Assembly: GCA_034434875.1 (NCBI GenBank)
Contig: DAOTYJ010000142.1
Location: 3,926-67,925, forward strand
Length of the DNA: 64,000 nt
DNA from: Dehalococcoidia bacterium
Lineage (GTDB): Bacteria; Chloroflexota; Dehalococcoidia; JAUQQI01
Direction: 5' to 3'
Shown: positions 1 to 64,000 of the stretch, piece by piece
Numbering within the stretch: the first letter of the stretch is position 1
Layout: every line of letters begins with the position of its first letter
Program-made: the position numbers and the translations under genes
Notes under the pieces: generated by a model
What the model was told of the DNA's origin: nothing
Seen by the model: only the letters and a program-made list of their open reading frames with translations
Database searches by the model: none

Positions 1-245
1 TTGTCCCCCGGCGGCCGGGGAAAATCCTCAAGCCTTAAGGGGGCCGTCCCCAACGGCCCCGCCGGCGGGGCCTGGGCCTCAGGACCCCGGGCCGCCCCCG
101 ACGCCGGGACCTGGGCCTGCCTGGCCCGGGCCAGGGCCGCCCCGAACACCATCGGTCGGGCGGGGGCGGCCGGCCGGAAGGCCCGGGGCGGAATCACGGG
201 TCGGGGGCGAACCAGGGGGGTAAGCGCCCCGCTCCGACCGGTCAC
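1..245 (-). CDS. Partial hypothetical protein running off the left edge; probably the next flagellar-operon gene
   Basis: GTG directly after the flgB stop; frame open to position 1 (MTGRSGALTPLVRPRP...MVFGAALARARQ...). Not in the supplied ORF track; read by hand. Confidence 0.4.
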   Translation of the reverse strand, partial: MTGRSGALTPLVRPRPVIPPRAFRPAAPARPMVFGAALARARQAQVPASGAARGPEAQAPPAGPLGTAPLRLEDFPRPPGD

Positions 246-620
246 TTAACGGCGGCCCTCCGTTACGGCCAGTCTGAGGAGCCCCAGCCTCCGGCCCATC
301 ACCTGGGTCAGGGCGGCGTAGCGCAGGACCGTATCGTTAAGCAGGGTAAGCTGCTGGTCCAGGTCCACGTTGTTGCCGTCGTTGCGCATGGCGGTCGACC
401 CGTCCACTTCGAGCCGGGGCCCGAGCTCCTGGGGGTCGAAGGCGCCCGCCCGGAGGGCCCGCCGGAGCCGGTCCTCGAACCGAACTTTTAGCCCCTTGTA
501 GCCCGGCGTATCGATATTGGCCAGGTTGCTGGCAATCGCCCGCTGGCGCAGGCTCAACCCCTTAAGGGCGGCCCCGATAACCCGGTCCACCGGTTCCGTA
601 AAGAGGTCCTGGGAACTCAC
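246..620 (-). CDS. flgB: Flagellar basal-body rod protein FlgB
   Basis: [18 protein letters not shown] and [11 protein letters not shown] motifs; 124 aa. Confidence 0.93.
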
Positions 621-1159
621 AAGCTCACCCCCTCCTGGCGGTATCGGTCAAAGAGGGCCTTTACCAGGCCCACGAACTTGCGGGTCTCGGCGTAGGGCGG
701 CACCCCCCCGAAGCGGTCGACGGCCCCCGGCCCGGCATTATAGGCGGCCAGGGCCAGGTCCAGGTTTCCCCGGTAGCGGTCCAGAAGCTCCCGCAAAAGC
801 CTGGTGCCCCCGAAGATGTTTTCGGCCGGGTCGAAGGGGTCCTTCACCCCGAGGCGGCGGGCCGTGCCGGGCATGAGCTGCATGAGGCCCATCGCCCCGG
901 CCGGGGAGACCGCCCGGGGGTTGCCCCCGGACTCCACCTGGATGACGGCCCGGATAAGCTCCGGGCTTACCCCGTAGCGGTCGGCGGCCGCCGCCACAAT
1001 CTCCCCGTAGGCCCCCCCGGCCCGTTCCCGCCCAAGCCTGGCCCCAAGCATCCGGCCGAAATCCCCCCGGCGGGGGGCCGCGGCCCGGCGGCCCTCGGCC
1101 AAACCGGACACCGCCCGGCCGAGCACCAGGACGATGAGGTCAGCCAGCGGCCCGACCAC
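617..1159 (-). CDS. Lytic transglycosylase, SLT domain
   Basis: IQVESGGNP (catalytic Glu), [17 protein letters not shown]; start moved to GTG at 1159 behind a GGAGG RBS. Confidence 0.9.
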
Positions 1160-1592
1160 CCCCGCACCTCCGGCGCCAGTGCCGGCTGCTTCCCAGGTCG
1201 TCCAGAAACTGCTGTTCCCGCCGGCGCAGGCCCGCCCGCATGGTCGCCTCAAATTCCTCTTTAAGCTTTAAAAGCATCTTGTGCTCCTTTTCGGCGGCCA
1301 GAAGCTCCTCCCGTTTCCGGGCAAGCTGTCCTTCCAGGTCGGCGATGGCCCGGGTAAGCTCTTCGGCCCGGGCCCTAAGGCGGTCCAGGTAGGCAAAGGC
1401 CGTGGGGAGGACCTCCGGCCGGGCCCGGGCCAACCCCTCAAGGGCCGTCGCATCCGCCTGCTTCAGGGCCTCGTAGTCGGCCCGGGCCGCCTGAAGCCGC
1501 CGCTCCAGGGCCGAAAGCTCCAGGATGAGCAGGTCTACCAGCTGTTCGGTGAACTGAAGGAGTCCCTCCAGCCTGAATCGGGCCTGGGTCAC
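1140..1592 (-). CDS. fliJ: Flagellar export protein FliJ
   Basis: FRLEGLL N-terminus, coiled coil, 150 aa, directly after fliI. Confidence 0.8.
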
Positions 1593-2926
1593 GGCCGGGC
1601 ACCCCCGACGATTCCGGCCAGCCGGGCCAGGGTCTCTTCAAAGGGGGTCCTTTCGTCGGGAGCCTGCCGGAGAAACTCCCGGATGGCCGGCATAAGGTCG
1701 ATGGCCAGGTCCACCTCCGGGTTGGTCCCCCGGACGTAAGCCCCGATATTAATGAGGTCTTCCGCCGCCCGGTAGGCGGCCATTACCTGCCGCAGGCGGT
1801 TGGCCAGCCCCAGGTGGGCCGGGTCCACCACCCCGGGCATCACCCGGCTGATGCTTTCCAGGATGTCGATGGCCGGGTAGTGGTTTTCGGTGGCCAGCCG
1901 GCGGGAAAGCTGGATGTGGCCGTCCAGGATGCTCCGGACGGTGTCGGCGATGGGGTCGAGGGGGTCGTCGCCCTCGGTGAGGACGGTGTAGAAGCCGGTG
2001 ATACTCCCCCGGGGGCCGGTGCCGGCCCGCTCCAGCAGTTTGGGCAGGAGGCCGAAAACCGAAGGCGGGTAGCCCTTCACCGTCGGGGGTTCCCCGGCGG
2101 CAAGGCCCACCTCCCGCTGGGCCATGGCCAGCCGGGTCACCGAATCCATCAGCAGGGTGACGTGGGCCCCCCGGTCCCGGAAATACTCGGCGATGGCGGT
2201 GGCCACCCAGGCGGCCTTAAGGCGCATCAGGGCCGGCTGGTCCGAAGTGGAAACCACCACCACGCTCCGCCGAAGCCCCTCGGGGCCCAGGTCTCCCTCG
2301 ATGAAATCCTGGACCTCCCGCCCCCGCTCCCCGATGAGGGCCACCACGCTCACGTCCGAGGCGGTGTGCCGGGCGACCATCCCCAGCAGGGTGGACTTGC
2401 CCACCCCGCTCCCGGCGAAGATGCCCACCCGCTGCCCCCTTCCGCAGGTTAAAAGGCCGTCGATGGCCCGGATGCCCGTAACCAGGGGCTCGGTAATCCG
2501 GGCCCTTTTCAAGGGCTCGGGGGGCGACTGAAGCAGGTAGGTCTGGTCGGATACCTCCAGGGGGCCGAGGCCGTCGATGGGCCGGCAGAAGCCGTCCACC
2601 ACCCGCCCCAGCAGACCCTCCCCGACGGGGACCGTAAAGAGCCGGTGGCCGGGCACGATGATGCTTCCGGGCCGAATCCCCTGCATCTCCCCGAAGGGCA
2701 TCAGCACCAGCCGGCTCTCCCCGCCGTGCTCCCGGAAACCCACCACCTCGGCCGTCACCCGGTTTCCGGCCGGGGGCGAGTAGATGTGGCAGATCTCCCC
2801 CACCGGAAGGGAAAGGCCCACGGCCTCGATGCTCAGGCCGATAACCTGCACCACCCGCCCCTGCCGCCGGACGGGGGGCCCCTCCCGAAGGACTTCTAAA
2901 TAGCGGCGCAGGTCCAGCCCCGTCAC
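1589..2926 (-). CDS. fliI: Flagellar export ATPase FliI
   Basis: GIFAGSGVGKS Walker A, LIGERGREV, LLMDSVTR Walker B, GYPPSVF. Confidence 0.97.
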   Translation of the reverse strand: MTGLDLRRYLEVLREGPPVRRQGRVVQVIGLSIEAVGLSLPVGEICHIYSPPAGNRVTAEVVGFREHGGESRLVLMPFGEMQGIRPGSIIVPGHRLFTVPVGEGLLGRVVDGFCRPIDGLGPLEVSDQTYLLQSPPEPLKRARITEPLVTGIRAIDGLLTCGRGQRVGIFAGSGVGKSTLLGMVARHTASDVSVVALIGERGREVQDFIEGDLGPEGLRRSVVVVSTSDQPALMRLKAAWVATAIAEYFRDRGAHVTLLMDSVTRLAMAQREVGLAAGEPPTVKGYPPSVFGLLPKLLERAGTGPRGSITGFYTVLTEGDDPLDPIADTVRSILDGHIQLSRRLATENHYPAIDILESISRVMPGVVDPAHLGLANRLRQVMAAYRAAEDLINIGAYVRGTNPEVDLAIDLMPAIREFLRQAPDERTPFEETLARLAGIVGGARP

Positions 2927-3561
2927 GGCCGGTACTCCAGCTCGTGGGCCTGCCGGAAGAGCCGGGCCACCTGCCGCAGCCGCTCGCTGGGGGCCGAATC
3001 GATAAGGGTGCTGGCCGTCTCCACCACGCAGCCCCCGACCTCGACCCGGGGGTCGGCCAGCACCCCCAGGTCGCCGTACCTTTCGGCAACCAGCGAACGG
3101 ACAAAGTCGAAATCCTGCGGGTTTACCCGAATCCGGACAACGGTCGCCCCCTCCACCTCCCGCAAGGCCTCCGCCAGAAAGGCCGCCACCACGGCCTGCT
3201 CGTCGGCCTCAAGCCGGCGGGCCAGAATGTGCCCGGCCGCCGCCAGGGCCAGAACCAAAAGCTGCTCCTCGGCTTCCCGCAGAATCCGCCGGTGCTCCAG
3301 CCGGGCCGCCTCCACCAGCCGGCCCAGCCGCCCAAGATACTCCGCCTCTTCGGCCGCGGCGGCGCGCCTGCCCTCGGCCAGGCCCTGCTCAAAACCGGCC
3401 CGGTAAGCCTCGGCCCACACCCGCTCGGCCTCGGCCTGGGCCTCGGCCACGGCCGTCGGTTCGCGGTCGGCCGGGTCGGCGGTTTCGCCGGCCGGCGGCC
3501 CCGCCGGGATGAGCCGGGCCTGCCCGTCGACCCGGGGAAACTTGATAACCCGCTCAGACAA
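2923..3561 (-). CDS. fliH: Flagellar assembly protein FliH
   Basis: AxxxG repeats (AYRAGFEQGLAEG), IRVNPQD, GGCVVET; TTG start with GGAGG RBS overlapping the fliG stop. Confidence 0.88.
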   Translation of the reverse strand: MSERVIKFPRVDGQARLIPAGPPAGETADPADREPTAVAEAQAEAERVWAEAYRAGFEQGLAEGRRAAAAEEAEYLGRLGRLVEAARLEHRRILREAEEQLLVLALAAAGHILARRLEADEQAVVAAFLAEALREVEGATVVRIRVNPQDFDFVRSLVAERYGDLGVLADPRVEVGGCVVETASTLIDSAPSERLRQVARLFRQAHELEYRP

Positions 3562-4558
3562 GGACGTCCTCCCCGCCCCGGGAGATGACGATCTCTTCGG
3601 CCTCATCCAGGCGGCGGATAATGGCCACGATCCGCTGCTGGGCCTCCTCCACCTGCCGGAGGCGCACCGGCCCCATCATCGAAATCTCCTCCCGGAGCAT
3701 CTCGGCCGCCCGGCTGGAAAGGTTGCGGAAAACCTTCTCCCGCAGGGCCTCGGGGGCGCCCCTCAGGGCCATGGCCAGGTCCCGGGTGTCCACTTCCCTG
3801 AGCACCCTCTGCAGCGACCGGTCATCCAGCTGGATGATGTTGTCGAAGACGAACATCTTTTTGCGGACCTCGTTGGCGATGTCGGGAACGTCCTGGTCGA
3901 GCTGTTCGAGGACCGTCTTTTCGGTGCCCCGGTCCACGTAGGTTAAAATCCGCACCAGGGAATCGACCCCGCCCACTGCCGAATAATCCTTGGTCACCAG
4001 GGAGAGCTTGCGCCTCAGGACCGAAACCACCTGCTGGACCACCTCCGGCGGGGTTCGGCCCATGGTGGCGATCCTTTTGGCCACGTCGGCCTGAAGGTCG
4101 GGTTCTAAGGCCGAGAGGAGCTGGGAGGCCTGCCGGGGCGGAAGATGACACAGGATCAGGGCGATGGTCTGGGGGTGCTCGTGCTGGATGAAGTTTAAAA
4201 GCTGCTGGGGGTCCGCCTTGCGCAGAAACTCCAGCGGATAGCCCCCGCTCCGGGCCTCCAGCCTGGAGAGGAGCTCCTCGGCCTTCTGCCGGCCGAGGGC
4301 CCTTATCAGCATCTCCCGGGCGTAGGCGTCCCCGTAAACTACCACCTGGTTGCCCAGGGCCAGCTCGTGGGCCTGCTTCAACACCTCGTTGCGCACCTCG
4401 GCCGGAACCTGCCCCACCCGCATAAGCTCGGCGGCTAAAAGCTCCACCTGGTCCTCGGGCAGCGACTGCAGCACCCGGGCCGAAAGCTCCGGCCCCAGGC
4501 TCATCAGCAGGATGGCCGCCCGCTGGCGGCCGGTAAGCTGGGCTGCCGCCGCCGTCAT
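3554..4558 (-). CDS. fliG: Flagellar motor switch protein FliG
   Basis: LTGRQRAAILLMSLG, EHPQTIALIL, MFVFDNI, NLSSRAAEML. Confidence 0.97.
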   Translation of the reverse strand: MTAAAAQLTGRQRAAILLMSLGPELSARVLQSLPEDQVELLAAELMRVGQVPAEVRNEVLKQAHELALGNQVVVYGDAYAREMLIRALGRQKAEELLSRLEARSGGYPLEFLRKADPQQLLNFIQHEHPQTIALILCHLPPRQASQLLSALEPDLQADVAKRIATMGRTPPEVVQQVVSVLRRKLSLVTKDYSAVGGVDSLVRILTYVDRGTEKTVLEQLDQDVPDIANEVRKKMFVFDNIIQLDDRSLQRVLREVDTRDLAMALRGAPEALREKVFRNLSSRAAEMLREEISMMGPVRLRQVEEAQQRIVAIIRRLDEAEEIVISRGGEDVLV

Positions 4559-4569
4559 TGCCTAATCCC

Positions 4570-6126
4570 TTACTGGGTGCTTTCCTCGTTCAGCCAGCCC
4601 TGAATCACCTGGGCGATAACCTCGGGCCGCTGGCGGGCGATGCCGGTAAGCTGTTCCACGTAGCCCGGGCCCAGCGGCACCGGCGGCTCTTCGGCCGGAA
4701 GCTCCGCCTCCTCCCTGGGGCCCAGGGAAGGCCCCGGCGGGGGGCCGGCGGCCGGCACCGGAACGGCGTAGTAAGTCCGGGTCCGGCGCAGCAGCAGGAA
4801 CACCAGCAGAATCAGGGCCAGGGGAGCCACCACCAGGGCGGCCAGCCGGCCCAGGGCCAGGGTCCGCTCCAGGTCCGCCGGCGGGGCGGGCGCGGCCGTC
4901 TCCTCCGGCCGGGCCTGGAGGGGCAGGGCCGTCACCGTCAGCGTATCCCCCCGATTCGGGTCGATGCCGGCCGCGGCCGCCACCACCTGCCGCAGGCTAT
5001 CAAGCTGGGCCGCCGGCACGGCCCCGGCGTCCACCACCACCCCGACGGAGAGGCGCCGGATTCCCCCCGGCGTCCGCACCACCCGCTCCACGCTCCGGGC
5101 GGCGTCGAAGGTGCTGTTCACCTCCCGCCGCTGGTATTCCGACTGGCCCTGACCGCCGGTCACCGCCGGGTAGGTGGGGACGTTGCTCTCCGCCCCCGGA
5201 ACCCCGCCCGGAACGGTGCCGGTTCCCCGGAAGGTCTCGGTTACCTCCCGGGAAGCCCTGAGGGCCCCGCTGGGATTCCGGGGGTTTAAGGTCTCCACCT
5301 GGGCCTCGTACTGGTCGGTATCCAGCACGGCGCTCACCTGCACCACCGAATTTCCGGCCCCCACCAGCCGGTCCAGGACCGTCTGAACCTTCTGGGCAAG
5401 CTCCAGCTCCACAACCCGCCGCTGCTCCTCCAGCCGGGCGCCGGGGGCGGCGTGGGCGCCGGACCAGAGGAGCCGGCCGGTGTTGTCCACCACCGTGACG
5501 TTTTCGGGTTTTAACCCTTCGACCGCCCCGCTCACCAGGTAGGTGATGGCCCGCACCTGCTCATCCCCCAGCCGGGCGCCGGGCCGGAGCCGGAGCACCA
5601 CCGAGGCGCTGGCCGGCTGGGACCGCTCGGTGAAGGGGCTCGGGCGGGGTAGCACCAGGTGCACCCGGGCTTGCTCGACCCCCTCCAGCCGGCCGATGGT
5701 GCGGGCCAGCTCCCCCTCCAGGGCCCGCTGGTAGTTGACCCGCTGGGCGAAGTCGGTGACGATGAGGCCCGGCTGGCTGAAAAGCTCCAGGCCCCAGCCG
5801 CCGTTCTGGGGCAGGCCGGCGGCGGCCAGCTGGAGGCGCACATCCGGGACCTGGGCCGCCGGCACCAGGATGGTGGCTCCGCCGTCGGCCAGCCGGTAGT
5901 TTACCCCCATCTCCCGGAGCTTGGCCGTTACGGCCGCGGCATCCGACTCGTTAAGGCCCCGGTAAAGGACGGCGTAGTCGGGGTTCTGAAGCCAGCTGAC
6001 GATGGCCAGGGCCAGCGCCGCCCCGAGGCCCACCACGACGATGAGGCCGACCCGCCGCCCCGGGCTTAAAGAGGCCCACAGCTTAAGGGCGCCGTCCAGG
6101 TAGGCTTTAAACTGCCCCTGCCCCAT
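4570..6126 (-). CDS. fliF: Flagellar MS-ring protein FliF
   Basis: Two TM segments, YQRALEGELARTI, ARVHLVLP, ASASVVL; ATG overlaps the fliE stop. Confidence 0.95.
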   Translation of the reverse strand: MGQGQFKAYLDGALKLWASLSPGRRVGLIVVVGLGAALALAIVSWLQNPDYAVLYRGLNESDAAAVTAKLREMGVNYRLADGGATILVPAAQVPDVRLQLAAAGLPQNGGWGLELFSQPGLIVTDFAQRVNYQRALEGELARTIGRLEGVEQARVHLVLPRPSPFTERSQPASASVVLRLRPGARLGDEQVRAITYLVSGAVEGLKPENVTVVDNTGRLLWSGAHAAPGARLEEQRRVVELELAQKVQTVLDRLVGAGNSVVQVSAVLDTDQYEAQVETLNPRNPSGALRASREVTETFRGTGTVPGGVPGAESNVPTYPAVTGGQGQSEYQRREVNSTFDAARSVERVVRTPGGIRRLSVGVVVDAGAVPAAQLDSLRQVVAAAAGIDPNRGDTLTVTALPLQARPEETAAPAPPADLERTLALGRLAALVVAPLALILLVFLLLRRTRTYYAVPVPAAGPPPGPSLGPREEAELPAEEPPVPLGPGYVEQLTGIARQRPEVIAQVIQGWLNEESTQ

Positions 6127-6419
6127 CAAATCGGCATCCGCATGATCTCCTGGTAGGCCTCGACCACCTTATTGCGGACCTGCAGCGCCAGCTGAAGGCC
6201 GAGGCTTGCCCTTTCCAGGGCGAGCATCACCTCGTGGATATCAACCGCCTCCCCAGCGGCCAGGCCGGCCGCCAGCCGGTCGGCGTCCGCCTGGAGGGCC
6301 GAAAGCTTGGCGAGCAGGTCCGTAAAGAGCTTGCCGAAGTCCCCGGAGGCTTCGGGGGCCTGCGAAACCCCGGACAGCCGTGCCGCCCAGGGGGTCGCCG
6401 ATATGCCCTGAATCTCCAC
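6126..6419 (-). CDS. fliE: Flagellar hook-basal body protein FliE
   Basis: IHEVMLALERASLGLQLALQVRNKVVEAYQEIMRMPI. Confidence 0.94.
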   Translation of the reverse strand: MEIQGISATPWAARLSGVSQAPEASGDFGKLFTDLLAKLSALQADADRLAAGLAAGEAVDIHEVMLALERASLGLQLALQVRNKVVEAYQEIMRMPI

Positions 6420-6430
6420 GGCTTAAAACC

Positions 6431-6832
6431 TCAGCGGCCGAGGTCCAGGGCCCGCTGGGCCATCTGGCGCAGGGCATTAAGGGCCGCCACGTTCGCCTCG
6501 TAGGCCCGCACGGCGCTTAAAAGGTCCGTCACCTCGGTTACCAGGTTTATATCGGGCATGGTTACGAAGCCGTCGGGGTCGGCGTCGGGATGTTCGGGGT
6601 CGTAGACCCGGCGGAAGCGGCCCTCCGAAAGGACGGCCGGCACCTGCACCCCAACCCCGCCCGCCCCCGGCGGAACCCACGGGGCGAAGACCACCTTCTG
6701 CCGCCGGTAGGGTCCCCCCTCGGGGGTGCGGGTGGTCTCCAGGTTGGCAAGGTTGCTGGCGATGACGTCCAGCCTGAGGCGCTGGGCCGTGAGGGCCGAC
6801 CCGCTGATCCGAAGGCTTTCCAGCAGGCCCAT
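6431..6832 (-). CDS. flgC: Flagellar basal-body rod protein FlgC
   Basis: SGSALTAQRLRLDVIASNLAN, GPYRRQ, YDPEHPDADPDGFVTMPDIN, RAYEAN; ATG at 6832 preferred. Confidence 0.95.
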   Translation of the reverse strand: MGLLESLRISGSALTAQRLRLDVIASNLANLETTRTPEGGPYRRQKVVFAPWVPPGAGGVGVQVPAVLSEGRFRRVYDPEHPDADPDGFVTMPDINLVTEVTDLLSAVRAYEANVAALNALRQMAQRALDLGR

Positions 6833-6950
6833 GGCTTCGCTTGCTCCGCTCAAAGGCTCCGCCTAGATCTTGGGGCTTAAAGACGTTTGCCGGAAAGGTC
6901 CATCTGGCCACCCGGACCTGGCCGGTTTTCCCGGTAAGGTCGGCCCCCCC

Positions 6951-6978
6951 TGCTTAACCCCCTCAATTTTGCCGATAG
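6951..6978 (+). promoter_or_regulatory. Possible sigma28 (FliA/SigD)-type promoter for flbD-motAB-fliLMN
   Basis: GCCGATAG at 6971-6978 matches the GCCGATAA -10; no good TAAA -35 at 15-nt spacing. Confidence 0.35.
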
Positions 6979-7072
6979 TAAAGACCGGGTGGCATGGGAA
7001 ATCCGTACTATCCCGGCCGGTACCTCCGGCCCTGGTGATGCCCGGCTGCCCGGCGGTAATTTCGGTTCAGGG

Positions 7073-7294
7073 ATGATCAGGCTTTCCCGGCTCGACGGTC
7101 AGGAGTTCGTCTTAAATGCCGACCTTATCGAGACCATCGAAACGACCCCGGATACGGTGATCGGCCTGGTGACCCACCGGAAGCTGGTGGTGCGGGAGTC
7201 GGCCGAGGAGGTGGTAAACCGGGTCATCGCCTACCGGCGGGCCATCGGGTGCCCCCTAAGTTGCGTCCGGCCGACGCTGGAGGCTGAAGCCTGA
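7073..7294 (+). CDS. flbD: Flagellar FlbD family protein
   Basis: MIRLSRLDGQEFVLNADLIETIETTPDTVI...VVRESAEEVV; precedes motA. Confidence 0.9.
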   Translation: MIRLSRLDGQEFVLNADLIETIETTPDTVIGLVTHRKLVVRESAEEVVNRVIAYRRAIGCPLSCVRPTLEAEA

Positions 7295-8109
7295 TGGAGC
7301 TGGGGACGCCCATCGGCCTCGCCGTCGGCTTCGGGGCCCTGCTGGTTGCGGCCGTCCTGGAAGGGGGCGAAATCCACAGCTTCATCCAGGGGACGGCGGC
7401 CCTCATCGTCTTTGGGGGAACCTTCGGGGCCACCCTGGTAAGCTTCCCCTTAAACCGGGTGCTGGGCCTGCCCCGGCTCATCGCCGAGGCCTTTCTCGAA
7501 TCCCACCGCCACGCCCCGGCCGAAATCGTTGAGGTCTTCGTCCAGCTCGCCCAGGTGGCCCGCCGGGAGGGGCTTCTGGCCCTCGAGGAGGAGGCCAACA
7601 AGCTCGGGGACCCCTTTTTAAAAAAGGGCCTGCTCCTGGTGGTGGACGGCATCGACGCCGAGGTGGTGGAAACGGTGCTCGCCACCGACATCCAGGCCCT
7701 TAAGGAGCGCCACGAGGCCGGCTACGGCATCCTGGAGGCGATGGGGGGCTACGCCCCCACCATGGGCATCATCGGCACGGTAATGGGCCTCATCCACGTC
7801 CTTTCGAGTCTGGAGGACCCCTCCAAGCTGGGGCCGGCCATCGCCGTCGCCTTCGTCGCCACCCTTTACGGGGTCTCGTCGGCCAACCTCCTCTGGCTGC
7901 CCCTGGCCACCAAGCTTAAGGCCAAAAGCAAGCACGAGGTCTTCCTGCGGGAGCTGGCCCTGCAGGGCCTGCTGGCCGTCCAGGCCGGGGACAACCCCCG
8001 CATCGTCCGGGAGAAGCTGGAGGCCTTCCTCGCCCCGAGCCACCGGGGCAAGGGGAGTGAGGGCGGCGCCCCCCAGGGTCAGCCCGCGGCGCCGAGGGCG
8101 GCCGGATGA
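7294..8109 (+). CDS. motA: Flagellar stator protein MotA
   Basis: AALIVFGGTFGA, ARREGLLALE, YAPTMGIIGTVMGLI, AVAFVATLYG. Confidence 0.96.
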   Translation: MELGTPIGLAVGFGALLVAAVLEGGEIHSFIQGTAALIVFGGTFGATLVSFPLNRVLGLPRLIAEAFLESHRHAPAEIVEVFVQLAQVARREGLLALEEEANKLGDPFLKKGLLLVVDGIDAEVVETVLATDIQALKERHEAGYGILEAMGGYAPTMGIIGTVMGLIHVLSSLEDPSKLGPAIAVAFVATLYGVSSANLLWLPLATKLKAKSKHEVFLRELALQGLLAVQAGDNPRIVREKLEAFLAPSHRGKGSEGGAPQGQPAAPRAAG

Positions 8110-8876
8110 CGGGCCGAAGCCCCAAAGGGACGGCGACCGCCCCGGCCCTGCTGCGCCGGCCGGGGCGGGAGGGTGCCCAGGGCTCCCACGGGGCCAGCCA
8201 CGAGCGCTGGCTTATAACCTATGCCGACCTTATAACCCTGCTCCTGGTCTTTTTCGTCGTCATGTACTCCATCTCGAAGGCCGACGAGGCCAAATTCGCC
8301 AAGCTCAACGCCTCCCTCCAGCGGGCCTTCAACGTCGTCGTCCTGGAGGGCTACGACCCCACCGCCCTGAGCGGCCGGCCCGGGGGCGCCAGCGGCAACT
8401 CCGTCATCGACGACTTCATCGCCATCCGGAACGACCTGGGCCAGCTGACCGTAAGCCGGCTGCCGGCTACGGGCGTCGACGTCCGGATCAACCGGGAGGG
8501 CATCCTCATCACCATCTCGGGGGCCCTCCTCTTTCCCTCGGGCCGGGCCGACCTCAGGCCCGAATCCCTGCCCGTCCTCGACCGCATCGCCCAGCACCTC
8601 CGCCGTCTGCCCAACGAGGTCCGGATTTCCGGCCACACCGACAACATTCCCCCCGACTCCCCCATTTACCCGACCAACTGGGAGCTTTCCACCGCCCGGG
8701 CCATCGCCGTCGCCCGCTACTTCGCCGAGGGCTGGGGCATCGCCCCGGCAAGGCTTGCGGCCGTCGGCTACGGCGAGTACCGCCCGGTGGCCGACAACTC
8801 CACCCGGGAGGGCCGCATGCGCAACCGCCGGGTTGAAATTCAGATCGTCTACCCCGAGCTTCAGGAGCTGAGATGA
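8106..8876 (+). CDS. motB: Flagellar stator protein MotB
   Basis: RWLITYADLITLL (conserved Asp); OmpA-like domain SGHTDN, NWELSTARA, NRRVEI. Confidence 0.96.
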   Translation: MTGRSPKGTATAPALLRRPGREGAQGSHGASHERWLITYADLITLLLVFFVVMYSISKADEAKFAKLNASLQRAFNVVVLEGYDPTALSGRPGGASGNSVIDDFIAIRNDLGQLTVSRLPATGVDVRINREGILITISGALLFPSGRADLRPESLPVLDRIAQHLRRLPNEVRISGHTDNIPPDSPIYPTNWELSTARAIAVARYFAEGWGIAPARLAAVGYGEYRPVADNSTREGRMRNRRVEIQIVYPELQELR

Positions 8877-9367
8877 AGCCGATAAGCCGCCTCCTTCCCG
8901 TCATCCTGCTGGTGCCGGGGTTCGCCGCCGGCTTCATCCTGGGCCGTACGGCCGCCCTGCCCTTCCTCGACCCGGGCCTGGCCGGCGAGACCGGTCCCAC
9001 CGGCCGGCCCCAGGAGAAGGGCGCGGTGATGTACTCCCTTAAGGAGCGCATTTTTAACCTGGCCGACCCCGGCGGGGGCCGCTACATCAAGCTGGAGGTG
9101 GTTATCGAGTTCGAAGACCCCAAAGCCGCCGGCCTTAAAGGCGAGGCCTACTTAAAGCACCAGGAAGAGTTTGCCAAGGAGCTTGCGCCCGTCAAGCCCC
9201 GCCTGGACGACGTCCTGCTTCGGGCCGTAAGCTCCCGGACAAGCCTGGAGCTTCTCCGGCCGGAAGGGAAGGAGGCCCTCCGGTCGGAGCTCAAAGAAAG
9301 GTTCGGACAGGTGGTCCATGAGGCGAAAATCCGGGATGTCCTTTTTGCCCAGTTCGTCATCCAGTAA
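8873..9367 (+). CDS. fliL: Flagellar basal body-associated protein FliL
   Basis: N-terminal TM, FNLADPGGGRYIK, EGKEALRSEL, VLFAQFVIQ. Confidence 0.9.
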   Translation: MKPISRLLPVILLVPGFAAGFILGRTAALPFLDPGLAGETGPTGRPQEKGAVMYSLKERIFNLADPGGGRYIKLEVVIEFEDPKAAGLKGEAYLKHQEEFAKELAPVKPRLDDVLLRAVSSRTSLELLRPEGKEALRSELKERFGQVVHEAKIRDVLFAQFVIQ

Positions 9368-10292
9368 GCCCAACGTAAAGCCGTACGACTTTCGGCGGCC
9401 GGATAAGTTCTCCAAGGAGCAACTCCGGGCCCTGGAGACGATGTTCAACACCTGGGCCCGGGTGGCGAGCCTCACCCTATCCTCCTACCTGCGGACCCCC
9501 GTCCAGAGCGGTAACATCGAGCTTACCCAGATCCTCTTTGACGAGTACGTTCAGGGCCTGCCGGAGCGGCCGATCATCGCCCTGCTCAGCCTGGCGCCCC
9601 TGCCCGGCACCGTGCTCCTGCAGCTGGATGTCGAGCTGGCCTTCGTCATCGTCGACCGCCTCCTGGGCGGCCCGGGTCAGGTTCCGGGCCACCTGCGGGA
9701 GCCCACCGAGATCGAGGACCGGCTCCTGCGGGAGCTCCTGGGCCAGCTGGTGGCCAACCTGCGGGAGGCCTGGCGAATCCTGGGCAATTTAAACCCCGCC
9801 CTTGAGGACGTTATCTACTCGGCCCAGCCCATCGTCCAGGTGGCCCTGGCCACCGACGCCTGCCTTAAGGGTCAGGTGGAGTTCAACCTTCTGGGCCGGC
9901 CCTGGCGGGTCATCTTCTGCGTGCCCTTCCCCGTCATCGAACCGGTGGCCCGCCAGCTCACCATCCGGATGCTTCTGGACGTCCGGCGGCGGGAGCCCGA
10001 CCGGGGGGAGGGCCTGATTCGGCGGCGGCTGGAACAGACCCAGGTCGACCTGAAGGTGATTTTAGGGCGGGTAAACCTGAGCCTAAAAGACCTTATCGGC
10101 CTCGGGCCGGGGGACGTCATCCGCCTCGACCAGCCCATCGACCGCCCCCTGGAGCTGACGGTGGCCGGCCGGACCAGGTTTTTGGTTCGGCCGGGCCGGG
10201 TGGGCCGGCGCCTGGCGGCCCAGGTCGTGAAAGTCCTTTCGGAGGAGGAAGCGAAAAATGGCCCAAGAGACGCCGGAAGTCAGGCCGGCTGA
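9336..10292 (+). CDS. fliM: Flagellar motor switch protein FliM, N-terminally shortened
   Basis: KPYDFRRPDKFSKEQLRAL, REPTEIE, C-terminal SpoA domain; start must lie inside fliL (9318 or 9336). Confidence 0.92.
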   Translation: MSFLPSSSSSKPNVKPYDFRRPDKFSKEQLRALETMFNTWARVASLTLSSYLRTPVQSGNIELTQILFDEYVQGLPERPIIALLSLAPLPGTVLLQLDVELAFVIVDRLLGGPGQVPGHLREPTEIEDRLLRELLGQLVANLREAWRILGNLNPALEDVIYSAQPIVQVALATDACLKGQVEFNLLGRPWRVIFCVPFPVIEPVARQLTIRMLLDVRRREPDRGEGLIRRRLEQTQVDLKVILGRVNLSLKDLIGLGPGDVIRLDQPIDRPLELTVAGRTRFLVRPGRVGRRLAAQVVKVLSEEEAKNGPRDAGSQAG

Positions 10293-10596
10293 ATTCGCCG
10301 AGCTAAACCCCCAGGGTGCCGGGGCGGCGTCTTCGGCCCCGGGCGGCCTGGAGCTTCTGCTGGACATCCACCTGCCGGTGACCGTCGAGCTCGGCCGGGC
10401 CCGCCTCGCCATCCGGGAGATCCTCCAGCTCGGGCCGGGCTCGGTGATCCCCCTGGACCGGCTGGCCGGGGAGCCGGTGGACGTCCTGGTCAGCGGCACC
10501 CTGGTGGCCCGGGGGGAGGTGGTGGTCGTCGACGAAAACTTCGGGATCCGGATAAGCGAAATCGTCGCCAACCGGCCGGCCGACATTTTAGGCTGA
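10258..10596 (+). CDS. fliN: Flagellar motor switch protein FliN
   Basis: LLDIHLPVTVELGRA, GSVIPLDRLAGEPVDV, ARGEVVVVDENFGIRI; strong GGAGGAGG RBS. Confidence 0.95.
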   Translation: MAQETPEVRPAEFAELNPQGAGAASSAPGGLELLLDIHLPVTVELGRARLAIREILQLGPGSVIPLDRLAGEPVDVLVSGTLVARGEVVVVDENFGIRISEIVANRPADILG

Positions 10597-10645
10597 ATTT
10601 GGCCCGCCGAGCCGACCCAACCGCCCCGCTTAACCCCTCGGTTTC

Positions 10646-10674
10646 GGGGGTCCCCGGCCGGGCCGGGGACCCCC
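10646..10674 (+). terminator. GC-rich hairpin after fliN, no U tract
   Basis: 13-bp perfect stem GGGGGTCCCCGGC / GCCGGGGACCCCC, 3-nt loop. Confidence 0.5.
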
Positions 10675-10757
10675 TCCCCCCTCGGCGGCCGGGAAGGTTG
10701 GCTGGTTGTGTGCCGGGGGGGGGAGAATGGCTTAAAATAAGGCGTGAAATAACCGCC

Positions 10758-13265
10758 ATGGGTTCGCAGTTGCCGGTCATGACCCGCTCGCCGGCGGAGT
10801 ATCTCGGGATACCGGTCGGCGAAGACCGGGTTCTGGCCGACTGGGCCCAGGTCGTCGACTATTTCCGCTACCTGGCCGGCGTCGCCCCCTGCGTCCGGGT
10901 GCGGGAGCTGGGCCGCTCGACGGAGGGCAACCCCTTTATCGTCGCCATAATCTCGTCGGAGCAGAACCTTAACCGCCTCGACCACTACCGCTGGATTCAG
11001 CAGCGGCTGGCCGACCCCCGGGGGCTGGACCCGGCCGACGCCGAACGGCTTATCGCCGAGGGCCGGGCCGTGGTCCTGATGACCTGCGGCATCCACGCCA
11101 CCGAGGTCGGGGCGACCCAGATGTCCGTGGAGCTGGCCTACGAGCTGGCCACCGGGGCCGACCCCCGGACCCGGGAGGTCCTCGAAAACGTAATACTGCT
11201 CCTGGTCCCCTCCTTAAATCCCGACGGCCTCAACCTGGTCGCCGACTGGTACCGCCGAACCCTGGGCACCCCTTACGAGGGAACCAGCCCGCCGCAGCTC
11301 TATCACAAATACTGCGGCCACGACAACAACCGCGACTGGTTCATGTTCACCCAGGTGGAGACCCGCCTCACCGTGGAGCACCTACACAACGCCTGGCACC
11401 CCCACATCGTCTTCGACCTCCACCAGATGGCCGTAAACGGCCCCCGGATGTTCCTGCCGCCCTACATCGACCCCATCGACCCCAACGTCGACCCCATCCT
11501 CATCCAGGAGACCAACGCCCTCGGGATGGCCATGGCGGCCGAACTTACCGCCCAGGGCAAGGCCGGGGTGGTGACCAACGTCATCTTCGACGCCTGGTCC
11601 CCCTCCCGGGCCTACCAGCACTACCACGGGGGCGTCCGGATTTTGAGCGAGGCCGCCAGCTGCCGGATCGCCAGCCCGGTAACGGTAAAATTCGAAGAAC
11701 TTACCGAGATTCTGGGCTTCGACCCGAAGGTCGCCACCTGGAACCACCCCCTGGTCTGGCCCGGGGGAACCTGGCGGCTCCGGGACGTGATGGACTATCA
11801 GAAGGTGGCCGCCTACGCCCTTTTAACCCACGCCGCCCGCAACCGGCGGGAATGGGTCCGAAACTTCTACCTGGTGGGCAGGCGGGCCGTCGAGCGCACC
11901 GAACCCCCCTACGCCTTCGTCATACCCCCCGACCAGCACGACCCGGTCCTGACCTTCGAGCTTTTAGAGATTTTAGAGTTTGCGCAGGTGGAGATTTACC
12001 GGGCCCGGGCGGCCTTTGAGGCCGACCGGACCACCTACCCGGCCGGCACCTGGGTCATCCCCCTGGCCCAGCCCTACGGGGCCTTTGCCAAAACGATGCT
12101 GGAGGCCCAGCGCTACCCGGACCTGCGCCAGTATCCGGGCGGCCCCCCGAAGCCGCCCTACGACCTGCCGGCCCACTCCCTCCCCCTTCAGCTCGGGGTG
12201 AACGTCGTCCGGGTGGAGGGGCCCTTCGAGGCCCAGCTCCAGCGGGTGGAGAAGGTTACCCGCCCGGTCGGTTGCATCAAGGGCGGGCCGGCGACCCGGG
12301 GCTACCTGCTGCCGGCGGCCGTAAAGGCCACCGCCCTGGCGGTCAACCGGCTGCTGGCCGCGGGCTTCCGGGTCTGGCGCACCCGCCGGCCCATCGTCGC
12401 GGACGGGGAGGAGCTTCCGCCCGGGACCTGGGTGGTGCTTCAGGCCCCGGGCCTGGAGCAGTTTCTGCCCCCCCTCATCTCCGAGGTCGGCCTCACCGTC
12501 CACACCCTGGAGGCCGCCCTGGACGTGGAGGGCTACGAGGTCCGTCCGCCCCGGCTCGGGGTTTACCGCTCCTGGCGGCCCACCACCGACGAGGGCTGGA
12601 CCCGCTTCGTGCTGGAGCAGTACGGCTTTTCCTACCGGACCCTGCTGGACCAGGATATCCGGCGGGGCCGGCTCCGCAACGACTTCGACGCCATCATCCT
12701 CCCCTCCCAGTCGGCCCGGGGGATCCTTCAGGGCAACTCCCCCCGGGAGTACCCGCCCGAATACTGCGGCGGCCTCGGGGAGCCGGGGATGGCGGCCCTG
12801 CGGGACTTCGTGGCCGCCGGGGGAACCCTCATCGCCCTGGACCGGGCCTGCGACGCCGTCATCCAGGCCCTCTGGCTCCCGGTCAGAAACGTCCTTCAGG
12901 GGGTCAAGCCCGACCGGTTCTACTGCCCCGGGTCCATTTTGCGGATCCTGGTGGACCCGACCCACCCGGTGGCCTACGGCTACCGGCGGGAGGAGGCCGG
13001 AATGTTCGTCAACAGCCCGGCCTTCGAGGTCCAGCAGGGAACGGTCGTGGCCCACTACCCCTTCGCCAACCCCCTCCTGGCCGGCTGGGTCCTGGGCCCC
13101 GAACACCTCTACAACCGGGCCGCCATCGTCGAGGTCCCCCTGGGCAAGGGCCGGGTAATCCTCCTGGGCCTGCCGGTCCAGTTCCGGGCCCAGGCCCGGG
13201 GGACGTATAATTTTCTGTTCAACAGCATCTACCGGTCGACATCGCTACCGGCCGTCATCCACTGA
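10758..13265 (+). CDS. M14 zinc carboxypeptidase-family protein with C-terminal class I GATase-like domain
   Basis: GIHATEVG (HxxE), NPDG, HDNNRDW, FDLHQM; start moved to ATG 10758; no signal peptide seen. Confidence 0.88.
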   Translation: MGSQLPVMTRSPAEYLGIPVGEDRVLADWAQVVDYFRYLAGVAPCVRVRELGRSTEGNPFIVAIISSEQNLNRLDHYRWIQQRLADPRGLDPADAERLIAEGRAVVLMTCGIHATEVGATQMSVELAYELATGADPRTREVLENVILLLVPSLNPDGLNLVADWYRRTLGTPYEGTSPPQLYHKYCGHDNNRDWFMFTQVETRLTVEHLHNAWHPHIVFDLHQMAVNGPRMFLPPYIDPIDPNVDPILIQETNALGMAMAAELTAQGKAGVVTNVIFDAWSPSRAYQHYHGGVRILSEAASCRIASPVTVKFEELTEILGFDPKVATWNHPLVWPGGTWRLRDVMDYQKVAAYALLTHAARNRREWVRNFYLVGRRAVERTEPPYAFVIPPDQHDPVLTFELLEILEFAQVEIYRARAAFEADRTTYPAGTWVIPLAQPYGAFAKTMLEAQRYPDLRQYPGGPPKPPYDLPAHSLPLQLGVNVVRVEGPFEAQLQRVEKVTRPVGCIKGGPATRGYLLPAAVKATALAVNRLLAAGFRVWRTRRPIVADGEELPPGTWVVLQAPGLEQFLPPLISEVGLTVHTLEAALDVEGYEVRPPRLGVYRSWRPTTDEGWTRFVLEQYGFSYRTLLDQDIRRGRLRNDFDAIILPSQSARGILQGNSPREYPPEYCGGLGEPGMAALRDFVAAGGTLIALDRACDAVIQALWLPVRNVLQGVKPDRFYCPGSILRILVDPTHPVAYGYRREEAGMFVNSPAFEVQQGTVVAHYPFANPLLAGWVLGPEHLYNRAAIVEVPLGKGRVILLGLPVQFRAQARGTYNFLFNSIYRSTSLPAVIH

Positions 13266-14125
13266 TGGAGCAGCCCCCGGGCCCCCCGTCGCCCCGCCCG
13301 CCGACGGGCGCGCCGCTGGCCGAGCACGAGCTTATCATGCTCTTCGACCGGCAGGGCCGCCGCTACCCCGTCCGGCTTAAGGCCGGGGGCCGCTTCGACT
13401 TCGCCCGGGGCAGCGTCCCCCACGACCGCATCATCGGCCGGCCGGAAGGGGCCGTCGTCTACTCCTCCGCGGGCGAGCCCCTGGTGGCCGTCCGGCCCCG
13501 GCTGGCCGACTACGTGCTAAAGATGCCCCGGCGCACCCAGATCATCTACCCCAAGGACCTCGGGCCCATCCTGGTCTGGGCCGACATCTTCCCCGGGGCC
13601 CGGGTCCTTGAGGCCGGGATCGGCTCCGGGGCCCTGACCCTGGCCCTTTTACGGGCGGTGGGACCTTCCGGCCTGGTGGTGGCCTACGAGACCCGGCCCG
13701 AATTTTTAAACCTGGCCCTGCGCAACATCGGCGACTTTTTGGGCACACCCCCGAACCTGGTCACCCGCCTGGCCAACGTCTACGAAGGGATCGAAGAGAC
13801 CGACTTAGACCGGGTCCTGCTGGACGTGCCGGAGCCCTGGCGGGCCATTCCCCACGCCGCCCGGGCCCTCCGGCCCGGGGGCATAATCATGGTCTACCTG
13901 CCCACCACTATCCAGGTCCACCAGGCCGTGATGGCCCTGGTGGAACACCCCGACTTCGGCCTCATCGAGGCCTTCGAAACCCTGCACCGGCCCTGGGACG
14001 TAAGCGCCGTGAGCATGCGGCCGGCCCACCGGATGGTGGCCCACACCGGGTTTATCATCATCGCCCGGCGGGTGGTCGGGCCGATCCCCGACAAGCGGGG
14101 CACCCTGCCGGCCGAACCCCCTTAA
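13265..14125 (+). CDS. trmI: tRNA (adenine58-N1)-methyltransferase
   Basis: TQIIYPKDLG, VLEAGIGSGALT, LDVPEPW, HRMVAHTGF. Confidence 0.93.
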   Translation: MEQPPGPPSPRPPTGAPLAEHELIMLFDRQGRRYPVRLKAGGRFDFARGSVPHDRIIGRPEGAVVYSSAGEPLVAVRPRLADYVLKMPRRTQIIYPKDLGPILVWADIFPGARVLEAGIGSGALTLALLRAVGPSGLVVAYETRPEFLNLALRNIGDFLGTPPNLVTRLANVYEGIEETDLDRVLLDVPEPWRAIPHAARALRPGGIIMVYLPTTIQVHQAVMALVEHPDFGLIEAFETLHRPWDVSAVSMRPAHRMVAHTGFIIIARRVVGPIPDKRGTLPAEPP

Positions 14126-14135
14126 AAGACCCGTC

Positions 14136-14179
14136 TTTACAAAACTCTTGCCAAACTTTTACCGAATTCTTACCAAAGG
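14136..14179 (+). repeat. Four tandem 11-bp direct repeats; probable OmpR/PhoB-family binding site
   Basis: TTTACAAAACT-CTTGCCAAACT-TTTACCGAATT-CTTACCAAAGG; AT-rich in a GC-rich genome; TAATAT follows at 14195-14200. Confidence 0.7.
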
Positions 14180-14206
14180 CCGGGGCGTGGGGGCTAATAT
14201 TTTTGT

Positions 14207-14339
14207 GGAACAAAAAGATAAGGCTAGAAAAACCAGCGCCTGGGTCCTTCTGAGGTTTGCCTGCCCTCCTTTCACTCCGGGCCCCAGCGTCCCCACTCCT
14301 CTGCGCCACCGGTCCCGACCGGGGACCGGTGGTTTTTTT
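14207..14339 (+). ncRNA. Candidate small RNA with anti-Shine-Dalgarno motifs
   Basis: Upstream -10 TAATAT, CCCTCCTTTC (14264-14273), CCCCACTCCTCT (14291-14302), intrinsic terminator; 5' end estimated. Confidence 0.55.
14306..14339 (+). terminator. Rho-independent terminator
   Basis: CCACCGGTCCC-gaccg-GGGACCGGTGG followed by T7. Confidence 0.85.
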
Positions 14340-14343
14340 ATCA

Positions 14344-14475
14344 AGCCGCCGGAGCTTAACAATCCGGACCGGGGCTTTCCGCAGGCAACCGCCCGGCCGG
14401 GGCTTACGGCCGTGCGCCTTTACAACCAGGCGACATACCACGGACAACCGGAAAGCCCTGGCCGGTCCGCGGCTC
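14344..14475. ncRNA. Candidate structured RNA element; family and strand unknown
   Basis: Nested stems AAGCCGC/GCGGCTC, GGACCGG/CCGGTCC, GGCTTTCCG/CGGAAAGCC enclosing two internal hairpins. Confidence 0.35.
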
Positions 14476-14547
14476 ATTTCGGGTGGATAGGGAGGCCGGG
14501 GTATAGGGGTATATAAATATTGGGCTGGTGCTTCGGCGCCCCAAGCC

Positions 14548-14576
14548 TTGACTTGGGGGCGGGCAGCCGGTATCTT
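14548..14576 (+). promoter_or_regulatory. Sigma70/SigA promoter of nadK-recN
   Basis: TTGACT-17 nt-TATCTT. Confidence 0.75.
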
Positions 14577-14604
14577 TTGCTCGGAGTCTGCAGGAGCCCG
14601 GGCT

Positions 14605-15435
14605 TTGGACCGCAAAATCGGGATAGTCTTCCAGCCCAAGGTCCCCAACGCCGCCCACTGGGCCGCCGTCGTCCGGGACCGCCTGGCCGAGCTCGGCCTC
14701 GAGGCCTGGGTCGCCGACGTTACCGCCCCCCCATCCCCCCTTAAGGCCGAGCTGGTCATCACCCTGGGGGGCGACGGCACCATCCTGGCGGTAGCCCGGC
14801 TGGCCGCACCCCTGGGGGTCCCCATCCTGCCGGTCAACCTCGGCCGCCTCGGCTTCATGGCCGAGTTCGGCCCCCACCAGCTCCTGGAACGGCTGCCCGA
14901 ACTCCTTCGGGGTGACGGTTGGGTGGAGCGGCGTCGGCTCCTGGCCGCAACCCTTACCCGGTCGGGGGCGGCCGTCCGGGAGCTTCTGGCCTTAAACGAC
15001 ATCGTCATCAGCCGGGGCGGTGTGGCCCGGGTCATCCGGGTCCGCACCCACGTGGACGGAGCCTATCTGACCACCTACGTCGGCGACGGGGTTATCGTCG
15101 CCACCGCCACCGGCAGCACCGCCTACGCCCTGGCCGCCGGCGGCCCCATCCTCCACCCGGAGCTGACCGACCTGCTCATCACCCCGATAAACCCCCACCT
15201 CTCCTTCGACCGGACCCTGGTCGTGCCGGGGGCGGCTAAAATTGAAATGGAGGCCATCGCCGACCACCAGCCCTTTCTGGTCGTCGACGGCCAGGAGCAC
15301 CTGCCCCTCGAGCCCGGGGACCTGGTCGGCGCAACCTTAAGCCCCTACGCCGCAAGCCTTTTGCGCTGGCAGCCCCGAAACTACTTTTACGGCTCGCTGA
15401 TGCGGCGGCTGCGGGGTCGGGATTCGGAGCTTTAA
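14605..15435 (+). CDS. nadK: NAD(+) kinase
   Basis: LGGDGTIL, VNLGRLGFM, ALNDIVI, GDGVIVATATGSTAYALAAGGP; TTG start behind AGGAG. Confidence 0.95.
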   Translation: MDRKIGIVFQPKVPNAAHWAAVVRDRLAELGLEAWVADVTAPPSPLKAELVITLGGDGTILAVARLAAPLGVPILPVNLGRLGFMAEFGPHQLLERLPELLRGDGWVERRRLLAATLTRSGAAVRELLALNDIVISRGGVARVIRVRTHVDGAYLTTYVGDGVIVATATGSTAYALAAGGPILHPELTDLLITPINPHLSFDRTLVVPGAAKIEMEAIADHQPFLVVDGQEHLPLEPGDLVGATLSPYAASLLRWQPRNYFYGSLMRRLRGRDSEL

Positions 15436-15446
15436 AAGCTAAGGCG

Positions 15447-17219
15447 ATGCTACTGGAACTGCGCATCCGGGATTTTGCCATCATCGACCGGCTGGACTTA
15501 GAGTTCGGCCCCGGCCTCACCCTGCTCACCGGCGAAACCGGGGCCGGAAAAAGCATCATCATCGACGCCCTCGCCCTGGTCCTGGGCGACCGGGCCGACC
15601 CGGCCCTGGTCCGGGCCGGCGCCCCCCAGGCCGCCGTCGAGGCCGTCTTCGACCTGAACGGCGCCCCGCCCGAAATTGCCCGGCGGCTGGCCGAACTCGG
15701 CTTCGAGGCCGAAGACGGCCTGCTCATCCTGCGCCGGGAGGTTCAGACCGGGGGCCGCAGCCTGGGCCGCCTCAACGGCCGGACGGTCCCGGCCTCGGTC
15801 CTTCAGCAGGTCGGCCGCCGCCTCGTCGACATCCACGGCCAGACCGAAAACCTCTCCCTCCTGCGGCCGGCCGAACAGCTGGAGCTCCTCGACCGCTACG
15901 GCGGCCTGGAACCGGCCCGCCGGGAATTTGCCGGCCTCGTCCAGCGCTACCGGCGGCTCCGGGCCGAAATCGACGGCCTGCGCCAGACCCTGGCCGACCG
16001 GGACCGGCGGCTGGAGCTTTTAGGGTTCCAGGTCAACGAGATCCGGTCGGCCAGGCTCCAGCCCGGGGAGGAGGAGCGGCTGAGCGAGGAGCACCGGCGG
16101 CTGAGCAACGCCGAGGAGGTCCGCCGGCGGGCCGAGGCCGCCTACGCCGCCCTCCGCCAGGGCCGGCCCGGCCGCCCCCCAGCCCTGGACCTGCTGGCCG
16201 AGGCCGCCCTGGAGCTTAAGGCCCTGGTTGAATTCGACCGGGGGCTGGAGGCTTACCTTTCGGAGCTTACGGACGTTGCCGAGCGGCTGGCCGACCTGGC
16301 CCGGGCCCTCCGGGCCTACGCCGAAGGCGTCGAGGCCGACCCGGCCCGGCTGGCCGAGGTGGAGGAGCGGCTTAAGCTTATCGACCGGCTCAAGCGCAAA
16401 TACGGCCCGACGGTGGCCGACATCCTGGCCTACGCCGAGAAGGCCGAGGCCGAGCTGGCGCAGACCCTCACCGGGGAAGAACGACTGGCCGAACTGGAGG
16501 CCGAGCTGGCCGAGCTTCGGGCCGAGCTGGGCCGCCGGGCCGGGGAGCTTTCCCGGCGCCGTCGGGAGGCGGCCCGGCGGCTGGAGGCGGCGGTGGGTTC
16601 GGAGCTTGCAGCCTTAAAACTGGGCCACACCCGCTTCCAGGTGGGCTTTGGGACCGACCCTGCCCCCGCAGGCGAGGGCCTCCCCGTCGAGGGGGGCGCG
16701 GCCGCCTTCGACCCCACCGGCATCGACCGGGTCGAATTTCTGGTGGCCACCAACCCGGGCGAGCCCCTCCGCCCCCTGGCCAGGGTTGCCAGCGGCGGGG
16801 AGACCGCCCGGCTGATGCTGGCCCTTAAGGTCGTCCTGGCCGAGGCCGACCCGGTGCCCACCCTGGTCTTCGACGAGGTCGACGTCGGGGTTGGGGGCCG
16901 CAGCGGGCAGGTGGTGGGCGAGACCCTCTGGCGGCTCGGCCGCCACCACCAGGTCCTGTGCGTCACCCACCTGCCCCAGGTGGCCGCCTTCGCCGACGAC
17001 CACCTGGCCGTGGGCAAAGAGCTTGCCCAGGGCCGGGCGGTGGTGCGGGTCCGGCGGCTCGCCGAGGCCGAGCGGGTGGCCGAGCTTGCCGCCATGCTCG
17101 GGGGCGATACGGCGGTCAACCGCCGCAGTGCCGGGGAACTGCTCGCCCTCGCCCGGGAGTATAAAGAGCGGCTGGCCGGGGCCGGCCGGACCGCCCACCA
17201 GCTCCCCCTCAGCCGTTAA
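15447..17219 (+). CDS. recN: DNA repair protein RecN
   Basis: LTGETGAGKS, IHGQ, ASGGE, FDEVDVGVGG, CVTHLPQVAA. Confidence 0.97.
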   Translation: MLLELRIRDFAIIDRLDLEFGPGLTLLTGETGAGKSIIIDALALVLGDRADPALVRAGAPQAAVEAVFDLNGAPPEIARRLAELGFEAEDGLLILRREVQTGGRSLGRLNGRTVPASVLQQVGRRLVDIHGQTENLSLLRPAEQLELLDRYGGLEPARREFAGLVQRYRRLRAEIDGLRQTLADRDRRLELLGFQVNEIRSARLQPGEEERLSEEHRRLSNAEEVRRRAEAAYAALRQGRPGRPPALDLLAEAALELKALVEFDRGLEAYLSELTDVAERLADLARALRAYAEGVEADPARLAEVEERLKLIDRLKRKYGPTVADILAYAEKAEAELAQTLTGEERLAELEAELAELRAELGRRAGELSRRRREAARRLEAAVGSELAALKLGHTRFQVGFGTDPAPAGEGLPVEGGAAAFDPTGIDRVEFLVATNPGEPLRPLARVASGGETARLMLALKVVLAEADPVPTLVFDEVDVGVGGRSGQVVGETLWRLGRHHQVLCVTHLPQVAAFADDHLAVGKELAQGRAVVRVRRLAEAERVAELAAMLGGDTAVNRRSAGELLALAREYKERLAGAGRTAHQLPLSR

Positions 17220-20200
17220 GGGGAACGTCTTCCAGCCGGAGGGAGAAGAGCCGGCTTACGCCTTCGGGGGTCAGGCTCAGGCCGAAGAGGGCCCCGGCCC
17301 GCTCCATGGTGGGCCGGCTGTGGGTGACCACCACGAACTGGGTCCGGTCGGCAAACTCCCCAAGGAGCCGGGCGAACTTCTCCAGCCGGGCCTCATCCAG
17401 GGCGGCGTCGGCCTCATCCAGCAGGCAGAGGGGGGTTGGGCCCAGCCCCAGGAAGGCCAGCACCAGGGCGAGGGTAACCAGTGTCCGCTCGCCCCCGGAG
17501 AGGGCCCCCGGACCGTCGACCCGACGGCCGGGAAGCCTTACCGCCAGCTCCAGGCCGGACCGCTCGTCCGAAGGGTCGTCGGTCAGGGTCAGCCGACCCG
17601 AGCCGCCCCCAAAAAGCTCCCGGACCATCCGGTCGAACCCGGCCGAAAGCTCCCGCACCAGCCGCCGGAAGCGGCCGTCCAGCTCGGCCTCCAGCCGCCG
17701 GACCCCCCGCAGCAGCTCGGCCCGGGCCGCCTCGGCGTCGGCGATTTCGGCCTCTAACCTTTCGACTTCGGCCCGCTCCCGTTCGTATTCGGCCTCGGCC
17801 AGGGGATTTACCGGACCCAACTGCTTTAGCTCGGCCTCAACCCGCCGCAGCTCCCGCCCCAGCCCGGCCGGGTCCCCCTCGGGCAACCCCGTCAGCCCGA
17901 CGAGCTTCTCCGGGTCGAAGCCCTCGGCCCCCAGCCGACCGGCCAGCTCGGCCAGGGCCTCCCGGGCCGCCCGAACCTTGGCCTCGGCTTCGGCCGCCAG
18001 CCGGGTCCGGGCCTCCAGCCCCCGGCGGGCCTCTACCAGCTCTCGGTCAAGGCCGTCCAGGGCCCGCCGCCAATTTTCGGCTTCCGACCGGGCCCGGGCG
18101 AGGGCCTCCCGCCGCCTCTCCACTTCGGCCGCAAGCTCCGGAATCTTTAAGTTAAGGTCCCCAAGCTCGGCCTCAAGGCGGGAAAGTTCGGCGGCCAGGC
18201 CCTGGCGGGCCCCGGTAAGCTCGGCCCGGCGGCCTTCGAGGGTCTTGAGCCGCCCTTGAAGCTCCTGGGTCCGGCCGAGGGCGGCCCGCCGCCCCTCCCG
18301 GAGACGGTTAAGCCGGGCCTCGGCCGCCCCCAGCGCCCGGCGAACCCGGCCGGCCACCTCCCGGGCCCGGGCCGCCCGCCGGGCCGCCTCCAGGGGTTCG
18401 GCCTGCCCGGAAGGCCAGGCCGGGGCCGAAAGCCCGGCCCGAACCTTTCGGAGTTCGGCCCGCAGCCTGCTAACCTCCCCCAGCAGCCGGCGCCGGTCGG
18501 TCAGAAGCCGCCCCCGGCGGGCCCGGGCGGCCTCCGCCTCGGCCCGGGCCTGGGCCAACCGGCCCCGGGCCCGGGCCAGCTCGGCCCCCACGGCCTTAAG
18601 CCGGGCCGCAAGCTCCCCGATTTCGGCCGAGACCCGGGCGGCCTCCTCATCCAGGGCCTTAAGCTCGGCTTCCAAACGCCGGACCTCCCCGACCAGGGCC
18701 CGCCGCCGGGCCTCGGCTTCGACGGCCCGCCCATCCCCGGCCGGAAGGACCAGCCCGTTGGGATGCCAGAGAACGCCCCGGACCCAGAGGACCCGGCCGG
18801 GCCAGAGGCCCTCCCGCCAGACCTGCCAGGCCACCGCCGCCGAATCCACCACCAGCACATCCCCCAGCAGCCCCTCCAGCCAGGGGCGGTCGTCCTCGGC
18901 CGCCTCGATGAGGTCGACCAGGCGGCCCAGAATCCCGGCCCGGGCCGGGGGCTCCGGCCAGGCCGGGGGCCCGGCCGGCCGGGGAATCACCAGGGGCCCG
19001 GCGGGGGTCTGGCCGTCGTCCGGCGGGTTGAAGACGACCCGGGCCTCGGCGGCCGGACCCAGGGCCAGCCCCAGGCCGGCCGTAAGCTCGGCCGGCCACC
19101 GGATCCGGCCCAGCAGGCGGCCGTCGCCGGCCCCTTCGGCCCGCCCACCCAGGGCCTTTAAGGCGGCCCGCTGCCGCCCCAGCTCGGCCTCCAGGTGCTG
19201 ACGGCGGCGCTTAAGCTCCCCCAGGCCGGCCCGGGCCGCCCCGAGTTTTTCGTTAAGCTCGGCTTCGGCCGCCTCCAGCTCACCAACCGTGGCGGCCAGC
19301 CGGTCCGGGTCGGCCCCGGCGGCCGGGTCCGCCCCCAGGCTCAGCAGGCCGGCCCGGACCTCGGCCAGGGAGCGGCGGGCGGCCTCGAGGCGGGCCGAAA
19401 GGTCGGCCTCGGCCCGGCGGAGGCGGGCCTCCCGGGCGGCCAGCTCCTCGGCCCGGCGGCGGGCTTCGGCGGCCGCGGCGGTCAGCTCCTCGGCCCGGGC
19501 CGCAATTCGGGGTAGCCACCCCCGGAGCCGACCCACCCGGGCCTCCCAGGCCGCCAGCTCCCGGTCGAAGGCCCTAAGTTCGGCCTCGGCCCGGCCAAGC
19601 TCGTCCGCCAGCCGGCGGCCCTCGGCGTCCCCGGCGGCCTGGGCCTGCTCCAGCTCGGCCAGCCGGGCCCGGCCCCGCCCCAGCCGGTCCGCGAGGTCCT
19701 CCCGCCGGCGGAGGGCCCGGCCCAGCTCGGCCTCGGCGGCCTCCAGGGCCTCCCGGGCCTGCCGGACCCCGAGCTCGGCCTGCTCGGCCCGGGCCTTGAG
19801 CTCCCGGCCCCGGGCCTCCAGGTCGGCCAGCCCCCTGCCGGCGGCCTCCAGGGAGGCCCGGGCCGATTCCAGGGCGGCCTCGGCCTCCCGGACCCGCCGG
19901 TGCCGCTCCAGCCATTCCTGCCGCCGAATGGCCGCCAGCAGGGCGGTCCGGGTGGACTCTAAGCTTTGCCAGGCCCGCCAGGCCTCGGCCTGCCGGCCCA
20001 AAGCCTCCAGGCGGGGCCGGCGCTCGGCCAGCCGGTCCTTCAGCCGGGCAAGGTCGGCGGCGGCCGTCTCCAGGTGGGCGGCGGCCTCGGCCAGCTCCTG
20101 CCGGTAAAAGGCCAGCCCCACCGAGGCTTCCAGAAGCTGGCGCCGCTCCACCGGCCGCAGGCTGAGCCAGCGGTCGGCGGCCCCCTGGGTCACCAGCCAG

Positions 20201-20607
20201 GGGCCGTCGGGGCCGAGGCCGTGGGCGGCCAGGGCCTCCAGGTAGTCCCGCTGGCGAACCGGCCGGCCGTTCACCAGGTATTCGTGGTCGCCGGAGCGGT
20301 GGACCCGGCGGCAGAAGACCGCCTCCTCGCCCCCGGCGTCGGCCAGGGTGATTTCCACCTCCGCCAGCCCGGCCGGGGCCCGGCCGGGGCCGCCGGCAAA
20401 AACGGCCTCCTCCCAGCGGCCGAGGCGGAGCCGGCGGGGATTGGTCTCCCCCAGGGCGAACCGGACCGCCTCCACCAGGTTGCTCTTGCCCGAGCCGTTC
20501 GGCCCGACCAGGGCCACCACCGGGGCGACCAGCTCCACCTCCGTCGGGTCGGCGAAGGTCTTAAAGCCCCGCAGGCGCAGGCGGCGAAGCCGGAAAGGGC
20601 TGCCCAT
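17209..20607 (-). CDS. smc: Chromosome segregation protein SMC
   Basis: GPNGSGKSN, long coiled coils, [20 protein letters not shown]; downstream of rnc. Confidence 0.9.
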
Positions 20608-20615
20608 CCGGCAGG

Positions 20616-21344
20616 TCAGGGGGAATCGGCCTCAAGACGGGCCAGGGCGGCCCTGGCCGCCTCCTGCTCGGCGGCCTGCTTCGAATCGCCCTGGCCGGTG
20701 GCCAGCACCCGGTCGCCGAGGCGGACTTCCACGGTGAACTTGCGCCGGTGGCTGGGGCCCGACTGGTGGACGGTAACGTAGGAGGGGGTAACCTGCCAGC
20801 GGGCCTGGGCGACCTCCTGGAGCCGGGTTTTGGGGTCGAGCACCTCGTCGGGGTCCCGCAACTTCGCCAGCTCCCGCCCGACGAAGGGCAGGAGGACCCG
20901 GCGGACGGCCTCGAGGCCGCCGTCCAGGTAGACGGCCCCCAGGACGGCCTCGAAGGCCGAGGCCAGGCTGGAGGGCCGGCTGCGGCCGCCGGTTTGCTCC
21001 TCCCCCCGGCTCAGGAGAAGGTCCGCGCCCAGGTCAAGCTCCCGGGCCCAGCGGGCCAGGGTTTCCGTCCGCACCAGCCAGGCCCGGAGGCGGGTAAGCT
21101 TGCCCTCGGGCAGGTCGGGGAAGCGGCGGAAGAGGGTCTCGGCGACGACCAGGCTTAATACCACGTCCCCCAGAAACTCGAGCCGCTCGTTGTCGGGCAG
21201 GTCGAAGCCCGGATTTTCGTTCAGATAGGAACGGTGGACGAGGGCCTGACGGAGCAGGTCCGGGTTGTTGAAACGATAGCCGAGGCGGTCTTCAACCGGC
21301 GGCCGTGGCGCCCTCTTCGACCGGTGCGACCTCGGCAAACCCAT
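20616..21344 (-). CDS. rnc: Ribonuclease III
   Basis: [23 protein letters not shown], ds[11 protein letters not shown]; exact start uncertain. Confidence 0.96.
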
Positions 21345-21774
21345 AATAGTCGTCGGCCCTGATGATGCGCTCCAGCACCTCGGGGGAGAGGACCCGGACC
21401 TTCTCGGCAACCCCAGGCCAGGCCTCCAGCTCCTGCCGGATTTCGTCGACGGTCAGGGGCCGGTTGCCGTTGGCGAGAAAGACCCTGAAGATCGCCTCCA
21501 GCAGGGGCGTGTTGGGCGGGATGAAATCGTCCAGCCGGCTGCAGTGGGTAAGAAAACACTCGAAGGGGTCCTCACCGTAGCGGACCTTAACCGTCTGGAA
21601 GACGACCCGCCCGCTCTGGGGGTCGACGGTCGGGCGCCGCTCCTCGACCTCCTCGCCGATCCGCTCCAGACACTCCGGGCAGATCCGGCTCCGGACAAAG
21701 ACTTTAAAATCCCGATTCTGCTGCTGGAACCTGTCTAAATCGATGAAAAAGCGGGGTTCGGCAACCTCAGCCAT
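21292..21774 (-). CDS. Conserved hypothetical protein, Cys-containing, possible winged-helix C-terminus
   Basis: 160 aa, globular composition, CPEC...C...HC, LEAIFRVFLANGNRPLTVDEI; TATACT -10 at 21786-21791. Confidence 0.8.
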   Translation of the reverse strand: MAEVAEPRFFIDLDRFQQQNRDFKVFVRSRICPECLERIGEEVEERRPTVDPQSGRVVFQTVKVRYGEDPFECFLTHCSRLDDFIPPNTPLLEAIFRVFLANGNRPLTVDEIRQELEAWPGVAEKVRVLSPEVLERIIRADDYYGFAEVAPVEEGATAAG

Positions 21775-21819
21775 TCCGAGAATAAAGTATAGCGCCGCCC
21801 CGGCCGGGCTGCCACCCCC

Positions 21820-21850
21820 TTGACATCAATAGAACATTTGAGCTATTAAT
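21820..21850 (+). promoter_or_regulatory. SigA-type promoter of the sigma-factor gene with a LexA-like site in the spacer
   Basis: TTGACA at 21820-21825, TATTAAT at 21844-21850; TAGAAC-ATTT-GAGCTA between them. Confidence 0.55.
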
Positions 21851-21917
21851 TAGGCGACCGGTTCCCCCCTTTTCGGGGGGCCGTAAGCGAAGCAAAGCAA
21901 TTTTTAAGGGGGTACCC

Positions 21918-22487
21918 ATGGCCGAGTCCGTCGAAGCCCTGGTCCGGTTGGCCCAGCAGGGCGACCGCCGGGCCCTCCAGCTTCTCCTGGAGCGTTACCG
22001 GCCCCTCCTGGGCCGGGCGGTTGGGGAGGTGGGCCGCCTTGCCGGCCGGTCGGCCGGCCCGGTGGAGCGGGCCGACCTCTTCCAGGAGGGAGTTCGGATT
22101 CTCATCGAGCTTATTCGGGCTTACGACCCGGGTCGGGGGGTGGGGTTAAATTATTATTTACAGCGCCACCTGCGTTGGCGCCTTTACAACTTCCTGCGTC
22201 GGGAGCGCTGGCGGCTGGGCCGGGAGGTTCCCCTCGCTGAGGGGGACGCCGACCTGGTCGACCCGGCCGCCGACCCCCAGGCCGAGGGGGTATCCCCCCG
22301 CCTCGAGCGGGCCTTAAAGAAGCTTTCCCGAAAACAGCGCTGGGTCCTCTTTTTAACCTACTGGCAGGACCGCTCCGTCGAGGAGATCGCCCGGATTTTA
22401 AAGGTCAAGCCCCGGGCGGTCTGGGCCCTCCGCCGGCGGGCCGAAGACCGGCTCCGCTCCGTGCTGGACGCCCCCGACGGCCCCTGA
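21918..22487 (+). CDS. Sigma-70 family sigma factor (regions 2 and 4 only)
   Basis: ADLFQEG..YDPGRG region 2; LSRKQRWVLFLTYWQDRSVEEIARIL region 4 HTH; 189 aa. Confidence 0.88.
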   Translation: MAESVEALVRLAQQGDRRALQLLLERYRPLLGRAVGEVGRLAGRSAGPVERADLFQEGVRILIELIRAYDPGRGVGLNYYLQRHLRWRLYNFLRRERWRLGREVPLAEGDADLVDPAADPQAEGVSPRLERALKKLSRKQRWVLFLTYWQDRSVEEIARILKVKPRAVWALRRRAEDRLRSVLDAPDGP

Positions 22488-22545
22488 CCGGCCCCTGGAC
22501 GTCGGCCGACCCCGAAGCCTATACTGCCCTGCGGGGGGTCTCCTG

Positions 22546-22755
22546 ATGGAACCGCAGGCCGTCTGGTTCCTCTTTGACCCGGAAAACCGGCCCCTGGGGC
22601 AGACCATGCGGACCGGGCCCGAGACGGTGCCCGCCGTCGGGGCCGTCATAACCGACGGCAAGGGCTGGAAGCGGGCCGAAGTAATCGCCTTTACCGAGCT
22701 GGCCGCCGCCTGCGGCTTTCGCCGCTTCCGGGTTACCGTTCGGGTGGTCGAGTAA
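22546..22755 (+). CDS. Small hypothetical protein
   Basis: 69 aa, non-shadow composition; TGGACG-18-TATACT promoter at 22496-22525. Confidence 0.55.
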   Translation: MEPQAVWFLFDPENRPLGQTMRTGPETVPAVGAVITDGKGWKRAEVIAFTELAAACGFRRFRVTVRVVE

Positions 22756-24105
22756 TTAAAGGCCCTCGACCAGGGTAAAGTAGGCGGCCGCCAGATAAGC
22801 CTTCGGCCGCACCGCCAGGTCCCGGACCGCAAAGTTTTCGTCGACCCCGTGGACGCCCGGCCGGTAGGTTTCGCTTTCCGGGTGGATGGGGGCAAACCCG
22901 TAGGCCGCAACCCCCAGGGGCCGGACCCACTGGGAGTCCGTAAACCCCGCCGTGAGGGCCGGGATAAGCCGCAGGTCTTCCCGGCCGGTGGCCGCGGCCA
23001 GGGCCGGCCGGAGGGCCTCGGTGAAGGCCGTGCCGAACGGCGACTGGGTCGACCGGGCCCAGGTCTCGACCTCGAAACTCACCCCCTCGATGCCGGCCAG
23101 GGCCTTCTCCAGCTCGGCCCGGACGTAGCTTTCGTCCTGCCCGGGCAGGGTCCGGACGTCACATTTTAAGACGGCCGTGGCCGGGATGCTGTTGGACTTA
23201 ACCCCGGCCTGAAGCACCGTCGGGGTGAGGGTCATTCGGGAGAGGGCCCGAAGGAGGGAAGAAAACTGGGGGTCCACCTCCCGGACCCGGGCCAGGGTAT
23301 CTTCTAAGGTTTCGGGGGTGGGTCGGCCGAGGCCCTCGTCCAGTTCGTGCAAATAGTCGAAGACGGGGGATGAAAGGTCGACCTGGGGCCGGTAATTTTC
23401 GATGGCGCCGAGCACCCGGCCGGCTTTAAGCAGGGCGTTATCCGCATCCCAGGGCCTGGAGGCGTGGCCGCTCCGGCCCCGGATGGTGATGGTCACCTCG
23501 ACCCGGCCCTTTTCACCCACCCCCAGCTCGTAAACCAGGCCCCGCCGGCCCCTTACGGGGTAGCCGCCCCCCTCATTGAGGGCGTAGTCGGCCCGGACCT
23601 CCTCGGGGGCGTTCCGGGCGAGCCAGCCGTAGCCGTAAAACCCGCCCGACTCCTCGTCGGCGGTGGCCGTGTAAATTAAGTCGCCTTTAAGCTTAAGGCC
23701 GGAGCGCTTTAAGAGCACCGCGGTGACCACCGCCTTGGCGTCGTCGCTTCCCCGGCCCCAGGTCCGGCCCTCGGCCAGGACGGCCCCGAAGGGCGGGTAG
23801 CGCCAGCGGGCCGGGTCCTCCACCGGCACCACATCCAGGTGGCTCATCAAGAGCAGGCTTGGGCCGGAGCCGTCCCCTTTAAGCCGGGCGATAAGGTTGC
23901 CCCGACCCGGGGCTGATTCCAGGATTTTGGCCCCGATCCCCTCCGCCCCCAGCCGGTCCCGGATGTATTCGCAGCAGGCCGTCTCGTTGCCGGTGGGCAT
24001 CTGCCCCGTATTGACCGTCGGGATCCGGACGATATCCTGGTGGAAGCGGACCAGCTCGTCGACGGCCGCGTCCACCTGTTCAAGAAGCCTTTCAAGCTCC
24101 GACAT
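22756..24105 (-). CDS. M20/M25/M40 family metallo-amidohydrolase (ArgE/DapE-like)
   Basis: SHLDVVP, GRGSDD, ADEESGG, LNEGG, HGVDE. Confidence 0.9.
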   Translation of the reverse strand: MSELERLLEQVDAAVDELVRFHQDIVRIPTVNTGQMPTGNETACCEYIRDRLGAEGIGAKILESAPGRGNLIARLKGDGSGPSLLLMSHLDVVPVEDPARWRYPPFGAVLAEGRTWGRGSDDAKAVVTAVLLKRSGLKLKGDLIYTATADEESGGFYGYGWLARNAPEEVRADYALNEGGGYPVRGRRGLVYELGVGEKGRVEVTITIRGRSGHASRPWDADNALLKAGRVLGAIENYRPQVDLSSPVFDYLHELDEGLGRPTPETLEDTLARVREVDPQFSSLLRALSRMTLTPTVLQAGVKSNSIPATAVLKCDVRTLPGQDESYVRAELEKALAGIEGVSFEVETWARSTQSPFGTAFTEALRPALAAATGREDLRLIPALTAGFTDSQWVRPLGVAAYGFAPIHPESETYRPGVHGVDENFAVRDLAVRPKAYLAAAYFTLVEGL

Positions 24106-24115
24106 TCTGGGCCCC

Positions 24116-25636
24116 CTACCTGGCGGATTCGAAGGCCCGGTACTGGAGGGCCTCGGCCACGTGGGCCGGGCCGACTTCCGCCGAGCCGGCCAGGTCGGCG
24201 ATGGTCCGGGCCACCTTCAGGGTCCGGTGGAAGGCCCGGGCCGAGAGCTGGAACCGGCCCATCGCCGCCCGCATAAGATTATGGGCCTCCGGCCCCAGGG
24301 CGCAAAAGCGCCGCACCTCCCCCGGGCCCATCTCGGCGTTGACGGTCAGGGGGGTTCCGGCGAAGCGGCGGCGCTGGATTTCCCGGGCGGCCGTAACCCG
24401 GGCCTTAACCGCGGCCGACGGCTCGGCCGCCTCCGGGGCCGTAAGCTTGGCGTACTCGATGCGGGGCACTTCTACCCGGATGTCGACCCGGTCCAGGAGG
24501 GGTCCCGAAAGGCGCCGCTGGTAGCGGGCCACCGCCGAGGGCGGGCAGAGGCACGGCTTAAAGGGGTCGCCCGCAAACCCGCAGGGGCACGGATTCATCG
24601 AACCGACCAGGATAAAGTTGGCCGGGAAGACCAGGCTTCCCTGGGCCCGGCTGATCACCACCTGCCGGTCCTCGAGGGGCTGGCGCAGGAGCTCTAAATT
24701 ATGGGTCCCAAATTCCGGCATCTCGTCCAGGAAGAGCACACCCCGGTGGGCCAGGCTTATCTCCCCGGGCCGGGGCCACCGGCCGCCGCCCACCAGCCCG
24801 GCCGTGCTGATGGTGTGGTGGGGCGCCCGGAAGGGCCGGACCCGGATAAGGGGCGACTCGGCCGGAAGCAGGCCGGCAACGCTGTAAATCTGGGTGACCT
24901 CCAGGGCCTCTTCGAAGGTCAGTTCCGGCAGGATTCCCGGCAGGGCCTTGGCCAGCAAGGTCTTACCCGTCCCCGGCGGCCCCACCAGGAGCAGGTTGTG
25001 GCCGCCGACGGCCGCCACCTCCAGGGCCCGCTTGGCGTGCTCCAGCCCCCGGACGTCGGCCAGGTCCACCTCGGGGGGCGGGGGCAGGAAGAGGCCGCCC
25101 TCCGCCGGCCGGCAGGGGGCAATGGGCTGCTCCCCGGCCAGGTGTCGGGCCAGGGCCTGAAGGCTCGTTACCGGCCGGACTTCCAGGGCCGAAATGAGGG
25201 CGGCCTCCCGGGCGTTAGGCTCGGGGACGAAAACTTCTTTAAAGCCCCGGTCCCGGGCCAGGGCGGCCATGGGCAGCACCCCGTGGGTCGGGCGGATCTC
25301 CCCCTCAAGGCTTAATTCGCCCAGGTAAAGGCCCCGGTCGCCCACGCCGTCCACCTGCCCCGACGCCCCCAGGATGCCCAGGGCAATGGGCAGGTCGTAG
25401 GCGGGGCCCTCCTTCCGGAGGTCCCCCGGGGCCAGGTTTACGGTGATCCGCCGCTGGGGAAACTCGAAGCCGGAGTTGCGGATGGCCGAGCGGACCCGCT
25501 CCCGGGCCTCCTGGACGGCCGCATCCGGCAGGCCGACGATGTTAAAGGCCGGCAGGCCCGGCGAAATATCCACCTCCACCTCGACCAGAACCCCCTGAAG
25601 GCCGACGGTGGCGGCGGTATACACCCTGGCCGGCAT
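24116..25636 (-). CDS. comM: YifB/ComM Mg-chelatase-like AAA+ ATPase
   Basis: FNIVGLPDAAVQEARERV, ITVNLAP, GPPGTGKT, PFRAPHH, GEISLAHRGVLFLDE. Confidence 0.95.
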   Translation of the reverse strand: MPARVYTAATVGLQGVLVEVEVDISPGLPAFNIVGLPDAAVQEARERVRSAIRNSGFEFPQRRITVNLAPGDLRKEGPAYDLPIALGILGASGQVDGVGDRGLYLGELSLEGEIRPTHGVLPMAALARDRGFKEVFVPEPNAREAALISALEVRPVTSLQALARHLAGEQPIAPCRPAEGGLFLPPPPEVDLADVRGLEHAKRALEVAAVGGHNLLLVGPPGTGKTLLAKALPGILPELTFEEALEVTQIYSVAGLLPAESPLIRVRPFRAPHHTISTAGLVGGGRWPRPGEISLAHRGVLFLDEMPEFGTHNLELLRQPLEDRQVVISRAQGSLVFPANFILVGSMNPCPCGFAGDPFKPCLCPPSAVARYQRRLSGPLLDRVDIRVEVPRIEYAKLTAPEAAEPSAAVKARVTAAREIQRRRFAGTPLTVNAEMGPGEVRRFCALGPEAHNLMRAAMGRFQLSARAFHRTLKVARTIADLAGSAEVGPAHVAEALQYRAFESAR

Positions 25637-25695
25637 CGCCCTTCAGTCTAGCATAAGGCCGATCCGGCCGACAACCGCCCGCCAGGATGGGCGGG

Positions 25696-26553
25696 TTACT
25701 GCTTGGGGGTTTCGGCCTCCGGCCCCTTGTAGGTCAGCACCCGGCCCCAGGTGCTCATGGTGCCCCAGATCCCGGAGCGCAGGCACTCCAGCTCCACGAT
25801 CTGGGAGTGGTCGACAAAGAGGTTGACTTCCGGCCCGAAGTTTTTAATATACCAGCTGAAGACGGCCGGGTCGGCGGCCTCGAACATCAGGTGCTCCAGG
25901 CCGATGCCGTCGATGAGCCTGGCCACGATGTCGGTTCGCCACTGCCGGACGCTTTCGGTTATCCCCTCCGACTCGACCATGATGAGCTCGACCCCCAGGT
26001 CCAGGTACCGTTTGGCCATCCGGATGGCCACCATCGGGTCCATAACCCCCTCGGCGGCCAGCTCCTCGGCGGCGGTGGCCCCGCCGGCCCCGAACTGAAC
26101 CCCCACCTCCGGCTTGACCTTCAGGCCGAACTGCATCACCCGCTCGGCCAGCCGCACCAGGTCGTCTTCGGGGATGGTGATAAAGCCCCGGGAGATTTCG
26201 ACGATATCGAACCCGAGCATCCGGCACTCTTCTAAGTACTGGTCCACCAGATCGGGGCCGTAGCGGAGGACCGTCTCGATAAAGCCCCCGGTGGAGACCC
26301 GGACGTCGTACTCGTGGCAGAGGTCGATGATCTCCTTTACGGCCCGGCGGGGCATCAGGGCAAAGGAGCCGCCGGCAAACTTTAAAATATCCACGTATTC
26401 GCCGACGGTCGAAAGGATGTCTTCCAGGTACCGGCGGCCCATGGGGGTATAATACGGCCCCCGGATCTCGGTTATGCCCCGGGTGCGGGGCTTGCGCTGG
26501 CGGCGGTTAACGGGGATAAACTCGCAACAGCGGCCGGAAAGCCTTAGGTCCAC
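25696..26553 (-). CDS. comA: Phosphosulfolactate synthase (ComA) family protein
   Basis: KPRTRGITE, YVDILKFAGGS, VEISRG, KPEVG, IMVESEG, LMFEA; GTG start behind GGAGG. Confidence 0.85.
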   Translation of the reverse strand: MDLRLSGRCCEFIPVNRRQRKPRTRGITEIRGPYYTPMGRRYLEDILSTVGEYVDILKFAGGSFALMPRRAVKEIIDLCHEYDVRVSTGGFIETVLRYGPDLVDQYLEECRMLGFDIVEISRGFITIPEDDLVRLAERVMQFGLKVKPEVGVQFGAGGATAAEELAAEGVMDPMVAIRMAKRYLDLGVELIMVESEGITESVRQWRTDIVARLIDGIGLEHLMFEAADPAVFSWYIKNFGPEVNLFVDHSQIVELECLRSGIWGTMSTWGRVLTYKGPEAETPKQ

Positions 26554-26675
26554 GGGCAAAACCTCCCCTTTAAAGATGGCCACACCAGGAGCTTAACACG
26601 GCCCGAACCCCAAGATACAACCAAAGACCATAAGGCTTTGTCGGTGCGCACGGCCGTGCGCCCCCTCTGCTGGCA

Positions 26676-26719
26676 ACATAAACCGCCGTGGGACAGGCCC
26701 GGAAGGCCTGCCCCACGGC
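26676..26719 (-). terminator. Terminator after the cupredoxin gene
   Basis: 15-bp stem (one G-U pair) with 5-nt loop, followed by GGTTTAT on the minus strand. Confidence 0.65.
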
Positions 26720-26740
26720 CTATTCGGCAAAACTAGTGGG

Positions 26741-27112
26741 TTAATCCTGAACGGTGAGCTGGCCGACCATGCCGGCCTCGGCGTGGCCCGGTTCGATGCA
26801 CTCAATCTTAAAAGTCCCGGTCCGCTGGGGGGTGAACCTGACCGTGGCCGACTGCCCCGGCTGAATCTTGGGGCTCTTAACGTTCAGGTCCGGAACGACC
26901 CAGTCGTGGACGACGGTGCCCCGGTTCTGGATGGTTACCACAACCTCCTGGCCCCGCTTAACGGTCAGGTTGGCCGGCTCGAACTTAAACTCCGTCGCCG
27001 TCACCGTAAGGCCGCCACCCCCACCACCCCCGCCGCCCGGGGCGCAGGCCGAAATCAGGAGCGGCAACACCACCAGCACCGCCGCCACCAGCAGGGGAAT
27101 ACGCACACGCAT
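26741..27112 (-). CDS. Cupredoxin (type 1 blue copper) lipoprotein
   Basis: Lipobox ISAC, Gly8 linker, VHDW, CIEPGHAEAGM (C-x4-H-x4-M). Confidence 0.9.
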   Translation of the reverse strand: MRVRIPLLVAAVLVVLPLLISACAPGGGGGGGGGLTVTATEFKFEPANLTVKRGQEVVVTIQNRGTVVHDWVVPDLNVKSPKIQPGQSATVRFTPQRTGTFKIECIEPGHAEAGMVGQLTVQD

Positions 27113-27126
27113 GCCAAACCTCCCTT

Positions 27127-27157
27127 AAGTGATAATTTTCACAATTAATTTTAGCAC
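27127..27157 (-). promoter_or_regulatory. Extended -10 promoter with a Rex-like operator over the start site
   Basis: TG-C-TAAAAT on the minus strand (27156-27148); AAGTGAT-AATT-TTCACAA at 27127-27144 versus Rex consensus TTGTGAA-N4-TTCACAA. Confidence 0.6.
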
Positions 27158-27195
27158 CGGCCCTTTCCCTTTGGCTTCCGCCCTCACCTTCCTTT

Positions 27196-27726
27196 CTAGC
27201 GGCCCTGCAAGGACCGGATGAAGGCTACCAGGGCCCAGCGGTCCGATTCGGAGATCAAATTGCGCCAGGGGGGCATGTAGCGGGTTCCGTCCCGCTCGAC
27301 CCCGTTGGTAATGTACCAGAAGAGCTCGCCGTCGGTCCGGCCCAGGACCGGCTCGGCCGTAAGGTCCGCCGGCAGGGGCTTCTGGGCGGCCCGGAAGTAG
27401 GCGGCGATGATGCCGTTGCCCTTGCCCTGCTCCCCGTGGCAGGCCGCGCAGTTAACCAGAAAGACCTGCCGGCCCCGGTCCACCGTCTGCTGGGTCCGGG
27501 GCAGGGGGTTGGTCAAGTTCCGGGCCTGCTCCAGGGTGTAGTCCACCTCCCGGCCGGTTATGGGAACCGCCCCCGGCGGCGGGCTCAGCCGGGGCGGCTC
27601 CTGCCGCTTGTAGCTCCCCTGGTAGTGCATCTCATTGAAGATATCCAGGGGGTAACTGCCCGGTAGGCAGGCCGTAGCCAGCAGGAGAAGGGGTATCAGG
27701 CCGAAAAGAATCCGGGCCCGGCCCAT
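27196..27726 (-). CDS. actE: ACIII monoheme cytochrome c lipoprotein (ActE-like)
   Basis: Lipobox ATAC, EMHYQ, RPPGAVP-like PPPGAVP, CAACHG. Confidence 0.87.
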   Translation of the reverse strand: MGRARILFGLIPLLLLATACLPGSYPLDIFNEMHYQGSYKRQEPPRLSPPPGAVPITGREVDYTLEQARNLTNPLPRTQQTVDRGRQVFLVNCAACHGEQGKGNGIIAAYFRAAQKPLPADLTAEPVLGRTDGELFWYITNGVERDGTRYMPPWRNLISESDRWALVAFIRSLQGR

Positions 27727-27727
27727 C

Positions 27728-28270
27728 TCAACTCCCCCTCGGCGGCCCGGCGACGACGTCGGCGGCCCCGGCGTCCCGCATGACCCGCTCCACCACCGGC
27801 ACCTTATCCGAGGTGGTCGAAACCACCACGCCCACGTAGCCCTCGCTTATGCGGGGGTCGTAAAGGCCGACGCCGAAGGACGGCAGCCTCGACTCAAAGA
27901 GGATCCCCAGGATGGTAAACAGGATCGCCCCCAGCATCGTCCCCTCGTACATGACGATGAGCATGGCCGGGATGGCGATTACCGGCTTGCCGTGGGTGAT
28001 GAGGGGGTAGGCCATCTGGGTCCCGACGGTGAGGAGCAGGCCCACCGAAAAGCCGCAGAGGGCCCCGGCGATGGGGAAAATATAGAGCCGGTGGGCGACG
28101 GGCTTCTCCCCGAAGGCCCCCTCCGGGTAAGGCGAGCTGGTAAGCACGTCGAAGTCGTCGGGGGTTATTCCGGCCTTCTCCCCCAGCTCGTCCAGGGCCT
28201 CGGCGGCGGCCTCGGCGGTGGGGAAAATTCCGAGCAAACTCTGCCGTTGGGCAACAACCATCTTTACCAC
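27728..28270 (-). CDS. actD: ACIII subunit ActD (DUF3341)
   Basis: SSPYPEG, two TM segments, YPLITHGKP, MYEGTML, YDPRIS. Confidence 0.87.
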   Translation of the reverse strand: MVKMVVAQRQSLLGIFPTAEAAAEALDELGEKAGITPDDFDVLTSSPYPEGAFGEKPVAHRLYIFPIAGALCGFSVGLLLTVGTQMAYPLITHGKPVIAIPAMLIVMYEGTMLGAILFTILGILFESRLPSFGVGLYDPRISEGYVGVVVSTTSDKVPVVERVMRDAGAADVVAGPPRGS

Positions 28271-28271
28271 C

Positions 28272-29642
28272 TCACTCGCGGATTACTCCGGGCACGGTCA
28301 CCTTGCCCACCTTGACCTCGGCGGCAAAGACCTGGCTCTCCTTCTGCTCGTAAATGGGGATGATGGGGAAGATTTTCGCAAACAGGAAGACCCCCAGGGC
28401 TACCAGCCCAAAGGACCCGATCACCAGGCCCCATTCGGGAAGCTGGGGCTGGTAGGTGCTCCAGCTGAACTGCAACACCTGCTTGTACTGAAGGGCGGGG
28501 ACGATGAGGATATACCGCTCCAGCCACATCCCGATGTTTATCAAGACCGACGTCAAAAACATCATCGTTACACTGCGCCGCACCGACCGCATCATCAGCA
28601 GGGGCACCGGCAGAATATACGCCGTAAGCAGGAAGATAACGAACAGGGCGTTAAAGGGCCACTCGAAGATCCTCGCCTGCCAGATCTTGACCTCGGTCTC
28701 TTCCCGGGCGTAAAGCCCGAAGATGAAATCCAGCAGGAAGAAATAGAACCAGGCGTTGCCCACCACCAGCAGCAGCCGGCCCAGGGCGTCAAAGTGGTCG
28801 GGCCGGATGTAATTATGCAGTTTAAACATAAAGCGCAGGATGGCCATCAGGGTGGCCACGGCCGCAACCCCCGACCAGACGGCCCCGATGACGAAGTAGG
28901 GCGCAAAGACGGTGGAGTGCCAGCCCGGAACCAGGGCCATGGCGAAGTCGAAGGAGACGATGCTGTGGACCGAGACGAAGACCGGCAAGATCAGGCCCGA
29001 AAGAAGGATTCCGGCCAGGGTCTGGAGCCGCCACTGGCGGGGATTCCCCCGCCACCCCAGGGCGAGGATGCCGTAGAAGGTCCGCCGCCAGCCGGTGCTC
29101 CGGTCCCGGGCCACGGCCAGGTCGGGGATGAGCACCGAGTAGATAAACAGACTGCTTCCCGTCAGGTAGGTGAAGATGGCGCTCGGGTCCCAGATGAGGG
29201 GCGAGCGGACGTTGGGCCAGATGCCCCGGAAAAAGTCGTAGGGAAAGACCCAGTAGATCACCCGCCAGAACCGCCCCACGTGGACGGCCGGGTGGAGGGC
29301 GGCGGTGGCCAGGGCAAACACCGTTAAAACCTCGGCCGCCCGGGTCACCGGCCGGCGCCACTCGGCCTGGGTAAGCCTCAAGATGGCCGAGATCATCACC
29401 CCGGCGTGGCTTATCCCGACCCAGAAAACGAAGTTGGTGATCTCAAAGGCCCACATCACCGGCCAGTTCTCCCCCCAGACCCCCACCCCGGTGGCGATGA
29501 GGTAGACCACCGCGACGAAGCCGGCCCCGAAGACCAGCCCCAGCAGCATGAGCACCCCCCAGAACCAGATGGGGGTGTGCAGGACGAAATCTAAAAGCTC
29601 CCGGTTGATCTGCCGGTCGGATAAGACGGGTCGCTCTTGCAT
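28272..29642 (-). CDS. actC: ACIII quinol-binding NrfD-family subunit ActC
   Basis: WAFEITNFVFWVGISHAG, HVGRFW, SPLIWD, VSVHSIVSFDFA, PGWHST. Confidence 0.92.
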   Translation of the reverse strand: MQERPVLSDRQINRELLDFVLHTPIWFWGVLMLLGLVFGAGFVAVVYLIATGVGVWGENWPVMWAFEITNFVFWVGISHAGVMISAILRLTQAEWRRPVTRAAEVLTVFALATAALHPAVHVGRFWRVIYWVFPYDFFRGIWPNVRSPLIWDPSAIFTYLTGSSLFIYSVLIPDLAVARDRSTGWRRTFYGILALGWRGNPRQWRLQTLAGILLSGLILPVFVSVHSIVSFDFAMALVPGWHSTVFAPYFVIGAVWSGVAAVATLMAILRFMFKLHNYIRPDHFDALGRLLLVVGNAWFYFFLLDFIFGLYAREETEVKIWQARIFEWPFNALFVIFLLTAYILPVPLLMMRSVRRSVTMMFLTSVLINIGMWLERYILIVPALQYKQVLQFSWSTYQPQLPEWGLVIGSFGLVALGVFLFAKIFPIIPIYEQKESQVFAAEVKVGKVTVPGVIRE

Positions 29643-29648
29643 GGCCCC

Positions 29649-31013
29649 TTACTCCGGTTTGGCAACTACGGTAGCCTCCGTCCGCAGGTAGGGAATCGCC
29701 CGGGAGAGAAGAAGGGCCTGACGCACCTCCCAGAGGGCGAGCAGCGGCACCAGCCGGACGGCCAGAAGGTAAACCAGAACCGCGCCCGAAATCCCCCCGG
29801 CCAAAATCATGATGTCCACCAGGTCGGGGATGTACGGGCCCGGGACCGTTTCGAGCATGTGCTCGAAGACGTCCTCTACCGAAAAGGCGGCGCTGTAAAG
29901 GCGGATCCGGTCGAGGAGAAGCCCAAAGAGGATGCTCAAGGCCACCACCACGTTCCCGCCGATGCTCCGCCGGACGGGGAAAATTAACAGCATAATGAAG
30001 GGTATAAGCCAGACGAAAAGAAACTCAACGATAAAGAGGCCCAGGTACGGCCCCCCGTAAAGGAGGGTGAGCACGGCAATTTCCCGGGGCGTCCGCCCGT
30101 ACCATAGGGTAAGAAATTCGGCATAGTGAAAATACATCCAGAGGAGGGTGAGGGCCAGCATAAGCTTGGACACCCCCCAGAAGGGGTCCACGCTTATATA
30201 CGCCTCCAGCCGGCCGAAGCGCCGGACCAGGGCCATCACCAGGATGGCCGTGGCGCACCCGGCCTGGAGCCCGTCGATCCCGTGCAGGGCCGGGAAGATG
30301 GCCGAATGCCAGCCCGGAACCTGGCTCATGACAAAGTCCGTGGAAAACACCGTGTGGGCGCCCACGTAGGCCATCAGGTAAAAGGCGCTGAGCAAGGTCA
30401 TCCCCTTTTCCAGCACCCGCCACTGCCGGGTGGTTCCCGGCCAGGCCCCCGCCCCGCTTAGGTCCCCTTCGGAGGCCTCTACCATGGCCCGGTCGGGCCG
30501 GGCCGAGAGAAACACCAGCCCGAGGCCGGCTAGGAAGAGGGCCCCCAGAATAACCAGGTTCCAGACCAGGGGGATTCCCAGGGGCGAGTCGAAGTAAAGG
30601 CTCGGCCGGCCGAAGGTTGGGGGCAGGACCAGGGCGGCCGGGATGACCATCAGCACCGAGACGAGGCCGGCCAGGGAGCACATCTCCAGGGCCCGGGCCA
30701 CCGGCCGCCGCCAGTGGCCCTTGGCCAGCCGCCCGGCCACGGCCACCACCGGGGCGGCCTGGAAGGTCGAAAGAATAAAAGCTATCGTCGCCGCAAAGTA
30801 GGCCCAGCCCGCCCGGTGCTCAGTGCCCCCCGAGAGGCGCAGAATAAAGCCCACCACGCCGAGCAGGAAAAGCAGCCCGAAGAAGGCCACCGCCAGGCCG
30901 TAGGCCCCGCCGGGGCGCATCAGCCGCCGGCCGTCGGCCACCACCTGGGCCGGGGGCACGGTTATGACGTGGGGACGGTAGTGGTGTACGGCCCTATGCG
31001 TGTTCCTCGGCAT
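29649..31013 (-). CDS. Second NrfD-family membrane subunit (ActF-like)
   Basis: Paralog of ActC (HWRRPV, STDF, PGWHSA) lacking the HxGR His (reads TFGRP). Confidence 0.78.
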   Translation of the reverse strand: MPRNTHRAVHHYRPHVITVPPAQVVADGRRLMRPGGAYGLAVAFFGLLFLLGVVGFILRLSGGTEHRAGWAYFAATIAFILSTFQAAPVVAVAGRLAKGHWRRPVARALEMCSLAGLVSVLMVIPAALVLPPTFGRPSLYFDSPLGIPLVWNLVILGALFLAGLGLVFLSARPDRAMVEASEGDLSGAGAWPGTTRQWRVLEKGMTLLSAFYLMAYVGAHTVFSTDFVMSQVPGWHSAIFPALHGIDGLQAGCATAILVMALVRRFGRLEAYISVDPFWGVSKLMLALTLLWMYFHYAEFLTLWYGRTPREIAVLTLLYGGPYLGLFIVEFLFVWLIPFIMLLIFPVRRSIGGNVVVALSILFGLLLDRIRLYSAAFSVEDVFEHMLETVPGPYIPDLVDIMILAGGISGAVLVYLLAVRLVPLLALWEVRQALLLSRAIPYLRTEATVVAKPE

Positions 31014-31716
31014 GGGGGTCCACCTTTTTAAGATAGATGACGCCGGGGTCGGTTCCCAGGGACTCCATCACCCGGTAGCGGCGCCGGTCCCGGGCCAGCT
31101 GGGCCGCCCTGGTGGTGGGGTCGGCCAGGTTGCCGAAGACCAGCGCCCCGGTGGGGCAGGCCTGGGCGCAGGCCGGCTGGAACTCCTGGTCCCGGAGCTC
31201 CCGGCCCTCGGCCCGGGCCTTCCGCTCTGCCCGCCGGATCCGCTGGATGCAGAAGGTGCACTTTTCCATGATCCCCCGGCCCCGGACGGTCACGTCCGGA
31301 TTAAGGTAATTGTAATAAGACTCCGGCCAGCGGGCCTCCCAGAAGTTGAACATCCGGGCGTTGTAAGGGCAGTTGATCTGGCAGTAGCGGGTGCCCACGC
31401 ACCGGTTGTAAACCTGCACGTTTAAGCCCTGGGTGTCGTGGTGGGTGGCGTAGACCGGGCAGACGGGCTCGCAGGGGGCGTTGGTGCAGTGCTGGCAGAG
31501 CATCGGCAGAAAGCGGGCCTTTAAATCCGGGTATTCGCTTCCTTCCCAGTAGCGCTCGACCCGGATCCACTCGAAGGCCCGCCGCTGCAAGAAGAGGTCT
31601 TCGGTGTTGATGGGCAGGTTATTCTCCGTCTGGCAGGCCACCACGCAGGCCTGACAGCCCGTACAGCGGTCGAGGTCGACCACCATTCCCCAGCGGACCC
31701 GTTGTTGCTGGACCAT
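30994..31716 (-). CDS. Four-cluster ferredoxin subunit (ActB2/QrcC/NrfC-like)
   Basis: CTGCQAC, CQHC..PC, CVGTRYC (3Fe-4S type), CTFC...PACAQAC. Confidence 0.93.
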   Translation of the reverse strand: MVQQQRVRWGMVVDLDRCTGCQACVVACQTENNLPINTEDLFLQRRAFEWIRVERYWEGSEYPDLKARFLPMLCQHCTNAPCEPVCPVYATHHDTQGLNVQVYNRCVGTRYCQINCPYNARMFNFWEARWPESYYNYLNPDVTVRGRGIMEKCTFCIQRIRRAERKARAEGRELRDQEFQPACAQACPTGALVFGNLADPTTRAAQLARDRRRYRVMESLGTDPGVIYLKKVDPHAEEHA

Positions 31717-31742
31717 AGCCGTTACTCCCCCCGCAAAGGCTC

Positions 31743-33998
31743 CTAACCCCGGGTTACCCGGACGGGCCCCTCGTGCTCGAAGCCGAAGGGCGGCACCGCC
31801 CCCTCGAACTTGACCACCCGCACCCGCCGGCCCGTCCGGACCAGCCGGACCCGGGTGGCGGCGTAGGCCAGCGCCCCCGACTCCTCGTCGGTGAGGGGCG
31901 CCAGAATTCCCAAGACGTTGGCCCCCCGGCCCTGGGCATAGCGGCCGTAGTGGCGCTGGCCCCGGCCCAGGGGCACCGCCACGACCCCCGGGGGCATCCC
32001 CAGGTTGACGTAGACGGGAACCTCAATCCGGCCCACCGGCGACTCCACCGCCACCACGTCCCCCTCGGCCAGGCCCAGCCGGCGGGCGGTCTCGGGGCCG
32101 ATTTCGGCCCAGGTCTGCCAGACCAGGGTGGTTACCGGCTCGGGCACGGCCTGGAGCCACGGCAGGCCCGCCAGCACGCCCCCCGAGGCCACCCCGATGG
32201 GCTCGAAGGGTATGAGCACCAGCGGGTACTCCCGGGCGTCCCCCTGGAAGCGGGCCGCCGGCGGCTGGGCCGGAAGGCTCGGGGGCGTCGGGACCGCCTC
32301 CACGGCCGCGGCCGTATCCCACCAGCCGCCCCGCTGAAGGACCCCGTTCCAGAAGGCCTCAAAATCCACCGCCTGAACCGAGCCCCGGCCCGAGCGGTGG
32401 AGCTGGCGGGCCCCCTCCCGAACCGCCTCCCGCAGGTTCGGCCAGGGAAGCTCGGCCTGAAGCCGCCCCCCCACGGCCCGGGCCAGGCCTAAAAGCACGT
32501 CGAAAAACGAGCGGCTGTCGTAGAAGGGGTTGACGACGGGCTGCTGGAAGCCGACGACCGGGTAGCTGGGGGCCGGGTCGGTGACTTCGTCCCCCCAATC
32601 TTCCAGGTAGGTGTGGGCCGGGAGAACCAGGTCGGCGTAGGCGGCGGTATCGTCGAGGAGGGTCGCAAAGCTGACGATGTACCCGGCCTTGCCCACCACC
32701 TTTTCAAAACCGAGATACTGCAGGTGGTAGACGGGGTCGGCGTCGAAGAGGACCAAAAGCTGGACCGGCCTGGGCCGGCCGGTATCCAGCCGGGAGATGA
32801 GGGCCTGCCACTGGCTTACGGTGGCCGGGTTGGGGGTGTAAGGGACGTCCCCGTAGGGGGGCCTGGCCACCGGGCGGACCGGCCGGCCCAGGCCCACACT
32901 GCCCACCAGGTAGTTGAGGGCGTAGGCCGCCAGCAGGTTGAAGGTGCCGTTGGTGTGGGCCCCGGCCACCCCCCCGGCGACGGCCACCGCCGGCCGGGTC
33001 CGGCCGAAGGCCCGGGCAACCTCCCGGATCCGCTCGGCCGGGACCCCGGTGGCCTCACCCACCAGCTCCGGCCGGAAAGGGTTGAAGGCCGCCGGGCCGG
33101 CCCCGGCCGTAATGGCCTGAACGGCCGCCGGGTTGGCCAGGTTCTCGTTCACCAGCACGTGGGCGATGCTTAGGGCCAGGAGGCCCTCGCTCCCCGGCTT
33201 TACCGCCAGCCACTCGTCGGCGCTGGCCGCCGTGGCGGAGAACCTGGGGTCGACGTGAACCAGGGTTCCCCGGGCCCCGGGCCGTCCCTGCCGAAACTCC
33301 CCGTAGCCCCGGCTGTAGCGGACGGGGGAAACCCAGGTTCCCAGGAAGTCGGCCCCGAAGGAGAGGACGAAATTGGCCTGCTCCAGGGCAAAATCCACCA
33401 GGAAATCCGAGCCGAAGGCCCGGCGCTGGGCGGTTCGCACCACCGTCTCGTCGGGGGTGGCCAGCTGGAGGTGGTCGGCCCCGAGGGCCCGGGCGAACCG
33501 GCGGACGATTTCCGCCCGGTACCCGGTCAGAGGCCCGGTGATCAGGACCACGGTGTTTCCGGCCTGCTGGCCGACCAGGTTCTGGAGGCGCTGGGCGAGC
33601 TCCCGGAGGGCCTCGTCCCAGGAGGCCGGCCGGAACTCGGCCCGGCCCCGGTCGCCGGTCCGGATGAGGGGCCGGGCGACCCGGTCCGGATGGTAGAGGA
33701 GCTGGACCCCGGCCAGCCCCCGGGCGCAGAGCTTGCCCCGGTTCAGGGGGTGGTCGGGGTTGCCCTCAATCTTCTTGGCCCGGCCCTCCATCACCCGGAC
33801 GATGATGCCGCAGCCGGCCCGGCACTGCCGGCAGACCGACGCGTACCAGGCGTCGTCCCCGGCCAGGACGTCCTCGGGGATGCGGGCCGGGCTCTGGATC
33901 TGAAACTCCCTTTCGGGGATGCTGCAGCCGGCAAAGACGACGGCCCCGGCCGCCGACGTGGCGGCGATCTTCATAAAGTCCCGTCGGGTAACCCCCAT
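31743..33998 (-). CDS. Molybdopterin oxidoreductase-fold subunit (ActB1/QrcB-like), Tat lipoprotein
   Basis: TRRDFMK Tat motif, lipobox FAGC, CRQCRAGC...C, IEGNPDHPLNRGKLCARG, SFGADFL. Confidence 0.9.
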   Translation of the reverse strand: MGVTRRDFMKIAATSAAGAVVFAGCSIPEREFQIQSPARIPEDVLAGDDAWYASVCRQCRAGCGIIVRVMEGRAKKIEGNPDHPLNRGKLCARGLAGVQLLYHPDRVARPLIRTGDRGRAEFRPASWDEALRELAQRLQNLVGQQAGNTVVLITGPLTGYRAEIVRRFARALGADHLQLATPDETVVRTAQRRAFGSDFLVDFALEQANFVLSFGADFLGTWVSPVRYSRGYGEFRQGRPGARGTLVHVDPRFSATAASADEWLAVKPGSEGLLALSIAHVLVNENLANPAAVQAITAGAGPAAFNPFRPELVGEATGVPAERIREVARAFGRTRPAVAVAGGVAGAHTNGTFNLLAAYALNYLVGSVGLGRPVRPVARPPYGDVPYTPNPATVSQWQALISRLDTGRPRPVQLLVLFDADPVYHLQYLGFEKVVGKAGYIVSFATLLDDTAAYADLVLPAHTYLEDWGDEVTDPAPSYPVVGFQQPVVNPFYDSRSFFDVLLGLARAVGGRLQAELPWPNLREAVREGARQLHRSGRGSVQAVDFEAFWNGVLQRGGWWDTAAAVEAVPTPPSLPAQPPAARFQGDAREYPLVLIPFEPIGVASGGVLAGLPWLQAVPEPVTTLVWQTWAEIGPETARRLGLAEGDVVAVESPVGRIEVPVYVNLGMPPGVVAVPLGRGQRHYGRYAQGRGANVLGILAPLTDEESGALAYAATRVRLVRTGRRVRVVKFEGAVPPFGFEHEGPVRVTRG

Positions 33999-34010
33999 CG
34001 TTAACCCCTC

Positions 34011-34577
34011 TCAGTAGTGACAGACCCCGCAGTCGGTGGGCCCGTTGTTCTCCCGGTGGCAGTTGACACAGTCGCCCATCTTGAGGGGCCGCACCTGCTG
34101 GACCCCCTCCTTCCCCACGTTTTCGACGGCCCCGTGGCAGGTGGCGCAGGCAAAGCCCCGCTGGATGTGGACCGAGTGGACGAAGAGGACATGGTCCGGG
34201 AGCCGGTGGACCCGGTTCCAGTTAATGGGCTGATTCTGCTGCCAGTAGCTTATGAGCTTCTGGATTTCGGGCCGCTCGGTGGCCACCACCTGGTGGCAGA
34301 ACATGCACTGCTCCACCGCCGGCACCGTCGCGGCCGCCCCGGTGGCCACGTTCCGGTGGCAGAAGGTGCAGTCGAGGCGGGCCACCTGGACGTGGACGTT
34401 GTGGGGAAAGGCGATGGGCTGGGTCACCTGGGGCCGCAGGAAGGCCGGCGGCAGGCCCGCGGCCGAGACGATGACCACCCCGAGAACGGCCAGGGGAATC
34501 AGGGCGGCAACCAGCCCCCCGGCCATCAGCCCCAATCTCAGGATCCGACTCTGCGCACGCCTCATCTGGGCCCCCAA
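34011..34577 (-). CDS. actA: Pentaheme cytochrome c (ActA/QrcA-like)
   Basis: One TM segment, QPIAFPH, five CxxCH motifs, INWNRVHRLPDHV, LKMGDC. Confidence 0.92.
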   Translation of the reverse strand: MGAQMRRAQSRILRLGLMAGGLVAALIPLAVLGVVIVSAAGLPPAFLRPQVTQPIAFPHNVHVQVARLDCTFCHRNVATGAAATVPAVEQCMFCHQVVATERPEIQKLISYWQQNQPINWNRVHRLPDHVLFVHSVHIQRGFACATCHGAVENVGKEGVQQVRPLKMGDCVNCHRENNGPTDCGVCHY

Positions 34578-34586
34578 ACCTTGGGC

Positions 34587-34895
34587 TTAAAAGGCGAACT
34601 TCGGGTAAAACTTAGCGATGACCCCGGGCGCCACCGCAAGGAACTGCACCAGGAAAAAGAGGGCGGCCGCCAGGGCCGCGGCCGCCAGGATATAAAAAAC
34701 CGGCTGAAGCCGGCGGGCCGCGGCCGGGGCCTCACCCGTGGCCAGGAGGGAGGGAATGAACCCAAAACCGATAAGAAAAGCGAAGGCGGCAACGACGGCC
34801 AGAAGCAGGTAAACGGCCAGGTAAGTTATGGCCCGGAAGATCTCGGCCCAGGTCGCCGAATCGATAAAGCCCGGCTGCATGGTCCAAGGGTCCAT
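34587..34895 (-). CDS. Small hypothetical membrane protein, first gene of the act operon
   Basis: About 102 aa, 2-3 hydrophobic segments, GAGG/GGAG RBS, 9 nt before actA. Confidence 0.7.
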   Translation of the reverse strand: MDPWTMQPGFIDSATWAEIFRAITYLAVYLLLAVVAAFAFLIGFGFIPSLLATGEAPAAARRLQPVFYILAAAALAAALFFLVQFLAVAPGVIAKFYPKFAF

Positions 34896-34959
34896 AGCCG
34901 CTCCCACCTCGGTTTACTGGCCCCCATCCGCCCAGACCGGCTGCCCACGGTGCCAGTAA

Positions 34960-34988
34960 AAGATAGTGCAAATTCTCACAAATGTCAA
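34960..34988 (-). promoter_or_regulatory. act operon promoter with a Rex-like operator in the spacer
   Basis: TTGACA-17-TATCTT; TTGTGAG-AATT-TGCACTA at 34981-34964. Confidence 0.7.
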
Positions 34989-35503
34989 CCCGTCCGGAGC
35001 CGCCGGGCCCAGGCCGCCAGGGCCTGGGCGACGTTTTTAAAAGCCACCTTTTCGGGGAGCTCCTCCGGGCCGAACCAGGCCCGGCCGGCCACGTCGTCGG
35101 CCGGCCGGGCCTCCCCCGCTTCGGCCTCGGCCAGGTAGTGGATGTTCAGGGTCGGCTCGCCGCCCGGCCCGTAGCGGTCGGGGAATATTCCCAGCAGGCC
35201 CCGGACCCTTATCTCCAGGCCGGTTTCCTCCCGGACTTCCCGCTTTACGGCCGCAATGGGGTCTTCGTCGGGCTCGATAAATCCTCCCGGCAGGTCCCAG
35301 CAGCCCTCAAAGGGCGGCCGGGCCCGGCGGGCCAGGAGAACCCGGCCGTTCCGGTTGACGACGGCGCTGGCGGTGGGCTTGGGGTTGGGGTAAAAGACGG
35401 CCCCGCAGCGGGCGCACCTTTTCGGCCCGAGGCCGCCGGCGGCCTCAAGCTCCCCCGCGCACCTGGGGCAGTAGCGCCAGGCATCCCAGTAAGGGTCGGC
35501 CAT
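34985..35503 (-). CDS. Nudix hydrolase with N-terminal zinc ribbon
   Basis: YCPRC...CARC, Nudix box GGFIEPDEDPIAAVKREVREETG; TATAAT at 35522-35517. Confidence 0.92.
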   Translation of the reverse strand: MADPYWDAWRYCPRCAGELEAAGGLGPKRCARCGAVFYPNPKPTASAVVNRNGRVLLARRARPPFEGCWDLPGGFIEPDEDPIAAVKREVREETGLEIRVRGLLGIFPDRYGPGGEPTLNIHYLAEAEAGEARPADDVAGRAWFGPEELPEKVAFKNVAQALAAWARRLRTG

Positions 35504-35535
35504 CTCCGCCGGGGAAATTATAGGCCAGGGGGCCC

Positions 35536-36759
35536 CTACCCGGCCAGGGCGGCATCGAAGGCCTCCAGGGTCCGGCCCAGGTCGGCCTCGGTGTGGGCTA
35601 AAGATAGATAAAACTTGGCCGAAAGGTTGACCAAAATCCCCGCCTTTAAAAGCTCGGCGTTAAGCCGCCCAAGCCTTGCCCGGTCCGAGCGGTCGATCCC
35701 CGCCTGGTCCCGGATGGGCTCGGGGCTGAAATAGACCCCGGCCAGGGGCCCGTCCCCCAAAACCTGCAGGGCCACCCCCCGCCGCCGGGCGACCTCGGCA
35801 AACCCGGCCCGAAGCCTTAAGCCCAGCTCGTGGAGCCGCTCATAAACCCCGGGCCGCCTAAGCTCTTTTAAGGTGGCCAGCCCGGCCGCACAGGCGACGG
35901 GGTTGCCGTTTAAGGTCCCGCTTAAGAAGACAAACCGCTCAGCTTCGGCCCCGGGCGCCGCAAGGCTTAAGATTTCCGGCCGGCCCGCCACCGCCGCCAG
36001 GGGGTAGCCCCCGCCGACGATTTTGCCGTAGGCGGCCAGGTCGGGGGTAACCCCGTAGTATTCGGCCGCCCCGCCCCAGGCCAGCCGAAAGCCCGTCACC
36101 ACCTCGTCGAAGACCAAGACGATGCCGTGCCGGGCCGTGGCCGCCCTTAAGCCCGCAAGAAACCCGCCCACCGGCGGAATCACCCGCTGCAAAGGCTCGA
36201 CGATGACGGCCGCCAGCTCCCCGGCGTGGGCCTCGATGAGGCTTAAGGCCCCCTCCAGGTCGTTAAAGGGGGCCACAAGGACCGTATCCTTGACGGCCCG
36301 GGGAATCCCGGCCGAAGCCTCCCCGATGGTGTAGTCCTGATGGCCGTGGTAGCCCCCGGCAAAACGCAAAACCTTTTCCCGGCCGGTAAAGGCCCGGGCA
36401 AGCCTTAAGGCGTAGTTGGTGGCCTCGGCCCCGGAGTTGCAGTAGCGCAGTACCCAGCCCGCAGGCAGGGCCGAAAGGATAAGCTCGGCCAGTTCGAGGG
36501 CCGGCTCATTGACCATGTAAAAGGTGGAGCCCAAGGCGGCCTGCCTTTTTACGGCCTCGACCACGGCGGGGTGGGCGTGGCCCAAAATGAGGGGTCCCGA
36601 GCCGAGGATGTAGTCGATGTATTCGCGGCCCCGGTGGTCGAAGACCCGGCTCCCCTGGCCCCGAACCGGGACGATTTCAAAATCTTCGGGCGGCCTAAAG
36701 CCCCCGAAATATCCGCCCGGAAAGACCCGACCCAGGCGCTCGGCGAGGCTGTCGGTCAT
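35536..36759 (-). CDS. Class III PLP aminotransferase (glutamate-1-semialdehyde aminomutase-like)
   Basis: NSGAEA, GGYHG, FDEVVTGFR, YGKIVGGGYP, SGTLNGNP. Confidence 0.88.
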   Translation of the reverse strand: MTDSLAERLGRVFPGGYFGGFRPPEDFEIVPVRGQGSRVFDHRGREYIDYILGSGPLILGHAHPAVVEAVKRQAALGSTFYMVNEPALELAELILSALPAGWVLRYCNSGAEATNYALRLARAFTGREKVLRFAGGYHGHQDYTIGEASAGIPRAVKDTVLVAPFNDLEGALSLIEAHAGELAAVIVEPLQRVIPPVGGFLAGLRAATARHGIVLVFDEVVTGFRLAWGGAAEYYGVTPDLAAYGKIVGGGYPLAAVAGRPEILSLAAPGAEAERFVFLSGTLNGNPVACAAGLATLKELRRPGVYERLHELGLRLRAGFAEVARRRGVALQVLGDGPLAGVYFSPEPIRDQAGIDRSDRARLGRLNAELLKAGILVNLSAKFYLSLAHTEADLGRTLEAFDAALAG

Positions 36760-36792
36760 CGTGCCGCTCCTCCGGTGGGGAAATGTCTCCCA

Positions 36793-36865
36793 ATACTACC
36801 CCGCCCGACCCCGATTTGCCAAATACCCCCCGCCTTTGAAGGGGGGCCGGGCCGGCGGCTATAAT
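36793..36865. promoter_or_regulatory. Back-to-back SigA-type promoters
   Basis: Minus strand TTGGCA-18-TAGTAT (36822-36793); plus strand TTGAAG-18-TATAAT (36836-36865). Confidence 0.65.
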
Positions 36866-36895
36866 TTTGCAAACCTGTGGCCCAGGAGCCGGCCC

Positions 36896-38842
36896 ATGTC
36901 GCCACGTCCCCTCAAAATCGAAGACCTTTACGGCCTCAAAAACCTGGCCGACGTCCAGTTCCACCCCGACGGCGACCGGCTGGCCTACGTGGTCACCGAG
37001 ACCGACCCCGAGGCCAACGACTACCGCAGCGCCGTCTGGGTAACCTGGCTCGGCACCGGCGAGGCCCGCAAGTTCACCCAGGGAACCAAAAGGGACACCT
37101 TCCCCCGCTGGTCCCCGGACGGCCGCTGGCTCGCCTTTCTTTCGGACCGGGGCGGTGATAAGCCCCAGGTCTGGGTCATGCCGGCCGACGGGGGCGAGCC
37201 CCGCCAGCTAACCCGCCTGCGCCGGGGGGTTATCGAGTTCGCCTGGGCCCCCGATTCCCGCCGCCTGGCCCTGGTAAGCCGGGGCGACGACCCCGAACCG
37301 GAATCGGACGTCCGGGTTGTAACCACCGTCAAGTACAAGTTCGACGGGGTCGGCTTCCTCGAGGGCCGCACCCACATCTGGACGGTGGACCTGGCCGGCA
37401 ACGTCGCCCAGGTCACCGACGGCGACTGGGACGACAGCCGTCCGGCCTGGTCCCCCGACGGCCGCCGGATCGCCTTCGCCTCCAACCGCTCGGCCGAGCG
37501 GGATTTCACCCTGCGGACCGACATCTTCGTCGTCCCGGCCGAGGGGGGTGAGGCCCGCCAGCTCACCCCCGGCAACGGCGACGCCGACGCCCCGAGCTGG
37601 TCCCCCGACGGCCGGCTCATCGCCTACGTCGGCCACGACCGGGGCCGGCTGACCGGGGCCAACAACCGCCTCTGGGTAGTCCCCGCCGAGGGCGGGCCGC
37701 CCCGGAACCTGACCCCCGACTGGGACCCCTCCATCGGCGTCTTTATCATGGGCAGTCTGCCCGGCCCCATTCAGCCCCACGCCCCCATCTGGACCCCCGA
37801 CGGCCGGGGGCTTGTGGTTACGGCCGCCGACCGGGGCAACACCCATATCTTTAAAGTCGACCTGGCCGGGAACATCACCCGGCTGGTGGGCGGGGAGCGG
37901 ACCTGCCTTTACGCCGGCCTCTCCCCCGACGGCGGCCGGCTGGCCTTCATCGCCGGGGACAGCCTCAATCCCCGGGAGCTCTTCCTCCTCGAGGGCGGGG
38001 AGGAGCGGCGGTTAACCCGGCTCAACGCCGATTTTCTGGCCGAAATCAGCCTGGTCCGGCCCGAGCGGTTCGTTTACCCCGGGGCCGACGGCCTCGAGAT
38101 TGAGGGCTGGGTGATGAAACCCTTGGGCTTTGAGGCCGGCAAACGCTACCCCCTCATCCTGCACGTCCACGGCGGGCCCCACGCCGCCTACGGCAACAAC
38201 TTTATGTTCGATTTTCAGCTGGAGGCGGCCGCCGGCTACGTGGTGCTTTATACCAACCCCCGGGCCAGCCAGGGCTACGGCGAGGCCTTCGCCACCATGA
38301 ACATCGGCCACTGGGGCGGCAAGGATTTCGAGGACCTGATGCGGGGGGTCGATTTCATCCTGGCCCAGGGTTACGTCGACCCGGGCCGCCTCGGCATCAC
38401 CGGGGCCAGCTACGGGGGCTTCATGACCAACTGGGCGGTGGGCCACACCGACCGCTTCCGGGCGGCCGTCACCGAAAACAGCCTGTCTAACCTGCTGAGC
38501 TTTTACGGAACCAGCGACATCGGGACCTGGTTTTCCGAGGCCGAGCTCGGGGCCGACCCCTTCGACCGGCCGGAAGTCTACCTGGGGCGCTCGCCCATAA
38601 GCTACGTGAAAAATATCAAAACGCCCCTGCTCATTATCCACGCCGAGGCCGACCACCGGTGTCCCATCGAGCAGGCCGAACAGCTTTTCGTCGCCCTCAA
38701 GCGGCTGGGCAAGGAGGCCCTTTTTATCCGCTTTCCGGCCGAGAGCCACGGCATGCGCAGTGCGGGCAAGCCCCGTCACCGCACCGAACGGCTCCGGCAC
38801 ATCCTGGACTGGTTTAATAAATACTTACAGCCTGCCGGCTAA
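36896..38842 (+). CDS. S9 family peptidase (acylaminoacyl-peptidase-like) with beta-propeller
   Basis: PD40-like WSPDG repeats, VHGGPH, TGASYGG, EADHRC, ESH; ATG at 36896. Confidence 0.93.
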   Translation: MSPRPLKIEDLYGLKNLADVQFHPDGDRLAYVVTETDPEANDYRSAVWVTWLGTGEARKFTQGTKRDTFPRWSPDGRWLAFLSDRGGDKPQVWVMPADGGEPRQLTRLRRGVIEFAWAPDSRRLALVSRGDDPEPESDVRVVTTVKYKFDGVGFLEGRTHIWTVDLAGNVAQVTDGDWDDSRPAWSPDGRRIAFASNRSAERDFTLRTDIFVVPAEGGEARQLTPGNGDADAPSWSPDGRLIAYVGHDRGRLTGANNRLWVVPAEGGPPRNLTPDWDPSIGVFIMGSLPGPIQPHAPIWTPDGRGLVVTAADRGNTHIFKVDLAGNITRLVGGERTCLYAGLSPDGGRLAFIAGDSLNPRELFLLEGGEERRLTRLNADFLAEISLVRPERFVYPGADGLEIEGWVMKPLGFEAGKRYPLILHVHGGPHAAYGNNFMFDFQLEAAAGYVVLYTNPRASQGYGEAFATMNIGHWGGKDFEDLMRGVDFILAQGYVDPGRLGITGASYGGFMTNWAVGHTDRFRAAVTENSLSNLLSFYGTSDIGTWFSEAELGADPFDRPEVYLGRSPISYVKNIKTPLLIIHAEADHRCPIEQAEQLFVALKRLGKEALFIRFPAESHGMRSAGKPRHRTERLRHILDWFNKYLQPAG

Positions 38843-38854
38843 AGGAGGTGTCCG

Positions 38855-39262
38855 ATGCTTAACGGCGTCCACCACGTTGCCTACGTGGTCCGGGACCTGG
38901 ACCGGGCCATCCGGATGTTCGAGGAGAAGTTCGGCCTCAAACTGCTCGACCGCAAGCGGACCCCGGAGGAAGGCTACGGCTTTGATGCGGCCGTCCTGCA
39001 GGCCGGGCAGGTTAAGATCGAGCTCATCTGCCCCTACACCGAGCGGTCCCCCTACTGGCAGGCCCTCCAGGAGCGGGGCGACCACCTCCACCACGTGGCC
39101 TTCAGCACCCCGGTCCCCCTGGACGAGGCGATAAAAGCCCTCTCGGCCCGGGGCGTGAAGTTCCGGGAGGAGGCCTCCTTCCAGAGCCCGGTGGGCTGGT
39201 GGATCGTCAACATCGACCCGGCCTCCACCGACGGCCTGGTGGTCCAGCTGGGCGAAAGGTAG
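38855..39262 (+). CDS. VOC/glyoxalase family protein (methylmalonyl-CoA epimerase-like)
   Basis: HHVAYVVRDLD, IELI, HLHHVAF; AAGGAGG RBS. Confidence 0.87.
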   Translation: MLNGVHHVAYVVRDLDRAIRMFEEKFGLKLLDRKRTPEEGYGFDAAVLQAGQVKIELICPYTERSPYWQALQERGDHLHHVAFSTPVPLDEAIKALSARGVKFREEASFQSPVGWWIVNIDPASTDGLVVQLGER

Positions 39263-39266
39263 CCGC

Positions 39267-40523
39267 CTAATCGGAGGGGCGGGGGGCGGTCCCGGCCGGG
39301 GCGGCCAGGGGGGCGGCCGCCTCCCGAACCCCGAGCAGCAGCCCGAACCCCACCCAGAAGACGACAAACAAAACCAGGACCGCAACCCGGTAGCTGGTCG
39401 TTCCCAGGTCGGCGAAGGCGGTCAGGGTGAGGCCCCAGAGGACCGGGCCGACCACCGCCGCCACCCGGCCCACCAGCACGTAGAGGCCGAAGAACTCCCC
39501 GACCCGCTCGGGCGGGGCCAGCCGGGTGAGCATTACCCGGTCGCAGGCCCCCACCGCCCCGAGGCTGATGCCCGTAAGGACGGCCAGGGCAAAAAAGACC
39601 GGTTTTTCCGTAGCCGTCATTGCCCCGATAAATACGGCCGCCCACTGGGCCAGAATGATTATCAGGGTCCGCTTAACCCCCAGCCGGTCGGCGACCCAGC
39701 CGTAGGCCAGGGCGCCGGGCAGGGCGCAGGCGGTGGACAGGATGACGATGAGCTGAAGCTCCGAGGTGGTGAAATTGGCGACCCGGGTTAAAAAGACCGC
39801 GATAAAGGCCATAAGGGTTGCGATGGCATCCTCGTAGAAAACCGGGCCAGAATAAACTTAAAAAGCTCCTTATACCGCCCGGCCTGGCGGATGGTATCCA
39901 CTGCCTGACGGTATGAGGCCCGGACGTGGTCCCAGGACCAGGGCGCCCGGGGGCCGGTATCCCGGACCAGCAGAAAACAGGGCAGGGCGAAGGCAAAAAA
40001 GGCCAGGGCGGCCGGAAGGAAGGCCGCCGACCGGCCCCCGGCGTCCACGAAGGGCTTTATCAGGAGCACCCCGAGGACGTTTCCCAGGTAGCCGGCCCCA
40101 ATTCCCACCCCCGACGCCAGGCCCCGCCTCCCGGCCGGGCTGACGTCGGGCAGGAGGGCGTTGTAAAAGACGCCCGCGGCCATGTAGCCGAAAGTGGGCC
40201 ACCCCAAAGAGGGCCAGGGCCTCGGCCCCGGACCGGGCCGCGACCCCGAGAACCGCCCCCGGGACGATGCAGAGGAGGGTGGACAGAACCAGGAACGGCA
40301 TCCGCCGGCCGTAGCGGTCGGAGACGGCCCCGAGCAGGGGCGACGAGAGGGCGACCAGGAGCATCAGCCCCGAATAAACCAGGCTGTAGGCCAGCTCGGG
40401 GGTTTTGAGCTCCTCGGTGACCCAGAGCAGAAAATAGAGGGTGAGGATATTAATGGCCCAGAGGCTGTTGGCAAAGTCATACGAGGCCCAGGCCAGGAGC
40501 CGGACCACGGCCGAAAGACCCAT
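39267..40523 (-). pseudogene. MFS transporter (Atg22/UMF1-like) broken by two frameshifts
   Basis: WASYDFANS...SDRYGRR, then +1 shift near 40195, FYNALLPDV...GYLG, then -1 shift in an A4 run near 39840, then the C-terminal half. Confidence 0.8.
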
Positions 40524-40560
40524 GTTAAAAATCCCCCTGCTCGTCGGCAGAATCAGCCCG

Positions 40561-40589
40561 ATTATATGGGTTGGCCGGCGGCGTGTCAA
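40561..40589 (-). promoter_or_regulatory. Consensus SigA promoter of the MFS gene
   Basis: TTGACA-17-TATAAT. Confidence 0.8.
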
Positions 40590-40603
40590 AGGTTCCCGAC
40601 AAG

Positions 40604-40640
40604 CCGGCTGCGACCGGCTTTAGGGGCCGGTCGCAGCCGG
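40604..40640 (-). terminator. Hairpin after the cupredoxin-fusion gene
   Basis: 15-bp perfect stem CCGGCTGCGACCGGC / GCCGGTCGCAGCCGG; weak U tract. Confidence 0.6.
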
Positions 40641-40665
40641 TCGGGCTAGGGGGATGCCGTTAGCC

Positions 40666-41826
40666 TTACCTGACGGCGGTTCCGTCCGGCCGCAGGACAA
40701 ACCAGACTCCGGCCACGTTCTGGCCCCGGGTATCCCCGGGCTGGGCGTCCTGGAACCAGTAGTAGAGGGGCCAGCCGTTGTAGGTCACCTGGAGGGCGCC
40801 GTCGGCCCGGGTGGTAACCCCCAGAAGGTCGGGCCTTACGCCGGGCCCGGCCAGGGGCCGGTCGGTGGTGAGCAGCGGCGGCCAGTTGGCGGCGCAGGTA
40901 CCGTAGCAGTTCGAGGTCGACGTTTCCCGGACGTCCCGGGCGAACATGTAGAGGGTCATACCCCGCTCGTCCACCAGGATGGTGCCCAGGGCCGTGCCGG
41001 CCGCCCTGACGGTGGGCCTGGCGGCCGCCGGCGTAACCACGATGGGCCCGGTCCAGCTCCCGGGCGGGCTGTTATTATAGAAATTGACCCAGGCGTAGCT
41101 TGAGGCCGAGGCCCCCGGGACCTCAACGGTCAACGTATAGGGCCCGACCACCGCCCCACCCCGGATGCCCGAAACGTTGTTCCAGCCGATGCCGCCCTGG
41201 CCGTCCAGGCCGCACTGCCGCCAGTCGGTCCGGTGGGTACCGTACTGACAGAAGAGGAGCCTGGCACCCGCGGGCAGTCGGGCCTTAACCTCGTAGCTGT
41301 AGGTTCGGTCACTGCGGTTAGCCACCAGCATCACGAAGGTTACCCGGTTGCCGGTCTGGGCTGCCCGCATCTCAACGGTTACCGGCGGCCAGCCTGGGGT
41401 AAGAAGGCCGGGGAGGGCAGCAGGGGCGGGCATTGGGGCGGGTGTGGGCACCGGCTGACCCGGGGCCTGAACAACTATCACCCCGGACATGCCCTGGCCG
41501 CCGGGTCCGCCGTGGGGCCGGCAGTAATACGGGTATGTGCCCGGCTGCTGAAAGGTCCGCTGGTAGGAGCCCCCCGGCTGGATGAGGCCCGAATCGAAAC
41601 TGCCGTCGTCGGCCGTAACGGTGTGGGCCACCGGGTCCTGATTTACCCAGACCACCGTTGTCCCCGGGGTAATCGTAATCGTCCGGGGATTAAAGGCAAT
41701 ATTGCGCATCTCAACGGTTATCGGTTGGGCCTCGGCTTTAGGAACGCCGAATTGGGCCGGAACTACCGGCACCATAGCCAGCAGAATCGCCACCAGAACC
41801 ACGAATCGGCTGAAAAGCCTGAGCAT
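40666..41826 (-). CDS. Secreted multidomain protein: cupredoxin, Ig-like middle domain, COG4315/Lipoprotein_15-type repeats
   Basis: Signal peptide, HTVT...YCRPHGGPGGQGM, C-terminal TLYMF..D...CYGTCAANWPP and QVTYNGWPLYY. Confidence 0.85.
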   Translation of the reverse strand: MLRLFSRFVVLVAILLAMVPVVPAQFGVPKAEAQPITVEMRNIAFNPRTITITPGTTVVWVNQDPVAHTVTADDGSFDSGLIQPGGSYQRTFQQPGTYPYYCRPHGGPGGQGMSGVIVVQAPGQPVPTPAPMPAPAALPGLLTPGWPPVTVEMRAAQTGNRVTFVMLVANRSDRTYSYEVKARLPAGARLLFCQYGTHRTDWRQCGLDGQGGIGWNNVSGIRGGAVVGPYTLTVEVPGASASSYAWVNFYNNSPPGSWTGPIVVTPAAARPTVRAAGTALGTILVDERGMTLYMFARDVRETSTSNCYGTCAANWPPLLTTDRPLAGPGVRPDLLGVTTRADGALQVTYNGWPLYYWFQDAQPGDTRGQNVAGVWFVLRPDGTAVR

Positions 41827-41968
41827 TCGTTCCCTCTCCCGTCTCAATTTCTGGGTCGGTATTTCGAGGAATAGTTAACAGTTGCCCCCTTAAGGCTCAC
41901 CTCCTTCCAAGCCGGGCTGTAGTTTCCACCCTAAATACGTCCCAGGGTCCCGGTCGGATTCATCCGGC

Positions 41969-41988
41969 CGGGGGCAAATTTGCCCCCG
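41969..41988. promoter_or_regulatory. Perfect 20-bp palindrome, candidate operator
   Basis: CGGGGGCAAATTTGCCCCCG between divergent cupredoxin genes. Confidence 0.55.
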
Positions 41989-42060
41989 CCATTGGGTTTC
42001 GCCCGTCCCGCGCGCCCGCAGATCTGTCCCGCCGCCCGGTTCGTATCTTAAAATGGGGAG

Positions 42061-42723
42061 GTGACAGGTCTGTTCGGCCGCCTGCTTTTTATTTTGGTCT
42101 GTCTGCTGGCTACGGGGACAGGGGGCGACGTCCCCAGTGCGGCCGCCCGGCTGGCAGTCGAAGTTACGGTTGAGATGCGAGACATCGCGTTTAACCCCCG
42201 GATGGTGACCGTCCCCCCGGGTACCGCTGTGGTCTGGGTTAACCGGGACCCCTTCGACCACACCGTTACGGCCGACGACGGCAGTTTCAACTCCGGTCTT
42301 ATCCCACCAGGGGGTACATTCCGGCTCACGTTTCAGCGGCCGGGGAGGTATCCGTATTACTGTATCCCCCACGGCGGGCCGGGCGGGGTGGGGATGTCGG
42401 GGGTTGTCGTCGTCGGGGCGCCCCAGCCGACGCCCGGGCCGCCCCCGCCGACGCCGGCCCCGCCGGCTCCAACGCCTGTCCCCGTCCGTCCGACGCCCGT
42501 CCCGCCCACACCCACCCCGATCCCCCCGACGCCCACCCCGGAGCCGAGCCCTACCCCCACCCGGACCCCGGTGCCCCCAACCCCAACCTTTACCCCCAGC
42601 CCCACGCCCGCAACGGCCCCACCCGACTCCGGCCCGCCGGCGGGCCTCCTCCTGGGCGGGGCGGCCGCCGTCATCCTGGGGGCGGCCGGCTTCGCCCTCC
42701 GGCGCCTCCTTGGCCGCCGCTAG
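42061..42723 (+). CDS. Surface cupredoxin with Pro/Thr stalk and C-terminal membrane anchor
   Basis: Signal peptide, HTVT...YCIPHGGPGGVGM, PTP repeats, TM segment plus RRLLGRR tail. Confidence 0.87.
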   Translation: MTGLFGRLLFILVCLLATGTGGDVPSAAARLAVEVTVEMRDIAFNPRMVTVPPGTAVVWVNRDPFDHTVTADDGSFNSGLIPPGGTFRLTFQRPGRYPYYCIPHGGPGGVGMSGVVVVGAPQPTPGPPPPTPAPPAPTPVPVRPTPVPPTPTPIPPTPTPEPSPTPTRTPVPPTPTFTPSPTPATAPPDSGPPAGLLLGGAAAVILGAAGFALRRLLGRR

Positions 42724-42792
42724 GCCCCGTTTGACCCGGCATCCGACCGCCCTTTAAAATGCTTGCAACCGTTGCCCGATTGAGGCCGCCCT

Positions 42793-43869
42793 TTGAATGC
42801 CGACCGGCGCCCGGGAATTTTATGGACCCTCACCGCCCTGCTGGCCCTCGGCCTCTGGGGACTCATCGCCCCCCTGGCCGGCCAGGGGCAGGAGCTGCTG
42901 GTCAACGGCGGCTTTGAGGACCCCCTGGGCCCGCCCTGGTATTTCACCCCCAACCTCCAGCCCCAGCGGGTTGCCGACCCCAAGTTCGAGGGAAGCTACG
43001 GCCTGAAGCTGACCGTAACCGACGGCCGGGTGGGGGAGCTCTGGCAGACGGTCTCCCCGGTGCCGGGGGCCGGAACCTACGAGCTTTCGGCCTGGGTTAT
43101 GGGCGGCGAAAACGTCGGGGCCATCCGGGTGATTGCCGAGTGGTACCCCTCGGCCGACGCCACCGGCCCCCTCCTTCGGGACTACTGGCTGGTTTACACC
43201 GGGACGGCGGGGCTTCTCGCCGGCCAGGCCGTTGTCGACGGCCCGGCCGCCAGCGCCCGGGTGCGGGTCAGGCCCGAGCCGGCCGCCGGCCTGACGGCCA
43301 CCATGTTCGTCGACGGCGTAAGCCTCAAGTTCCTGGCGGCCGCCCACTACGGGCCCGGCAGCCTGGTGATTAACGAGTTTCTTTACGACGCCGGGATTTC
43401 CGGCTGCGGCACCGACTGCGAGTGGGTGGAGCTGGTCAACCCCACCGGAAACCCCATCGACCTGCGGAACTGGACCCTGGGCGATAACGGCCGGTCGGAC
43501 CCCCTTCCCGGGGCGGTCATCCCGCCCGGGGGCGTGGCCGTGATTGCGGCCACGGCCGGGGCCATCACCCCCCAGGCCGAAAACCCCTTCGTCCTGGTGG
43601 TGATGCCCACCGGCCGCATCGGCAACGGCCTGAGCAACGAGGGCGACCGGCTGGTCTTGCGGGCGCCGGACGGCACCGTCGTTGCCGCCTTGAGCTACGG
43701 GGCCGACGGCGCCTACCCGCCGGCCCTGCCCCTCGTCCGGCCCGGGTGGTCCCTGGAGCGGCTGCCGGCCGCAACCGGCCCCTTCCGGCCCAACCCCCAG
43801 CCTTCGGCCGGCCGGCTGAGTCCGATTTGCTCCCTGGGCTGGCTGCCGGCCGTAATCGGCAGGAGGTGA
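42793..43869 (+). CDS. Secreted protein with CBM-like beta-sandwich and lamin tail domain
   Basis: Signal peptide, ELLVNGGFE, LVINEFLY...EWVELVNP...IDLRNWTL; TTGACC-18-TAAAAT promoter at 42731-42760. Confidence 0.8.
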   Translation: MNADRRPGILWTLTALLALGLWGLIAPLAGQGQELLVNGGFEDPLGPPWYFTPNLQPQRVADPKFEGSYGLKLTVTDGRVGELWQTVSPVPGAGTYELSAWVMGGENVGAIRVIAEWYPSADATGPLLRDYWLVYTGTAGLLAGQAVVDGPAASARVRVRPEPAAGLTATMFVDGVSLKFLAAAHYGPGSLVINEFLYDAGISGCGTDCEWVELVNPTGNPIDLRNWTLGDNGRSDPLPGAVIPPGGVAVIAATAGAITPQAENPFVLVVMPTGRIGNGLSNEGDRLVLRAPDGTVVAALSYGADGAYPPALPLVRPGWSLERLPAATGPFRPNPQPSAGRLSPICSLGWLPAVIGRR

Positions 43870-43921
43870 GGGAGCGGCCGGGCGGGCAGTGGGCCGGGCC
43901 CGGTTTTGGTTAAAATAACCC

Positions 43922-45061
43922 TTGGAGCCCGTGCGCCGCGTACTTATCGTGATGTCCCAGACGGGAGGGGGCCACCGGAGCGCCGCGCTGGCCCTCGCCC
44001 GGGCCTTCGGGTATCTCTACGACGGCTACGTTCAGGTCGAGGTCGTGGACATCTTCCGGAGCGGCCGCCGGACCGTCTGGGAGAAGCTCACCGACCTTTA
44101 CGGGCCGATAACGGTCCATTCGCCGGCCCTCTGGGCCCTCATCTGGCACCTCTTCCGCCAGAAGGCCGGCTTCGAGGCGGTGGTTCGGGCCGCCGCCCCC
44201 GCCCTTCTGCCCAAGGTCCGGGGCCTCCTGGCCGAGGCCAGGCCCGACCTGGTGGTATCGGTCCACCCCCTGGCCAACCCCCTCCTGGTCCGGGCCCGGC
44301 CCCAGGTCAACCCCCGACTCCCCATGGCCGTGGTTTACACCGACCTGGTGGTGGTTCACCCGGGCTGGCGCTACCCGGGCTTTCAGCTGTACACCGCCGC
44401 CAGCAAGCCGGCCTGGGAGGAGTTCGTCCGCCACGGCCTGCCCCCCGACCGGGTCCTCCTGACCGGCCTGCCCGTGGATATCCGATTCGCCCTCCATCGG
44501 CTTGCCCCCGCCCAGGCCCGGGAAAACCTGGGCCTTGAGCCCGACCGGTTCACCCTGCTGGTGGTCGGGGGGGCCGAGGGGGTCGGCAAGATCGGCCGGG
44601 TCGTAAAGGTTGCCCGCCAGACCTGCCCCGACGCCCAGATTCTGGTGGTCTGCGGCCGCAACCGGGCCCTTTACCGCCGACTGGCGGCCCAGGCCGACCC
44701 CCTGATGCGGGTCTACGGCTTCGTCGAAAACATCTGGGAGCTTATGGCCGCCGCCGACGTCCTCCTGACCAAGGCCGGGCCGATGACCATCGGCGAGGGC
44801 CTGGCCGCCGGCAAGCCCCTGGTCTTTATCAGCTACATCCCGGGCCACGAGGAGGGCAACGCCGCCTACGTCGTCGGGGCCGGGGCCGGGCGGATGGGCC
44901 TTAAGCCCCGGGAACTGCGGGCCGAACTGGAAAGGCTCCGGTCCGACCCGGCCTACCGGGCGGCCATGACCGAACGGGCCGCCCAACTCGGCCGCCCGGC
45001 CGCCGCCCTGGAGATTGGCCGCCTCCTCGGCTCCCGACTCCTCGGCCTGGGCGCCGACTGA
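43922..45061 (+). CDS. GT28 diacylglycerol glycosyltransferase (MGDG synthase/UgtP-like)
   Basis: TGGGHRSAA, VVSVHP, VCGRN, GFVEN, LLTKAGP, PGHEEGN. Confidence 0.9.
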   Translation: MEPVRRVLIVMSQTGGGHRSAALALARAFGYLYDGYVQVEVVDIFRSGRRTVWEKLTDLYGPITVHSPALWALIWHLFRQKAGFEAVVRAAAPALLPKVRGLLAEARPDLVVSVHPLANPLLVRARPQVNPRLPMAVVYTDLVVVHPGWRYPGFQLYTAASKPAWEEFVRHGLPPDRVLLTGLPVDIRFALHRLAPAQARENLGLEPDRFTLLVVGGAEGVGKIGRVVKVARQTCPDAQILVVCGRNRALYRRLAAQADPLMRVYGFVENIWELMAAADVLLTKAGPMTIGEGLAAGKPLVFISYIPGHEEGNAAYVVGAGAGRMGLKPRELRAELERLRSDPAYRAAMTERAAQLGRPAAALEIGRLLGSRLLGLGAD

Positions 45062-46263
45062 TGGTGCCGCGTCCGCTGCTGGCCGTTTCGGTTACGGCGG
45101 CCTTAAGCCTGCTGGGCGACTCGATGCTTTACGCCGTCCTGCCCGCCTATTACCCGGAGTGGGGCCTGCCCCTCTTCGGGGTGGGGATCATCCTGTCGGT
45201 CAACCGGTTCATCCGGCTGCTTTCCAACCCGGTCGCCGGCCGCTGGTTCCAGCGGGCCGGGCCGAAAACCCCCTTTCTTACCGGGGCCCTCGGGGCGGCC
45301 CTCACCACGGCCGCCTATGCCCTCGTCCACGGCCTGGGGCCCTTCGCCGTCAGCCGGCTGGCCTGGGGCTGCTGCTGGTCCCTGATCCGGCTCGGGGGCT
45401 ACACCGCCGCCCTGGAGTTCTCCACGGCCGCCACCCGGGGCCGGCTGATGGGCATCTTTTCGGGCGTCTCCCGCCTCGGCAGCCTGGCCGGCACCCTGCT
45501 GGGGGGCCTCCTGGCCGACCTGGCGGGACCCCGGCCCACCCTGGGCCTTTTCGCCCTGGCCACGGCCGGGGGCGGGCTTCTGGCCTGGGCCGAACTGCGG
45601 GGGGTGGGGCGGGGGGGCTGGAAGGCCGGGCCCGCCGGCCAGCCAGCCCCAAGGGTCGGGGGCGGCCCCCTCTGGGGCCGGTACTACCCGGTTTACCTGG
45701 CCGGCTTCGCCAGCGGCTTCCTCGGGCCGGGCCTGGTGGCCTCAACCCTGGGCCTGGTCCTCCGGGAAACCACCGGCAGTGCCGCGGGCATCGCCAGCCT
45801 GACCGGCGCCCTGCTGGCCGTCCGCTGGGCCGTCGACCTGGGCTTCAGCCCCACCGCCGGCTACCTTTCGGACCGCCTCGGGCGGCTCCGGGTCGCCCTG
45901 GCCGCCTTCGGGGCGGCCCTGGCCGCCCTCGGTTTCGTCCGCCTTTTGCCCCTTGTCCTGGCCGCCGCCGTCCTGGCCTACCTGGCCGACGTCGCCCTGG
46001 CCGTGGTCCTCGACGCCCTGGCCGGCGACCTGGCCCCGATGGGGGCCCGGGCCTGGGCCATGAGCGTCTTTGCCACCTTCAAAGACCTCGGTTCGGCCAG
46101 CGGTCCGCTCCTCGGCTACGCCCTCATCGGCTGGCTCGGCCTGGCCGGGGGATACGTCCTCGGAATCGGCCTGGCCGGGGCCGCCGCCCTGGGCCTCGCC
46201 CTGAAAGCCGCCGCCCTGACCGCCCAACCCTCACCGGGGAGTCTTCGGGATGACGGAGCCTGA
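45061..46263 (+). CDS. MFS transporter
   Basis: About 12 hydrophobic segments, SLLGDSMLY, SDRLGR motif A. Confidence 0.87.
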   Translation: MVPRPLLAVSVTAALSLLGDSMLYAVLPAYYPEWGLPLFGVGIILSVNRFIRLLSNPVAGRWFQRAGPKTPFLTGALGAALTTAAYALVHGLGPFAVSRLAWGCCWSLIRLGGYTAALEFSTAATRGRLMGIFSGVSRLGSLAGTLLGGLLADLAGPRPTLGLFALATAGGGLLAWAELRGVGRGGWKAGPAGQPAPRVGGGPLWGRYYPVYLAGFASGFLGPGLVASTLGLVLRETTGSAAGIASLTGALLAVRWAVDLGFSPTAGYLSDRLGRLRVALAAFGAALAALGFVRLLPLVLAAAVLAYLADVALAVVLDALAGDLAPMGARAWAMSVFATFKDLGSASGPLLGYALIGWLGLAGGYVLGIGLAGAAALGLALKAAALTAQPSPGSLRDDGA

Positions 46264-46870
46264 CGGCCGGTCCGGGCCGGAGCCGGCCGGCTTCGCCCCC
46301 GACCCTTTCGAGCAGTTCGGCCGCTGGTTCGACGAGGCCAGGGCGGCCGGCATCGACCTCTACGACGCGATGGCCCTGGCCACCGCCGGCCGGGACGGCC
46401 GGCCGTCGGTTCGAATGGTGATGCTACGGGGCTTTGACCGGCGGGGCTTTGTCTTTTTCACCAACTACGAGAGCCCCAAGGCCCGGGACCTGGCCGAAAA
46501 CCCCTACGCGGCCCTCCTCTTTTACTGGGCCCGGCTCGGCCGCCAGGTCCGCATCTCCGGCCGGGTTGCCCGGACCTCCCGGGAAGAGTCCGAGGCCTAC
46601 TTTCGGACCCGCCCCTTTGAGAGCCAGATTGCGGCCCTGATTTCGCCCCAGAGCCGGGTCATCCCCAGCCGCCGGGTTCTGGAGGCCGCCTTGGAGGCGA
46701 AACGGGCGGAGTTTGCGGGCCGGGAGGTCCCCCTGCCGGCCCACTGGGGCGGCTTCCGGGTCGAGCCCGACGGCTTTGAGTTCTGGGAAGCGGGACCCAA
46801 CCGGCTCCACAACCGGGTAAGATATACCCGGGAGGATGAAAGCTGGCGCATTGAGCTACTTGCGCCGTAG
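46250..46870 (+). CDS. pdxH: Pyridoxamine 5'-phosphate oxidase
   Basis: MALAT, PSVRMV, FFTNYESPK, RQVRI, YFRTRP, EFWE...NRLHNR. Confidence 0.95.
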   Translation: MTEPDGRSGPEPAGFAPDPFEQFGRWFDEARAAGIDLYDAMALATAGRDGRPSVRMVMLRGFDRRGFVFFTNYESPKARDLAENPYAALLFYWARLGRQVRISGRVARTSREESEAYFRTRPFESQIAALISPQSRVIPSRRVLEAALEAKRAEFAGREVPLPAHWGGFRVEPDGFEFWEAGPNRLHNRVRYTREDESWRIELLAP

Positions 46871-46876
46871 CCCGAG

Positions 46877-47857
46877 ATGGTTGCCGGAAGGCTGCCCAGA
46901 TTAGCCGCGGCCGGCCTCGGCCTGGGGTTGGGGGCGGCGGCCGGGGCGGTGGCCAACGCCCAGGTCCGCCTTGCCCGCTGGGAAACCCTCGACTACCGGG
47001 AACTGCGGGCCCCCGACGGCCGCCACTTAACCCTGCCCGACGGGGCCGAAGTCCACTACGTGGACCGGGGCGCCGGCTTCCCCGTGGTCCTCATCCACGG
47101 CTTCGGCTACTCTTACTTCACCTGGCGGCTCAACCAGCCGGCCCTGGCCGAACGGTTCCGGGCGGTCGCCCTCGACCTGCCCGGCTTCGGGGCCTCGGCC
47201 CGGACCCGGCTGGCCCGCTTCGCCGTCCGAACCCAGGCCGGGGCCGTCCGGGACTTCATCCGGGAGCTGGGCATCGACCGGGCCCACATCATCGGCCACT
47301 CCCTGGGGGGCACCATCGCCCTGCGCCTGGCCCTGGACCACCCGGAGGTCGTGGGCCGGCTGGTGGTCGTCGACAGCCCCCTCGAACCCCCGAGGCTCCC
47401 CTTCGGCCTCATCCGGCGGGCCGCGGGTTTGGGTCCGGTTGGGCCGGCCGTTTTTAAGGCCCTTTTTTACTACGGGCTCATCGCCGGCCGCCGCTTCCGG
47501 TCGGGGGTGGCGGGGACCTACGCCCCGGACCCGGTCCCCGAGGGGGTAATGGAGCACTTTGAGCGGCTCTACCGGGTCCGGGGCTCGGCCGACACCCTCG
47601 TGGCCATCATAAAGTCGCCCCCCACCGACCCCTACCTGACGGCCGACCTTCCGGACCTGCGGGTCCCCCTGCTGGCCGTCTGGGGCGGGGCCGACCGGGT
47701 GGTGCCGCCGCGGGTTGCCGACCGCCTCCGGCAGCTTGTTCCGGCCGCCCGGGTTGAGGTCCTGCCCGGGGCCGGCCACCATCCCCACGAGACCCGCCCG
47801 GCCGAGTTTAACCGGCTGGTGCGGGAGTTTTTGGGGCCGACCGATGACCGGCTTTAA
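46877..47857 (+). CDS. Alpha/beta hydrolase with N-terminal membrane anchor
   Basis: LIHG, DLPGFG, GHSLGG (Ser), GGAD (Asp), GHHPH (His). Confidence 0.92.
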   Translation: MVAGRLPRLAAAGLGLGLGAAAGAVANAQVRLARWETLDYRELRAPDGRHLTLPDGAEVHYVDRGAGFPVVLIHGFGYSYFTWRLNQPALAERFRAVALDLPGFGASARTRLARFAVRTQAGAVRDFIRELGIDRAHIIGHSLGGTIALRLALDHPEVVGRLVVVDSPLEPPRLPFGLIRRAAGLGPVGPAVFKALFYYGLIAGRRFRSGVAGTYAPDPVPEGVMEHFERLYRVRGSADTLVAIIKSPPTDPYLTADLPDLRVPLLAVWGGADRVVPPRVADRLRQLVPAARVEVLPGAGHHPHETRPAEFNRLVREFLGPTDDRL

Positions 47858-48068
47858 CCTCTTCGACCTGGTCTGGAACCTAAGCAACGAGCTCATCTCG
47901 GCCCGGGTCCGGATGCGGGCCCTGCTGGAGCTCCTCGAAGAGAAGGGGGTCCTGCTCCCCGGCGAGTTCGAGGCCCGGGCCCAGGCCGTCTGGGAGCGGG
48001 ACCACGCCGAGCTGGCCCGGGAGCTTGCCCCGGAACTCTTCGACTTCGAACCGGCCGACCGGGCCTGA
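47844..48068 (+). CDS. Small hypothetical protein
   Basis: 74 aa (MTGFNLFDLVWNLSNELIS...), start overlaps the previous stop, helical composition. Confidence 0.65.
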   Translation: MTGFNLFDLVWNLSNELISARVRMRALLELLEEKGVLLPGEFEARAQAVWERDHAELARELAPELFDFEPADRA

Positions 48069-48081
48069 GGCCGGCCCGACG

Positions 48082-48513
48082 GTGGCGGCCGGGGAGGGGG
48101 CCTGCGGGGGCGAGCTGGGGCTCCTGCTGAGCCGGCGGCTGGGCCGCCGATTTAAGGGCGGAATTGTCGCCTACTCCAACGCCGCCAAGGCCGAACTTCT
48201 CGGGGTGTCCCCGGAGCTCATCGCCACCGCCGGGGCCGTAAGCCCGGAGGTTGCCCGGGCCATGGCCCGGGGTGCCCGCCGCCTCTTCGGGGCCGACTGG
48301 GGCGTGGCCGAAACGGGCATCGCCGGCCCCCAGACCGGCCGGCGCTCCCCCAAGCCGGCGGGCCTGGCCTACCTGGCCGTCTCCGGCCCCGTCGAGCGGG
48401 TCGTGGAGGTGCGGACGGGAAGGGGCCGGCGGGCCGCCAACCGGCGGGCCTTCGCCCGGGCCGCCCTCGGCCTACTGCTGGCCGTCTGGGAAGAGGCCCA
48501 GCAGTCCGGCTAA
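48082..48513 (+). CDS. CinA C-terminal/PncC-fold protein, degenerate
   Basis: GGIVAYSNAAK, GAVSPEVARAMA, ETGIAGP; AESCTGG replaced by GEGACGG; start uncertain. Confidence 0.7.
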   Translation: MAAGEGACGGELGLLLSRRLGRRFKGGIVAYSNAAKAELLGVSPELIATAGAVSPEVARAMARGARRLFGADWGVAETGIAGPQTGRRSPKPAGLAYLAVSGPVERVVEVRTGRGRRAANRRAFARAALGLLLAVWEEAQQSG

Positions 48514-49443
48514 ATCCCCGGCCCGCAGAAGCTCCCGGCCCCGGCGCCCCCGTTCGTCTTCGGCCAGCAGGCCCGCCCAGACCCGGAAAACGGTCCCGGC
48601 CGGGGGGTAAGGCGGCCCCCCGGCGGCGATAAGCCCCAAAAGTCCCACCCGCAGGCCGTAGGCGTCCAGGGCCTCCCCCTCGGCCGTCAACCGGGGCGGC
48701 CGGAAGGCCCCGGTGGCCTCGATGAACCGGCGGGCCTCGGCCGGAAGGGCCTCGGCCGGGAGGGCGCCGGCGGCGAGGGCCTGCCGGACGGCGGTGGCCG
48801 AAAGGTAGGGGTCGTGCCGCTCCGGGGGGAGGGGCAGGTAGCGGACGTAGGGGGCAAAGGGCCGGTTCTCGGGCCGGGAAAGAAATTCGGCCAGGTCGGC
48901 CTCCGTCCGGCCCGACCGGGGGGCCACGTAAAACCGGCTCAGGGCAAAGAGCCGGCGTAGGGCCGCCTCCCGGTCGGCGTAGTAGCGGGGGTCGAAAATC
49001 TGCACGATTTTGTCGAACCCCACCAGGAACCAGAGCTCCCTTTCGGGGGGCACCGGTCCCGCCCGGAGGGCCTCGGCCTCTTCGACGTAAAGGCCCCGGT
49101 TGGTAAGGACAACCCCCAGCCCTGACCGGGGCCGGCAGTAATCCGTGAGAATCCAGAGGCGGTCGGGCAGGCTCAAGCCCTCGGGTTGCTCTTTGTCGAC
49201 GGTGCGGACCGCCAGCAGAAAGAACACCCCGTCCACCAGCCCCAGGCCCAGGGGGGCCTCGGCCAGGAGGGTGTGGGCGGAGGAGAGGGGGTTGAACGAG
49301 CCGGGCAGCACCCCCACCCGCCCCCCCTCCCCATCCGGGTGGACCACCACGGCCGCGGGGGCGGCCGCCGGGTCAAGGCTCTGGACCAGCCGCCGGAAAT
49401 CGGCGTAGGGGGCCGGGTCCCAGTAACGGAGGGCTTCGGCCAC
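48472..49443 (-). CDS. NadD/Pof1-like nucleotidyltransferase (putative NMN/NaMN adenylyltransferase)
   Basis: LPGSFNPLSSAH, VGFDKIVQIFDPRYY, LSATAVR. Confidence 0.75.
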   Translation of the reverse strand: MAEALRYWDPAPYADFRRLVQSLDPAAAPAAVVVHPDGEGGRVGVLPGSFNPLSSAHTLLAEAPLGLGLVDGVFFLLAVRTVDKEQPEGLSLPDRLWILTDYCRPRSGLGVVLTNRGLYVEEAEALRAGPVPPERELWFLVGFDKIVQIFDPRYYADREAALRRLFALSRFYVAPRSGRTEADLAEFLSRPENRPFAPYVRYLPLPPERHDPYLSATAVRQALAAGALPAEALPAEARRFIEATGAFRPPRLTAEGEALDAYGLRVGLLGLIAAGGPPYPPAGTVFRVWAGLLAEDERGRRGRELLRAGDLAGLLGLFPDGQQ

Positions 49444-49449
49444 GGCCCT

Positions 49450-49980
49450 TCAGCCGAGGGCCGGCCCCTCGGCCAGGATCAGCTCCTTTAAGTCCCGGAT
49501 AAGCCGCCAGCCGGCAAGGTCCGGGTCGGCCGAAAGCTCCCCAAGCTCGGCCACAAGCAGTTCCCGGGCGCCGGGCAGGTGGTCGACCCGGAAGAGGTTT
49601 CGCAGGCGCAGAAGCTGGGCCCGTTGGGCCGGGCCGAAGGCCGGCCGGGTGGCCCAGACTTCGGCCGCCGCCCGGGCCACCTCGACCGCCGGGTCGAGGG
49701 CCCGCTCGATCCGGCTGGCCTGGCGGACGGTGATGAGGCCGCTGGCAATGGAGCCGAGGTAGAGGGCGGCCAGGCCCCCGGCCACGGCCGCCACCCCGAT
49801 AAACGGCGTCCCGTAGATGCCCAGCAGCACCACCAGCGTAAGGGCCGTAAGCCAGCGCCGCTCCCGCTCGAAAAGGTCGAAGACCTGCCTTTCCACCCGC
49901 CGGCGGACCAGCTGGGCCCGCCGCCGGTAGACTTCTTCCACCCAGGCCCAGAGCTCGGCCTCAAAAGTCTCCCCGGCCAT
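49450..49980 (-). CDS. Hypothetical membrane protein
   Basis: 176 aa, two TM segments; TATAAT at 49998-49993 upstream. Confidence 0.7.
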   Translation of the reverse strand: MAGETFEAELWAWVEEVYRRRAQLVRRRVERQVFDLFERERRWLTALTLVVLLGIYGTPFIGVAAVAGGLAALYLGSIASGLITVRQASRIERALDPAVEVARAAAEVWATRPAFGPAQRAQLLRLRNLFRVDHLPGARELLVAELGELSADPDLAGWRLIRDLKELILAEGPALG

Positions 49981-49998
49981 CGCCCCCGCCTGATTATA

Positions 49999-50265
49999 TT
50001 AGGCCCGGGCCCCCAGCAGGGGCAAAAGGAGCAGCCTTAAAACTATGACTAAAAGGAGGGTCAGCACCGGTATGTACCGGTCCCCGATGAACCGGGGCGT
50101 TAGCCGCCGGACCGCCCAGAAAAGGGGGTCGGTAAGCCGCCGGAGAAACTCGCTGAAGATGCTCCGGTGGCCGCCGGTAATAAGCTCCAGAACCAGCCGG
50201 CCGATGATGGCCCACATGAAGAGGGCCAGCAGCCAGTTCAGCCCCTCGGCCAGGACCGCCACCAT
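49999..50265 (-). CDS. YggT-like small membrane protein
   Basis: LNWLLALFMWAIIGR...FLRRLTDPLFWAVRRLTP. Confidence 0.75.
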   Translation of the reverse strand: MVAVLAEGLNWLLALFMWAIIGRLVLELITGGHRSIFSEFLRRLTDPLFWAVRRLTPRFIGDRYIPVLTLLLVIVLRLLLLPLLGARA

Positions 50266-50337
50266 CGCCTGCCGCCTAAAAAGGCGGTGCGGGCACGGTG
50301 GGCCGCACCCGCACCGTCGGATGCCGTCCGGCCGGCC

Positions 50338-52272
50338 TCAGTCGTCGGCGCCGGGCTGGGGGGCCGGACCGGGGGCCGGGGCCGCCCCCGGCACCGTAAC
50401 CATCTCGCCCACCGGGATGCGGACCTCGTCCACCATCTGCTGAACCTCCCGGGGCGGCGGGGCGGTGGCCAGGCTCACCCCAACCTGCAGGCCGAAGTTC
50501 ACCGCCATCCCGAAGATGCCCGAGGAGAGGTGGGAAAGGCCAAACAGGTTAAAGGTCGGGAACAGGTAGTTGCCCCACATGTAGATGAGGCACGCCAACA
50601 GACCCCCAATCATCCCGGAAATGGCCCCCCAGGCGTTGGCCCGCTTCCAGAAGATCCCGAGCAGGAGCACCGGGAAGAAGGTCGAGGCCGCCAGGGAGAA
50701 GGCCCAGGCCACCAGCTGGACGATGAGGGCCAGCCTTGGGAAGGCCAGGAAGGCCGCCACCACCGCTGCCACCAGGATCATCACCCGGCCCATCAGGAAG
50801 CGGGTGGCGTAGGTGGCATTCGGGTTGATGGTCTTGGCGTAGATGTCGTGGGCCACGGCCGTGGCGATCACCAGCAGGAGGCCGTCGGCGGTGGAGAGGG
50901 CCGCTGCCAGGCCGCCGGCCGCCACCAGGGCCGCGATGGTGTAGGGCAGGCCGGCCACCTCAGGGGTGGCCAGGACCACGATGTCGGGGTTGATGGTGAG
51001 CTCGGCCCACTGCAGGATGCCGTCGCCGTTGGCGTCCCGGATGGAAAGCAGACCCGTCCGGGCCCAGGCATCCACCCAGCCGGGGAGCTGGTTGATGGGC
51101 TTGCCGATGACGTCGGTCAGGAACTCCCAGCGGGAGAAGGCGGCGTAGGCCGGGGCCGTGAAGTAGAGCAGGTAGATGAAAAAGAGGGACCAGCCGACGC
51201 TGATGCGGGCCTCCTTCGGGTCGGGCACCGTGTAGTAGCGGATCAGGATGTGGGGCAGGCCGGCCGTGCCGGCCATCAGGCAGAAGGTGAGGGCCAGAAA
51301 CTCCCACGGGAAGCCCCGCCAGTCGGTCACGGTGATGGGCGGGGGCGAAGGCAGGTTAAGGCCGGTGGCGTCGTTTATCTGCTTGATGCTGGCCAGGGCC
51401 GAGGCGTTGCTCAGGGCCCACTTGAAAGGCTCAATATAAGACGGCAGGTTGAGCTGCTGCTCGATCCGGGTGATCTCCTGGAGGGCCCGCCCGTACATGA
51501 GCTCGGAGATGGGCACCCCGGTCCGGACCGCCGAAAGGAAAGTCACCGGGATCAGGTAGGCGGTGATAAGGATAATGTACTGGGCCACCTGGGTCCAGGT
51601 GATGGATTTCATCCCGCCCAGGAAGGAGCAGACCAGCACCCCGGCCAGGCCGACGAAGACCCCGACCTCAAAGGGCAGGCCGACGATTCGGCTCATGATG
51701 ATGCCGACGCCCGTGACCTGGGCCGTGACGTAGGTCAGGGAAACGATGATGGCGCAGATGGCAGCCACCACCCGGACCGTCCGCCCCTTCTCCGGGAACC
51801 GGGCGGCCACGAAGTCGGGAATGGTGAACTGGCCGAACTTGCGCAGGTAAGGCGCAAAGAAGAGGGCCAGCAACACGTACCCGCCCGTCCAGCCCATGAT
51901 GTAGGCCAAGCCGTCGTAACCGAGGACGAAGAGGCTGCCGGCCATCGAGATAAAGGAGGCCGCGCTCATCCAGTCGGCCCCGGTGGCCATGCCGTTAAAG
52001 AAGGCGGGCACCCGCCGGCCGGCCACGTAGTACTCGTCGAGCCGCCGGGTGAAGTTCAGGATGCCGATGGCGGCATAAAGCAGAAGTGTAAGGAGCAGAT
52101 AGGCGTAGCCGATGGCCGTCCGCGAAAGGCCGAGGTTCACCTCGAGGACGGCCAGGATGGTGGTAGAGAGCAGGAGCCCGATGACGAAGGCGCCGTAAAT
52201 CCGAACGAGCCGCTGCTGTAATAACTTAACCTCCCGCTTGGATACCCGGGTGTAATAGGTCTCCTGCGACAT
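50338..52272 (-). CDS. Sodium:solute symporter, ActP/VC_2705-like
   Basis: YYVAGR, NGMATGADWMSAASFI, GWTGG, WTQVAQY, GTAGLPHILIRYYT, DANGDG loop. Confidence 0.94.
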   Translation of the reverse strand: MSQETYYTRVSKREVKLLQQRLVRIYGAFVIGLLLSTTILAVLEVNLGLSRTAIGYAYLLLTLLLYAAIGILNFTRRLDEYYVAGRRVPAFFNGMATGADWMSAASFISMAGSLFVLGYDGLAYIMGWTGGYVLLALFFAPYLRKFGQFTIPDFVAARFPEKGRTVRVVAAICAIIVSLTYVTAQVTGVGIIMSRIVGLPFEVGVFVGLAGVLVCSFLGGMKSITWTQVAQYIILITAYLIPVTFLSAVRTGVPISELMYGRALQEITRIEQQLNLPSYIEPFKWALSNASALASIKQINDATGLNLPSPPPITVTDWRGFPWEFLALTFCLMAGTAGLPHILIRYYTVPDPKEARISVGWSLFFIYLLYFTAPAYAAFSRWEFLTDVIGKPINQLPGWVDAWARTGLLSIRDANGDGILQWAELTINPDIVVLATPEVAGLPYTIAALVAAGGLAAALSTADGLLLVIATAVAHDIYAKTINPNATYATRFLMGRVMILVAAVVAAFLAFPRLALIVQLVAWAFSLAASTFFPVLLLGIFWKRANAWGAISGMIGGLLACLIYMWGNYLFPTFNLFGLSHLSSGIFGMAVNFGLQVGVSLATAPPPREVQQMVDEVRIPVGEMVTVPGAAPAPGPAPQPGADD

Positions 52273-52284
52273 CGGCCAACCCCC

Positions 52285-52578
52285 TTACTCCTCTTCTTCC
52301 TCGAAACCGTATTTGCGGTCGATGATGTTGTTCATGATGAGGGCGTAAACGAAGATCAGGATGACGAAGATGGTGATCGAGCCCTGGCTTGCAAGCCAGT
52401 AGCCCAGGGGAAAGCCGGTCAGGATGGTGATGCTGTTAAGGGCCTTGGCGAAGGGCGGGTGGGCGAAGCCGGCCAGCAGCCAGACGATGAAGAGGACCAG
52501 TATCAGCCGGCTGTTCGCCCGCCAGTAGACCCGGATGCGCTCGTCCTGACCGGTGCGTTCCGGCGGCGACTGTTGCAT
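52285..52578 (-). CDS. DUF4212 small symporter partner
   Basis: YWRAN, GFPLGYWLASQGSI, DRKYG; GGAGGAGG RBS. Confidence 0.9.
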   Translation of the reverse strand: MQQSPPERTGQDERIRVYWRANSRLILVLFIVWLLAGFAHPPFAKALNSITILTGFPLGYWLASQGSITIFVILIFVYALIMNNIIDRKYGFEEEEE

Positions 52579-52674
52579 AAGCCTCCTCCTTCGGTCAGGG
52601 TTTAGGTCCTACGTTAGCCTCCGCTCGCCGTTGGGTTCCTTTGGGCGTTTTCCCGGGCATCACCCCCCTTCGGC

Positions 52675-53334
52675 CTATCGGGCCCCGACGGCCAGGAGCA
52701 GGTCCCCCAGGGTTCTGACCCCGAAGCCCTCAAGCCGGGTCAACTGCCGCTGCCAGACCTGGGCGGTGGCCAGGGCGTCGGCGGGGGCGCTGTGGGGCCT
52801 GAACAGCTCCACCCCGTACCGCCTTGCCAGGGCCTCCAGGTCCCAGACGGCAACGGGGTCCGCCCCCGGCGGGCCGCCGGCGGCCTGGGCCTCCAGCCAG
52901 CCCTCTACCCGGCCGATATCCACCCAGCGAAACCGCCCCACCGGAAATCCGGCCCGCTTGAGGAAGGCCCGGTCGAAGCCGACCTTGTGGCCGACGATGA
53001 CGGCCTCCCGGCAGAACGCCGCCAGCTCCGGGAGCACGGCCTCGATGGGCGGGGCGGCAGCCACGTCCGCCGGCCGGATCCGGTGGATGGGCACCGTCGG
53101 GCCCCAGCCGTTCCGCCCGGGCCGCACCAGCCGGTGGAAGGTCTGCCCGATGAGAACCCGGCCCCCCACCATCCTGACGGCCCCGACCTCCAGGATTTCG
53201 TCGATCCCTTCCCGGAGGCCGGTGGTTTCGGTGTCCAGGACGACAAAGGGGACCTCGGCCAGGGGCCGGCCCAGGTCGGCTGGGGCCCCGAACGCCGCAC
53301 CCCGGCAGAGACGGGCCGCCAGCTTTGCCACCAT
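52675..53334 (-). CDS. Stand-alone DEDDh 3'-5' exonuclease-fold protein (DnaQ-like)
   Basis: VLDTETTG, GHKVGFD, HSAPADA; ATG at 53334. Confidence 0.9.
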   Translation of the reverse strand: MVAKLAARLCRGAAFGAPADLGRPLAEVPFVVLDTETTGLREGIDEILEVGAVRMVGGRVLIGQTFHRLVRPGRNGWGPTVPIHRIRPADVAAAPPIEAVLPELAAFCREAVIVGHKVGFDRAFLKRAGFPVGRFRWVDIGRVEGWLEAQAAGGPPGADPVAVWDLEALARRYGVELFRPHSAPADALATAQVWQRQLTRLEGFGVRTLGDLLLAVGAR

Positions 53335-53379
53335 GGTTCCCTTGGACGAATCTGCCTTCACACCTGCCTTCGCCGTTTT

Positions 53380-53466
53380 ATGATAGTTCCGGTTAACAGC
53401 TCCGGCCGCCGATTTGCAGAAATGGCCGGTAATCGGTTGAAAAAGGGGGCGGATCGACACTATACT
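53380..53466. promoter_or_regulatory. Divergent promoters with a shared LytTR-like motif
   Basis: Plus strand TTGAAA-18-TATACT (53437-53466); minus strand -10 TATCAT (53385-53380) with no -35; motif also present at 59666. Confidence 0.6.
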
Positions 53467-53497
53467 GGGAGTGAAATTCCGGGGCGGCACAGCGGGA

Positions 53498-55387
53498 ATG
53501 TCGGCTCAGGCGGTCGCCACCGCCTTCTTAAGCCAGGTCCCACCCTTTCGGTACCTGGATGGGGAGGCCCTGGCCCGGGTCGTGGCCCGGGCCGAAATCC
53601 ACTTCTTCCCAAAGGGCACCCGCATCCTCCAGCGGGACGGCCCCCCGGCCCGGTATCTTTACGTGGTCGAGAAGGGCGGGGTTAAAAAGGCCGTCGGCGA
53701 CGTCACCCTGGAGGTGGCCGGGGAGGGGGAGGTCTTCGGGGTTCTTTCGGCCCTTGAAGGCGACCGCAGCCGGCTGGACGTCATCGCCGTCGAGGATACC
53801 GTCTGCTACGCCATCCCCCGGGACGTGGTCGAGAGCCTGCTGGAAACCCAGCCGAAATTCGCCCGCTTTCTCTACGAGTTCTCCATCCGCCGCTACCTGG
53901 ATTGGAGCCTGGAGGAGCTGGAGCGGTTGCCGGTCCTTACCGGGTCCGGCCGGCTCGTCTTCACCGCCCGGGCCGGGGAGGTGGCCCGCCGGCCTCTGGT
54001 CACCTGCCGGCCGGAGACCACCATCCAGGAGGCCGCCCAGCTCATGACCCGCCACCGGGTAAGCTCGGTGGTGGTCCTCGACCCTGACGGCCGGGCCGCC
54101 GGCATCCTGACCGACTGGGACCTGCGGGAGCGGGTGGTGGCCGCCGGCCGGGATATCCGCCAGCCGGTGGCCAAGGTGATGACCTCCCCGGTCGTCAGCG
54201 TCGATTCGGATACCCCCGTCTACGAGGTGGTGGCCGAGATGGTCCGCCGGGGCATCCACCACCTGGTCGTCACCGAGGCCGGCCTTCCGGCCGGAATGAT
54301 TGCGGGCCACGACCTGATCCTGCTCCAGGGGACCTCGGCCCTCTTTGTGGCCCGGGATATCGAGCGGCGCCACGACCTGCCGGGCCTCAGGCAGGTCGTC
54401 GCCGACTCCCAGCGGGTGGTCCCCTTCCTCCTGCGCCAGGGGATCCGGGCCAGCCAGCTGGGCCGGCTCATGACGGACATCAACGACCGGGTTATCGGCC
54501 GGGTCCTGGAGTTTACCGAGGCCGCCCTGGGCCCGCCCCCGGTCCCCTACTGCTGGCTGGTCCTGGGCAGTGAGGGCCGCCGGGAGCAGACCTTCCGCAC
54601 CGACCAGGACAATGCCCTTATCTACGCCGACCCCCCGGCCCCGGAGGCCGGGGCCGCCCGGGAATACTTTCTGGAGTTCGGCCGGCGGGCCGTCGCCGCC
54701 CTGGTGGAGGCAGGTTTTCCGCCGTGCCCCGGCCGCTACACCGCCGACAACCCCGATTGGGTTCAGCCCCTCTCGGGCTGGAAGGCCCACTTCCGCCGGT
54801 GGGTCGCAACCCCCGAGCCGGAAGCCGTCCTCAACTCCCTGATCTTCTTCGACTTCCGGGGAATCTACGGCGACCTCGGCCTGGCCGACCGGTTGCGGGC
54901 GTATATCAACGAACTGCTGCCGGCCAGCCGCCTCTTTTTGCTTCACCTGGCCTGGCTCTCCACCAAAACCCCGCCGCCCCTGGGCTTTCTCGGGCGGTTC
55001 ATCGTCGAGGCGGGCGGGGAGCACCGCAAGCAGCTCGACCTTAAGGCCCGGGGCACCCGGCCCATCCTCGACCTGGCCCGCTTCCTGGCCCTGCGCCACG
55101 GCGTGGCCGATACCAGCACCGTCGGCCGGCTGGAGGCCCTCCAGGCCGCCGGCAAAATCCCACCCGACCTGGCCGACGAGCTTACCCAGGCCTTTGAGTT
55201 CATCCTGGGCCTGCGGATCCGGAACCAGTGGGCGAAAATTCAGGCCGGAAAGGCCCCCGACAACTTCGTCGACCCCGGCCAGCTCTCGGCCCTGGAGCGG
55301 AGCCTGCTTAAGGAGGCCTTTAAGGCCGTGGGCCGGGCCCAGGCCGTGGTCCGTCAGGAATACCATGCCGACCTGGTGGCCGATTAG
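53498..55387 (+). CDS. cNMP-binding, CBS-pair and DUF294 nucleotidyltransferase protein
   Basis: N-terminal cNMP fold, two CBS domains, LGSEGRREQ..TDQDNA, DFRGIYG, LDLKARG. Confidence 0.92.
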   Translation: MSAQAVATAFLSQVPPFRYLDGEALARVVARAEIHFFPKGTRILQRDGPPARYLYVVEKGGVKKAVGDVTLEVAGEGEVFGVLSALEGDRSRLDVIAVEDTVCYAIPRDVVESLLETQPKFARFLYEFSIRRYLDWSLEELERLPVLTGSGRLVFTARAGEVARRPLVTCRPETTIQEAAQLMTRHRVSSVVVLDPDGRAAGILTDWDLRERVVAAGRDIRQPVAKVMTSPVVSVDSDTPVYEVVAEMVRRGIHHLVVTEAGLPAGMIAGHDLILLQGTSALFVARDIERRHDLPGLRQVVADSQRVVPFLLRQGIRASQLGRLMTDINDRVIGRVLEFTEAALGPPPVPYCWLVLGSEGRREQTFRTDQDNALIYADPPAPEAGAAREYFLEFGRRAVAALVEAGFPPCPGRYTADNPDWVQPLSGWKAHFRRWVATPEPEAVLNSLIFFDFRGIYGDLGLADRLRAYINELLPASRLFLLHLAWLSTKTPPPLGFLGRFIVEAGGEHRKQLDLKARGTRPILDLARFLALRHGVADTSTVGRLEALQAAGKIPPDLADELTQAFEFILGLRIRNQWAKIQAGKAPDNFVDPGQLSALERSLLKEAFKAVGRAQAVVRQEYHADLVAD

Positions 55388-55398
55388 GGGGTTCTGCC

Positions 55399-55827
55399 GT
55401 GGCCGAAGGGGTTGAAGAAAGGCCCGCCGACCGGGAAGCCGCCGAGCCGGCCCTGGAGCTGGCCGACACGGCCGAGGAGATCGAGGTCTACCTGGCCGAG
55501 CTGGGCCGCTTCTGGGCCGAGGAGGAGCAAGCCCTCATTCAGGAGGTTGCCGAGCAGACCACCTACGGGGCCATCCTCCTGGAGGACCTGATCCGCCGCC
55601 AGCTCCGGCTCGGCCTGGGGGTGGCCGCCCTCTTCCTCGGGGTCCTTTTCAGCCTGCCCATCGCCTAGCTGGCCATGCCCGAGCTTATGGGCCTGCGCCT
55701 CTTCGGCCTGCCCCTCGGCTGGCTCATTCCGGCCGCCCTGATCTACCCCTTCGTCTGGGTCCTGGCCAGGTTCTACGCCGGCCGGGCCCGCCGCTACGAG
55801 GAAGAATTCCGGGAGCTTCTGCGCTAG
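55399..55827 (+). pseudogene. DUF485-like small symporter partner interrupted by an in-frame TAG at 55666-55668
   Basis: LIRRQLRLGL...LPIA*LAMPEL...GLPLGWL...YPFVW...RRYEEEF; frame continues 52 codons to TAG 55825, 1 nt before the symporter. Confidence 0.75.
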
Positions 55828-55828
55828 G

Positions 55829-57637
55829 ATGCTTACCCCCGGCGGGATCCACTGGCTTTCCCTCCTCACCTTCTTCGGGGTGGCCGTGGCGGCCGTCGGG
55901 GTCGGCCTCTACACCACCCGGGTGGTCCGGACCACCTCGGATTACTTCGTCGCCTCCCGGATGGTGAGCCCCCTTCTTAACGCCTCGGCCATCGCCGGGG
56001 AATATTTAAGCGCCGCCTCGTTCATGGGGGTGGCGGCGATGGTAATGGCCTTCGGCTACGACGTCCTCTGGTACCCGGTGGGCTACGCCGCCGGGTATCT
56101 CTTTCTTCTCCTCTTCGTGGCCGCCCCCCTCCGCCGCTTCGGGGCCTACACCGTCCCCGACTTTGCCGAGGGCCGCTTCGACTCCCCCGCCTTCCGGCGG
56201 GTCGCCGTCGTCTTTGTCCTGGTCGTCGGCATCTTCTACATGCTTCCCCAGATGAAGGGGGCCGGCCTCACCTTCAACGCCCTGACCGGGGCCCCCTACT
56301 GGGTGGGGGTCGTGGTGGTGGGAAGTGTCATCACCTTAAACGTGGCCCTGGGCGGAATGAAGGGCATAACCTACGTCCAGACCTTCCAGTTCTGGGTCAA
56401 GCTCTTCGCCCTGACCCTTCTGGGCCTGGGGGTGATGGCCGTGGCCGGCTGGTACGGGTCCCATTTCGAGCGGGTGAGCGGCCCGGAACCCTTGAGGTTT
56501 CCCGAGGCCAAGGTGGTTTCCCACCAGGCCGGGGCCGTCTTAAGGCTCCCGGAGCCGGCCCGGGTCCGGGCCCTGGACCCCGTAGCCCTTGAGCTTCCCG
56601 GGGGCGAGGTCCGACAGATACCCGCCGGTGAGGCCATTACCCTCCCGCCGGGCCCGAGCCGGGTGGTGGCCGGGGGGAGGCTCGAGTACCAGGCGGGGTC
56701 CCCCGTTCCCAACGCCCCGGTGGGGGAGAGCTGGGCAAAGCCCTTCGGGCCCTTCACCAGCGGCCTCGGCTACCCCTTAATCTTCACCTACTCGCTGATG
56801 GTCGCCACCGTCCTGGGCACCGCCGGCCTGCCCCACATCCTGGTGCGGTTTTACACCAACAAGGACGGGGAGGCCGCCCGCCAGACGACCATCATCGTTA
56901 TCGGCCTCATCGGCCTTTTCTACCTGTTCCCGCCCCTCATCGGCACCCTGGGCCGGTCGCTGGTCCCCGAGCTCTACGCCTCGGGCCAGACGGAGACGCT
57001 TTTGCTCACCCTGCCGTCGGCGGTGGGGCCGGAATGGCTGAGCCGGCTGCTGGAGGCGGTGGTGGCGGCCGGGGCCTTCAGCGCCTTCATGTCCACCACC
57101 TCCGGGCTGATGGTGGCGGTGGCCGGGGCCCTGGCCCACGACGTCTACGCCCGCACCCTCCGGCCCCGGGCCAGCTCCCGGGCCCGGCGGCTGGCCTTCC
57201 AGGTTTCGGCCCTCCTGGCCGGCCTCGTCGCCATCGCCGCCGGCATCCAGGTGGAGCGGTTCGCCATCAACATGCTGGTGGGCTGGGCCTTCGCCATCTC
57301 CGCCGCCTCGTTCTTCCCCCTGCTCACCCTGGGAATCTGGTGGAAGGGGCTCACCCTGCCCGGGGCGATGGCCGGAACGGTAATCGGGGGCATCTCGGCC
57401 TCGGTGGCCATCCTGGCCACCATGTGGCTGGCCCCCCTGGACCTGGGGGCCTCGGAGTCCCTGCTCTGGACCCTCCTGGCCCAGCCGGCCATCTGGGCCA
57501 TCCCCATCGCCTTCGGCACCATGGTGGGGGTCTCCCGCCTGACCCGGGACCGGGTGCCCCTGGACATCAACCTAAAGATGCTGCGGATGCACGTCCCCGA
57601 ACAGCTTGGGTTGCGGACGGAGTATATTAGAGAATAA
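55829..57637 (+). CDS. Sodium:solute symporter (cation/acetate symporter-like) with an extracytoplasmic insert
   Basis: DYFVASR, NASAIAGEYLSAASF, RRFGAYT, GGMKGIT, GTAGLPHILVRFYTN. Confidence 0.93.
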   Translation: MLTPGGIHWLSLLTFFGVAVAAVGVGLYTTRVVRTTSDYFVASRMVSPLLNASAIAGEYLSAASFMGVAAMVMAFGYDVLWYPVGYAAGYLFLLLFVAAPLRRFGAYTVPDFAEGRFDSPAFRRVAVVFVLVVGIFYMLPQMKGAGLTFNALTGAPYWVGVVVVGSVITLNVALGGMKGITYVQTFQFWVKLFALTLLGLGVMAVAGWYGSHFERVSGPEPLRFPEAKVVSHQAGAVLRLPEPARVRALDPVALELPGGEVRQIPAGEAITLPPGPSRVVAGGRLEYQAGSPVPNAPVGESWAKPFGPFTSGLGYPLIFTYSLMVATVLGTAGLPHILVRFYTNKDGEAARQTTIIVIGLIGLFYLFPPLIGTLGRSLVPELYASGQTETLLLTLPSAVGPEWLSRLLEAVVAAGAFSAFMSTTSGLMVAVAGALAHDVYARTLRPRASSRARRLAFQVSALLAGLVAIAAGIQVERFAINMLVGWAFAISAASFFPLLTLGIWWKGLTLPGAMAGTVIGGISASVAILATMWLAPLDLGASESLLWTLLAQPAIWAIPIAFGTMVGVSRLTRDRVPLDINLKMLRMHVPEQLGLRTEYIRE

Positions 57638-57652
57638 AAATGGTGGGTTCCG

Positions 57653-58870
57653 ATGGAGACCCTGCCGCTGGTCCTGGCCGAGCTGATGGCGGTGGTCGCC
57701 GTTGCGGGCGGGGTTGCCCTCCTTCTTGCCCGCCGGAGCCGGACGGTCAGTGAGGGCCGGGAGCAGGCGATGCTGGAAACCCTCCACCTGGCCAACCACA
57801 CCCTGCCCTACCTGCGCCACGGCCTTAATCCCCACACCGCCGAACGGACGGTCAAGCTGATCTACGATTACCTGCGGCCCAGCGCGGTGGCCCTGGTGGG
57901 CAACGGGGTTATCCTGGCCTTTGTCGGGGCCGGGAGCGACCACCACCGGCCCGGGACCCCGGCCCTCACTCAGGTTACCCGGGAGGTCCTGCGGACGGGC
58001 CGGCCCATCGTCGCCCCCAATCCCAGCACCATCGGCTGCAACAACCCGAACTGCCCCCTGCAGTCGGCCGTCGTTGTCCCCCTGCGGGTCCGGGGTCGGA
58101 CCGTCGGCTGCCTGAAGATTTATTACGACGGCGACCAGGCCCTCACCCCGACCCGGATCCGGGTCGCCGACAGCCTGGGGCGGCTGATGAGCATCCAGAT
58201 GGAGCTGGCCGAGCTGGACCGCCAGACCGAGCGGCTGGCCCGGGCCGAGCTGGCCGCCCTGCAGGCCCAGATCTCCCCCCACTTTATCTACAACACCTTA
58301 AACACTATCGCCGCCTTTATCCGGACGAACCCCGAGCAGGCCCATGAACTGCTGGTGGAGTTTGCCGACTTCACCCGCCGGGCCTTCAAGCGCCGGGGCG
58401 AATTCGCCTCCCTGGCCGACGAGCTGGAATACGTCCACCAGTATCTCACCTTGGAGAAGGCCCGCTACGGCGACCGGCTGGAGGTGGTCTACCGGGTGGA
58501 CCCGGAGGTGCTGCCCGTTTCGGTGCCAGTCCTGGTCCTGCAGCCCCTGGTGGAAAACGCCATCCGCCACGGCATCAGCCGGAAGGTGGGGCCGGGGCGG
58601 GTGGTGATCACCGCCGAGGACCGGGGCAACGAGGTGCTCATCACCGTGAGCGACAACGGGGTCGGGATGACCCCCGAACAGGTAAAGCAGGTGCTGAGCT
58701 CCGACCCCCGACAGCGGGGCGGCCTGGGCCTGGCCAACGTCAGCGAGCGGCTTAAAAGCATCTACGGCCCGGAGCGGGGCCTTGAGGTCCAGTCGGCCCC
58801 CGGCCAGGGCACCCAGGTGCGGTTCGTCATACCCAAATTCCACGCCGGGGTGGCGGTGGGGCGTCGATGA
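57653..58870 (+). CDS. LytS/YehU-type histidine kinase (1 TM, GAF, kinase)
   Basis: LQAQISPHFIYNTLN, QPLVENAIRHG, DNGVG, GLGLANV. Confidence 0.92.
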   Translation: METLPLVLAELMAVVAVAGGVALLLARRSRTVSEGREQAMLETLHLANHTLPYLRHGLNPHTAERTVKLIYDYLRPSAVALVGNGVILAFVGAGSDHHRPGTPALTQVTREVLRTGRPIVAPNPSTIGCNNPNCPLQSAVVVPLRVRGRTVGCLKIYYDGDQALTPTRIRVADSLGRLMSIQMELAELDRQTERLARAELAALQAQISPHFIYNTLNTIAAFIRTNPEQAHELLVEFADFTRRAFKRRGEFASLADELEYVHQYLTLEKARYGDRLEVVYRVDPEVLPVSVPVLVLQPLVENAIRHGISRKVGPGRVVITAEDRGNEVLITVSDNGVGMTPEQVKQVLSSDPRQRGGLGLANVSERLKSIYGPERGLEVQSAPGQGTQVRFVIPKFHAGVAVGRR

Positions 58871-59634
58871 GCGGCCTTAGCCCGACGACCGTCGGCCTGC
58901 CCACCTTAAAGGCCCTCATCGTGGACGATGAGGAGCCGGCAACGGTCGAACTAAAATACCGGCTTCAGGAGACCGGCTGGCCCGTGCAGGTGAGCATCGC
59001 CCTTACGGCCACCGACGCCCTCAGGCTCCTGCGCCAGCGGGACTTCGACGTGGTCTTTTTAGACATCCAGATGCCGGGCCTCACGGGCCTGGAGCTGGCC
59101 GAGGTCCTGGCCGAGTTCAGCCGGCCGCCGGTGGTGGTCTTCGTCACCGCCTACGACGAGTACGCCGTCCGGGCCTTCGAACTGCGGGCGGCCGACTACC
59201 TGCTGAAGCCGGTCCGGGTCGAGCGGCTCATCGAGACCCTGGAACGGGTGCGGGAACGGCGCTACCCGGGGCCGAAGGCCGAAGCCCCCCGGTTTCAGCT
59301 GATCGACCGGCTCCCGGTGGAAAAATCCGGCCGCACCCTGCTCATCGACCTGGCCGAGGTCCGGTTCGCCGAGGCCCACGACGAGCTGGTCCTGGTCAAA
59401 ACCTACGACCAGGTCTACACCGTCCGGTTCACCATGAACGAGCTGGAGGCCCGGCTGCCCAACCCCCCGTTTCTGCGGGTCCACCGCTCCTTCATCGTCA
59501 ACTTAAAGCGGGTGGTGGAGATCCGGCCGTATTTCAACGGGGTCTATTTACTTAAAGTCGACGACAAGGAGCGCACCGAAATTACCGTCAGCCGGGGGCA
59601 CGTTCGCAGTCTGCGGAATCTCCTGGGAATTTAG
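58867..59634 (+). CDS. LytTR-family response regulator
   Basis: IVDDE, FLDIQMP, FVTAYD, DYLLKP, FLRVHRSFIVN, VSR. Confidence 0.95.
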   Translation: MSGLSPTTVGLPTLKALIVDDEEPATVELKYRLQETGWPVQVSIALTATDALRLLRQRDFDVVFLDIQMPGLTGLELAEVLAEFSRPPVVVFVTAYDEYAVRAFELRAADYLLKPVRVERLIETLERVRERRYPGPKAEAPRFQLIDRLPVEKSGRTLLIDLAEVRFAEAHDELVLVKTYDQVYTVRFTMNELEARLPNPPFLRVHRSFIVNLKRVVEIRPYFNGVYLLKVDDKERTEITVSRGHVRSLRNLLGI

Positions 59635-59658
59635 GGCGGCCGGCAGGAATCGGCGGCC

Positions 59659-59746
59659 AATGGCCGAAAAAGGGGGCCGAACGGCAATTTCCGGGAGTTG
59701 AACGCCACCGCCCCCGTTGAGGGGCCGATTTTAAAGCCGTTAGCAT
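59659..59746 (+). promoter_or_regulatory. acs promoter with 21-bp-periodic repeats upstream
   Basis: AATGGC, AACGGC, AACGCC at 59659, 59680, 59701; TTGAGG-18-TAGCAT at 59717-59746. Confidence 0.5.
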
Positions 59747-59810
59747 TGATCGGGTACCGGTTCCGTCCCCTGAGCGTGCCTTTTGCACATCTGGCCGGGA
59801 GGTGCAACCG

Positions 59811-61736
59811 ATGCAGGTGATTAACCCCATCGTCAGGCGGTGGGTTGAGACGGCCCGGGAGGACCCGGAAGGGTTCTGGGCGCGGGCGGCCGAGAAGCTC
59901 CCCTGGTTCCGGAAGTGGGAGCGGACTTTCGAGTGGAACTTCCCCACGTTCCGGTGGTTCATCGGGGGCCGGACGAACCTGGCCTTTAACTGCCTGGACC
60001 GCCAGGTGGCCGCGGGCCGCCCCGGCCAGGCCGCGCTCATTTACATAAACGAGCGGGGTGAGCGCCGAGTCTACACCTATGCCCAGCTCCTGCGGGAGGT
60101 CCGGCGGCTGGCGGCCGCCCTCCGGGGCATGGGCATCCGGAAGGGCGACCGGCTCACCATTTACATGCCCACCAGCCCCGAGGCGATCATGCTGATGCTG
60201 GCGGCGGTCCGGGTCGGGGCCATTCATTCGGTGGTCTTTGCCGGGTTCGGGGCCGGGGCCCTGGCCGACCGGATTGCGGCCAGCGGGTCGCGGCTGGTCT
60301 TTACGGCCGATGTGACCTACCGCAAGGGCCGGGATGTCCGGCTTAAAGAGGTCGTCGACGAGGCCTTGAAGACGGCGGGGGACACCGTGGAGCACGTGGT
60401 GGTCTGGGGCCGGACCGGCCAGGATGTGCCGATGACCCCCGGCCGGGACCTCTTCTGGGAAGATTTCTTAAGGCGGGCCGAGGGCCAGCCGGACGGCTGG
60501 GTTGAGATGGAGGCCAACGAGCCGGCCTACATCCTGGCCACCTCCGGTACGACGGCTAAGCCGAAGCTGGCCGTCCACACCCACGGCGGCTACCAGGTGG
60601 GGATTTACAGCACCGGCCTCTGGTGCTTCGGCCTGCGGCCGGGGGAGGTGTGGTGGTCCACCTCGGACATCGGCTGGGTGGTGGGCCACAGCTACATCGT
60701 CTACGCCCCCCTCCTGGCGGGCTGCGCCACCATCGCCTACGAGGGTGCCCTGGACCACCCCGGGCCCGAAACCTTCTGGCAAATCGTCGAGGACTTCGGG
60801 GTTACGGGAATCTTCACCTCGCCGACGGCCGTAAGGCTGCTTATGCGCTACGGGTCGGGGCCGGCCCGCAAGTTCGACCTCTCGTCCTTGGAGCGGGTCG
60901 TCTGCGCCGGGGAGGTGCTGAACGCCCCGGCCTGGGAGTGGCTCCAGAAGGAGGTTTTAAACGACCGGGTGCCCGTCATCGACCACTGGTGGCAGACGGA
61001 GACGGGCGGGCCGGTCATCGGCAACCCCTACGGCCTGGCCATGCTCCCCATCAAGCCGGGCTCGGCCACCATCCCCCTGCCGGGTATGGAGGTGGGGGTG
61101 ATGACCCCGGAGGGGCAGGAGTGCGGCCCCGGGGAGAAGGGGATTCTGGTGATCAAGCGGCCCTTCCCCAGCCTGACCCCAACCCTCTGGGGGGAGCCGG
61201 AGCGGTATGCCCGGGACTACTGGCAGCGGATTCCCGGCCGGCAGGTCTACTTTACGGGCGATTCGGCCCAGCTGGACGAGGACGGCTACGTCTGGTTTGC
61301 CGGCCGGGCCGACGAAATCATCAAGATTGCCGCCCACCGGATCGGCACCATCGAGGTGGAGACGGCCTTTCTCAAGCACCCGGCCGTGGCCGAGGCCGGG
61401 GTAACCGGCCGGCCCGACGAGGTCCGGGGCGAGGTGGTCTCCGCCTTCGTAGTCCTCAAGCAGGGCTACCAGCCTTCGGAGGAGCTCCGCCGGGAGCTCA
61501 TCGAGACGGTCCGGCGGGAGCTGGGTCCGGTGGCCGTCATCGGCGAGGTAAACTTTGTAAACATGCTGCCCAAGACCCGCAGTGGTAAAATTATGCGAAG
61601 GGTCCTTAAGGCCGTGATCCTCAACCGGGACCCCGGCGACATAACCACCATCGAAGACGAGGGCTCGGTGGAGGAGGCCCGCCAGGCCTGGCAGCAGATG
61701 CGGGCCGAGATTCAGGCCCCCATTGGGGATAACTAG
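59811..61736 (+). CDS. Acetyl-/short-chain acyl-CoA synthetase, divergent paralog
   Basis: TSGTTAKPK, DIGWVVGHSY, DHWWQTETG, GRADE, LPKTRSGKIMRR; ATG behind GGAGG. Confidence 0.92.
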   Translation: MQVINPIVRRWVETAREDPEGFWARAAEKLPWFRKWERTFEWNFPTFRWFIGGRTNLAFNCLDRQVAAGRPGQAALIYINERGERRVYTYAQLLREVRRLAAALRGMGIRKGDRLTIYMPTSPEAIMLMLAAVRVGAIHSVVFAGFGAGALADRIAASGSRLVFTADVTYRKGRDVRLKEVVDEALKTAGDTVEHVVVWGRTGQDVPMTPGRDLFWEDFLRRAEGQPDGWVEMEANEPAYILATSGTTAKPKLAVHTHGGYQVGIYSTGLWCFGLRPGEVWWSTSDIGWVVGHSYIVYAPLLAGCATIAYEGALDHPGPETFWQIVEDFGVTGIFTSPTAVRLLMRYGSGPARKFDLSSLERVVCAGEVLNAPAWEWLQKEVLNDRVPVIDHWWQTETGGPVIGNPYGLAMLPIKPGSATIPLPGMEVGVMTPEGQECGPGEKGILVIKRPFPSLTPTLWGEPERYARDYWQRIPGRQVYFTGDSAQLDEDGYVWFAGRADEIIKIAAHRIGTIEVETAFLKHPAVAEAGVTGRPDEVRGEVVSAFVVLKQGYQPSEELRRELIETVRRELGPVAVIGEVNFVNMLPKTRSGKIMRRVLKAVILNRDPGDITTIEDEGSVEEARQAWQQMRAEIQAPIGDN

Positions 61737-61757
61737 CCCGAAGGAGGTCGATGCGGA

Positions 61758-63752
61758 ATGGCTAACGGCGACGAGCGCGCGGAAGTCCGGAATCGGATCC
61801 TGGTCGAAAGCCTCCTTAAAGAGGAGCGAAGGTTTCCGCCCCCGCCGGAGTTCCGGGAGAAGGCCTGGGTTAAAGACTGGACGCCCTGGGAGGAGGCCGA
61901 GCGGGACCTGGAGGGCTTCTGGGCCAAGCACGCCGAGGCCGAGCTCCACTGGTTCCGCAGGTGGGATAAGGTCCTGGAGTGGAACGTCCCCTGGGCGAAG
62001 TGGTTTGTGGGGGGCGTGATCAACGCCTGCTATAACTGTGTCGACCGCCACGCCCAGAGCTGGCGCCGGACCAAGGCGGCCATCGTCTGGGAGGGGGAGC
62101 CCGGCGACTGGCAGGTGCTCACCTACCAGGACCTGCACCGGGAGGTCCAGAAGTTCGCCAACGTCCTTAAGGGCCTGGGGGTTCAGAAGGGCGACCGGGT
62201 GACGATTTACCTGGGGATGGTGCCCGAGCTGCCCATCGCCATGCTCGCCTGCGCCCGGATCGGGGCGCCCCACAGCGTGGTCTTCGGCGGCTTCAGCTCC
62301 GATGCCCTGCGGGACCGGATCCAGGACGCCCAGGCCAAGGTGCTCATCACCCAGGACGGGGCCTGGCGGCGGGGCAACATCGTGCCCCTGAAGCAGTTTG
62401 CGGACAAGGCCCTGGAGGAGTGCCCCTCCGTTGAGAAGGTGGTTGTGGTCCGGCGGGTGGGGGAGCAGTCCGGGGCGAGGCGGGTGGCGGGCCGGGATTT
62501 CTGGTGGGACGAGCTTATGGCCAAGGCCGACCCGGTCTGCCCGGCCGAACCCTTAGACTCGGAGCATCCGCTCTACATCCTCTACACCTCCGGCACCACC
62601 GGCAAGCCCAAGGGCGTCCTCCACACCACCGGCGGCTATCTGTTGGGGGTGCACCTGACCACCAAGTGGGTCTTCGACCTCAAGGACGAAGACTACTACT
62701 GGTGTACGGCCGACATCGGCTGGGTGACCGGCCACAGCTACATCGTCTACGGGCCCCTTTCCAACGGTGGCACCTCGGTGATGTACGAGGGCGCGCCCGA
62801 CTGGCCGGATAAGGACCGCTTCTGGGCCATCGTCGAGAAGTACCGCATCAACATCCTCTACACCTCCCCCACCCTCATCCGGACGGTGATGAAGTGGGGT
62901 CCGGAGTACCCGGCCCGGCACGACCTTTCGAGCCTGCGGCTTCTGGGCACCGTGGGCGAGCCCATCAACCCCGAGGCCTGGATGTGGTACCACGAGCACA
63001 TCGGCCATGGCCGCTGCCCCATCGTGGACACCTGGTGGCAGACCGAGACCGGGATGATCATGATCACCCCGATCCCGGGGGTGGTCACCACCAAGCCGGG
63101 CTCGGCCACCATCCCGTTCCCGGGGGTCGGGGCCGACGTTGTTGACGAGCAGGGCAATCCCTGCCCGCCCAACGTCGGCGGCTACCTGGTGCTCACCCGG
63201 CCCTGGCCGGCCATGCTCCGGACCTTCTGGGGCGACCCCGAACGGTACGTCCAGACCTACTGGAGCCGGTTCCCGGGCCGCTACTTCACCGGGGACGGCG
63301 CCCGCAAGGACGAGGACGGCTACTTCTGGATCACCGGCCGGGTAGACGACGTGGTGAACGTGGCCGGCCACCGGCTCTCCAACATCGAGATCGAGAGCGC
63401 CCTGGTGGCCCACCCGGCAGTGGCCGAGGCGGCCGTCATCGGCCGGAGCGACCCCCTTAAAGGCCAGGCGGTCTCGGCCTTCGTGGTGCTCAAGGCCGGC
63501 TACGAGCCGAGCGACCGGCTTAAAGAGGAGCTCCGGGAGTGGGTGGCCCAGAAGATCAGCCCCATCGCCCGGCCTGCCGACGTCTTCTTCTGCGCCGACC
63601 TGCCCAAGACCCGCTCGGCCAAGATCATGCGCCGGCTCCTGCGGGACATCGCCGAGGGGCGGGCCCTGGGCGACACCACGACCCTGACCGACCCGGCCGT
63701 CATTGAAGAACTGCGCCAGCGCTACATCGCCGAGGGCAAAGAAGAGGCCTAG
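61758..63752 (+). CDS. acs: Acetyl-CoA synthetase (AMP-forming)
   Basis: [59 protein letters not shown]. Confidence 0.96.
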
Positions 63753-63778
63753 GTCGGCCGGACCTGCCCCGAACCCTG

Positions 63779-63815
63779 GGGGCGGGACCGGTTGCCGGTC
63801 CCGCCCCGCCTTTTT
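63779..63815 (+). terminator. Rho-independent terminator after acs
   Basis: 13-bp stem GGGGCGGGACCGG / CCGGTCCCGCCCC, then GCC and T5. Confidence 0.75.
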
Positions 63816-63889
63816 GGGGGCCCAAGCCGCAGGGGCTTAGGCCCCGGAAACCGGCCTGGCAGGGCTTTCCGGTTTTTCGGCGCCGAAGC

Positions 63890-63913
63890 CGGGGCCCACG
63901 GCCGTGGGCCCCG
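63890..63913. repeat. Perfect 24-bp palindrome
   Basis: CGGGGCCCACGGCCGTGGGCCCCG. Confidence 0.7.
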
Positions 63914-63971
63914 ACAACCAGCGGTTTATATGCCGGCCCGGCCGGGGTAGGGCCGGCGATTACCCGGGTGA

Positions 63972-63980
63972 TGGTATAAT
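63972..63980 (+). promoter_or_regulatory. Extended -10 promoter for a gene beyond the window
   Basis: TG-G-TATAAT. Confidence 0.7.
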
Positions 63981-64000
63981 GTTCTGCAAGGAACTATCAT

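Follow-up and report, generated by a model that had tools for sequence, protein, structure and literature searches.

With moderate confidence, we read an intergenic unit at 14136-14339 (plus strand) in a ~70% GC Chloroflexota MAG lineage, labelled 'Dehalococcoidia', as the gene of a ~133-nt trans-acting sRNA that lies in the 3' UTR of a peptidase-trmI operon, would be driven by an activator and would pair with Shine-Dalgarno sequences. All of the features that the original prediction had described are found within these coordinates and on this strand, namely the phased boxes, a TAATAT hexamer, the C/U-rich stretches CCCTCCTTTC and CCCCACTCCTCT, and a terminator. The claim that the unit is unannotated also stands: no Rfam family matches it at the gathering score in a search of the whole window (the full 64,000-nt stretch of DNA analysed), and no gene is called in the 480-nt gap between trmI and nadK in the source annotation (public calls for the identical contig). 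The sRNA candidate is probably real, lineage-restricted and of a known mechanistic kind, with a family that is uncatalogued. To our knowledge, almost no regulatory RNAs have been described for Chloroflexota, and none for the uncultured lineage of the unit. The locus could seed a new Rfam family and provide an entry point to post-transcriptional control in these bacteria; it opens no new mechanistic category.

The unit lies on the plus strand between trmI and nadK, and flagellar genes are among its neighbours. The upstream operon is an M14-peptidase/trmI pair, of which the gene next to the unit is:

13265-14125, plus strand: trmI, tRNA m1A58 methyltransferase; an open reading frame, with Pfam GCD14 and TrmI-like_N on the called gene

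The stop codon of trmI (TAA) occupies 14123-14125, box 1 begins 11 nt later, and no terminator is found between the two. Because this 11-nt gap contains no terminator, the unit doubles as the peptidase-trmI operon's 3' UTR, and the trmI transcript must cross it to reach a common terminator. The original description of a complete transcription unit thus holds in part: the unit is discrete, non-coding, read from the plus strand and bounded by promoter-like and terminator sequences, but its terminator serves both the predicted RNA and the trmI operon.

Relatives of the unit were found by TrmI searches and DNA patterns, and eight distinct variants were aligned. The unit was recovered in MAGs (L001, L002, L083), in Logan/ENA contigs (L084-87) and in metagenome contigs (L090-93). 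All variants belong to one genus-level lineage, since TrmI identity in the search falls from 89% to 62% with nothing between, and the same search of public data returned no intermediate relatives. In 78 trmI loci of further Chloroflexota and of other phyla, no distant homologues were found by nhmmer, blastn or a covariance model built from the eight variants. A metagenome scan recovered only the same lineage and two chance matches (L088 and L089), each a genuine ribosome-binding site of the other strand. Mean identity among the variants changes from segment to segment as follows:

trmI stop to box 1 (10 nt): 37%
boxes: 84%, with invariant cores and free intervening bases
spacer between box 4 and the -10 element: 58% over 14177-14194, free of indels in every variant
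-10 element and palindrome: 93%
following 15 nt (5' segment): 78%, with 1-nt insertions and deletions
73-nt core: 98%
terminator: 88%

Over 70 nt of the core there are no differences in 7/8 lineages; fourfold-degenerate sites of trmI differ by 8-37%. For a pair at 30% fourfold divergence, ~21 core changes would be expected, and by our own arithmetic the chance of none is ~1e-11. These comparisons support strong purifying selection on the unit, with the qualification that complete sequence identity, at the available divergence, is in itself nothing extraordinary for a pleiotropic sRNA. The search of relatives that had been proposed for covariation thus gave a divided answer: the unit is conserved in eight variants of one genus-level lineage, whereas covariation is almost absent, with a single compensatory pair in the terminator. 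We attribute this scarcity to the homologues all coming from one tight lineage, with sequences too similar to covary. Changes in the terminator are otherwise confined to its loop, the compensatory pair being a U-A to C-G replacement in L087.

The boundaries of the unit are evident from the same alignment. Homology among the relatives ends at the T-run of the terminator, ahead of four different downstream contexts:

context 1: nadK directly
context 2: an insert of ~190 nt, then nadK (the window)
context 3: a ribbon-helix-helix (RHH) gene, then nadK (L091)
context 4: a convergent CPBP/Rce1-like gene (L002, L083, L087)

Because these contexts differ past the T-run, the unit accompanies the 3' end of trmI rather than serving as a nadK leader; it stays attached to trmI in 8/8 variants as the downstream side changes. 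A cis-acting leader or riboswitch-attenuator of nadK would fit the terminator-ended structured RNA that is predicted upstream of nadK in the window, L001 and L084, but we find this reading barely credible given that the next gene is the convergent CPBP/Rce1-like gene in L002, L083 and L087, and that the RHH gene intervenes in L091. Moreover, nadK, whose start in the public gene calls is the TTG at 14605, has its own promoter (TTGACT-17-TATCTT at 14548-14576), which is conserved in relatives, and the unit matches neither an NAD+ riboswitch nor any other.

The upstream part of the unit is organized as a promoter region:

14136-14152, plus strand: repeat unit A, TTTACAAAACTCTTGCC, boxes 1 and 2
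14136-14140, plus strand: box 1, TTTAC (TTTACAAA), centre at about -69
14147-14152, plus strand: box 2, CTTGCC, centre at about -57
14158-14174, plus strand: repeat unit B, TTTACCGAATTCTTACC, boxes 3 and 4
14158-14162, plus strand: box 3, TTTAC, centre at about -47
14169-14174, plus strand: box 4, CTTACC, centre at about -35, in place of a -35 element
14175-14194, plus strand: promoter spacer, 20 nt, GC-rich, fixed in length and free in sequence
14195-14200, plus strand: -10 element, TAATAT, with T, A and the final T invariant
14200-14216, plus strand: palindrome, TTTTTGT-GGA-ACAAAAA, across the -10 element and the predicted start

The four half-sites follow one another at an exact 11-bp period and together cover about -71 to -33, where activator sites are typically located. 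They had been described as four 11-bp repeats, and their phase and position agree with that description; a better reading, however, is a pair of 22-bp units that share the 17-nt core TTTACnrAAyTCTTrCC. Unit B is identical to unit A at 14/17 positions and lies exactly 22 bp downstream, and TRF reports the boxes as 1.9 copies of a 22-bp period (80% match). A four-box pattern (TTDMC-N6 repeated four times, with at most two mismatches) occurs once in 64 kb and in 0/100 shuffles. Since the pattern had been built from this very site, the relatives offer the better support: in the alignment of eight variants, the box cores are invariant and the intervening bases vary. Unit A is invariant in 7/8 variants except for one C/T position, L087 lacks box 1, and the cores of unit B are invariant in 8/8. 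Conservation extends to both halves of the two 22-bp units. This conservation pattern supports the interpretation of the repeats as phased protein-binding sites.

Several other explanations of the boxes were rejected. A LytTR-type site, with a period of ~21-22 bp, fits less well than four 11-bp half-sites, both halves of the units being conserved. Phased A-tract curvature is contradicted by the A-tracts after boxes 2 and 4, which are not conserved, and by TTRCC, which is. A minus-strand sigma-54 site would lack the GC of its -12 element. The box consensus (TTTAC / CTTRCC) matched none of the published sites that could be checked. For the repeat scan put forward originally as a way to recognize a Pho regulon, the sequences covered gave no further site: no other 17-nt unit (at most two mismatches) occurs in ~241 kb of sequence from the genus, and in three MAGs of the genus the strict four-box pattern is present only at the unit's promoter. 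Two-box matches are not enriched (15 versus 9.9 expected). No second site with the box architecture was found in these scans, which therefore point to no regulon and lend no support to the stress induction, by a Pho or envelope-stress route, that was first suggested.

Downstream of the boxes, the -10 element reads TAAGAT in L002, L087 and L091, and on spacing, transcription is predicted to start near 14207, ~7 nt past this element. Box 4 contains a -35-like hexamer, TTACCA, 19 nt upstream of the -10 element. This distance is too great for a good -35 element, and it is the reason that a generic sigma-70 promoter scan calls no promoter at the unit. As there is no usable -35 element, the promoter probably needs a sequence-specific activator. 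Direct repeats at a 10-11-bp period, the proximal one of which replaces the -35 element, are what is found here, and the layout is probably the signature of an OmpR/PhoB-type activator-dependent promoter, with the identity of the regulator inferred. ToxR-like and SARP proteins, which have the same winged-helix fold, fit the boxes equally well. No OmpR-family regulator was found near the unit, and the only response regulator within the 64-kb window is of the LytTR type (58867-59634), ~45 kb off. Response-regulator control, as originally predicted, is plausible on this analysis.

The palindrome that overlaps the -10 element is kept as arms of 6-7 bp in 7/8 variants, with one mismatch in L087, and may be an operator, possibly for a repressor. 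A Rex box is TTGTGAA-N4-TTCACAA, which the palindrome at 14200-16 does not fit. Operators of Rex, CRP/FNR, LexA or Fur were all rejected at this site, the palindrome presumably fitting none of their known consensus sequences. A sigma-28 reading (CAAA-N15-GCTAATAT), suggested by the flagellar neighbours, was likewise rejected, as its -35 part becomes CCAT, CCAA, CATC or CATT in relatives and the CGA core of a sigma-28 -10 element is missing.

The position of the unit directly behind trmI raises the question of whether a promoter is needed at all. The unit could be a 3' UTR element of the peptidase-trmI mRNA, either cis-acting in stability or termination or a type II sRNA processed from the mRNA, with no promoter of its own and with boxes that serve something else. 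The 11-nt, terminator-free gap favours such an element, in that 14306-14339 must end the trmI transcript, as do the linkage to trmI in 8/8 variants with a changing downstream side and the silence of the generic promoter scan. We nevertheless consider it unlikely, since the upstream part of the unit has a DNA-type signature, with cores of 5-6 nt at an exact 11-bp period and free bases between them, followed by a spacer that is fixed in length and free in sequence and then by a conserved TAAkAT. The 10 nt from the stop codon to box 1, in addition, are only 37% identical.

In the favoured reading of an activator-driven sRNA gene, an activator with an OmpR/PhoB-type winged-helix DNA-binding domain would occupy the four half-sites on one face of the helix (-69, -57, -47 and -35) and, on some inducing signal, switch the promoter on. 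Transcription would end at the hairpin-T7 terminator, which is also the end of the trmI mRNA. Because the unit is the 3' UTR of the trmI operon, the same RNA could additionally arise by processing of the trmI mRNA. The predicted product would begin with an A-rich, unstructured 5' segment and contain a single central stem, with two C/U-rich stretches left accessible:

14207-14339, plus strand: predicted non-coding RNA, ~133 nt, with bounds taken from the -10 element and the terminator
14217-14231, plus strand: 5' segment of the RNA, variable and A-rich, 78% mean identity
14236-14290, plus strand: central stem, GCGC (14236-14239) with GCGU (14287-14290) and GGGUCC (14242-14247) with GGGCCC (14279-14284)
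14264-14273, plus strand: motif 1, CCCTCCTTTC, C/U-rich, the last nine bases being CCUCCUUUC
14291-14302, plus strand: motif 2, CCCCACTCCTCT, C/U-rich, in a single-stranded linker ahead of the terminator
14306-14339, plus strand: intrinsic terminator, arms 14306-14316 and 14322-14332, 5-nt loop, T7 at 14333-14339

The terminator is of the intrinsic kind, a GC-rich hairpin followed by a U-run on the transcribed strand, with arms of 11 bp that are 100% complementary. The predicted structure consists of the central stem and this terminator, and the fold is not unusually stable against shuffled sequences (z = -1.34 and -1.72 on the two strands). A covariance model of the unit (R1) finds the unit itself as its only match in the window, at 174.5 bits. 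The central stem encloses a 31-nt interior that carries motif 1, for which the unpaired probability is ~0.64-0.72; motif 1 is invariant except for one C-to-U change in L087. Motif 2 has an unpaired probability of ~0.6-0.8 and is invariant in 8/8 variants. At 37 as well as 60 C, the predictions leave the two C-rich motifs ~60-80% unpaired, and this applies to every variant.

The last nine bases of motif 1, CCUCCUUUC, equal what we take to be the canonical 3' tail of 16S rRNA over 9 nt. The originally reported nine-nucleotide identity is therefore present, but CCTCCTTTC alone is expected about once per window: it has 1 match against 0.99 expected, is present in 61/100 shuffles and is not rarer than chance.

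The strand of the unit and its non-coding status follow from several features. The T-run lies 3' of the hairpin on the plus strand only, and the stems contain G-U pairs, which the minus strand could not form. L087 has three changes in the core, all of them transitions that keep or add plus-strand pairs: A14235G gives an extra G-C pair with C14291, C14288U converts G-C to G-U at 14238/14288, and C14269U, within motif 1, can still wobble-pair with G. Indels in the 5' segment (-1 or +1 nt; L084 and L093, and L091) shift every reading frame relative to the core, and no open reading frame with a conserved start or stop is found across the unit's variants.

Plus-strand open reading frames of 29-48 codons can nonetheless be drawn through the core, and the minus strand has one of 67 codons, so that a small protein might be proposed. 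We hold this to be extremely improbable. The GTG-initiated frame is shifted by the indels in L084, L093 and L091, the other plus-strand frame begins 1 nt after the sole Shine-Dalgarno-like GAGG and passes the terminator into non-homologous sequence without a stop, and the minus-strand frame begins in non-conserved DNA. There are also no synonymous-type changes in 70 nt.

Whether the conservation might instead reflect the DNA itself bears on a concern voiced in the original prediction, that the repeats could serve a minus-strand promoter only. No minus-strand -10/-35 pair was found, and the terminator and the pairing signals belong to the plus strand, which speaks against this objection. More broadly, a DNA-level feature, either a minus-strand promoter for an antisense RNA into trmI or the boundary of a recombination or insertion hot spot, appears very improbable. 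The boxes read on the minus strand (TGGYAA-N5) do loosely resemble a sigma-54 site (TGGCAA-GAGTT-TTGTA), and the sequence right past the terminator varies by lineage. However, every variant has TTGT where the -12 element of sigma-54 would require its near-invariant GC, no upstream gene on the minus strand would be served, no minus-strand promoter pair is present as stated above, and neither idea explains an invariant core together with a plus-strand terminator.

As for the action of the RNA, its C/U-rich stretches would most likely pair with the G-rich ribosome-binding sites of several mRNAs and so block translation initiation. Canonical Shine-Dalgarno sequences are in use in the host (31/57 start regions with GGAG, GAGG or a longer match), and pairing with ribosome-binding sites is the most economical mechanism in view of the accessible motifs, this Shine-Dalgarno use and the precedents considered below. 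The anti-Shine-Dalgarno action first proposed is, on these grounds, plausible. Target predictions within the window were uninformative: duplex energies over the 57 start regions are no better than those of random genomic windows (-33.1 versus -34.2 kcal/mol), and complementary 10- and 11-mers are neither enriched nor placed at start sites. In the window, nadK has a 9-bp match (GCTCGGAGT) upstream of its Shine-Dalgarno sequence, and it was dropped as a conserved target because the match is lost in L084, where the sequence is GTACGGAAT.

The uniform invariance over ~90 nt exceeds what seed pairing alone requires, and this observation speaks for a real RNA that does not pair with Shine-Dalgarno sequences and instead binds or sequesters a protein or mimics the 16S 3' tail as a decoy. 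The absence of a Shine-Dalgarno-specific target signal in the window points the same way, as does the 9-nt identity of motif 1 with what we assume to be the canonical 16S 3' end. We judge such an RNA distinctly unlikely: it has no repeated protein-binding motifs such as the GGA of CsrB-type RNAs and no match to 6S or another Rfam family, and at fourfold differences of up to 37%, full identity of a pleiotropic pairing sRNA is not unusual. There is a slim chance that the RNA is specifically a mimic of the 16S 3' tail, with CCUCCUUUC serving as a sponge for Shine-Dalgarno mRNAs or as a factor decoy, switched by the regulator at the boxes; if true, this would mean that a Chloroflexota lineage has a programmed way of damping Shine-Dalgarno-dependent initiation across its whole genome.

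When compared to known systems, the candidate trans-acting sRNA resembles several. Type I 3' UTR sRNAs of enterobacteria, such as MicL and DapZ, start from a promoter where the upstream coding sequence ends or shortly beyond it, and share the terminator of the mRNA. The unit likewise has a terminator in common with the upstream mRNA, and a promoter of its own is predicted from the conservation pattern; it differs in that the promoter lies wholly downstream of the stop codon and in that no Hfq dependence is known.

The RoxS/RsaE sRNAs are similar in general design, being stand-alone RNAs of ~100-130 nt with several accessible C-rich stretches and an intrinsic terminator. Their C-rich regions pair with Shine-Dalgarno sequences, and they are activated by an OmpR-family response regulator, ResD or SrrA, bound upstream of the promoter (PMC4409812). 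They are found in another phylum, and there is no match in sequence or structure: the RsaE/RoxS covariance model does not match the unit at the gathering score over the window or at E <= 10 over 14050-14620, an interval in which Rfam at that relaxed threshold gives only chance matches (for example miRNAs and snoRNAs that fall on the terminator). The motifs of the unit contain CCCUCCUUUC and CCCCACUCCUCU, in contrast to the CCCC/UCCC of RoxS/RsaE in hairpin loops; motif 1 lies in a large interior loop and motif 2 in a linker, which is not the RsaE arrangement. At the promoter, the unit has four phased boxes and no Rex-type operator, whereas RoxS/RsaE has one ResD site, near -65. The NAD kinase mRNA ppnKB is a target that RoxS represses, and we treat the adjacency of the unit to nadK in some lineages as a coincidence.

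The alpha-r14/NfeR1 RNAs of alpha-proteobacteria (CCUCCUCCC sRNAs) offer a likeness in their redundant, ultraconserved and unpaired anti-Shine-Dalgarno seeds, which include CCUCC, and in their many potential targets. NfeR1 acts through anti-Shine-Dalgarno seeds and is under dedicated regulators that include a two-component response regulator (PMC10746234). The unit differs in having two non-identical motifs, neither in a hairpin loop, and in coming from an unrelated phylum; the alpha-r14 or 'cuckoo' motif CCUCCUCCC is absent from 14207-14339, and there is no Rfam match. The 6C sRNA of Actinobacteria, also from high-GC organisms, uses C-rich single strands that pair with mRNAs through multiple G-C pairs in a chaperone-free manner (PMC6486639). 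Its C-runs (at least 6 C) are placed in two hairpin loops, in contrast to the single central stem and terminator of the unit, and the 6C covariance model gives no match to the unit over the whole window or at E <= 10 over the intergenic region. The candidate lends support to a repeated origin, in unrelated phyla, of C-rich sRNAs that target Shine-Dalgarno sequences and have dedicated transcriptional control.

For the promoter, the closest likeness is to OmpR/PhoB-family sites (pho boxes, the TT(A/T/C)ACA of Bacillus PhoP and the HLR1 of RpaB), which consist of direct repeats spaced by a helical turn, in 22-bp pairs. In those promoters, as in the unit, the promoter-proximal repeat replaces the -35 element. 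The HLR1 period is 10 bp, compared to 11 in the unit; box 1 fits the HLR1 half-site (G/T)TTACA(T/A)(T/A), and RpaB controls an sRNA, PsrR1 (PMC6525291).

The closest functional analogue of the candidate C-rich RNA (14136-14339) is RoxS of B. subtilis, which directly represses the NAD kinase mRNA ppnKB (PMC4409812). The gene of the C-rich RNA described here adjoins nadK in some lineages. When the RNA is compared with the nadK 5' region, a single 9-bp complementarity is found, and because this sole match is not conserved, we treat the position of the RNA gene beside nadK as a coincidence.

The neighboring gene has a conserved sigma-70-type promoter of its own, TTGACT-17-TATCTT (in the 14548-14607 region). 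Its start is most likely the TTG at 14605, which follows AGGAG, rather than the TTG at 14548 that opens the longest ORF; the resulting product of 276 aa agrees with public gene calls.

14605-15435: nadK

Between the terminator of the RNA and the nadK promoter lies a stretch of ~190 nt (14340-14547) that is specific to the lineage of the window, with an identical copy in L094 and L095. It is missing from two other loci (L001 and L084), where terminator and promoter are just ~35-55 nt apart. A search of Rfam with this stretch gave no match, and weak similarity (82% over 34 nt) was seen to positions 63888-63921 of the window. In one lineage, L091, a small gene is inserted between the RNA terminator and nadK (at ~2800-3030, on the minus strand relative to the locus); its predicted product (MPRLVVQLKAEQVRRLREAAAAAGVSMAELVRRAV...) looks by eye like a ribbon-helix-helix (CopG-like) protein. 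The site directly 3' of the RNA terminator seems to tolerate or attract insertions.

At the other end of the RNA, a palindrome is kept in relatives and is longer in one of them (L083), with arms extended to TATTTTTGT/ACAAAAATA. It may be a repressor operator; we know of no operator consensus that fits it.

14200-14216: palindrome TTTTTGT-GGA-ACAAAAA, overlapping the -10 element and the predicted RNA start

Outside the lineage, a degenerate form of the four-box repeat pattern upstream of the -10 element has ~39 matches (L098-L136), many of them in Pedobacter/Parapedobacter and several on one deltaproteobacterial contig. This is more than the few expected under uniform base composition; the likely cause of the excess is a high AT content or some repeat of unrelated origin.

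Several other gene clusters are found in the window.

~3500-10600: flagellar/motility cluster (fliH, fliG, fliF, fliE, rod protein, flbD, motA, motB, fliL, fliM, fliN)
21918-22700: ECF-type sigma factor (189 aa), then a 69-aa ORF
~27700-34600, minus strand: Alternative Complex III-like cluster (multihaem cytochrome c, molybdopterin subunit, FeS subunit, two NrfD-type subunits, ActD, cytochrome c)
57653-58870: LytS-like histidine kinase
58867-59634: LytTR response regulator

The flagellar cluster is notable in a MAG labelled Dehalococcoidia/Chloroflexota, a group commonly held to be non-flagellated. The 69-aa ORF, which had no match in Pfam, may encode an anti-sigma factor. Cupredoxin genes lie close to the Alternative Complex III-like cluster. 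Finally, the kinase and LytTR regulator have a DUF485/SSF-type transporter on one side and two acetyl-CoA synthetase genes on the other (55829-63752), an arrangement suggestive of an uptake-sensing module for acetate or pyruvate.

Follow-up and report, generated by a model that had tools for sequence, protein, structure and literature searches.

An alternative complex III operon of Chloroflexota with a split ActB and an FS0-type cysteine motif in its B1 subunit

We analyzed a 64,000-nucleotide stretch of DNA from a Dehalococcoidia bacterium (GCA_034434875.1, DAOTYJ010000142.1:3926-67925), referred to below as the window, which carries nine tightly packed genes on its minus strand: orfX, actA, B1, B2, N1, actC, actD, actE and a cupredoxin gene. 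Gene content and motifs, like the conservation and operon distribution reported further on, were read directly from the sequences. The features are as follows:

34960..34988, minus strand: sigma-70-like promoter candidate (TTGACA-17-TATCTT) upstream of orfX
34587..34907, minus strand: orfX, 106 aa, with two hydrophobic segments predicted as TM
34011..34577, minus strand: actA, pentaheme cytochrome c with five CxxCH motifs and one N-terminal TM segment as membrane anchor
31743..33998, minus strand: actB1 (B1), 751 aa, separate Tat-exported lipoprotein with a predicted Mo-bisPGD catalytic-subunit fold
33924..33998, minus strand: B1 signal, twin-arginine motif TRRDFMK plus lipobox FAGC (Cys25)
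33726..33833, minus strand: B1 FS0-type [4Fe-4S] motif, Cys56, 59, 63 and 91 (CX2CX3CX27C)
33444..33467, minus strand: B1 QLATPDET, residues 178-185, equivalent of the Mo-ligand loop
30994..31716, minus strand: actB2 (B2), four-cluster ferredoxin subunit with 15 Cys and without a signal peptide
29649..31013, minus strand: N1, second NrfD-like membrane subunit, without a quinol site, preceding actC
28272..29642, minus strand: actC, NrfD-like quinol-oxidizing subunit (E = 4.7e-94 to 8k9e_C)
27728..28270, minus strand: actD, Pfam PF11821 (ActD), 88.9 bits against a cut-off of 25.7
27196..27726, minus strand: actE, monoheme cytochrome c with one CxxCH and lipobox ATAC (Cys20), Pfam Cytochrome_CBB3
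26741..27112, minus strand: type-1 copper protein, an auracyanin/plastocyanin-like lipoprotein, Pfam Cupredoxin_1 and Copper-bind
26685..26719, minus strand: terminator-like hairpin with a 16-bp stem (12 G-C pairs) that ends the unit

The gene order given in a first-pass annotation of this DNA (an orf, then actA, B1, B2, an F-like gene, actC, D and E) was recovered on the minus strand with every feature at its stated position. Intergenic gaps from orfX to actE range from -20 to +26 nt, with B1 and B2 being separate genes 26 nt apart. The unit runs beyond the extent assigned to it, 27196-34895, to the cupredoxin gene and the terminator-like hairpin. The sigma-70-like candidate is the sole such site in 26400-35300, and because shuffled sequence gives 0.8 such sites on average, it is weak evidence for a promoter.

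This architecture had been called atypical, a description that our survey of gene order reverses for this lineage: orfX-A-B1-B2-N1-C-D-E is the rule among the related Chloroflexota loci fetched, occurring in 67/83 of them (Thermoflexus, Sphaerobacter and SAR202 included) and in 75/83 once the count takes in loci in which orfX was not detected or a tail gene is lost or doubled. Most of the loci without the full order end at a contig edge, and a B1 relative is present in at least 547 species genomes. The locus is the standard alternative complex III (ACIII) operon of non-phototrophic Chloroflexota, a real and fairly ordinary lineage-specific variant. The gene at its head, orfX, has no Pfam or NCBIfam match; its HMM matches all 83 Chloroflexota-type loci and none of 160 canonical ACIII loci, making its product a candidate small subunit specific to the Chloroflexota subtype.

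The two NrfD-like subunits differ in their quinol-site residues. ActC, which is ~37% identical to canonical ActC over trimmed alignment columns, has His121, Ser147, Asp152 and Asp232 at the positions of Rhodothermus marinus H139, S164, D169 and D253, each invariant in 77/77 sequences. N1 had been described as an F-like subunit that precedes actC, resembles ActC and lacks the quinol-site histidine, and it is indeed so: in the window, N1 has Leu128 at R. marinus ActC His139, Ile147 at Ser164 and Asn152 at Asp169, and across the N1 family the His139 column holds W in 47/77 sequences and L in 9/77. N1 nonetheless keeps the ActC-type proton-channel residues R114, R119, E122, D191, H247, E338 and R395, and it scores higher against ActC than against ActF both in a PDB search (2.1e-19 vs. 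5.6e-11) and in hhalign (282 vs. 175). An unrooted four-group NrfD tree, which is uninformative on ActF orthology, places N1 in its own clade; no NrfD-like gene for use as an outgroup was found in the other CISM loci fetched (L006-L013). With no quinol-site residues, as in ActF, N1 would be ActF-like in role.

In the electron-transfer subunits, nearly all cofactor cysteines are invariant. The 15 cysteines of B2 are arranged as 4+4+3+4, which fits one [3Fe-4S] and three [4Fe-4S] clusters, and 13 of them are invariant in 79/79 sequences. All 10 heme cysteines in the five CxxCH motifs of ActA are invariant (84/84), as is the single CxxCH of ActE (72/72), with the ActE lipobox Cys20 kept in 38/72. 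CcmF/CcmH-like cytochrome c maturation genes lie downstream of the operon in ~20/80 loci.

B1 is a separate Tat lipoprotein carrying a CxxCxxxC...C motif, as the first-pass annotation had it: the protein starts MGVTRRDFMK...VFAGC25, with Cys25 of the lipobox kept in 80/83 orthologs, and Cys56/59/63/91 are all present. Pfam assigns PF04879 (Molybdop_Fe4S4), PF00384 (Molybdopterin) and PF01568 (Molydop_binding) to it. An AlphaFold model (pLDDT 84.4, pTM 0.85, with pLDDT ~82-88 in the FS0 domain) was matched by Foldseek to ArrA (TM 0.78), PsrA (0.71) and ActB (6lod_B, 0.71). In alignments, each of the four cysteines has its FS0 counterpart in PsrA and ArrA. Because the motif is intact in the window, its B1 likely holds a cluster, so that FS0 would probably still bind [4Fe-4S] in the source organism.

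Across the family, conservation of these cysteines largely breaks down. All four are intact in 21/83 B1 orthologs (25%) and the motif is degenerate in 62/83, reading C-C-E-S in 40; ~70% of orthologs have other residues in place of Cys63 and Cys91, and several have none of the four cysteines left. Intact motifs occupy deep branches, with at least five separate losses, and in members that have lost the motif the operon, the B2 cysteines and the heme cysteines are unchanged. The canonical fused ActB has none of the four FS0 cysteines in any of 41 sequences, which makes "an earlier stage of cofactor loss" a fair description of B1: it has decayed less than the B1 domain in canonical fused ActB. The first-pass annotation saw here an evolutionary intermediate, possibly with an additional way for electrons to enter or leave via the B1 cluster; with Cys63/Cys91 so widely replaced and the motif repeatedly and independently lost, an essential extra electron port is unlikely.

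The expected Mo-ligand region of B1, QLATPDET (residues 178-185), was correctly described as having no Cys or Ser; the stretch does hold Asp183 and Thr185. Depending on the alignment (phmmer, MAFFT or profile), PsrA Cys173 falls on A180, on T185 or between E184 and T185, a spread of up to five residues that leaves the ligand column ambiguous, and the ArrA cysteine aligns to D183. No conserved Cys, Sec or Ser that could serve as a Mo ligand was found in the ortholog alignments, and column 183 holds D, E, S or G even among FS0-intact members. B1 probably binds no molybdenum cofactor.

With canonical ACIII (R. marinus 6F0K, Flavobacterium johnsoniae 6BTM, Roseiflexus 6LOD and Chloroflexus 8K9E) the locus shares the pentaheme ActA, the four-cluster B2 module, ActD, the monoheme ActE, the ActC quinol-site residues and a second NrfD-like subunit without a quinol site. 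It differs in that ActB is split here and fused in 134 canonical loci, in that the second NrfD-like gene precedes actC instead of following actE, and in the extra conserved small membrane gene orfX at its head. The split into ActB1 and ActB2, credited to Refojo 2010 in PMC9386147, is accepted in the literature as an ACIII variant (PMC4643136, PMC12342949, PMC9386147). Neutrophilic iron oxidizers (Ferriphaselus, Gallionella and Mariprofundus) carry actAB1B2CDEF, in which the [4Fe-4S] motif of ActB1 is exactly CX2CX3CX27C (Kato et al. 2015, PMC4643136), and the Nitrospirales cluster is actAB1B2CDE (PMC12342949). Split ActB and the ActB1 Fe-S motif, presented as unusual by the first-pass annotation, are thus already described. 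As published, these clusters differ from the present one in having actF last or missing, whereas N1 stands between B2 and actC here. For the subtype itself, with orfX and with N1 before actC, we found no published description in the literature searched.

The locus had also been called an ACIII/Qrc hybrid. Like QrcABCD, it has a separate Tat-exported molybdopterin-like B subunit, a separate four-cluster subunit (QrcC) and a multiheme cytochrome A, and the best NCBIfam families of A, B1 and B2 are Qrc models. All of these matches fall under the equivalog cut-offs, with A scoring 91.8 against QrcA (cut-off 180), B1 315.5 against QrcB (cut-off 440) and B2 263.9 against QrcC (cut-off 400), and ActC reaching 28 against QrcD (cut-off 570). 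NCBIfam gave no match to a family named for ACIII with ActA, ActB, ActC or ActD, so the best Qrc matches are probably a library effect, and B2 in fact scores higher against a canonical-ActB profile (316 bits, covering profile positions 722-953) than against the QrcC model (264 bits). The cytochrome has five hemes here and six in Qrc, and Qrc lacks ActD, ActE and a second NrfD-like subunit, all present and conserved here. What stands of the hybrid description is a combination of ACIII-specific parts (ActD, ActE, two NrfD-like subunits and pentaheme ActA) with split, Qrc-like B1 and B2, the Qrc-likeness being in part that library effect. An origin of such a hybrid by recombination between Qrc and ACIII was considered and rejected, as all eight genes are co-conserved across the family. 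With PsrABC (2VPW) and ArrAB (6CZ7), finally, the locus shares the fold of B1 (TM 0.71-0.78) with its FS0 motif and Tat signal, as well as the logic of an A-B-C module, and it differs from them in having no conserved Cys, Sec or Ser Mo ligand, in the added cytochromes, ActD and ActE, and in its two membrane subunits.

We therefore favor, with a probability of about 0.7, reading the locus as a Chloroflexota ACIII that would act as a menaquinol:periplasmic-acceptor (cupredoxin/cytochrome c) oxidoreductase, and in which the B1 cluster would be an ancestral relic and not a new port. The electron path, its direction and proton pumping are taken from solved ACIII structures by homology; PMC5928083 describes this path, together with a B1 devoid of cofactors and an ActF that lacks a quinol site. 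Quinol would be oxidized in the P-side pocket of ActC (His121, Ser147, Asp152, Asp232), from which electrons would pass to the [3Fe-4S] cluster of B2, on to the five hemes of membrane-anchored ActA and then to the ActE heme. ActE would in turn deliver them to a soluble or lipid-anchored acceptor, here most likely the type-1 copper protein of the same unit, while two proton paths would run through ActC and through N1, which has no quinol site and keeps the channel residues. The Tat signal of B1 may export folded B2, which would hitch-hike with it; B1 would serve as lipid anchor of the periplasmic module and as its scaffold, its FS0 being an ancestral feature under loss across the family.

For the copper protein, the best PDB match is the blue copper domain protein 6kol, in an alignment that takes in the C-H-M ligand stretch. 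The cupredoxin gene follows actE after 83 nt with no strong hairpin inside the gap and a strong one after it, and auracyanin has been described as an ACIII acceptor (PMC3150298), making it probable that the cupredoxin is co-transcribed with the operon and is the electron acceptor of the complex. The adjacency occurs in the closest relative only (1/83 loci), and no conserved terminal oxidase or redox-partner genes were found among the neighbors of 80 loci; for these reasons both the acceptor and the direction in which electrons run are inferred.

Some observations count against the favored reading. In alignments B1 is nearer the catalytic ArrA and PsrA than canonical ActB, Cys56 and Cys59 persist in ~90% of orthologs, also where Cys63 and Cys91 have been lost, and an acidic residue occupies the profile-equated ArrA Mo-ligand column in 79/83 orthologs. 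The port suggested by the first-pass annotation would make FS0 of B1 a fifth cluster that extends the FeS2-4 wire of B2 and opens a second electron entry or exit to a periplasmic partner. According to PMC5928083 it is not known what FeS2-4 does in ACIII, and a link to an external carrier has been suggested there, which would suit such a port, as would the intact motif in the window and in diverse deep-branching members, its alignment with FS0 of PsrA and ArrA and the pLDDT of ~82-88 in the FS0 domain. We nevertheless regard it as unlikely, given the loss of Cys63/Cys91 or of all four cysteines, the unaltered operon content, B2 and heme cysteines of members with a decayed motif, and the lack of any partner gene co-occurring with an intact one. 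A narrower version, confined to FS0-intact deep Chloroflexota members, in which a working fifth cluster links the FeS2-4 wire to a periplasmic partner or a residual active site, is quite unlikely as well. If B1 were instead a working molybdo- or tungsto-enzyme with Asp183 as a Nar-type ligand, and so linked quinone or cytochrome c with an unknown substrate in the periplasm, this would fit its fold, which has all four Mo-bisPGD domains and comes closest to ArrA and PsrA, its intact FS0 and the position of Asp183 at the ArrA ligand-Cys column of the profile alignment. That is very improbable, since the column varies even within FS0-intact members and the absence of FS0 from most orthologs would cut any Mo site off the wire; moreover, the closest profile is QrcB (315 bits, vs. 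231 for PhsA), reported to carry no redox cofactor (PMC13059093), and the B1 domain of canonical ActB is likewise cofactor-free (PMC5928083).

The complex might also run in the Qrc direction, with electrons from periplasmic cytochromes or cupredoxins reducing menaquinone in a reverse, "uphill" flow, as has been proposed for the ACIII-like clusters of iron oxidizers (PMC4643136). The Qrc models as the best NCBIfam matches of A, B1 and B2 and the lack of conserved oxidase genes beside the operon speak for this, but every one of those matches lies under its curated cut-off, and ActD, ActE and a second NrfD-like subunit belong to ACIII and are missing from Qrc. Sphaerobacter and Thermoflexus (both cultured) and SAR202 are aerobic or microaerophilic heterotrophs, which also weighs against it. 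ActC, moreover, has the ACIII quinol-oxidation residues, with His where QrcD has Asp (PMC8076601), and we hold this direction to be rather improbable.

The window adds no new principle, because split ActB and the ActB1 Fe-S motif have already been published. The subtype occurs widely in Chloroflexota, among them SAR202, an abundant clade of the ocean, and in the literature searched we found no paper that both names alternative complex III and discusses ACIII in SAR202. ACIII stands in for the bc1 complex in many bacteria, and what three of its four Fe-S clusters do is an open question (PMC5928083). Cultured strains with an intact B1 motif and strains with a decayed one form a series in which to ask whether the Fe-S wire ever had a destination; were the fifth-cluster reading true, the family would form a stepwise cofactor-loss series (CCCC to CCES to none) that could reveal the purpose of the wire. 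A more immediate gain is better annotation of Chloroflexota respiration: among N1 orthologs that bear a database name, most are called "hypothetical protein".

The alternative complex III (ACIII) locus noticed by the first-pass annotation is real and was read correctly, and consists of nine genes on the minus strand of the window, with intergenic gaps of -20 to +83 nt. In transcriptional order these are:

orfX, 34587-34907, minus strand, 106 aa, two hydrophobic (predicted transmembrane) segments, no family match
actA, minus strand, pentaheme cytochrome c with an N-terminal anchor
B1, minus strand, 751 aa, matching one part of the fused canonical ActB
B2, minus strand, 240 aa, matching another part of the fused canonical ActB
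N1, minus strand, NrfD-like membrane protein, 454 aa
N2 (actC), minus strand, NrfD-like membrane protein, 456 aa
actD, minus strand, Pfam PF11821 (88.9 bits)
actE, minus strand, monoheme cytochrome c
cupredoxin, 26741-27112, minus strand, 123 aa, last gene of the unit

Because a candidate sigma-70-like promoter precedes orfX and the sole strong hairpin (16-bp stem) lies 3' of the cupredoxin gene, the transcription unit probably runs from ~34988 to 26685, a little past the interval originally annotated. Directly downstream of this respiratory unit is a homolog of (2R)-phospho-3-sulfolactate synthase (ComA; 25696-26583, minus strand, 268 bits); apart from methanogens and pathways to sulfolipid or coenzyme M, such homologs are uncommon. 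Further along, G+C content reaches its window maximum (GC 0.787 at 18001-20000) inside an SMC-like gene (17209-20607, minus strand, 1132 aa).

We surveyed gene order across 83 Chloroflexota-type loci, including Thermoflexus hugenholtzii JAD2, a Sphaerobacter metagenome-assembled genome (MAG) and SAR202 MAGs. The exact order orfX-A-B1-B2-N1-C-D-E was found in 67 of them, 8 more deviate only by an undetected orfX or a lost or doubled tail gene, and the rest are mostly cut by a contig edge. The source organism belongs to the class Dehalococcoidia of the Chloroflexota, and contigs whose B1 is 94-96% identical to the window's are from Dehalococcoidia and Chloroflexota MAGs. A scan limited to a single genome for each species revealed B1 relatives at 547 or more loci. 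The arrangement, initially described as atypical, is therefore the norm of a large clade and no oddity of one genome. The canonical order A-B(fused)-C-D-E-F was seen in 160 loci from Rhodothermales, Chloroflexales, Acidobacteriota and others. Using an HMM, we detected orfX at the operon head in 83/83 Chloroflexota-type loci (orfX of one of these, L079, gave no match by BLAST) and in 0/160 canonical loci, and we regard it as a candidate new small subunit. The window locus belongs to a Chloroflexota form of a known complex that is widespread and poorly annotated, and its most striking feature, the Fe-S motif of B1, is a published trait that is decaying.

Both traits first taken as unusual, the split ActB and the B1 Fe-S motif, have precedents: PMC9386147 credits split ActB1/ActB2 to Refojo et al. 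2010, the split is also reported in Nitrospirales (PMC12342949), and ActB1 of iron oxidisers is stated to hold a [4Fe-4S] motif CX2CX3CX27C (PMC4643136), with spacing identical to that of the window B1. Sphaerobacter thermophilus was included in earlier ACIII cluster surveys (PMC8552683). Neither orfX nor the placement of N1 before C turned up in the literature searched, two BBA surveys of ACIII aside, and no paper there mentioned alternative complex III by name and also treated it in SAR202.

Cys56, 59, 63 and 91 of B1 form this CX2CX3CX27C motif and align with the four cysteines of FS0, the [4Fe-4S] site of PsrA and ArrA, so the motif was correctly called intact. The four are complete in only 21/83 B1 orthologs; the residues at these columns read C-C-E-S in 40/83 and C-C-E-G in 5/83, and several sequences are nearly devoid of the cysteines (YGEG, NGDS, DNLN, AGEH, IGES), with Cys56 and Cys59 retained in ~90% of orthologs even without Cys63 and Cys91. 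In a neighbour-joining tree, the branches with intact FS0 are deep ones, comprising Thermoflexus, Sphaerobacter, a Chloroflexia MAG and the clade of the window. A single large derived clade is characterised by C-C-E-S, and full losses are scattered, giving at least 5 independent losses. In the same genomes, 13 of 15 B2 cysteines and every heme cysteine of ActA (ten) and ActE (two) are invariant, and operon content is unaltered where FS0 has decayed. Because FS0 was lost repeatedly while B2 and heme cysteines and the operon stayed unchanged, the motif behaves like an ancestral feature that the complex can do without, and the proposed extra electron entry or exit point through the B1 cluster is unlikely. 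All four cysteines are gone in canonical fused ActB, whereas the window B1 keeps them; since canonical ActB lacks them, the Chloroflexota-type family documents what read as middle stages of a loss completed in canonical ACIII. The suggestion of an evolutionary intermediate thus survives only in the limited sense of staged FS0 loss, and the value of the locus lies in annotation and in its family as a comparative series bearing on ACIII's unexplained Fe-S wire. Six loci (L024, L025, L074, L079, L081 and L091) lack three or four FS0 cysteines and retain the other operon genes.

The predicted structure of B1 (pLDDT 84.4, pTM 0.85) has a full catalytic-subunit fold, nearest to ArrA (TM 0.78) and PsrA (0.71), with ActB almost as near (0.70-0.71). 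Within the expected Mo-ligand region (QLATPDET, residues 178-185), the alignments differ on PsrA Cys173, placing it at A180, at T185 or between 184 and 185, and they put the ArrA Cys at D183; no conserved Cys, Sec or Ser was found there in B1 orthologs. Column 183 is acidic in 79/83 sequences and is D, E, S or G among FS0-intact members, variability that argues against a metal ligand. As the best profile match of B1 is also QrcB (315.5 bits; PhsA 231), which is reported without a redox cofactor (PMC13059093), a Mo site in B1 appears unlikely. The B1 N-terminus (MGVTRRDFMK...VFAGC) carries a twin-arginine motif and then a lipobox Cys kept in 80/83 orthologs, in agreement with its annotation as a separate Tat lipoprotein. 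B2 has no signal peptide and, by analogy with PsrB or QrcC, would have to be exported jointly with B1, so the Tat signal would be needed whether or not B1 holds a cofactor.

Turning to the membrane subunits, N2 matches chain C of the Chloroflexus ACIII structure (E = 4.7e-94), and its equivalents of the R. marinus ActC quinol-site residues H139, S164, D169 and D253 (PMC8076601), namely His121, Ser147, Asp152 and Asp232, are each invariant in 77/77 orthologs, identifying N2, by homology, as a bona fide ActC. In N1, Leu, Ile and Asn stand in place of the His, the Ser and the first Asp of this site, and the His column is mostly Trp in its family, bearing out the absence of the quinol-site His from this "F-like" subunit. 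Its described resemblance to ActC likewise holds, with N1 nearer to ActC than to ActF in both a PDB search (2.1e-19 vs. 5.6e-11) and hhalign (282 vs. 175). N1 retains the ActC-type channel residues R114, D191, H247 and R395, as well as R196 in most orthologs, all lost in canonical ActF; R119, E122 and E338 are common to N1 and ActF. Because N1 keeps these channel residues and is slightly nearer to ActF than ActC is (hhalign 175 vs. 111-125; identity 17.4% vs. 16.3%), it fits a slowly evolving counterpart of ActF, although, in this unrooted comparison, it may instead be a separate duplication of ActC. With a cut-off of E <= 1e-30, N1 has matches in about 65 clusters (50% identity); of the 7 orthologs named in databases, 4 go by "hypothetical protein", and for most no Pfam NrfD match is recorded.

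By homology to solved ACIII complexes (PMC5928083), menaquinol would be oxidised in ActC, with electrons passing to the [3Fe-4S] cluster of B2 and then along the ActA heme wire to the ActE heme, and two proton paths would run through ActC and N1. The likely acceptor would be the type-1 copper protein of the same transcription unit, which, among PDB sequences, is nearest to a blue copper domain protein and for which auracyanin in Chloroflexus offers a parallel (PMC3150298). No oxidase genes were conserved adjoining the operon in related loci. Three cupredoxin genes lie within 16 kb, the two beyond the unit being 6-8 kb from the operon (40666-41847, minus strand, fused to Lipoprotein_15 repeats; 42061-42723, plus strand).

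In about a quarter of related loci (~20/80), actE is followed by CcmF-like/CcmH-like genes for cytochrome c maturation (e.g., L079 15649-17658, L065 16080-16697), which are absent there in the window. Among loci fetched with Chloroflexus ActC, L213 and L241 have a separate B1-like ORF (634-661 aa) and no fused ActB, and one locus has the order A-A-A-B1-B2-C-E-F. Finally, a contig labelled "Proteobacteria bacterium" (L019) carries a full Chloroflexota-type operon with a B1 54% identical to the window's, which suggests either that the contig was misbinned or mislabelled or that the genes were transferred.

Follow-up and report, generated by a model that had tools for sequence, protein, structure and literature searches.

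The closest described system to the locus reported here, likened to it by architecture and genetic context rather than by sequence orthology, is known in the literature as PP_0354/PP_0353 (Pseudomonas putida/alloputida KT2440), Pflu5625 (P. fluorescens) and Sama_1525/Psest_0349, with P. aeruginosa homologues beside actP-yjcH, and has been tied to the use of acetate, pyruvate, propionate and lactate. On pyruvate, deletion of the exonuclease gene pp_0353 caused an impairment like that of an actP-I deletion and deletion of pp_0354 caused none (PMC9927547); on propionate, both deletions were impaired. The two genes form an operon (pp_0354-pp_0353) and rank with the most strongly MxtR/ErdR-dependent genes, and Sama_1525/Psest_0349, an "RNase T domain protein", shows cofitness with a DUF4212 symporter; in other bacteria, then, a strain without the exonuclease gene behaves like one without the adjacent symporter. 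The cassette, its acetate-responsive two-component control and protein nucleotidylation, an earlier speculation about this module, are all already in print (PMC5715377, PMC9927547, bioRxiv 10.64898/2026.09.07.749794, bioRxiv 10.1101/072470), so that the post-translational control layer put forward in the original prediction is not new in these respects. An eraser role for the exonuclease was not found in the literature, and the literature on DUF294 proteins yielded no report of a nucleotidylated protein and no biochemical study.

The locus analyzed here, part of a 64,000-nucleotide window (the whole stretch of DNA that was analyzed), is a Chloroflexota copy of this widespread, published small-acid uptake cassette. 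Profile searches and gene calls on the window confirmed the eleven predicted genes, and the region is best read as an island for taking up and activating monocarboxylates (of the acetate, pyruvate, propionate or lactate type), with two Na+/solute symporters, each paired with a small membrane subunit, a LytS-type/LytTR pair and two acetyl-CoA synthetase paralogues. Like PP_0354/PP_0353, it combines a cNMP domain, two CBS domains and a nucleotidyltransferase with an exonuclease of RNase_T fold, linked to actP/yjcH, DUF4212 symporters and acs and to acid-responsive two-component control. In Pseudomonas, however, transferase and exonuclease genes follow each other in one operon, whereas here they diverge and each heads its own symporter operon; further differences are the regulator, LytS-type/LytTR instead of CrbS/CrbR (MxtR/ErdR), and the host, a Dehalococcoidia-like member of the Chloroflexota.

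On the reverse strand, the gene for the DnaQ-like DEDDh 3'-5' exonuclease-fold protein (52675-53334; 219 aa from ATG, as also called in locus L084; PF00929, 78 bits) is followed by those for a DUF4212/TIGR03647 small subunit (52285-52578; PF13937, 91.4 bits; TIGR03647, 91.1 bits) and for symporter 1 (50338-52272), an SSS-family large subunit (PF00474) of the VC_2705 subfamily (TIGR03648, 734 bits against a cut-off of 320.75). A yggT-family gene for a small membrane protein (49999-50265, same strand; PF02325, 33.9 bits), originally counted in this operon, is indeed present but lies beyond the span first drawn for the island, and a strong terminator-like hairpin (50285-50316, same strand; 14-bp stem, 11 GC pairs, T-run) intervenes, because of which yggT may sit on a separate transcript. 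It is found 3' of the symporter in many of the compared loci and is a conserved neighbor of VC_2705-type symporters.

With ATG starts, the predicted divergent gap measures 163 bp (53335-53497), as stated; this promoter region contains two sigma70-like sites on the forward strand, as well as a block shared with the region upstream of the first acs gene (59635-59810), where the common motif GAAAAAGGGGGCCGA lies at 59666-59680. Forward from this gap run the genes for the 629-aa transferase (53498-55387; Pfam matches to cNMP_binding-like, two CBS, DUF294 and DUF294_C domains), a DUF485 (YjcH-like) small subunit (55399-55827), the ActP-like SSS-family symporter 2 (55829-57637; PF00474, 202 bits; ActP models, 205 to 243 bits, under their cut-offs), a LytS-type histidine kinase (57653-58870; PF06580 [His_kinase], PF02518 [HATPase] and GAF) and a REC-LytTR response regulator (58867-59634; PF00072 and PF04397). 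The kinase has a single N-terminal hydrophobic segment, and a Pfam search of the protein found no 5TM sensor domain. Next come Acs paralogue 1 (59811-61736), acetate/propionate-CoA ligase-like (NF001208, 746.6 bits against a cut-off of 657; TIGR02188, 723.8 against 724.95), the open reading frame of which opens at GTG 59802 with ATG 59811 as the likely start (641 aa as called in L084), and a second paralogue, an acetyl-CoA synthetase (61758-63752; TIGR02188, 977 bits against 725); both retain the motif lysine (…SGK/SAK IMRR). A terminator-like hairpin (63779-63807, forward strand; 13-bp stem, 12 GC pairs) closes the island, within which no Rfam family and no structured RNA candidate was found. 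The "DUF485-like" ORF of the window has no Pfam match because an in-frame TAG (55666-55668), private to the window, truncates it; the intact copies in three related assemblies clear the DUF485 cut-off.

Transferase and exonuclease are a real, conserved two-gene control module at the center of this island. The gene immediately downstream of cNMP/CBS/DUF294 encodes the exonuclease in 62 of 80 genome loci, spread over Chloroflexota, Nitrospirota, Acidobacteriota, Firmicutes and other phyla, an arrangement far beyond chance, and in 67 of the 80 loci an exonuclease gene is present within 10 kb; counted by copy, 29 of 93 DUF294 genes are without an exonuclease directly downstream. As called, the two genes share 14 bp in L081 and 1 bp in L082, an overlap suggestive of translational coupling. 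A symporter unit is the next gene after the pair in 50 of the 56 evaluable loci and acs was found in 50 of 80, bearing out the expected co-occurrence with SSS symporters and acs. No fusion of DUF294 and exonuclease domains occurs among the best 120 exonuclease homologues.

As anticipated, the GS…DxD motif and all three Exo motifs are present. In the DUF294 protein, LGSEGRREQTFRTDQDN (G357 S358 ... D369 x D371) is invariant among 72 homologues; judged by these conserved catalytic residues, the transferase is intact. The FGV that replaces FGE in the cNMP domain, first read as a degenerate pocket, is also there, but the position is hydrophobic in all aligned homologues and the change is thus a feature of the whole family, not of this window. 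A CBS search listed AcuB among its matches. When the AF2 model of the transferase half (residues 289-629; pLDDT 92.9) was compared with the PDB by Foldseek, the only matches at E < 1e-3 were DrrA-Rab8a (6yx5_B; the best, TM 0.69/0.70 at 11% sequence identity) and GlnE (1v4a and 3k7d, representing both GlnE domains; TMq 0.64 to 0.65), and these extended over its full length. Aminoglycoside transferases formed a second tier (TM ~0.3, E ~1e-2), MNT (7bxo) matched weakly and partially (E 0.6, TMq 0.21), and a TUTase (3hiy) and the CD-NTase CdnC (6p80) were insignificant (E ~1, TM <0.2). The predicted fold thereby groups the transferase with the protein-AMPylating GlnE and DrrA rather than with RNA-tailing enzymes or cyclic-nucleotide synthases. 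The expected GlnD/GlnE likeness survives at the level of predicted fold, for GlnE, but not in profile searches, in which the Pfam GlnE and GlnD models gave no match to the DUF294 protein even at E ≤ 10.

Among 56 homologues of the exonuclease, residues D34/E36 of Exo I, D121 of Exo II and H181/D186 of Exo III vary hardly or not at all, and the family has no invariant tyrosine beyond the general DnaQ motifs. The AF2 model (pLDDT 90.6) matched DinG-exo, PolC-exo, epsilon, ExoX and RNase T; PolC, epsilon and DinG exonuclease domains were the best matches in both sequence and fold, and the protein scored far below the DnaQ equivalog cut-offs. In the fold search, no feature of the model set it apart from DNA/RNA exonucleases, and it appears to be an ordinary, catalytically intact DnaQ-type DEDDh fold.

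A write-and-erase switch operated by these two enzymes is plausible, and we assign a tentative probability of about 0.4 to the whole reading, in which a reversible nucleotidylation brake acts on carboxylate influx, with the DUF294 protein as writer and the DEDDh protein as its antagonist. The cNMP-like and CBS domains would sense the energy or metabolite state (Acs uses ATP and yields AMP) and would gate the transferase; this in turn would add an inhibitory AMP or UMP to a hydroxyl side chain of an uptake or activation component, most likely the symporter complex and, second, Acs. The acceptor first suggested, the tyrosine of the DUF4212 tail (DRKYG), is not supported, being Phe in L029, L040 and L066, all three of which retain the pair, and loci with ActP-type symporters lack DUF4212 entirely; indeed, the candidate tyrosine of either small subunit is Phe in some pair-keeping loci. 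The DEDDh enzyme would oppose the transferase, most simply by cleaving the phosphodiester of Tyr-O-NMP (or oligo-NMP) and freeing 5'-NMP, as in the hydrolysis of pNP-TMP. DEDDh enzymes bind this aryl phosphodiester (ORN structure, PMC6390093, which cites Hamdan 2002 for hydrolysis by epsilon), and since it mimics Tyr-O-NMP, an eraser role is, by analogy, chemically reasonable. Logically, no separate eraser is needed, because a domain of the GlnE type could itself undo the modification by phosphorolysis. The known de-AMPylases comprise the second NTase domain of GlnE, the HD domain of GlnD, the PP2C-like SidD and Fic, and we know of none with a DEDDh fold. If the brake is real, it would be fast and post-translational, lying above two-component transcriptional control.

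The asymmetry of the pyruvate phenotypes is what an inhibitory mark with an eraser would predict, but the same genetics fits equally well with an exonuclease that is itself the effector, nucleotidylated or otherwise restrained by the transferase and, when free, trimming or processing a specific RNA (an mRNA 3' end, sRNA or tRNA) on which expression of the symporter and acs genes depends. We regard this alternative, modeled on MNT-HEPN modules, as unlikely but serious: the tight pairing with overlapping gene calls, the intact DEDDh residues in an unremarkable nucleic-acid type of fold, the transporter-like phenotype of exonuclease but not transferase loss and the shared Pfam clan of DUF294_C and the HEPN/KNTase_C domains all agree with it. 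It is weakened by the lack of an invariant tyrosine in the exonuclease family outside the general DnaQ motifs, by the poor match to MNT compared with the full-length ones to GlnE and DrrA, and by the propionate impairment of both mutants, which it explains less simply.

That the pair instead acts on RNA or nucleotides, the transferase making untemplated 3' additions or a linear or cyclic oligonucleotide signal that the exonuclease trims or degrades, seems improbable. Removal of 3'-terminal nucleotides is native DEDDh chemistry, and Pol-beta-type transferases and 3'-5' exonucleases are known antagonists on tRNA ends, as with the CCA-adding enzyme and RNase T (Orn, for its part, acts on dinucleotides); the fold search, however, sides with GlnE and DrrA over TUTase and CD-NTase, and the island is without an RNA candidate. 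Nucleotidylation of a small molecule, perhaps a carboxylate-derived metabolite, with the exonuclease hydrolyzing the adduct, is very improbable, for although aminoglycoside transferases share a KNTase_C-type second domain, their matches are weak next to those of the protein AMPylators (TM 0.64 to 0.70), and a large sensory N terminus is typical of signaling rather than detoxifying proteins. Finally, a lack of functional coupling, with the exonuclease a paralogue for general DNA repair or proofreading that sits beside the DUF294 gene by chance, is, despite the best matches of this protein, hardly credible, being contradicted by the synteny and overlapping calls, by the co-regulation and carbon-source phenotypes in Pseudomonas, by the cofitness with a symporter and by the scores far under the DnaQ equivalog cut-offs.

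For the nucleotidylation brake, models among known systems are GlnE (glutamine synthetase adenylyltransferase) and GlnD (PII uridylyltransferase/UMP-removing enzyme), in which, as here, a Pol-beta-type domain precedes a helical KNTase_C-type domain and, as proposed here, tyrosine nucleotidylation is reversible and metabolite gated, GlnD even joining transferase and hydrolase domains. The DUF294 protein differs from them in its sensors, cNMP-like and CBS instead of ACT domains or PII dependence, and in its putative hydrolase, a separate DEDDh protein rather than an HD or second transferase domain. Legionella DrrA/SidM, the best fold match, has, as proposed here, a separately encoded eraser, SidD, of PP2C-like fold; unlike the island protein, DrrA is secreted and acts as an effector on the host proteins Rab1/Rab8. 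In MNT-HEPN modules, a nucleotidyltransferase gene also lies beside a nuclease gene and MntA controls its neighbor, the HepT RNase, by oligoAMPylation, but the island nuclease is DEDDh, not HEPN, and its context is without sign of a toxin. Acetate activation is elsewhere under reversible post-translational control by cAMP-regulated Pat with a sirtuin and by AcuA/AcuB/AcuC acting on Acs; these systems use lysine acetylation and other enzyme families, and in the island Acs is only a candidate target, but the cNMP-binding domain of mycobacterial Pat and the CBS protein AcuB offer precedents for the cNMP/CBS-gated, reversible control proposed here.

ORF listing and translation, followed by Pfam and NCBIfam scans, recovered every gene that the original prediction had named in the carboxylate island. 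The minus strand carries yggT (positions 49999 to 50265; ORF and Pfam), an SSS symporter of the VC_2705 subfamily (symporter 1; 50338 to 52272; TIGR03648), its DUF4212/TIGR03647 small subunit (52285 to 52578; profile match), and a DEDDh protein of the RNase_T fold (52675 to 53334; Pfam), here referred to as the exonuclease. The plus strand carries the transferase, a protein with cNMP_binding, CBS pair, DUF294, and DUF294_C domains (53498 to 55387; Pfam), a DUF485 gene with an in-frame TAG (55399 to 55827), an ActP-like SSS symporter (symporter 2; 55829 to 57637), a GAF-containing LytS-type kinase (57653 to 58870), a REC-LytTR regulator (58867 to 59634), and, 176 bp further on, two Acs paralogues, namely, acs1 (59811 to 61736), borderline for the Acs equivalog, and acs2 (61758 to 63752), a clear Acs. 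The divergent gap of 163 bp is exact when ATG starts are used, and independent gene calls on contig L084, 99.99% identical to the window over 20.5 kb, gave identical starts. The genes and gene order proposed for the minus-strand operon were found as described, but yggT may not share its transcript, given a strong, terminator-like hairpin (50285 to 50316, minus strand) between symporter 1 and yggT. A second hairpin after acs2 ends the island, and the flanking genes (encoding a hydrolase, PNP oxidase, an MFS transporter, and CinA, along with two family-less ORFs) are unrelated to it. Two ORFs located beside yggT on the minus strand (48472 to 49443 and 49450 to 49980; 323 and 176 amino acids) have no Pfam family and were also called as genes in L084, again without any match.

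In the transferase, DUF294 and DUF294_C (PF03445 and PF10335) scored 168.3 and 163.7 bits, against cut-offs of 21 and 22.5, and the N-terminus matched cNMP_binding (54.5 bits) and the CBS pair (92.1 bits). The GS...DxD motif of the Pol-beta type (G357 S358 ... D369 Q D371) is intact and invariant in 72 sequences, and the degenerate cNMP pocket noticed earlier turned out to be a family trait, the position of the FGE glutamate being hydrophobic in every aligned member. Since a PDB sequence search matched the CBS and cNMP domains only, leaving the transferase half without a solved relative by sequence, residues 289 to 629 were modeled with AlphaFold2 from 72 sequences (mean pLDDT, 92.9; pTM, 0.90) and submitted to a fold search. 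Foldseek returned four PDB matches to the predicted structure at an E value of <1e-3, all of them protein AMPylators; the best was the AMPylation domain of DrrA bound to Rab8a (6yx5_B; TM, 0.69/0.70), followed by GlnE, whose N- and C-terminal domains (1v4a and 3k7d) matched with a TMq of 0.64 to 0.65, the E values of these three ranging from 4e-8 to 1e-6. The model thus contains the two-domain fold of the GlnE/GlnD/DrrA group, i.e., a transferase and a helical substrate-binding domain. Aminoglycoside nucleotidyltransferases came next in the ranking (TM, ~0.3), and no significant Foldseek match to MNT antitoxin, TUTase, or CD-NTase was observed. The claimed likeness to GlnD and GlnE is therefore one of predicted fold but not of sequence profile, as the Pfam families GlnE and GlnD_UR_UTase left the transferase unmatched even at an E value of ≤10, which places it outside these sequence families. 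As modeled, the fold favors an enzyme that acts on a protein over one that tails RNA, makes a signal nucleotide, or modifies a small molecule, and we lean toward the view that DUF294 nucleotidylates a protein.

The Exo motifs of the second member of the pair, tested as Exo I DxE, Exo II D, and Exo III H-x4-D, are likewise intact, with D34, E36, D121, H181, and D186 invariant or nearly so in 56 homologues. The exonuclease matched RNase_T with 78.4 bits, and its predicted structure (pLDDT, 90.6) resembled DinG-exo, PolC-exo, epsilon, ExoX, and RNase T in Foldseek (E values down to 5e-13); the equivalog scores of DnaQ (epsilon) were far from reached (TIGR01406, 54.6 versus 222.7; NF004316, 55.8 versus 196). 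Neither sequence nor model contained an unusual mark or a disabling change. In DEDDh catalysis, 5'-NMP is set free and the upstream 3'-oxygen is the leaving group; in a Tyr-O-NMP substrate, a phenolate would take the place of that oxygen. Oligoribonuclease binds the aryl ester pNP-TMP, and the paper reporting this cites hydrolysis of the compound by epsilon (PMC6390093). On the basis of this leaving-group chemistry and of pNP-TMP as a ligand or substrate, an eraser role for the DEDDh protein would be feasible. We know of no de-AMPylase with a DEDDh fold.

Conservation of the pair was assessed in 80 loci from species-representative genomes, fetched via an alignment of diverse DUF294 homologues, whose ORFs were scored by phmmer against the window proteins. 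The exonuclease gene lay within 10 kb of the DUF294 gene in 67 of the 80 loci; in 62, it was the next gene downstream in the same orientation. In 50 of the 56 loci that could be evaluated, the gene behind the exonuclease gene was part of a symporter unit (DUF4212 plus VC_2705 type, DUF485 plus ActP type, or a convergent yggT-symporter unit), and acs was found in 50/80, in line with the predicted co-occurrence with both. In the window and in its relative L001, the pair is adjacent but divergent; this layout is the exception, and the pair with its neighbors is the rule. Pfam-annotated gene tables of three contigs, one of them from Firmicutes, show the order DUF294, RNase_T, DUF485 or DUF4212, SSF, Acs, with gene calls for the transferase and exonuclease overlapping by 1 to 14 bp; in one of the three contexts, these genes are preceded by those of a CrbS-like SSF-kinase and a sigma54 regulator. 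With its conservation from Proteobacteria to Chloroflexota, the pair is a very widespread module.

An exonuclease gene was not found directly downstream of 29 of 93 DUF294 copies. Many Nitrospirota loci (L017, L021, L026, L029, L037, L040, L044, L054, L058, and L065, among others) carry a second DUF294 paralogue directly after a REC or sigma54-type regulator, without an exonuclease of its own. In L079 (11948 to 13876), a second copy is spread over four overlapping ORF fragments, probably as the result of pseudogenization by frameshift or of faulty assembly. Two exonuclease-less contexts, L012 (amino acid permease, peptidase C26, and EutA) and L078 (a single REC domain), gave no hint of a target, and DUF294 was fused to none of the top 120 exonuclease homologues.

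Symporter 1 is a VC_2705-type large subunit (TIGR03648, 734 bits versus a cut-off of 320.75), and the gene of its DUF4212/TIGR03647 small subunit (91 bits versus a cut-off of 26) lies 12 bp away. Symporter 2 fell short of the ActP equivalog and subfamily scores (NF006903, 243 versus 750 bits; TIGR02711, 205 versus 1099) and, by these profiles, is ActP-like only. A Pro/Gly-rich insertion of roughly 60 to 100 residues (approximately residues 221 to 320) splits its SSF domain between two matched stretches; SSF was likewise matched in two stretches in symporter 1. In the DUF485 gene directly upstream of symporter 2, the in-frame TAG (55666 to 55668) leaves fragments of 89 and 52 codons, the variant base being 55668 (G versus C). 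The same codon is TAC (Tyr) in L001 (a 91% relative) and in L084 and L085 (assemblies of the same population), yielding a 142-amino-acid product. The intact L001 protein scored 34.7 bits against the DUF485 cut-off of 28, and the L084 and L085 copies are also intact (142 amino acids; Pfam DUF485 in the gene tables). The stop codon in the window copy reflects either a nonsense mutation at the strain level or a mistake in the assembly. The only other island difference from L084 and L085, at 58279 (C versus T), is synonymous (Pro codon) and falls just ahead of the H-box His codon in the kinase gene. While yggT is preceded by a hairpin in the window, it trails VC_2705-type symporters in many loci of other phyla, which suggests that YggT is a conserved partner of such transporters.

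The DUF4212 and DUF485 subunits share a C-terminal juxtamembrane motif, [RK]-[YF]-[DGE], followed by acidic residues; given this common tail and a match of the intact DUF485 protein to the DUF4212 model (25.6 bits), the two small subunits appear to be related. The Tyr in the DUF4212 tail had been put forward as an acceptor of the nucleotide. However, it is replaced by Phe in L029, L040, and L066, all of which retain the pair, and in an alignment of DUF485 ORFs selected with a phmmer filter, the corresponding position (W-A-N-x-K/R-Y/F-D) is Phe in L080, as it also is in E. coli YjcH. Since an aromatic position that tolerates Phe looks structural, we ruled out the tail Tyr as an obligatory or general acceptor.

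The pair has been encountered before. In Pseudomonas putida/alloputida, PP_0354 (transferase) and PP_0353 (exonuclease) form an operon to which ErdR binds directly, and few genes depend more strongly on the short-chain fatty acid regulator MxtR/ErdR (CrbS/CrbR); Pflu5625 of P. fluorescens is a member of the CrbS/R regulon. Neither gene is required for growth on acetate, deletion of either impairs growth on propionate, and, on pyruvate, deletion of pp_0353 or of actP-I impairs growth whereas deletion of pp_0354 does not (PMC9927547). These genetics tie the pair to transporter function. A fitness study found DUF4212 and its symporter to be required for the use of D,L-lactate or D-alanine, and a preprint labels Sama_1525/Psest_0349 ambiguously as "COG2905 (RNase T domain protein)"; from gene numbering, we infer that the exonuclease is meant. 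The nucleotidylation idea was repeated in a 2026 preprint, which likens it to PII uridylylation and regards the exonuclease as RNase T-like (bioRxiv 10.64898/2026.09.07.749794). Cassette, physiological link, and nucleotidylation idea had thus all appeared in print before. Our literature search for DUF294, COG2905, DUF4212, and the locus tags yielded no biochemical study ("DUF294" mostly retrieves papers on DUF2946), nor any proposal that the exonuclease would remove the mark. The annotation "putative nucleotidyltransferase" is more than 25 years old.

The reading that we prefer, to which we assign a probability of about 0.4 as a full chain of writer and antagonist, is that of a CBS/cNMP-gated, GlnE-like writer opposed by the DEDDh protein. 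Catalytic motifs, predicted fold, and synteny are consistent with it; the DUF4212 Tyr site is the part that was lost. The published mutant asymmetry is what one would expect from an inhibitory mark that has its own eraser: without the eraser, the mark would build up and uptake would stop, while without the writer there would be neither mark nor phenotype. Propionate would be the exception, in that unrestrained influx would itself be harmful, and both mutants would therefore suffer. The most tentative step is that the DEDDh protein would act as a de-nucleotidylase, hydrolyzing a protein-nucleotide bond, i.e., Tyr-O-NMP (or trimming oligo-NMP), on a symporter component or Acs; a separate eraser is not logically required, because a GlnE-like domain could reverse its own reaction and because of the DUF294 copies without an adjacent exonuclease. 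The same mutant data also fit a model, in our view less likely, in which the exonuclease is a positive effector acting on an RNA and is restrained by the transferase, as MNT restrains HEPN. The remaining probability is divided among action on an RNA or oligonucleotide, action on a small molecule, and the absence of any coupling. If the writer-and-eraser reading is true, the exonuclease would be the first exonuclease-fold eraser of protein AMPylation or UMPylation, extending the catalytic repertoire of DEDDh enzymes, and the pair would exert a new, phylum-spanning posttranslational control of carboxylate uptake, a fast brake on organic acid influx that bears on acetate overflow, propionate toxicity, and chassis engineering. 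The window copy itself is ordinary and well preserved, and the interest lies in the biochemistry of the widespread module, for which the fold result and the mutant asymmetry leave a small set of decisive questions on mechanism.

While acs2 clearly exceeds the Acs equivalog cut-off (TIGR02188, 977 versus 725 bits), acs1 stays barely below it (723.8 bits) and passes subfamily NF001208 (746.6 versus 657). The regions upstream of the DUF294 gene (53401 to 53480) and acs1 (59635 to 59700) have a block of approximately 70 nucleotides in common, the core of which, GAAAAAGGGGGCSGA, occurs as a perfect copy only at 53439 and 59666 across the 64-kb window. Short AAT(C/G)G repeats are spaced about 11 to 12 nucleotides apart. 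The block is also conserved in L001 (9900 to 10003 and 16125 to 16235) and probably serves as a shared operator or promoter, perhaps for the LytTR regulator. An Rfam scan of the island gave nothing close to a gathering score. The kinase has His_kinase (PF06580) and HATPase domains, and the regulator has the REC-LytTR architecture (Pfam); the 5TM membrane sensor domain of LytS had no Pfam match in the kinase, which contains only GAF and one N-terminal hydrophobic segment. The window has no sensor of the CrbS/CrbR (MxtR/ErdR) type, with an SSF-STAC-kinase and response regulator; among the comparison loci, L082 and L083 encode a CrbS-like SSF-HisKA kinase. Since the kinase lacks the 5TM domain and is encoded directly behind symporter 2, it may use the transporter as a cosensor, in what would amount to a CrbS-like SSF-kinase fusion divided between two proteins. 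After the nearest genome record, a Dehalococcoidia MAG, the next relatives are Thermomicrobia, and the host phylum is Chloroflexota. In summary, the island is a Chloroflexota version of a known cassette in which the layout is divergent and the regulator is of the LytS-type/LytTR kind.
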